NCBI GenBank assembly: GCA_036478295.1 | Contig: JAZGDW010000131.1 | Span: 1-16,169 of the forward strand | Source: Candidatus Krumholzibacteriia bacterium | GTDB lineage: Bacteria; Krumholzibacteriota; Krumholzibacteriia; WVZY01 | Reading direction: 5' to 3' | DNA length: 16,169 bases | In this document: positions 1 through 16,169 of the stretch, in pieces | Position numbering within the stretch: the stretch's first letter is position 1 | How the letters are laid out: each line of letters starts with the position of its first letter | Translations under genes and position numbers: made by a program | Notes under the pieces: model-generated | Seen by the model: the letters and a program-made list of their open reading frames with translations, nothing else | Told to the model about the DNA's origin: nothing | The model's database searches: none

Positions 1-147
1 GCGCAGCCTGCGAGCACGGACGGGCTGTTCGCTGACAGGACCCGCCGTGGTCGTCGGGTGATCCTCGCTCGTTCCCGCGAACGGGTCCGCAGCCAATCCA
101 ACGACGTACCGCGCAAAGACACGAACCTGGAGCGGAGGGGAGAGCAT

Positions 148-372
148 ATGGCAAACAGGGTTGTAATATTCGGCAAGGACACCTGACACTACACGACGGC
201 GGCCCGTGAGGATTACGCCAACAAAGGCTACGAAGTCGAGTACCAAAATGTGGAGAAGGACAGCGGCGCCCTCGATAAGATGCTCAAGCACTCGGAGGGG
301 GGACGCGATGTGCCAGTCATTGTGGAGGGTTCTGACGTCACCATCGGTTTCGGCGGCACCTGAGCGGTGTAA
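148..372 (+). CDS. Glutaredoxin-like selenoprotein with two selenocysteines (resembles the UXX-star selenoprotein families), 74 aa
   Basis: GGAGG SD at 134-138 and ATG at 148. Reading TGA as U gives MANRVVIFGKDTUHYTTAAREDYANKGYEVEYQNVEKDSGALDKMLKHSEGGRDVPVIVEGSDVTIGFGGTUAV*. U13 (184-186) sits at the Grx CPYC first-Cys position; cis-Pro-type VPVI and IGF motifs are present; U72 (361-363) precedes TAA at 370-372; hairpins follow both TGAs. Confidence 0.9.
192..208 (+). promoter_or_regulatory. Candidate in-frame SECIS for the first UGA (184-186)
   Basis: CACGACGGCGGCCCGTG can fold as ACGG/CCGT or CACG/CGTG with a G-containing apical loop about 13-14 nt after the UGA. The stem is short and somewhat close to the UGA. 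Confidence 0.45.
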
Positions 373-376
373 CCCC

Positions 377-393
377 TCTCACCGGTGGTGAGA
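377..393 (+). promoter_or_regulatory. Candidate SECIS for the second UGA (361-363), located in the 3' UTR
   Basis: Perfect 7-bp stem TCTCACC/GGTGAGA with a GGT loop starting 20 nt after the UGA, matching bacterial SECIS geometry. No U-tract follows directly. Confidence 0.7.
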
Positions 394-500
394 CTCAATC
401 TTCTTTAGAATCAACTGTTCGTTCTCTTTTGATGCACCGACGCTTGAACCGGTGCAGCTTATTTGCAAGGAACTTAATGAATTACGTATCGGCGCCCAAT

Positions 501-620
501 TGTGGAAAAATACCCATGAGAAATTGTGCGCATCGTCTTAATTGTTTCAGTCACAATAGGTTAAACGTTATCCACAACTGGTGCTCTTTTATCAACACCT
601 ATGCTTTGCCCTGTGGATAA
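501..620. promoter_or_regulatory. Distal DnaA-box cluster
   Basis: TGTGGAAAA 501-509, TTATCCACA 568-576 (perfect), TTATCAACA 589-597 and TGTGGATAA 612-620 (perfect, reverse) in an AT-rich gap between convergent genes. Confidence 0.75.
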
Positions 621-652
621 CTCGCTTGCCGTCAGCCGGGGCCAGGCCGAAC

Positions 653-694
653 GAAAAAGGGCTTCCGGCCCCCTAGGGGGCGAAAGCCCTTTTC
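653..694. terminator. Probable bidirectional intrinsic terminator
   Basis: AAAAGGGCTT...GCCCCC-TA-GGGGGC...AAGCCCTTTT inverted repeat with A/T tracts on both sides, about 28 nt downstream of the bactofilin stop. Confidence 0.75.
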
Positions 695-721
695 TTGCTA
701 TCGGATCGCGCGAGAGCCAGT

Positions 722-1162
722 TTACTTGGCCGCTTGTTTTTCGGGTTCCTTTTTGATCCAATCGGTGTTCTGGGACACCGGTTTTGAGATCGAGGCGCCT
801 TGTGCCGCCTGGGAACCCATCCTGCACGCCCCTTCAAAGAACACACCCTCGTCGATCACGAGACGTACGGTCGAGATGTCACCTTCGACGTGAGAGCCCG
901 TTTGCAGTTCGATTTTGTTCGTAGCCTTGATGTTGCCCACGAGCTTGCCGCCGATCACAGCGTTCTTCACTGTGATATCGGCTTTGACAACGCCGGTCTT
1001 GCCGATGATCAGCGTCTCCGGGCACTTGACCTCGCCCTCAAAATCGCCGTCGATACGCAGCGTCCCCTTGATCTCGATGTTTCCTTTGAACTTGCATCCT
1101 GGTCCGAGAATCGAATTCAGGTTGCCTTCGCCACCGATGCTGTCGCCTTCCTTGCCAAACAT
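722..1162 (-). CDS. Bactofilin (polymer-forming cytoskeletal protein, CcmA family)
   Basis: Typical beta-helix repeats SILGPGCKFKGNI...LRIDGDFEGEV...IIGKTGVVKADI...VEGDIST..LVIDEGVFFEGACRM; N-terminal MFGK motif; AGGAGG SD. Confidence 0.93.
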   Translation of the reverse strand: MFGKEGDSIGGEGNLNSILGPGCKFKGNIEIKGTLRIDGDFEGEVKCPETLIIGKTGVVKADITVKNAVIGGKLVGNIKATNKIELQTGSHVEGDISTVRLVIDEGVFFEGACRMGSQAAQGASISKPVSQNTDWIKKEPEKQAAK

Positions 1163-1207
1163 ACGCGTTCCTCCTTAACTTGAATCCCGAGCTAGACGTG
1201 AAGCGAA

Positions 1208-1235
1208 ATTATACACAAAACTGAACCGAGTTAAA
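1208..1235 (-). promoter_or_regulatory. Putative sigma70 promoter for the bactofilin gene, overlapped by a DnaA box
   Basis: Minus strand TTTAAC-16nt-TATAAT (-10 at 1208-1213); TTATACACA at 1209-1217 fits TTWTNCACA. Confidence 0.5.
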
Positions 1236-1261
1236 GTGCCTTTTTCTCTCGCCGGAGAACT

Positions 1262-2062
1262 CTAGTTGAGCAAATAGTTTCTAGGGTCAACAGGCACTCC
1301 GTTTTTCTTGACTTCGAAATGAAGATGTGGTGCCGAACTCTTACCGGTATCTCCGACGAAGGCGATTGTCTGCCCGCGTACGACCCGATCGCCTTCCTGG
1401 ACAATGTTACGCGAGTTGTGGCCGTAAAGCGTCTGGATTCCGAAACCGTGATCGATGGCGACCTGGTATCCGAATGTTTCATCCCAGCCGTTGGAAACCA
1501 CAATGCCCTCGGCAGAAGTTTGTACGGGTGTATTGCGGCGAGCCGCAATATCCATGCCAGGGTGGTAGAGGTCACTTTTCTCGCCGCCGGTTGTGTAGAA
1601 TTCTCTTGTTACGTAACCTTTTAGCGGCCACAACGACGGTATGGCCTTGAGCAGCAGCTGTTGCTCTGTGCGCTCTGCCTCTGATATCCCCCCCGCCTGG
1701 GAGATTGCGGGTGAATAGACAACTGGCGATAAATTTGCCACCAGCATGCTGTCTTCGATGGAGAGTCCGACGCCTAGCATTTTCTTGATCTGGATGCCCG
1801 TGGTCTGCAGGCGTACGAGCTCGGTGCGTAACGAATCGATCTGTGCGTTACGGGTTCGAAGTTGTTTGTTTTCGGCGGCGAGTCCCGCAGCCTGGTATGC
1901 TTCGACCAGCGCCTTGCCGTAGGTGGCCACGAAGAAAGTCCCCGTCAAGAGAGACAGGCTGACGAGCACGGTCAACGCGACCAGCATTCGATACGAAACA
2001 CGGAAGTTCCGCACATTGGAATCATCGTGTGGTACGACAATGATCGAGAGATACTTTCGCAT
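1262..2062 (-). CDS. Membrane-anchored M23 family metallo-endopeptidase
   Basis: Short N-terminal segment, TM helix, coiled coil, then an M23 domain with HxxxD (HPGMD) and HxH (HLH) Zn motifs. Starts 1 nt after the parB stop. Confidence 0.92.
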   Translation of the reverse strand: MRKYLSIIVVPHDDSNVRNFRVSYRMLVALTVLVSLSLLTGTFFVATYGKALVEAYQAAGLAAENKQLRTRNAQIDSLRTELVRLQTTGIQIKKMLGVGLSIEDSMLVANLSPVVYSPAISQAGGISEAERTEQQLLLKAIPSLWPLKGYVTREFYTTGGEKSDLYHPGMDIAARRNTPVQTSAEGIVVSNGWDETFGYQVAIDHGFGIQTLYGHNSRNIVQEGDRVVRGQTIAFVGDTGKSSAPHLHFEVKKNGVPVDPRNYLLN

Positions 2063-2063
2063 A

Positions 2064-2924
2064 TTATCGGGGCAGAGGAATGTGCATCAGCTCCACAAGG
2101 CGCTCGAAATCCTCGTGACTGTAAAACTCGATGGTCAACTTCCCTTTTCCGCCGCGCTTTTCTTCCAGTCGCACGCGCGTCGAAAGATGTCTGGCGATCG
2201 CGTTCTCCAGAAATGAAATGTGCGGCGACTTTTCTGTCTCAATCTTGGCGGAATGTTTTGGCCGGCGCCGCTCACCTGTTTCCGTCTCGACCTGGCGTAC
2301 GGTCAGGTTCTTTTTCTGAATGCGCTCGGCCATCGCCAGCTGCTCCGTTTTCGTCGGCAGTGACAAGAGCGCCCGGGCGTGTCCTTCGCTGAGCTTCCCC
2401 TCAGCCAGCATCGACCGGATCTCTTCGGGCAGGCTCAACAGGCGGAGCGTGTTCGCCACCGAACTCCGGTCCCTGGCAACCATCCTGGCCAGCTCGTTCT
2501 GGGACAAGCCGAATGACGCTATCAGCGAACGGTATGCCCCGGCGACTTCAATGGGATTCAGGTCTTCCCGTTGCAAGTTTTCTACCAACGCGAGACGAAG
2601 TGCGTCGACTTCCTCCACCGGCTTGACAACAACCGGCATTTGTTGAACGCCGGCGAGCCTGGCCGCCTGCAGGCGTCGCTCGCCCATGATGAGCTCATAG
2701 CGCATCCCGTTCTTGCGCACCACCACGGGCTGGAGCACTCCGTCGTTGCGTATGCTCTCCGAAAGTGCCTTGAGTTTTTCTTCGTCGAACCGCTTGCGGG
2801 GTTGGTAGGGGTTGGCGCTGATCTCCTCAACCGGGATGTGCGTCACCTGGCCCTCGGTCGCGGCTTTCTTGATCGTCTGCGGTATCAATGCTTCCAGTCC
2901 TCGGCCCAGTACTTTCCTTGCCAC
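2064..2924 (-). CDS. parB: Chromosome partitioning protein ParB (Spo0J)
   Basis: N-terminal LGRGL ParA-interaction peptide, NPYQPRKRF, GERRLQAA CTPase motif, ENLQREDL, HTH RSSVANTLRLL; GAGGTGAT SD before the GTG. Confidence 0.97.
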   Translation of the reverse strand: MARKVLGRGLEALIPQTIKKAATEGQVTHIPVEEISANPYQPRKRFDEEKLKALSESIRNDGVLQPVVVRKNGMRYELIMGERRLQAARLAGVQQMPVVVKPVEEVDALRLALVENLQREDLNPIEVAGAYRSLIASFGLSQNELARMVARDRSSVANTLRLLSLPEEIRSMLAEGKLSEGHARALLSLPTKTEQLAMAERIQKKNLTVRQVETETGERRRPKHSAKIETEKSPHISFLENAIARHLSTRVRLEEKRGGKGKLTIEFYSHEDFERLVELMHIPLPR

Positions 2925-3678
2925 TCTGGATCACCTCTCTCGCCAGTTTCAGATACGTTTGTGCCCCCTGGCATTCGGCATCGTACAGCAAGATGGGTTT
3001 GCCAAAACTCGGGGATTCACTCAGCTTGACGTTTCTCGGAATGATGGTGTCGTAGACCTTGTCGCCAAAATAGGAGATGGTCTCGTCGACCACCTGCTTG
3101 GCCAGTTTGAGCCGCCGGTCGAACATGGTCAGCAAGACACCCTCGATATCGAGGGACGGATTCAGGTTGTTTTGTACAAGTTTAACGGTTTCAAGTAGTT
3201 GCCCCAGCCCTTCCAACGCGTAATACTCGCACTGCAGGGGAATGAGGATCGAGTCCGCTGCGGTCAGTGTGTTGAGGGTGAGCAAGCCCAGGCTGGGCGG
3301 AGAATCCAAAAAAATGTAGTCGAAGCGATCTCTGATTTTCTCGAGGGCCCTTTTCAGCCGGAATTCACGCCGGTCAAGCGTGACCAGCTCGATCTCTGCT
3401 CCCGTAAGTTGTTCATTTGCGGGTAGTAATGACAGATACTCCAGCGCGGTGTCCATGATGGCAATGTCGATCAGATTCGGATCGAGCAGTACCTCGTAGA
3501 TCGAGATCTCGACCCCGTGCTTGTCGACGCCGAGCCCCGACACCGCGTTGGCCTGCGGGTCCATATCGACGAGGAGGGTGCGCTTTTCGGCGGCGGCCAG
3601 GCTGGCGCAGAGGTTCACCGCCGTCGTGGTCTTGCCCACACCGCCCTTCTGGTTCGCAATGGCAATGATCTTTCCCAC
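2827..3678 (-). CDS. parA: Chromosome partitioning ATPase ParA (Soj); start at 3678 or 3687
   Basis: Deviant Walker A NQKGGVGKTT, DMDPQAN, DSPPSLG, PLQCEYYALEG, IPRNVKLSESPSFG; adjacent to parB. Confidence 0.96.
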   Translation of the reverse strand: MGKIIAIANQKGGVGKTTTAVNLCASLAAAEKRTLLVDMDPQANAVSGLGVDKHGVEISIYEVLLDPNLIDIAIMDTALEYLSLLPANEQLTGAEIELVTLDRREFRLKRALEKIRDRFDYIFLDSPPSLGLLTLNTLTAADSILIPLQCEYYALEGLGQLLETVKLVQNNLNPSLDIEGVLLTMFDRRLKLAKQVVDETISYFGDKVYDTIIPRNVKLSESPSFGKPILLYDAECQGAQTYLKLAREVIQSGKESTGPRTGSIDTADDQESRDRGPGDAHPG

Positions 3679-3709
3679 GTTGTGCACCGGACTTTAGAAA
3701 CCTATGGTC

Positions 3710-3738
3710 ATTAAAACTAATAACTTCTTATATAACAA
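3710..3738 (-). promoter_or_regulatory. Putative sigma70 promoter for the parA operon
   Basis: Minus strand TTGTTA-17nt-TTTAAT in an AT-rich gap just upstream of parA. Confidence 0.45.
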
Positions 3739-3745
3739 CTAGTTA

Positions 3746-5059
3746 CTAGGGTGCTGCCTGCAACCACGGGGTGATCCAGGCCTGGACTTTTGTCGGGTCG
3801 AAGCTGGGATCCCAGGCATCCAGTATGGTCGCTTTGATCGAGGTGGAGTCCGTCGCTCCCCACCAGTTGTTCCGCACGTCGAGCGCGAAATTGCCGACGA
3901 AATTAGGCTGAAGAACCAGGTTGAAACGGGGCGGCGTTGCCTTGCCAAACTGGTTGCCGCTCAAGTTGTTGTTGGAAATCACAGGGTACAAGGTCCAGCT
4001 TCTCACCGGCGAGGGATTACCTAAACTTACGCCAGGAATGAAGTTACGTGATATTGCGTTGTTGCTGATCGTAATCGGAAGCAACGCCCCCGGATCGTCC
4101 AGAATCAGCGAGATCCCCGCTTCGCCGTTGGGGGTCGTCAGATCTCCATTGAAGGTTATGCTGTTCCCCTGGATGGTGATCGACGCCGGCACCGTGGCTA
4201 TATTGGGCATTTCAACCCTGATACCACTGGACTGGTTGCTGGTGATCGAGGAGTTCATCACCGACAGCGCCCCGGTCGATTCGTGGAGGATTGCCGCGGC
4301 GCTGCACAGGGTAATGGTGCATCCGTCGAGCGTGGCGACCGAAGGGCTGGTCGTGTGCAGGGCATTCTTGGCGTGAGAGATCTCGGTAAAGCGCAGGTCC
4401 ACTTGGGGTGGGGGTCCGCTCGGCACCGCGCTGATTCCCTTCCAGTCGCCCGGCGTGGCGGTCCGCGAGTTCGGCCGTATGATGACCGGTGCGCCCCGCG
4501 CGCCGGCTGCCACAAGACTGCCGCCAACCTGAAAGTCAAGGCCTGGTTTATCTATATAAACCTCAACACCTTGTGCGATCGTCAGGTTGGCCTGGCTGCC
4601 CACGGCGAACGTGGCACCCGCCGGCCGCACGATGTACGGAGACCGGGTGAGCACCCAGGTGAAAACCCCGGTCACGTCGGCCGTGACAACCGTTCCTATT
4701 TTGAGGGTTTGCGTAACAGTCCGTTGCAGGCCCTTGTCGTCGGATACGGTGACGGTAATCAGGTCTTCGCCGACTGTGGACGGCGACTCCCAGGTAAAGG
4801 AGGTCCCCGTACCTGAGGGACGAGGGCCGGATGGATTTCCACCCCGGGTAACCTCCCAGGCAACGGTCACCGGATCGCCATCGGGGTCATCGACGACGGC
4901 CGTGAACGTAACCGGTGCCACGGTTTCTACTGCGAACTTGCCAAACGTGAACTGGATGGTTGGCGCCCGGTTGGCGGGTGGTGCGATCGGGGCTTCATCG
5001 GAGCCGCATCCGGCTAGGATGAGCCCCAAAATGATGGATAACGCTATTAAATACCGGAT
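3746..5059 (-). CDS. Putative lipoprotein with an N-terminal Ig/PKD-like domain and a right-handed beta-helix region; probable ATC start at 5059
   Basis: Starting at ATC 5059 gives MRYLIALSIILGLILAG-C (lipobox LAGC). Then NRAPTI..DDPDGDPVTVAW..ITVTVSDDKG, Asn-rich repeats (ITSNQSSGI, ISNNAISRN, ISNNNLSGN) and a C-terminal NNWWG motif. Confidence 0.75.
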   Translation of the reverse strand: MRYLIALSIILGLILAGCGSDEAPIAPPANRAPTIQFTFGKFAVETVAPVTFTAVVDDPDGDPVTVAWEVTRGGNPSGPRPSGTGTSFTWESPSTVGEDLITVTVSDDKGLQRTVTQTLKIGTVVTADVTGVFTWVLTRSPYIVRPAGATFAVGSQANLTIAQGVEVYIDKPGLDFQVGGSLVAAGARGAPVIIRPNSRTATPGDWKGISAVPSGPPPQVDLRFTEISHAKNALHTTSPSVATLDGCTITLCSAAAILHESTGALSVMNSSITSNQSSGIRVEMPNIATVPASITIQGNSITFNGDLTTPNGEAGISLILDDPGALLPITISNNAISRNFIPGVSLGNPSPVRSWTLYPVISNNNLSGNQFGKATPPRFNLVLQPNFVGNFALDVRNNWWGATDSTSIKATILDAWDPSFDPTKVQAWITPWLQAAP

Positions 5060-5172
5060 GTTGCACCCCTTTTGTTTCCGCTCCGCTGTGGGGTTCTCGA
5101 ATTACCTGGAACATTAATCACTGCCACCGGAACATGGCAAGCTTTTTTGAGTGGCGGTCGAATTATTTGCAG

Positions 5173-5188
5173 TGTTCCACGTGAAACG
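5173..5188. promoter_or_regulatory. parS site 1
   Basis: TGTTCCACGTGAAACG, 15/16 match to the parS consensus TGTTNCACGTGAAACA. Confidence 0.9.
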
Positions 5189-5268
5189 ACGGGGCCGCCC
5201 GCCGGACGCTACCCGGGCCACCGAGCTGTGGGACTGCAGAGGGTTTTCGAAAAGAGAGCCCGCTGGAA

Positions 5269-5284
5269 CGTTTCACGTGAAACG
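5269..5284. promoter_or_regulatory. parS site 2
   Basis: Perfect 16-bp palindrome CGTTTCACGTGAAACG with the parS core. Confidence 0.92.
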
Positions 5285-5310
5285 CACACGCTCTACGGGT
5301 CTGGTCAGGA

Positions 5311-5961
5311 TCACAGTGATTTGTGGTAGAGAACGAAGGTCCCGGCGTCTGTGGTCCGCTGAGCCGTGAGTGTGAGAGACCGGCCGAGGGTGGTGTCTAC
5401 GGTCCGGCCCGGTCCCCGTCGCAGGGTGCCAAAGCACCCGTTGTCGACCAGGAGCGCTTCGACCGCCGCCGCGACCCTCCCGGGCGGGGCAACGGCCAAC
5501 ATGACCGCCAGGTCGAACGTGTTCCGGTACGCGTCCCGGGTGGGGAGCTCGTTGAGATCGGCTTCGACCACCTGGATACCCGACAGGCCGATCCGCCGCA
5601 CCACCCGTTCGAGAAAGACCGCGCGGCGCCTCTTCCGTTCGACCAGAACCAGCTCCAGCCCGGGTGCCAGCAGTCGCCAGACGACACCCGGAAACCCCGC
5701 ACCCGAACCGATGTCGGCCACACGCCACGATTCGGTGTCGACGGTACATGTTTTGACCACAAGGTCCCAAAAATCAATGGATTGGCGGATGAGACCGGCC
5801 AGTACTGTCGGGGTGTCTCGCCTGGAAACCAATCCGAGATCGGGGTTCCAGTCGAGGATCTCATGGACATAGACATGAAGCGTGGCGAGGTCCAGCCGGC
5901 CGCTCAGATCGGAGAGGGTGCTCAGTACGCGGTCGGTATCATCGTGGCTGGGAATAGGCAT
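5311..5961 (-). CDS. rsmG: 16S rRNA m7G527 methyltransferase RsmG/GidB homolog, divergent
   Basis: SAM motif DIGSGAGFPG and LVERKRRRAVFL; directly after mnmG. Likely ATG at 5961 overlaps the mnmG end by 23 nt. Confidence 0.85.
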   Translation of the reverse strand: MPIPSHDDTDRVLSTLSDLSGRLDLATLHVYVHEILDWNPDLGLVSRRDTPTVLAGLIRQSIDFWDLVVKTCTVDTESWRVADIGSGAGFPGVVWRLLAPGLELVLVERKRRRAVFLERVVRRIGLSGIQVVEADLNELPTRDAYRNTFDLAVMLAVAPPGRVAAAVEALLVDNGCFGTLRRGPGRTVDTTLGRSLTLTAQRTTDAGTFVLYHKSL

Positions 5962-7837
5962 GAGTCTCGCCGGTTGCCTGCCCACTGCGCTTGCGCTCGA
6001 GATGGACAACGAGGATCGACAAGTCCGAGGCCCGTACCCCGGAGATACGGGATGCCTGCCCGACGGTCTCGGGCCGCCGGGCCTGGAGTTTCTGGCGGGC
6101 TTCGGTACTCAAGCCCTGGATGCGCCCGTAGGGAAAATCCAGTGGGATCGTCTTGCGTTCCATCGAACGGACAGACTCGATATCGCGCTCCTGCCGTTCG
6201 ATATAACCGATGTACTTGACCGCGCATTCCACATGGTTATCGAGACCCGTGGGGATATTCGTATCCGCAATCCAACGCCTCAAATGGTGGAATCTCACCT
6301 CGGGGCGCTTGAGCACCTGGAGCAGGGTGGCGGGTTTGTTGACCGGCTCGAGGCCCTCGTTTTCGAAGTGCCGGTTGCCGAGTTCGGTCGGAAAAACGGT
6401 GTTTTCCATGTTTTTCACGAGACTTCCGACCTTGTCTATCCGGCGCTGTACGATCTCCCAGGCGGCTGCAGGTACCAGCCCCAGACCCACGCCGTATTTC
6501 ATCAGGCGTTCGTCCGCGTTGTCCTGGCGCAGGAGCAGCCGGAACTCGGCCCGGGACGTGAACATCCGGTAGGGCTCATCGATCTCTTTGGTCGTAAGAT
6601 CGTCGATCAGCACGCCGATATAAGCTTCGTCGCGTCCCAGGATAAAAGGCTCCGCTCCGCGCATGGCCAGGACCGCGTTCAATCCCGCCACGAACCCCTG
6701 CGCGGCGGCCTCCTCGTAACCCGAGGTTCCGTTGACCTGCCCGGCGAAATACAACCGCTCGACATACTTGGACTCGAGCGTCCTTTTCAGCTGTTCGGGT
6801 GGAAAGAAGTCGTACTCGACAGCGTATCCCGGGCGCGCGATGACCGCGGTGTCTAGCCCCGGAATCGCTTGCAGGATATCGTGTTGGACATCCACCGGGA
6901 GACTGGTCGAAATGCCATTCAGATACAATTCCGGATGCTCACGTCCTTCGGGCTCGATGAAGATCTGGTGGCGGATCTTGTCTGGGAACCGGACGACTTT
7001 GTCCTCGATCGACGGACAGTAGCGCGTACCGATGCCGTCGATGTCGCCGCGGTACATCGGTGCGCGATCGAGGTTGCGGCGAATCAGGTCATGGACCGCC
7101 GGGTTGGTTTGCGTAAGATAGCACATCACCTGCGGCTGCGTGATGGAACGCGTCCGGTAGGAAAAGGGTGTGGGCACGGCGTCCCCCGGCTGGGGTTCGA
7201 AGCGGCCGAGGTCCACCGAGTTGCGCAATACCCGCGGTGGGGTCCCCGTCTTCAGACGCCCCATCCGAAAGCCACAGGCACGCAGTGACTCCGAAAGGCG
7301 GGTGGTCTCGGGCTCCCCTTCACGACCCCCACCGACTTTTCGCTGGCCGATATGCATGAGCCCCTTGAGAAAAGTCCCCGTGGTCATCACACAGGCGGTA
7401 CCCCCGAGCTGGGTCCCGTTGCTCAACTTAACTCCTTGAAAACAATTACGTTCAATTGTTATACTCGCGACTTCCGCTTCGATGATTTCAAGGTTTTCTT
7501 GATTTTCAACGGTATATCGCATCGTCTGGCTGTAATGATCCTTGTCTACCTGGGCCCGCGGCGACCACACAGCCGGCCCCTTGGCCCGGTTGAGCATCCG
7601 AAACTGAATGCCGTTCCGATCAGTCGCGCGCCCCATCTCCCCTCCCAGCGCATCCAGTTCCTTGACCAGGTGGCCCTTGGCCAGTCCGCCGACGGCCGGG
7701 TTGCAGGGCATGTAGCCGATGCGGCACGACTGCAGCGTTAGCATGGCCGTCTTCAGGCCCATGCGTGCCGACAGCAACGCCGCCTCGCAGCCGGCGTGCC
7801 CGCCACCGATGACAATGAGATCGTAGTTCGTACTCAC
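5939..7837 (-). CDS. mnmG: tRNA uridine-5-carboxymethylaminomethyl(34) synthesis enzyme MnmG (GidA)
   Basis: VIGGGHAGCEAA, CNPAVGGLAKG, RLKTGTPPR, RYCPSIEDK, AGQVNGTSGYEEAAAQG, PYRMFTSRAEFRL. Confidence 0.98.
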   Translation of the reverse strand: MSTNYDLIVIGGGHAGCEAALLSARMGLKTAMLTLQSCRIGYMPCNPAVGGLAKGHLVKELDALGGEMGRATDRNGIQFRMLNRAKGPAVWSPRAQVDKDHYSQTMRYTVENQENLEIIEAEVASITIERNCFQGVKLSNGTQLGGTACVMTTGTFLKGLMHIGQRKVGGGREGEPETTRLSESLRACGFRMGRLKTGTPPRVLRNSVDLGRFEPQPGDAVPTPFSYRTRSITQPQVMCYLTQTNPAVHDLIRRNLDRAPMYRGDIDGIGTRYCPSIEDKVVRFPDKIRHQIFIEPEGREHPELYLNGISTSLPVDVQHDILQAIPGLDTAVIARPGYAVEYDFFPPEQLKRTLESKYVERLYFAGQVNGTSGYEEAAAQGFVAGLNAVLAMRGAEPFILGRDEAYIGVLIDDLTTKEIDEPYRMFTSRAEFRLLLRQDNADERLMKYGVGLGLVPAAAWEIVQRRIDKVGSLVKNMENTVFPTELGNRHFENEGLEPVNKPATLLQVLKRPEVRFHHLRRWIADTNIPTGLDNHVECAVKYIGYIERQERDIESVRSMERKTIPLDFPYGRIQGLSTEARQKLQARRPETVGQASRISGVRASDLSILVVHLERKRSGQATGETHAYSQPR

Positions 7838-7857
7838 GGTTTCATTCCCTTATTCAT

Positions 7858-7958
7858 GCGCCGGCGGCCCGAATCGCTCGGCAGCCACGGGGTTGTGCTG
7901 TGTGGAGCGGTTCATTCTTCACCGGCACGCGCCGCTTGGCGACTCGGGCCGCCGGCAC
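7858..7958 (-). repeat. Long inverted repeat / mRNA hairpin between mnmE and mnmG
   Basis: Arms 7858-7877 and 7939-7958 are 20-bp complements with two mismatches, both G-U pairs on the - strand. Confidence 0.75.
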
Positions 7959-7962
7959 GCCG

Positions 7963-9354
7963 CTACTTGCCGATGCAAAAACGTGAGAAGATTCGGTCGA
8001 GCAAGTCATCGCTGTAGCGTTTTCCCGTGGCTGATTCGTAGAACTGCAGCGCCTCCCGAGCGTCCAGCGCCAGTATCTCAAGGGGTGCGCGTTCTTCGAA
8101 CGAGCGCTCTAGCACCGACAGCTGCTCTCTTGCCTTCCCAAGTGTGGAGGCCAGCCGCGCGTTCAAAACCACCCTCTCCCGGGCGATCCAGCTTAGGTGA
8201 TCGCGCCCCGCGCATTCAACCAGTGTTTTCTTCAAGAGACCCATGCCGCTTCCGGTTTCGACCGATGTCCCGACGATTCGTCGTTCCGGGTGCTGCGCCT
8301 GCAGCATTTCGAACGTGATCTCCTGCGGCAGGTCCGTCTTGCTGAGCACGAGGATCGAGCGTTCAGGGTCGAGGGTCTGCATGATCGGCTCGATGTCGTC
8401 GGGCAGCGGCTCCGCGGCATCCACCACAAAGACGACGATGTCCGCTTCCTCGACCGCCGCCCTGGCCAGCCCGACGCCGATACTCTCGATGCGGTCCTCG
8501 GTGCCCCGCAGTCCCGCCGTGTCGTGGAGCATGAACAGCAGGCCTTCAAGCACGATGGCCTCGCGCAGCACGTCGCGCGTGGTACCGGGGATTTCCGTAA
8601 CGATGGCGCGGCTCTCTCCGACCAGATGGTTGAACAAACTGCTCTTGCCGACGTTCACCGGCCCCGCGATGGCAACACGATACCCTTCGCGAAAGGGTCT
8701 GCTAAACGCGGCGCCCGCGAGCAATTCGTCGAGTACAATGCCGTGTTTTTTCGCCAGCTCGACCGATGCCTCCACGTCGAGCGTGTCGATGCCGTCCTCG
8801 ATAAAATCGATGTTGGCCTCGATGAGGCTAAGGAGATCGAGCAGCTCGCCGGCCAGCGTATTTATCCGGTCCGAGAGCCCGCCCGCGAGTTGCTCTTGCG
8901 CAACCTGCTGCTGCAGCTCGCTGCGTGCATGTATGAGATCGGCCACCGCTTCCGCCTGGATAAGATCCAGCTTGCCGTTGAGAAACGCCCGTTTGGTGAA
9001 CTCGCCGGCCTCCGCCGGCCGGGCGCCCGTGGAGTACAGCAGGTTCAGTATCCTGGAAACGAGGGCGGCGTTGCCGTGACAGCTGATCTCCACGGTATCC
9101 TGCCCGGTGTAGGAATGGGGGCCTCGCATGACCGCACACATCACTTCGTCCATCACCTCGCTGCCATGGACCAGGTACCCGTGATAGATGCGGTGGTGTT
9201 CGAACGCGGCGCCGTTCTTTCCAGCGCGATTCGACGAGTAGACTTTTCTTACAATGTCGAGTGTATCCGCACCGGACACTCGAATGACCGCGATGCCGGA
9301 TTGCCCCGCCGGTGTCGAGAGCGCGGCGATGGTATCCTGGTTCCCGCCGTGCAT
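7963..9354 (-). CDS. mnmE: tRNA modification GTPase MnmE (TrmE)
   Basis: DTIAALSTP, GEFTKRAFLNGKLDL, GPVNVGKSS, IPGTTRD, DTAG, C-terminal FCIGK. The ATG at 9354 follows the jag stop; the ORF-track start at 9441 lies inside jag. Confidence 0.97.
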   Translation of the reverse strand: MHGGNQDTIAALSTPAGQSGIAVIRVSGADTLDIVRKVYSSNRAGKNGAAFEHHRIYHGYLVHGSEVMDEVMCAVMRGPHSYTGQDTVEISCHGNAALVSRILNLLYSTGARPAEAGEFTKRAFLNGKLDLIQAEAVADLIHARSELQQQVAQEQLAGGLSDRINTLAGELLDLLSLIEANIDFIEDGIDTLDVEASVELAKKHGIVLDELLAGAAFSRPFREGYRVAIAGPVNVGKSSLFNHLVGESRAIVTEIPGTTRDVLREAIVLEGLLFMLHDTAGLRGTEDRIESIGVGLARAAVEEADIVVFVVDAAEPLPDDIEPIMQTLDPERSILVLSKTDLPQEITFEMLQAQHPERRIVGTSVETGSGMGLLKKTLVECAGRDHLSWIARERVVLNARLASTLGKAREQLSVLERSFEERAPLEILALDAREALQFYESATGKRYSDDLLDRIFSRFCIGK

Positions 9355-9361
9355 GGTGCTG

Positions 9362-10039
9362 TCAGGACGTGTTTCCGGTTTTTTCCGAAAACTCGCTGCC
9401 CTGTGGAGTGATGACCACTTTTCTGAGTAGTCCGTCACCAATAGTGTACGTGGTGACGTCGTTGTGGTCGGAGATGGCCAGGTGGATGATACGGCGATCC
9501 GATGCCTTCAGTGGTTCGAAATCAAAATCCTTGCCCGTCTTGCGAACACGCTCGGCAAACTTGCGGGCGCGCTCGATGAGGAGCCGGTGCTTGCGCTTCA
9601 CGTAGCCACCGACGTCGAGGGTAACCTTGCTGTGCTCGCCGATGCGGCTCGTGAAAATCCGGTTGACCACGTGCTGCAGCGAGCTCAAGGTCTCGCCCCG
9701 GCGGCCGATGAGAAGCCCGTCCAGGCTCGTCGTGCTGACGTTGATGAACGTGGTGTCCGTCATCTCTTCGATGTTAAGCTCGTATTCGACGCCCATCAGC
9801 GACAGCAGCTTGTTGATAATTTCTTTTAGCACCACGATATGATTGCCCGCGCGCTTCGCCTCGCGAAGGGCCACGCGGATAGTCACCGATTTTGACCCAA
9901 AGAGCCCGCTCAGAAATCCCTTGTTGCTGCCCTCGAGTATCTCGATGTCGACGTCCTCGGGCCTAGCACCCAGCTCACGCAGTGCTTTTTGCAGCGCTTG
10001 CTCGATGGTTTTTCCAGAGCTCTCGATCGATCGCGTCAT
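9362..10039 (-). CDS. jag: RNA-binding protein Jag/KhpB (EloR)
   Basis: Jag_N domain (GKTIEQALQKAL, KGFLSGLFG), KH domain (LIGRRGETL), R3H domain (DRRIIH); downstream of yidC. Confidence 0.95.
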   Translation of the reverse strand: MTRSIESSGKTIEQALQKALRELGARPEDVDIEILEGSNKGFLSGLFGSKSVTIRVALREAKRAGNHIVVLKEIINKLLSLMGVEYELNIEEMTDTTFINVSTTSLDGLLIGRRGETLSSLQHVVNRIFTSRIGEHSKVTLDVGGYVKRKHRLLIERARKFAERVRKTGKDFDFEPLKASDRRIIHLAISDHNDVTTYTIGDGLLRKVVITPQGSEFSEKTGNTS

Positions 10040-10041
10040 CG

Positions 10042-11895
10042 TTACCCTTTCTTTGCTTTCGATTTCAGGGGTATTCTTTTTGCCGGGCGTTTGGCCAGCG
10101 TGTTCTTGGGTTTTTCCTCGTCGGCCTTTTTCTTTTCATCGTCGTCGGCACCCTTGTTGATGTAATACTGCTGGGCTACCGACAAGACGGTGTTGACCAG
10201 CCAGTACAGCACCAACCCGGACGGCATTCTGTAGAAGAGAAAGGTAAATACAATGGGCATCATGTATGTCATGGCCTTGGGCTGCGTCATCGTAGAAGAC
10301 GGGCCCGCGATAGACCCACCGATTTTCGACTGCAGCAGCATGCCCACACCCATCAGTATGGGAAGCACGCTGAAGGCGCTACCGATTACCGGTAGGCTAA
10401 AGGGCAATTCAAATAGCACGTCTTGCCGCGACAGGTCGTCCATCCAACCGAAGAACGGCGCGCGCCTGAGCTCAATGGTGTTGCGCAGCACGTTGAACAG
10501 GGCCAGAAACACGGGCATCTGCAACACCATGGGTAGACACCCGCCCAGCGGATTGACCCCGCCCTCTTTGTAGAGGCGCATTGTTTCCTTGCTGAGTTTT
10601 TGCTTGTCGTCCTTGTATTTTTCCTTGATCGCCGCGATCTTCGGCTGCAGCGCCTGCATATCGCGCATGGACTTGAAGCTCTTGTGCGTCAGCCGGTAGA
10701 AGAGAACCTTGGTAAAAATCGATATGATGAGAATGACGATTCCGTAGTTGGGAATGAACTTGTAGAGAGCAAGCAGGCTCCACAGGATTGCCCAGCTGAC
10801 CGGCTTGAAGATCTTTAGGGTATCGAAACCGATGTCGACGTTCTTCTCGAGGCTGCCGCGGTTCATGTCCTTGAGTAGTTCGTAGTCCAGCGGTCCCATG
10901 TAGACGTCGATGGCCTGGTCCACCCTTCCCCCGCGCTCGGCGGCGGCCAGCCGGATTGACGTCGTCATGAACTCTTGTTTATCGCTCGAGATTTCCACCT
11001 CTGCGCCGATCGGTTCCAGCGGGAGAAGGATGGCGGTGAAGTATTTCGTTTTCAGGGCCGCCCAGTGCAGGACCCCCGAAAACTCTTCCGTAAAATCCCC
11101 CCGCTTTTTCTTGTGGAATTCGTCCCCCAGACGGATATTGGCTCGAAACGAGGAGTAATCATCGCTGCGGTCCGGCTCGGTTGCCACGAGGCCCGGGCCC
11201 ATGCTCCACTCCACCTGCCGCACGAAGGGATAGTCCTGCGCCGTATAGCGCACGCCGCTGCGGAAGACATAACTATCCGGTGTAAATGTATAGTAGCGCT
11301 CGATACGGCGTCCGTTTTCAGCTTCCGCCCGGAAGACAATCGTTTTCTCCCCCTTGCCGGGATCGAGCCGGATCTCAGTGCCGCCGGCAATCGCCTCGCG
11401 CCGCCCTGGCAAATAGGGGTCAAACCTCACCCCGCCCAGCCGTAGAGCCTCGTCCTCGCCAGCCAGGCGCACGGCCAGGGCACCGCCGTCATCACGCGCC
11501 GCGATAAGCTCCACGGGCTCGCCGTCGGTTTCGTACTCCAAAAGTCGAACGGAAACAATTTCCGCACCGGCGGTGGACAACGTGATGTGGTACAGCGGGG
11601 TTGTGACACTGATTGTGGCGGCGCCGACCGTGGCGGCACGCGGCAGCTCGCCGGATCCGATGGTTTCCTCGACGGCGGTTGGCTGCTGGCTTTCCTCGAC
11701 GGCAAGCGGTTGGGTGGTCTCCCTCGCTTTGCCGGCTTCGGCGGCGGGTGTGTCGACCTTTTGTTCTGCCTGGCGGGCCAACTCAGATTGCCGTCTCAGC
11801 TCGGCTTCACGCTGGCGCGGCGCGTTGTAGAACATCTGGTAGCCCACAATGAGTATCGTGGACAGGAGAAAAGCAAGCAGAAGGCGGCGTTCCAG
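10042..11895 (-). CDS. yidC: Membrane protein insertase YidC (long periplasmic-domain type); probable CTG start at 11895
   Basis: NYGIVIL, MQALQPKI, NPLGGCLPMVLQMP, PSGLVLYWLVN. The frame stays open upstream of the tracked start, giving MERRLLLAFLLSTILIVGY (TM1), with GGGAG 7 nt before the CTG. Confidence 0.95.
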   Translation of the reverse strand: MERRLLLAFLLSTILIVGYQMFYNAPRQREAELRRQSELARQAEQKVDTPAAEAGKARETTQPLAVEESQQPTAVEETIGSGELPRAATVGAATISVTTPLYHITLSTAGAEIVSVRLLEYETDGEPVELIAARDDGGALAVRLAGEDEALRLGGVRFDPYLPGRREAIAGGTEIRLDPGKGEKTIVFRAEAENGRRIERYYTFTPDSYVFRSGVRYTAQDYPFVRQVEWSMGPGLVATEPDRSDDYSSFRANIRLGDEFHKKKRGDFTEEFSGVLHWAALKTKYFTAILLPLEPIGAEVEISSDKQEFMTTSIRLAAAERGGRVDQAIDVYMGPLDYELLKDMNRGSLEKNVDIGFDTLKIFKPVSWAILWSLLALYKFIPNYGIVILIISIFTKVLFYRLTHKSFKSMRDMQALQPKIAAIKEKYKDDKQKLSKETMRLYKEGGVNPLGGCLPMVLQMPVFLALFNVLRNTIELRRAPFFGWMDDLSRQDVLFELPFSLPVIGSAFSVLPILMGVGMLLQSKIGGSIAGPSSTMTQPKAMTYMMPIVFTFLFYRMPSGLVLYWLVNTVLSVAQQYYINKGADDDEKKKADEEKPKNTLAKRPAKRIPLKSKAKKG

Positions 11896-11910
11896 GTCAA
11901 TGCTCCCGCG

Positions 11911-12138
11911 TTAGAGGTGCTCCACCGGATCCGGTCCCCCCTCGTGCCACGGGTGGCAGCGAGAGATCCGGATAATCGTGCGACCGCTTCCACGCCAAGC
12001 GCCATGCTTGGCGATGGCCTGCGCGGCGTACTGCGAGCAGCTAGGATAAAATCGACAGCTCTTGGGGAGAAAAGGGGATACTATCTTCTGGTACGCAGCG
12101 ACCGCTGCAAGTAGTAGTCTGGCGAATTTCGTCATCAT
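11911..12138 (-). CDS. yidD: Membrane protein insertion efficiency factor YidD (start 12138 or 12135)
   Basis: YQKIVSP..CRFYPSCSQYA..AIAKHG..RISRCHPW..GGPDPV. Confidence 0.95.
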   Translation of the reverse strand: MMTKFARLLLAAVAAYQKIVSPFLPKSCRFYPSCSQYAAQAIAKHGAWRGSGRTIIRISRCHPWHEGGPDPVEHL

Positions 12139-12156
12139 TAAAAGGTGCAAAGATAA

Positions 12157-12513
12157 TTACGACTCTGCGTCGTGGCGCAGCAGACCCGCCCGCGCGAACT
12201 GCCCCTCCAATTCGGCGAGCAGTTCTTGATAACTTGCATTGAATATCCCGGTCCGCGCGACGAGAACAATCCAGGGGTTGTCGGTCAGCCGACCGGCAGT
12301 CTGCCTGGCCGCCTCGCGCAGCAGCCGTTTGGCCCGGCTGCGCTTTACCGCATTCCCGACCCGCCTGCTGGCGACGAAACCGAAGTGCGTCTCGTCCGCC
12401 GCTTCACCGGGGTGATAATAGAAAACAATCGCGCACTTGCCTTCGATTTTCCTGCCGCTGTTGTAGACTTCCCGAAACTGTGCCGGTTTTTGCAGGATCC
12501 GTAACACCATCAT
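12157..12513 (-). CDS. rnpA: Ribonuclease P protein component
   Basis: FGFVASRRVGNAVKRSRAKRLLRE (RNR-type motif); located between rpmH and yidD. Confidence 0.93.
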   Translation of the reverse strand: MMVLRILQKPAQFREVYNSGRKIEGKCAIVFYYHPGEAADETHFGFVASRRVGNAVKRSRAKRLLREAARQTAGRLTDNPWIVLVARTGIFNASYQELLAELEGQFARAGLLRHDAES

Positions 12514-12540
12514 TCTACCCGCCGGTAACGGGCAACCCGG

Positions 12541-12675
12541 TCAGACCGTGAGGAACTTGCGGCCCTTCTTGCGACGCCGCTTCAGCACCAGACGGCCGGC
12601 CTTGGTCCGCATACGAGCGCGAAAACCATGAACCCTGGCCCGACGTTGGTTTTTGGGTTGAAAAGTTCGCTTCAT
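12541..12675 (-). CDS. rpmH: 50S ribosomal protein L34, 44 aa (not in the ORF track)
   Basis: Manual translation [50 protein letters not shown] upstream. Confidence 0.98.
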
Positions 12676-12772
12676 CGTCTCTTCTCCGGGAAATCAACAG
12701 TAGAAAGTGCTATAAAATCAATACGTTAGCCCAAGAGGGCCACCGAGGCGCCACTCTGTCTTCAAATAATTG

Positions 12773-12801
12773 AAGGTACCCGATGGTGCCCCCAAAGTCA
12801 A
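12773..12801 (-). promoter_or_regulatory. Putative sigma70 promoter for the rpmH operon
   Basis: Minus strand TTGACT-17nt-TACCTT. Confidence 0.6.
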
Positions 12802-12874
12802 GCCAATTGTCTCCCCGAATAATCCACGGGCCAAAAGTCGATAACTGCTTGTTACTCAATCTGTTGGGGAATGC

Positions 12875-13106
12875 TGTGGGTAACTGTATTTTGCCCTTGA
12901 ACCCCTGCGGCTGTTTCTGCTAGCTTCAACAACGCTCAATCGAGTGTCATCTTCATTTTACACTTTTTTCCTTACACCTAGAGAAAACCCGCATCTTCGG
13001 AGAGACTTGTGAATAACCTTTCGCTACTCGCCGTTTGCTTTACCACAAGTTGTTATTTATTAACGAGTTATCGGTTTATCCCCAGTTGTGGATAAACCGT
13101 GGGTAA
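12875..13106. promoter_or_regulatory. DnaA-box cluster upstream of dnaA, with a putative dnaA promoter
   Basis: TGTGGGTAA 12875-12883, TGTGAATAA 13008-13016, TTTACCACA 13039-13047, TTATCCCCA 13076-13084, TGTGGATAA 13087-13095 (perfect), CGTGGGTAA 13098-13106. Candidate promoter TTGAAC(12897)-18nt-TAGCTT(12921) with TGn. Confidence 0.8.
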
Positions 13107-13235
13107 CAAACGGGTTCCCGCTTTCCCCTGAGCGGGTCCCCAGAAGTTGACCGAGACGGACCCACCGTCATTGGCGGCACTTATGCGTGACGTCTCAAGA
13201 TTTTCGACGCTCAGAAACCGAGGAAGGGTAAGGGT

Positions 13236-14597
13236 ATGTCCATCTCCCCGAACGACGGAGGTTACGACAGGATCTGGTCCGAGTTTCTCACGCGGGTCAG
13301 CACTATGGTTACCAAGCAGACCCTCGAGACGTGGTTCAAGCCCATGCGCCTCTCTTCCATCGAGAACAAACGAATTGGCATCGAATGTCCCAGCAAGTTC
13401 TTCATGGATTGGGTCGCCGAACACCACAAGGACAAGATCCGTTACGTGCTCAAGGACGTTCTTGAGTATGAACCGGCAGAGGTCTTTTTTGCCAATGGTA
13501 ATAATTCGCCTGACGACTTTCTGAGCCGCCGGCCGGAAATCGTGCGCGCCGCTACGGTCAAAAAGAAAGGCGTCAACGGCAGCGACCAACTCAATCCAAA
13601 ATACGTCTTCGACGAATTCGTCGCCGGCGCCAACAGTCGCATGACCTACGCCGCGTGCCTCGCCGTGGCAGAGAAACCCGGGGCTGTTTACAATCCTCTC
13701 TTCATCTACGGCGGTGTCGGTCTCGGCAAGACCCACCTCATGCAGGCCATCGGCCACCACGTCCTGAGCCACAACGATCGTCTTCGCATTCACTACAGCT
13801 CTGCCGAGATGTTCATGAACGAGCTCATCACGGCCATCCGCCAGGGTAAGAGCCACGAGTTTCGTGAGAAGTACCGTAACGTCGATGTTCTCTTGATCGA
13901 CGACGTTCAGTTCCTCGCCGGCAAGGAAAGTACACAGGAAGAGTTTTTTCACACCTTCAACGCTTTGCACGGTTCCAACCGGCAGATCGTCGTTACCAGC
14001 GACCGCCCTCCGAAGGAGATCCCCACTCTCGAGGAGCGGTTGGTTTCCCGCTTTGAATGGGGCCTCATATCGGATATCTCCACTCCCGACTACGAAACCC
14101 GTGTGGCCATTCTGCGAAAAAAAGTTGAGAAGGAGGATGTCCATATTCCAGACAATGTCCTTTGCTTTATCGCTGAAAATGTGACGAGTAACATTCGGGA
14201 GCTCGAGGGTAGTCTCGTCAAACTCCTCGTACACGCCAGCGTCTACAGCACCGACATCACGATTGAGGTGGCGAGAGAGGTGTTGAAAGAATTTATTAAT
14301 CATTTGCCCAAGAAGATAAATATCGCCATCATCCAGAAAGTTGTCGCGCAGTATTTCCAAGTGCCCGTGGACGCCATGAAATCAAAAGTGCGTACGGCCG
14401 CCTACGCCTACCCGCGCCAGGTCGCTATCTATCTCGCCCGCGAGATCACCCACTGCTCGCTGACGCAGATCGGGCAACGTTTTGGTGGTCGGGATCACAC
14501 CACGGTTATTCATGCCTGCCACAAGATCGCGGACAAGAGCGAGACCGATGTCTCGCTCAAGGCGACCCTGGAACAACTAAAAAAGGAACTCACCTGA
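13236..14597 (+). CDS. dnaA: Chromosomal replication initiator DnaA
   Basis: LNPKYVFDEFV, YNPLFIYGGVGLGKTHL, LLIDDVQF, QEEFFHTFN, RLVSRFEWGL, NIRELEG, FGGRDHTTVIHA. Confidence 0.99.
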   Translation: MSISPNDGGYDRIWSEFLTRVSTMVTKQTLETWFKPMRLSSIENKRIGIECPSKFFMDWVAEHHKDKIRYVLKDVLEYEPAEVFFANGNNSPDDFLSRRPEIVRAATVKKKGVNGSDQLNPKYVFDEFVAGANSRMTYAACLAVAEKPGAVYNPLFIYGGVGLGKTHLMQAIGHHVLSHNDRLRIHYSSAEMFMNELITAIRQGKSHEFREKYRNVDVLLIDDVQFLAGKESTQEEFFHTFNALHGSNRQIVVTSDRPPKEIPTLEERLVSRFEWGLISDISTPDYETRVAILRKKVEKEDVHIPDNVLCFIAENVTSNIRELEGSLVKLLVHASVYSTDITIEVAREVLKEFINHLPKKINIAIIQKVVAQYFQVPVDAMKSKVRTAAYAYPRQVAIYLAREITHCSLTQIGQRFGGRDHTTVIHACHKIADKSETDVSLKATLEQLKKELT

Positions 14598-14815
14598 AAG
14601 TTACCCAGAGACCTTGACAACTCATGTGGAAGGACTGTTGGCCGGGTTAGGGCTGTGGACAGGTCCGCTTTTTTCAACAGCAAACAAAGAAGGAATAAAC
14701 ACACGTACTGTGGTCAAAGTGCCTGCTACCAGAAGATGAAGCGGAAGTTACTCACATATCAACAGTCCCTACTACTACTACTCTTTATTTAGTTAACGTA
14801 GTAATAGTAATAAGC
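14598..14815. other. Probable oriC unwinding region: degenerate DnaA boxes, tandem boxes, GC spacer, DnaA-trios, AT-rich tract
   Basis: Degenerate boxes at 14625, 14654, 14671 and 14709; then TTACTCACA/ATATCAACA (14748-14764), GTCC, (CTA)4 at 14769-14780 and TTTATTTAGTTAA, as in the B. subtilis basal unwinding system. Confidence 0.85.
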
Positions 14816-14875
14816 TGGTAATTCGCACTACCCCGTTGGCCTTAACGCTACACCGATGTAGCATTTACAAAGGAC

Positions 14876-14904
14876 TTGAACGAAAGAGTTTTTTGCCGTA
14901 TACT
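14876..14904 (+). promoter_or_regulatory. Putative sigma70 promoter for dnaN
   Basis: TTGAAC-17nt-TATACT, ending about 50 nt upstream of the dnaN start. Confidence 0.65.
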
Positions 14905-14952
14905 GCTCCGCAATTCACAAGATGAACGAATCACTCTTGAGGAGGTTTGGGC

Positions 14953-16062
14953 GTGAAGGTTTCGGTGGATCAAAAGCTACTTTCCAGGAAATTACAGGGT
15001 ATCTCCGCAGTGGTTCCCAGTAAGACGTCTTTACCAATTCTGTCGACCTTCTTGATGGAGGCCAAAGAAGGTAAGGTGCATCTAACGGCGAACGATCTCG
15101 ACGTGTCCCTGACGACCGTGATCGACTGTGAGGTCAAAGAAGAGGGACAGGTCGCTGTTCCCGGCAAGAAGTTTTTCGAAATCGTGCGCGCGCTGCCCGA
15201 GGACACAGTCGACATCCAGGTCAGTGCCGACAAAATCTCGATAAAATGTCGCAAGAGCCGTTTCAAGATGGTGGGCAAGAGCGCGGAGGAGTTTCCGAAG
15301 TTGCCGGAACAGGAGCCGCTGGCAACCTTCGATATGGAGACGAAGACAATCAGCAGTATGATCGTCAAGACGATTTACGCGGTGTCTAATGATCTGACAC
15401 GGCCGGCGTTGTGCGGGGTCTTGTGGGAAGTGGCAAAAGGAACGTTCACCATGGTCGCGACGGACGGACACCGGCTCTCAAAAGTAGTATTGAGCGGTGA
15501 ATTCAAAGACGTCGGCGGCAGCAACTTTATCGTGTCTCCCAAGGCGCTCAACATTCTCCGGTCGCTTTTCGATGAGAAAAAGGAAGTCCGGGTATCGTTA
15601 GCCGAAAACCACATCACCTTCGATCTTGATGACAGCATCATCTACTCGCGCCTGCTCGAAGGTCCTTTTCCAGACTACCACCAGGTCATTCCGAAAGGTA
15701 ACGACAAAGAGCTCGTCGTCAACAGAGAAGAGTTCACCGCCGCGTGCCGCAGGGTAGCCATCCTTTCCAGTGTCATTACGCACCAGGTGCGGCTCTCTGT
15801 CGGAACGGACACGTTGACAATCAGTGTGAACACGCCCGATGTGGGTGAAGCGGTAGAGGAAGTGCACTGTCACTTCAAGGGCGAAAAAATGGAGATCGGT
15901 TACAACGCGCGCTATCTCCTGGACATCCTGAAGACAATGGAAACCGAGGACGTGACGTTTCTTCTCGATCGCAACGATACCGCGGGCATGCTGATACCGG
16001 CGACGGAGCCCGACGAGTTGGAGTATCGCTGCTTGCTGATGCCGTTACGTTTGAACGACTAG
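14953..16062 (+). CDS. dnaN: DNA polymerase III beta sliding clamp
   Basis: LPILSTFL, ANDLDV, MVATDGHRL, RLLEGPFPDY, IGYNARYLLD, LLMPLRL. GTG 14953 lies 7 nt after GAGGAGG; TTG 14947 is too close to the SD. Confidence 0.98.
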   Translation: MKVSVDQKLLSRKLQGISAVVPSKTSLPILSTFLMEAKEGKVHLTANDLDVSLTTVIDCEVKEEGQVAVPGKKFFEIVRALPEDTVDIQVSADKISIKCRKSRFKMVGKSAEEFPKLPEQEPLATFDMETKTISSMIVKTIYAVSNDLTRPALCGVLWEVAKGTFTMVATDGHRLSKVVLSGEFKDVGGSNFIVSPKALNILRSLFDEKKEVRVSLAENHITFDLDDSIIYSRLLEGPFPDYHQVIPKGNDKELVVNREEFTAACRRVAILSSVITHQVRLSVGTDTLTISVNTPDVGEAVEEVHCHFKGEKMEIGYNARYLLDILKTMETEDVTFLLDRNDTAGMLIPATEPDELEYRCLLMPLRLND

Positions 16063-16169
16063 CGGCGGGGGCCTTCGGGGATAGCCCTTGCGTATCCATC
16101 ACTTTTCAAGCACACACCTTCGTAACCTCAAACATGCGCCGATCGATTTCTCTCCCGGTGTAAATGTCT

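Follow-up and report, generated by a model that had tools for sequence, protein, structure and literature searches.

Introduction

The small glutaredoxin cGrx1 of Clostridium oremlandii is described in PMC7642778 as a native selenoprotein, with its catalytic residue at position 13 and a resolving cysteine, Cys16. A diselenide between two selenocysteine (Sec) residues of one chain is reported in a passage of PMC3316567 for Selenoprotein L (SelL). In plant and algal glutaredoxins, a disulfide between the active site and a C-terminal cysteine is reduced by thioredoxin, and in one case GSH cannot reduce it, as set out in a section of PMC13621322. In complexes of DsbA, partner peptides form hydrogen bonds with the cis-Pro loop, presenting a cysteine to the nucleophile (structural sections of PMC8405906). 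Furthermore, a 2026 review (PMC13188914) tabulates NF041114 among predicted selenoproteins under the name 'Distant Grx-like protein 1', giving UxxT as its motif and two as its number of Sec residues; the same review proposes in one passage that the Sec residues of UXX-star proteins may ligate metals or bind unknown substrates, and it names Zhang and Gladyshev 2008 as the origin of the family. No mention of the family was found in the passages of Zhang and Gladyshev 2008 covered here, nor in the main text describing BSepDB.

The locus described here encodes a member of this family, and several of the systems above resemble it in part. Like cGrx1 (PDB 7C10, 7C12), which is among its top fold matches, the protein carries Sec at the catalytic position, residue 13; however, cGrx1 has the motif U-P-H-C with Cys16 and a chain that continues beyond the GF motif, whereas the present protein has Thr16, a short tail and a second Sec. 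The same small fold is found in the NrdH-redoxins and YruB-type small glutaredoxin-like proteins (1H75, 4FIW, 3ZIJ; Z 9.1-9.9), but CxxC is absent here and no ribonucleotide reductase was seen among the neighbours scanned. In Chlamydomonas GRX3, Arabidopsis GRXS16 and GRXS12, the active-site residue bonds with a distant one near the C-terminus and thioredoxin reduces this bond, and by analogy a comparable closure is proposed for the protein described here; in those eukaryotic proteins, however, the closing residue is a cysteine at the start of a retained helix, whereas here a free, Gly-rich tail would supply it in the form of a terminal Sec. Similar to SelL (UxxU), there are two Sec residues per chain; dissimilar from SelL, in which they lie two apart and share one SECIS, they are 59 apart here, each with its own bacterial SECIS-like element.

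A reading frame with two in-frame TGA codons

The window (the whole stretch of DNA analysed, 16,169 nucleotides) corresponds to contig C37 in its entirety; the assembly amounts to 3.5 Mb and is 91% complete. The initial annotation had described a frame led by a Shine-Dalgarno sequence that is continuous only if two TGA codons are read through, and this description was confirmed: a Shine-Dalgarno-like GGAGG (positions 134-138, plus strand) stands with the ATG 9 nt downstream, and TGA codons occupy codon 13 (184-186, plus strand) and codon 72 (361-363, plus strand). When TGA is read as Sec, positions 148-372 of the plus strand translate into a 74-aa protein with U13, U72 and no cysteine, MANRVVIFGKDT-U-HYT...IGFGGT-U-AV-TAA. 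The prediction of a cysteine-free protein with a UxxT motif at the redox position thus held (U13-H-Y-T16), and the frame is absent from the standard list of open reading frames of 60 aa or more, as expected of a gene that ordinary gene callers would miss.

Profile searches assigned the translation to a single family. NF041114 (UXX-star selenoprotein family 1) matched with 112 bits against a cut-off of 72 (E 1.1e-32), as the annotation had proposed in naming the UXX-star glutaredoxin-like families; the match covered positions 1-70 of 70, so that similarity does not end at the first TGA. The parent subfamily NF041212 (89.7 bits vs a cut-off of 66) and Pfam PF00462 (30.4 vs 22.9) were also matched. 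The other UXX-star-type models remained below their cut-offs (family 2, 51.2 vs 100; family 3, 45.8 vs 97; HUGP fusion, 57.9 vs 325), and all ordinary glutaredoxin and NrdH NCBIfam models were far below theirs. A dithiol glutaredoxin or NrdH protein (CxxC or UxxC) was rejected because the residue at +3 is Thr16, there is no CxxC, and the corresponding models are below cut-off. The N-terminal (U/C)xxT motif is present as U13-H-Y-T16, and the C-terminal U-x-x-stop signature as U72-A-V-TAA, with the parsed homologs alike; we take the name UXX-star to denote this C-terminal Sec followed by two residues and the stop. Compared with most members of UXX-star family 1, the only difference is a minor one, His14 in place of Pro.

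Two artefactual origins of the frame were considered and rejected. A chance frame does not agree with the end-to-end match to NF041114 or with the retention of both TGAs in 11 of 11 matches. For an assembly error as the source of the TGAs, a second contig, from a marine sediment run that may not be independent of assembly GCA_036478295.1, spans positions 140-404 with 5 differing letters, none of them listed at either TGA. Altogether, the gene is almost certainly a translated two-Sec member of UXX-star selenoprotein family 1, with a glutaredoxin/NrdH-like fold in the structure model. Because the two-Sec UxxT form is tabulated in PMC13188914, the double-Sec form is known and novelty is low: family and motif are already catalogued, and the gene adds one member. 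The analysis contributes a structure model that has the Sec-bearing tail folded back onto the protein's own active site, and with it a sharper, testable picture of a family without biochemistry in the literature searched.

Conservation of the two selenocysteine codons

Matches over the cut-off were obtained in 11 of 61 genomes (the host and 10 of 12 family-level relatives), and all of them contain two TGAs at the same codons, at protein identities of 61-74% across the 11 genomes; the 7 weaker matches among the 61 genomes contain no stop. It had been proposed that homologs would show Cys or TGA at positions 13 and 72, and this was borne out, with Cys or TGA in column 13 and TGA in column 72. 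The two columns were tallied in 95 database proteins. At column 13, 81 of them have Cys, 7 have Trp and 1 has Val, and 6 lack the position; at column 72, 87 lack the position, their sequences ending with GG[T/S], whereas 7 have Trp, 1 has Arg and none has Cys. The 7 homologs with Trp at both columns are presumably gene calls made under a code in which TGA is read as Trp. The tail is thus lost from the databases, where 87 of 95 homologous entries stop just short of residue 72.

The loci were also read as DNA. In 85 genome loci (4 unparsed, and two pairs being duplicates), 75 were U13/U72, 5 showed U72 only to the parser, and 1 had Sec one residue later. A Cys13 query retrieved 80 loci from metagenomes: 58 C13/U72 and 14 U13/U72 loci, all with a stop three codons after U72, and 8 that were unparsed. 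Sec was therefore present at the tail position in all 153 parsed loci of the 165 examined (in one, one residue later), and Cys in none. Both locus searches are biased by their seed peptides and the Sec13:Cys13 ratio carries no meaning; however, the absence of Cys72 is harder to ascribe to search bias because the first query itself carried Cys72. Residue 13 alternates between Sec and Cys in these sequences, and the tail residue is apparently never Cys. Elsewhere in the protein, T16, V55 and P56 are invariant in a 73-row alignment. The near-invariance of D54 in one alignment was dismissed as a search artefact (pattern RDVPVIVE), as this column varies among the 95 database homologs.

SECIS-like elements downstream of each UGA

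The rules given for a bacterial SECIS (bSECIS) in the relevant section of PMC13188914 are a G in loop positions 1-2, a distance of 16-37 nt past the UGA, and a folding energy of at most -7.5 kcal/mol. The first candidate element lies within the coding sequence (198-219, plus strand) and folds into a stem, an internal loop, a 2-bp stem and a GUGA loop at 206-209, 19 nt past the UGA. Its loop and spacing agree with the bSECIS rules; its energy is -8.4 kcal/mol with flanks and -6.9 kcal/mol alone, the latter missing the limit of -7.5. Little covariation was seen in this element. Codons 19-21 are nevertheless GCC CGT GAG in 11 of 11 orthologs, whereas most other synonymous sites vary. The signature of the element was defined as a pyrimidine-ending Ala codon followed by an Arg codon giving G[G/T], and was counted in genes with Ala19-Arg20: it was present in 79 of 83 Sec13 genes vs 1 of 46 Cys13 genes, and in the metagenome set alone in 13 of 13 Sec13 genes vs 1 of 46 Cys13 genes, counts that include non-independent kin and carry no p-value. 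The Cys13 relatives are a natural control for this element.

The second candidate element is situated just 3' of the stop codon (377-393, plus strand) and is a 7-bp hairpin with a GGU loop, 20 nt past the UGA, at -8.6 kcal/mol, in agreement with all three bSECIS rules. Of 139 distinct loci, 111 have a hairpin conforming to these rules after U72, and its spacing from the UGA is 16-23 nt in every case; the corresponding numbers in 100 shuffles were a mean of 17.6 and a maximum of 29 loci. Furthermore, compensatory changes were found at 5 of 6 consensus pairs among the 11 orthologs. Folding of the whole region against shuffles singled out neither element (z -0.22 to -1.21), and a search of window positions 1-800 against Rfam gave 6 matches at E values of up to 10, none of which approached its gathering score; both elements were detected only through the comparative tests. 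A crude genome-wide scan for TGA, hairpin and motif gave 510 matches, mostly noise, and was dropped. Taken together, these computational data show that each UGA has its own downstream SECIS-like element, one in the coding sequence and one past the stop.

Selenocysteine machinery and use of TGA in the host

A gene of this kind implies that the host carries machinery for Sec, and the components named in the initial annotation were located, with no absence that speaks against the reading. The host has selA (476 bits, cut-off 268), selB (384 bits, cut-off 242), a tRNA-Sec on contig C173, and a 5' fragment of selD that is truncated at a contig end and falls below cut-off (G000:C118:2-229, minus strand). 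This fragment contains an in-frame TGA of its own at the Sec motif ACAG-U-ASK, and the host SelD is probably itself a selenoprotein. The presence of selA is not discriminating, as 56 of 61 relatives carry it whether the selenoprotein gene is present or absent. TGA terminates 355 of 904 long open reading frames in the host genome by a crude count, and is an ordinary stop there. ARAGORN listed no tRNA-Trp, tRNA-Cys or tRNA-Ile in the 91% complete assembly, absences that are most likely assembly gaps.

A second hidden Sec glutaredoxin was observed in the host (G000:C220:10164-10355, minus strand). Its motif, U-Q-F-C, is of the ordinary kind and its chain extends further beyond GF, and it offers an in-genome contrast to the UXX-star form.

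Predicted fold and docking of the tail

The structure was modelled as a monomer with AlphaFold2 on the 73-row alignment, with Cys substituted for Sec. The model has a small glutaredoxin fold with a mean pLDDT of 87.7, and of ~80 in the tail. The best structural matches were BC3987, cGrx1, NrdH and GrxA (Z 9.1-9.9). For cGrx1, 65 residues were aligned at Z 9.8 and rmsd 1.9; this protein is also the best sequence match among solved structures (E 6.5e-4), with its catalytic residue 13 aligned to U13, which places the Sec that starts the U-x-x-T motif at the glutaredoxin nucleophile position. The structural alignments end at model residue 69-70, and the tail G-F-G-G-T-U-A-V-stop (346-372, plus strand) replaces the last helix of ordinary glutaredoxins. 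D54-V55-P56 (307-315, plus strand) is the counterpart of the thioredoxin-fold cis-Pro loop, with a proline that is presumably cis.

By DSSP, the full model contains extra two-residue strands at 54-55, just ahead of Pro56, and at 72-73. When residues 1-70 were folded alone, the 54-55 strand was gone and the remainder was essentially unchanged. Comparison of the two DSSP strings suggests that the tail strand 72-73 pairs with the loop before Pro56. It should be noted that AlphaFold may tend to tuck free tails into grooves, and that docking within a chain and between chains are indistinguishable in a monomer model. It had been proposed that a Gly-rich C-terminal arm could bring U72 to U13; docking of the tail in the model and loss of the strand without the tail are indirectly in favour of this idea. 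The model and the tail-deletion control thus support a U13-U72 diselenide without proving it.

Proposed mechanism and alternatives

On balance, the protein is probably a small thiol/selenol-disulfide oxidoreductase with a tethered resolving residue. SelB and tRNA-Sec would decode each UGA via its own downstream SECIS, and U13, at the glutaredoxin nucleophile position, would attack a target disulfide or an oxidised thiol. Thr16 stands in place of the usual resolving Cys16, and the GGT-U-x-x tail in place of the last helix; the tail would dock on the V55-P56 loop, like substrate peptides in thioredoxin-fold enzymes. U72 would then resolve the mixed intermediate, giving a U13-U72 diselenide, or a selenenylsulfide in the Cys13 relatives; U13 and U72 are all that the chain has available, as there is no further Cys or Sec. 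Recycling would be likeliest by the thioredoxin/thioredoxin reductase system, and a host thioredoxin reductase was found over cut-off. The difficulty of reducing diselenides may speak against fast cycling.

One alternative, which we consider unlikely, is a chelator or carrier of metals or metalloids in which a single ion (such as Hg, Cu or As) would be bound between U13 and U72 with no redox cycling. The passage of PMC13188914 that names the UXX-star Sec residues as possible metal ligands points this way, as do the docked tail of the model, which would join two soft donors, and the fact that U72 is never replaced by Cys; however, the fold, the helix start at U-x-x-T and the invariant V-P loop are redoxin features, and no recurrent metal-resistance neighbour was seen among 137 flanking open reading frames from a pick of 40 loci.

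It is likewise improbable that the protein is a monoselenol redoxin that relies on a low-molecular-weight thiol, which in the host would be bacillithiol, with U72 serving as a protective or regulatory lid or as an inter-chain link and not as a catalytic resolver. Of the two Sec residues, the one in the tail is better conserved (153 of 153 parsed loci), and it costs a dedicated SECIS, both of which argue against such a role, and the docked tail would probably fill the groove needed by a small thiol. On the other hand, bacillithiol synthesis in the host is probable, as a single contig (G000:C127:2252-5556) carries both bshA, matched over cut-off, and a bshC-like gene whose match is below cut-off. 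Precedents also exist: the C-terminal Cys of plant glutaredoxins can hinder glutathione binding, and the function of the disulfide is described as not understood, in a section of PMC13621322, and the C16S variant of cGrx1 forms domain-swapped, disulfide-linked oligomers according to part of PMC7642778. Glutathione synthesis was not established in the 91% complete genome, in which a 45-residue gshB piece and no PF04107 match were found, E. coli-type GshA being outside the search. This gshB (glutathione synthetase) piece (G000:C278:2440-2574) sits where a 2.6-kb contig ends, with an in-frame stop ahead of it, and is a remnant or contamination.

That the gene is no selenoprotein gene, but a pseudogene, an assembly error or part of a genome in which TGA is Trp, is extremely improbable and refuted for practical purposes, since the Trp at both columns in 7 of 95 database homologs, the selD match below cut-off and the lack of a tRNA-Trp by ARAGORN in an incomplete assembly are outweighed by two TGAs kept over 11 genomes at 61-74% protein identity, by a column 13 whose alternative is Cys and not Trp, by the 355 of 904 long open reading frames that TGA ends (crude count), by SECIS signals that track the TGA, and by a selD piece, truncated where its contig stops, whose Sec motif likewise contains an in-frame TGA.

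The oxidoreductase with a tethered resolving residue can be extended to the family as a whole, a generalisation that is plausible and yet falls slightly short of probable: UXX-star family 1 would have traded the last helix and the resolving Cys for a tethered, substrate-mimicking Sec tail that binds the protein's own cis-Pro loop, and would act through a long-range, catalytic U13-U72 diselenide, independently of glutathione, in several bacterial phyla, with Sec strictly needed in the tail and Cys tolerated as the nucleophile. The tethered-diselenide reading was not found in the literature searched, which left out Haft and Tolstoy 2025, where it may be stated. If the diselenide is real and catalytic, Se-Se redox chemistry would gain a compact model in this protein of 74 residues.

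Genomic neighbourhood

In the host's bacterial family the gene stands alone, with a divergent MoxR ATPase gene at 10 of 11 loci and convergent bactofilin and M23 peptidase genes at 9 of 11. The MoxR ATPase gene is not on the host contig, which begins 147 nt upstream of the selenoprotein gene. A Pfam scan covered 137 open reading frames (135 of 141 picked at 40 loci, and 2 from the window), and no conserved operon or reductase partner emerged among them; neighbours were lineage-specific, with ThyX in Acidobacteriota, NDK and HhH-GPD in others, and single occurrences of VKOR, thioredoxin, rubrerythrin and TelA. Clustering by blast of the open reading frames around 142 loci was muddied by antisense frames. 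Altogether, the neighbours differ across phyla and name no substrate. The gene for ThyX (flavin thymidylate synthase) adjoins the selenoprotein gene, in varying orientation, at L026, L044, L059, L087 and L106, which are several Acidobacteriota and metagenome loci; this adjacency is absent from the host's family.

Within the window, no sigma-70-like promoter was found in positions 1-760. Positions 722-16062 hold an origin-region gene cluster, in which bactofilin and the M23 peptidase were identified by Pfam; the remaining genes were named from their translations, and we take them to be parB, parA, rsmG, mnmG, mnmE, jag, yidC, yidD, rnpA, rpmH, dnaA and dnaN. Terminator-like hairpins for both strands lie at 657-691, between the converging selenoprotein and bactofilin genes. 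The gap between these two genes also contains DnaA-box-like 9-mers at 501, 568 and 612, two of them perfect; this cluster (501-620) is ~12.5 kb from dnaA, upstream of which two more such boxes occur at 13008 and 13087, and the boxes at 501-620 may belong to a split replication origin or to a site bound by DnaA.
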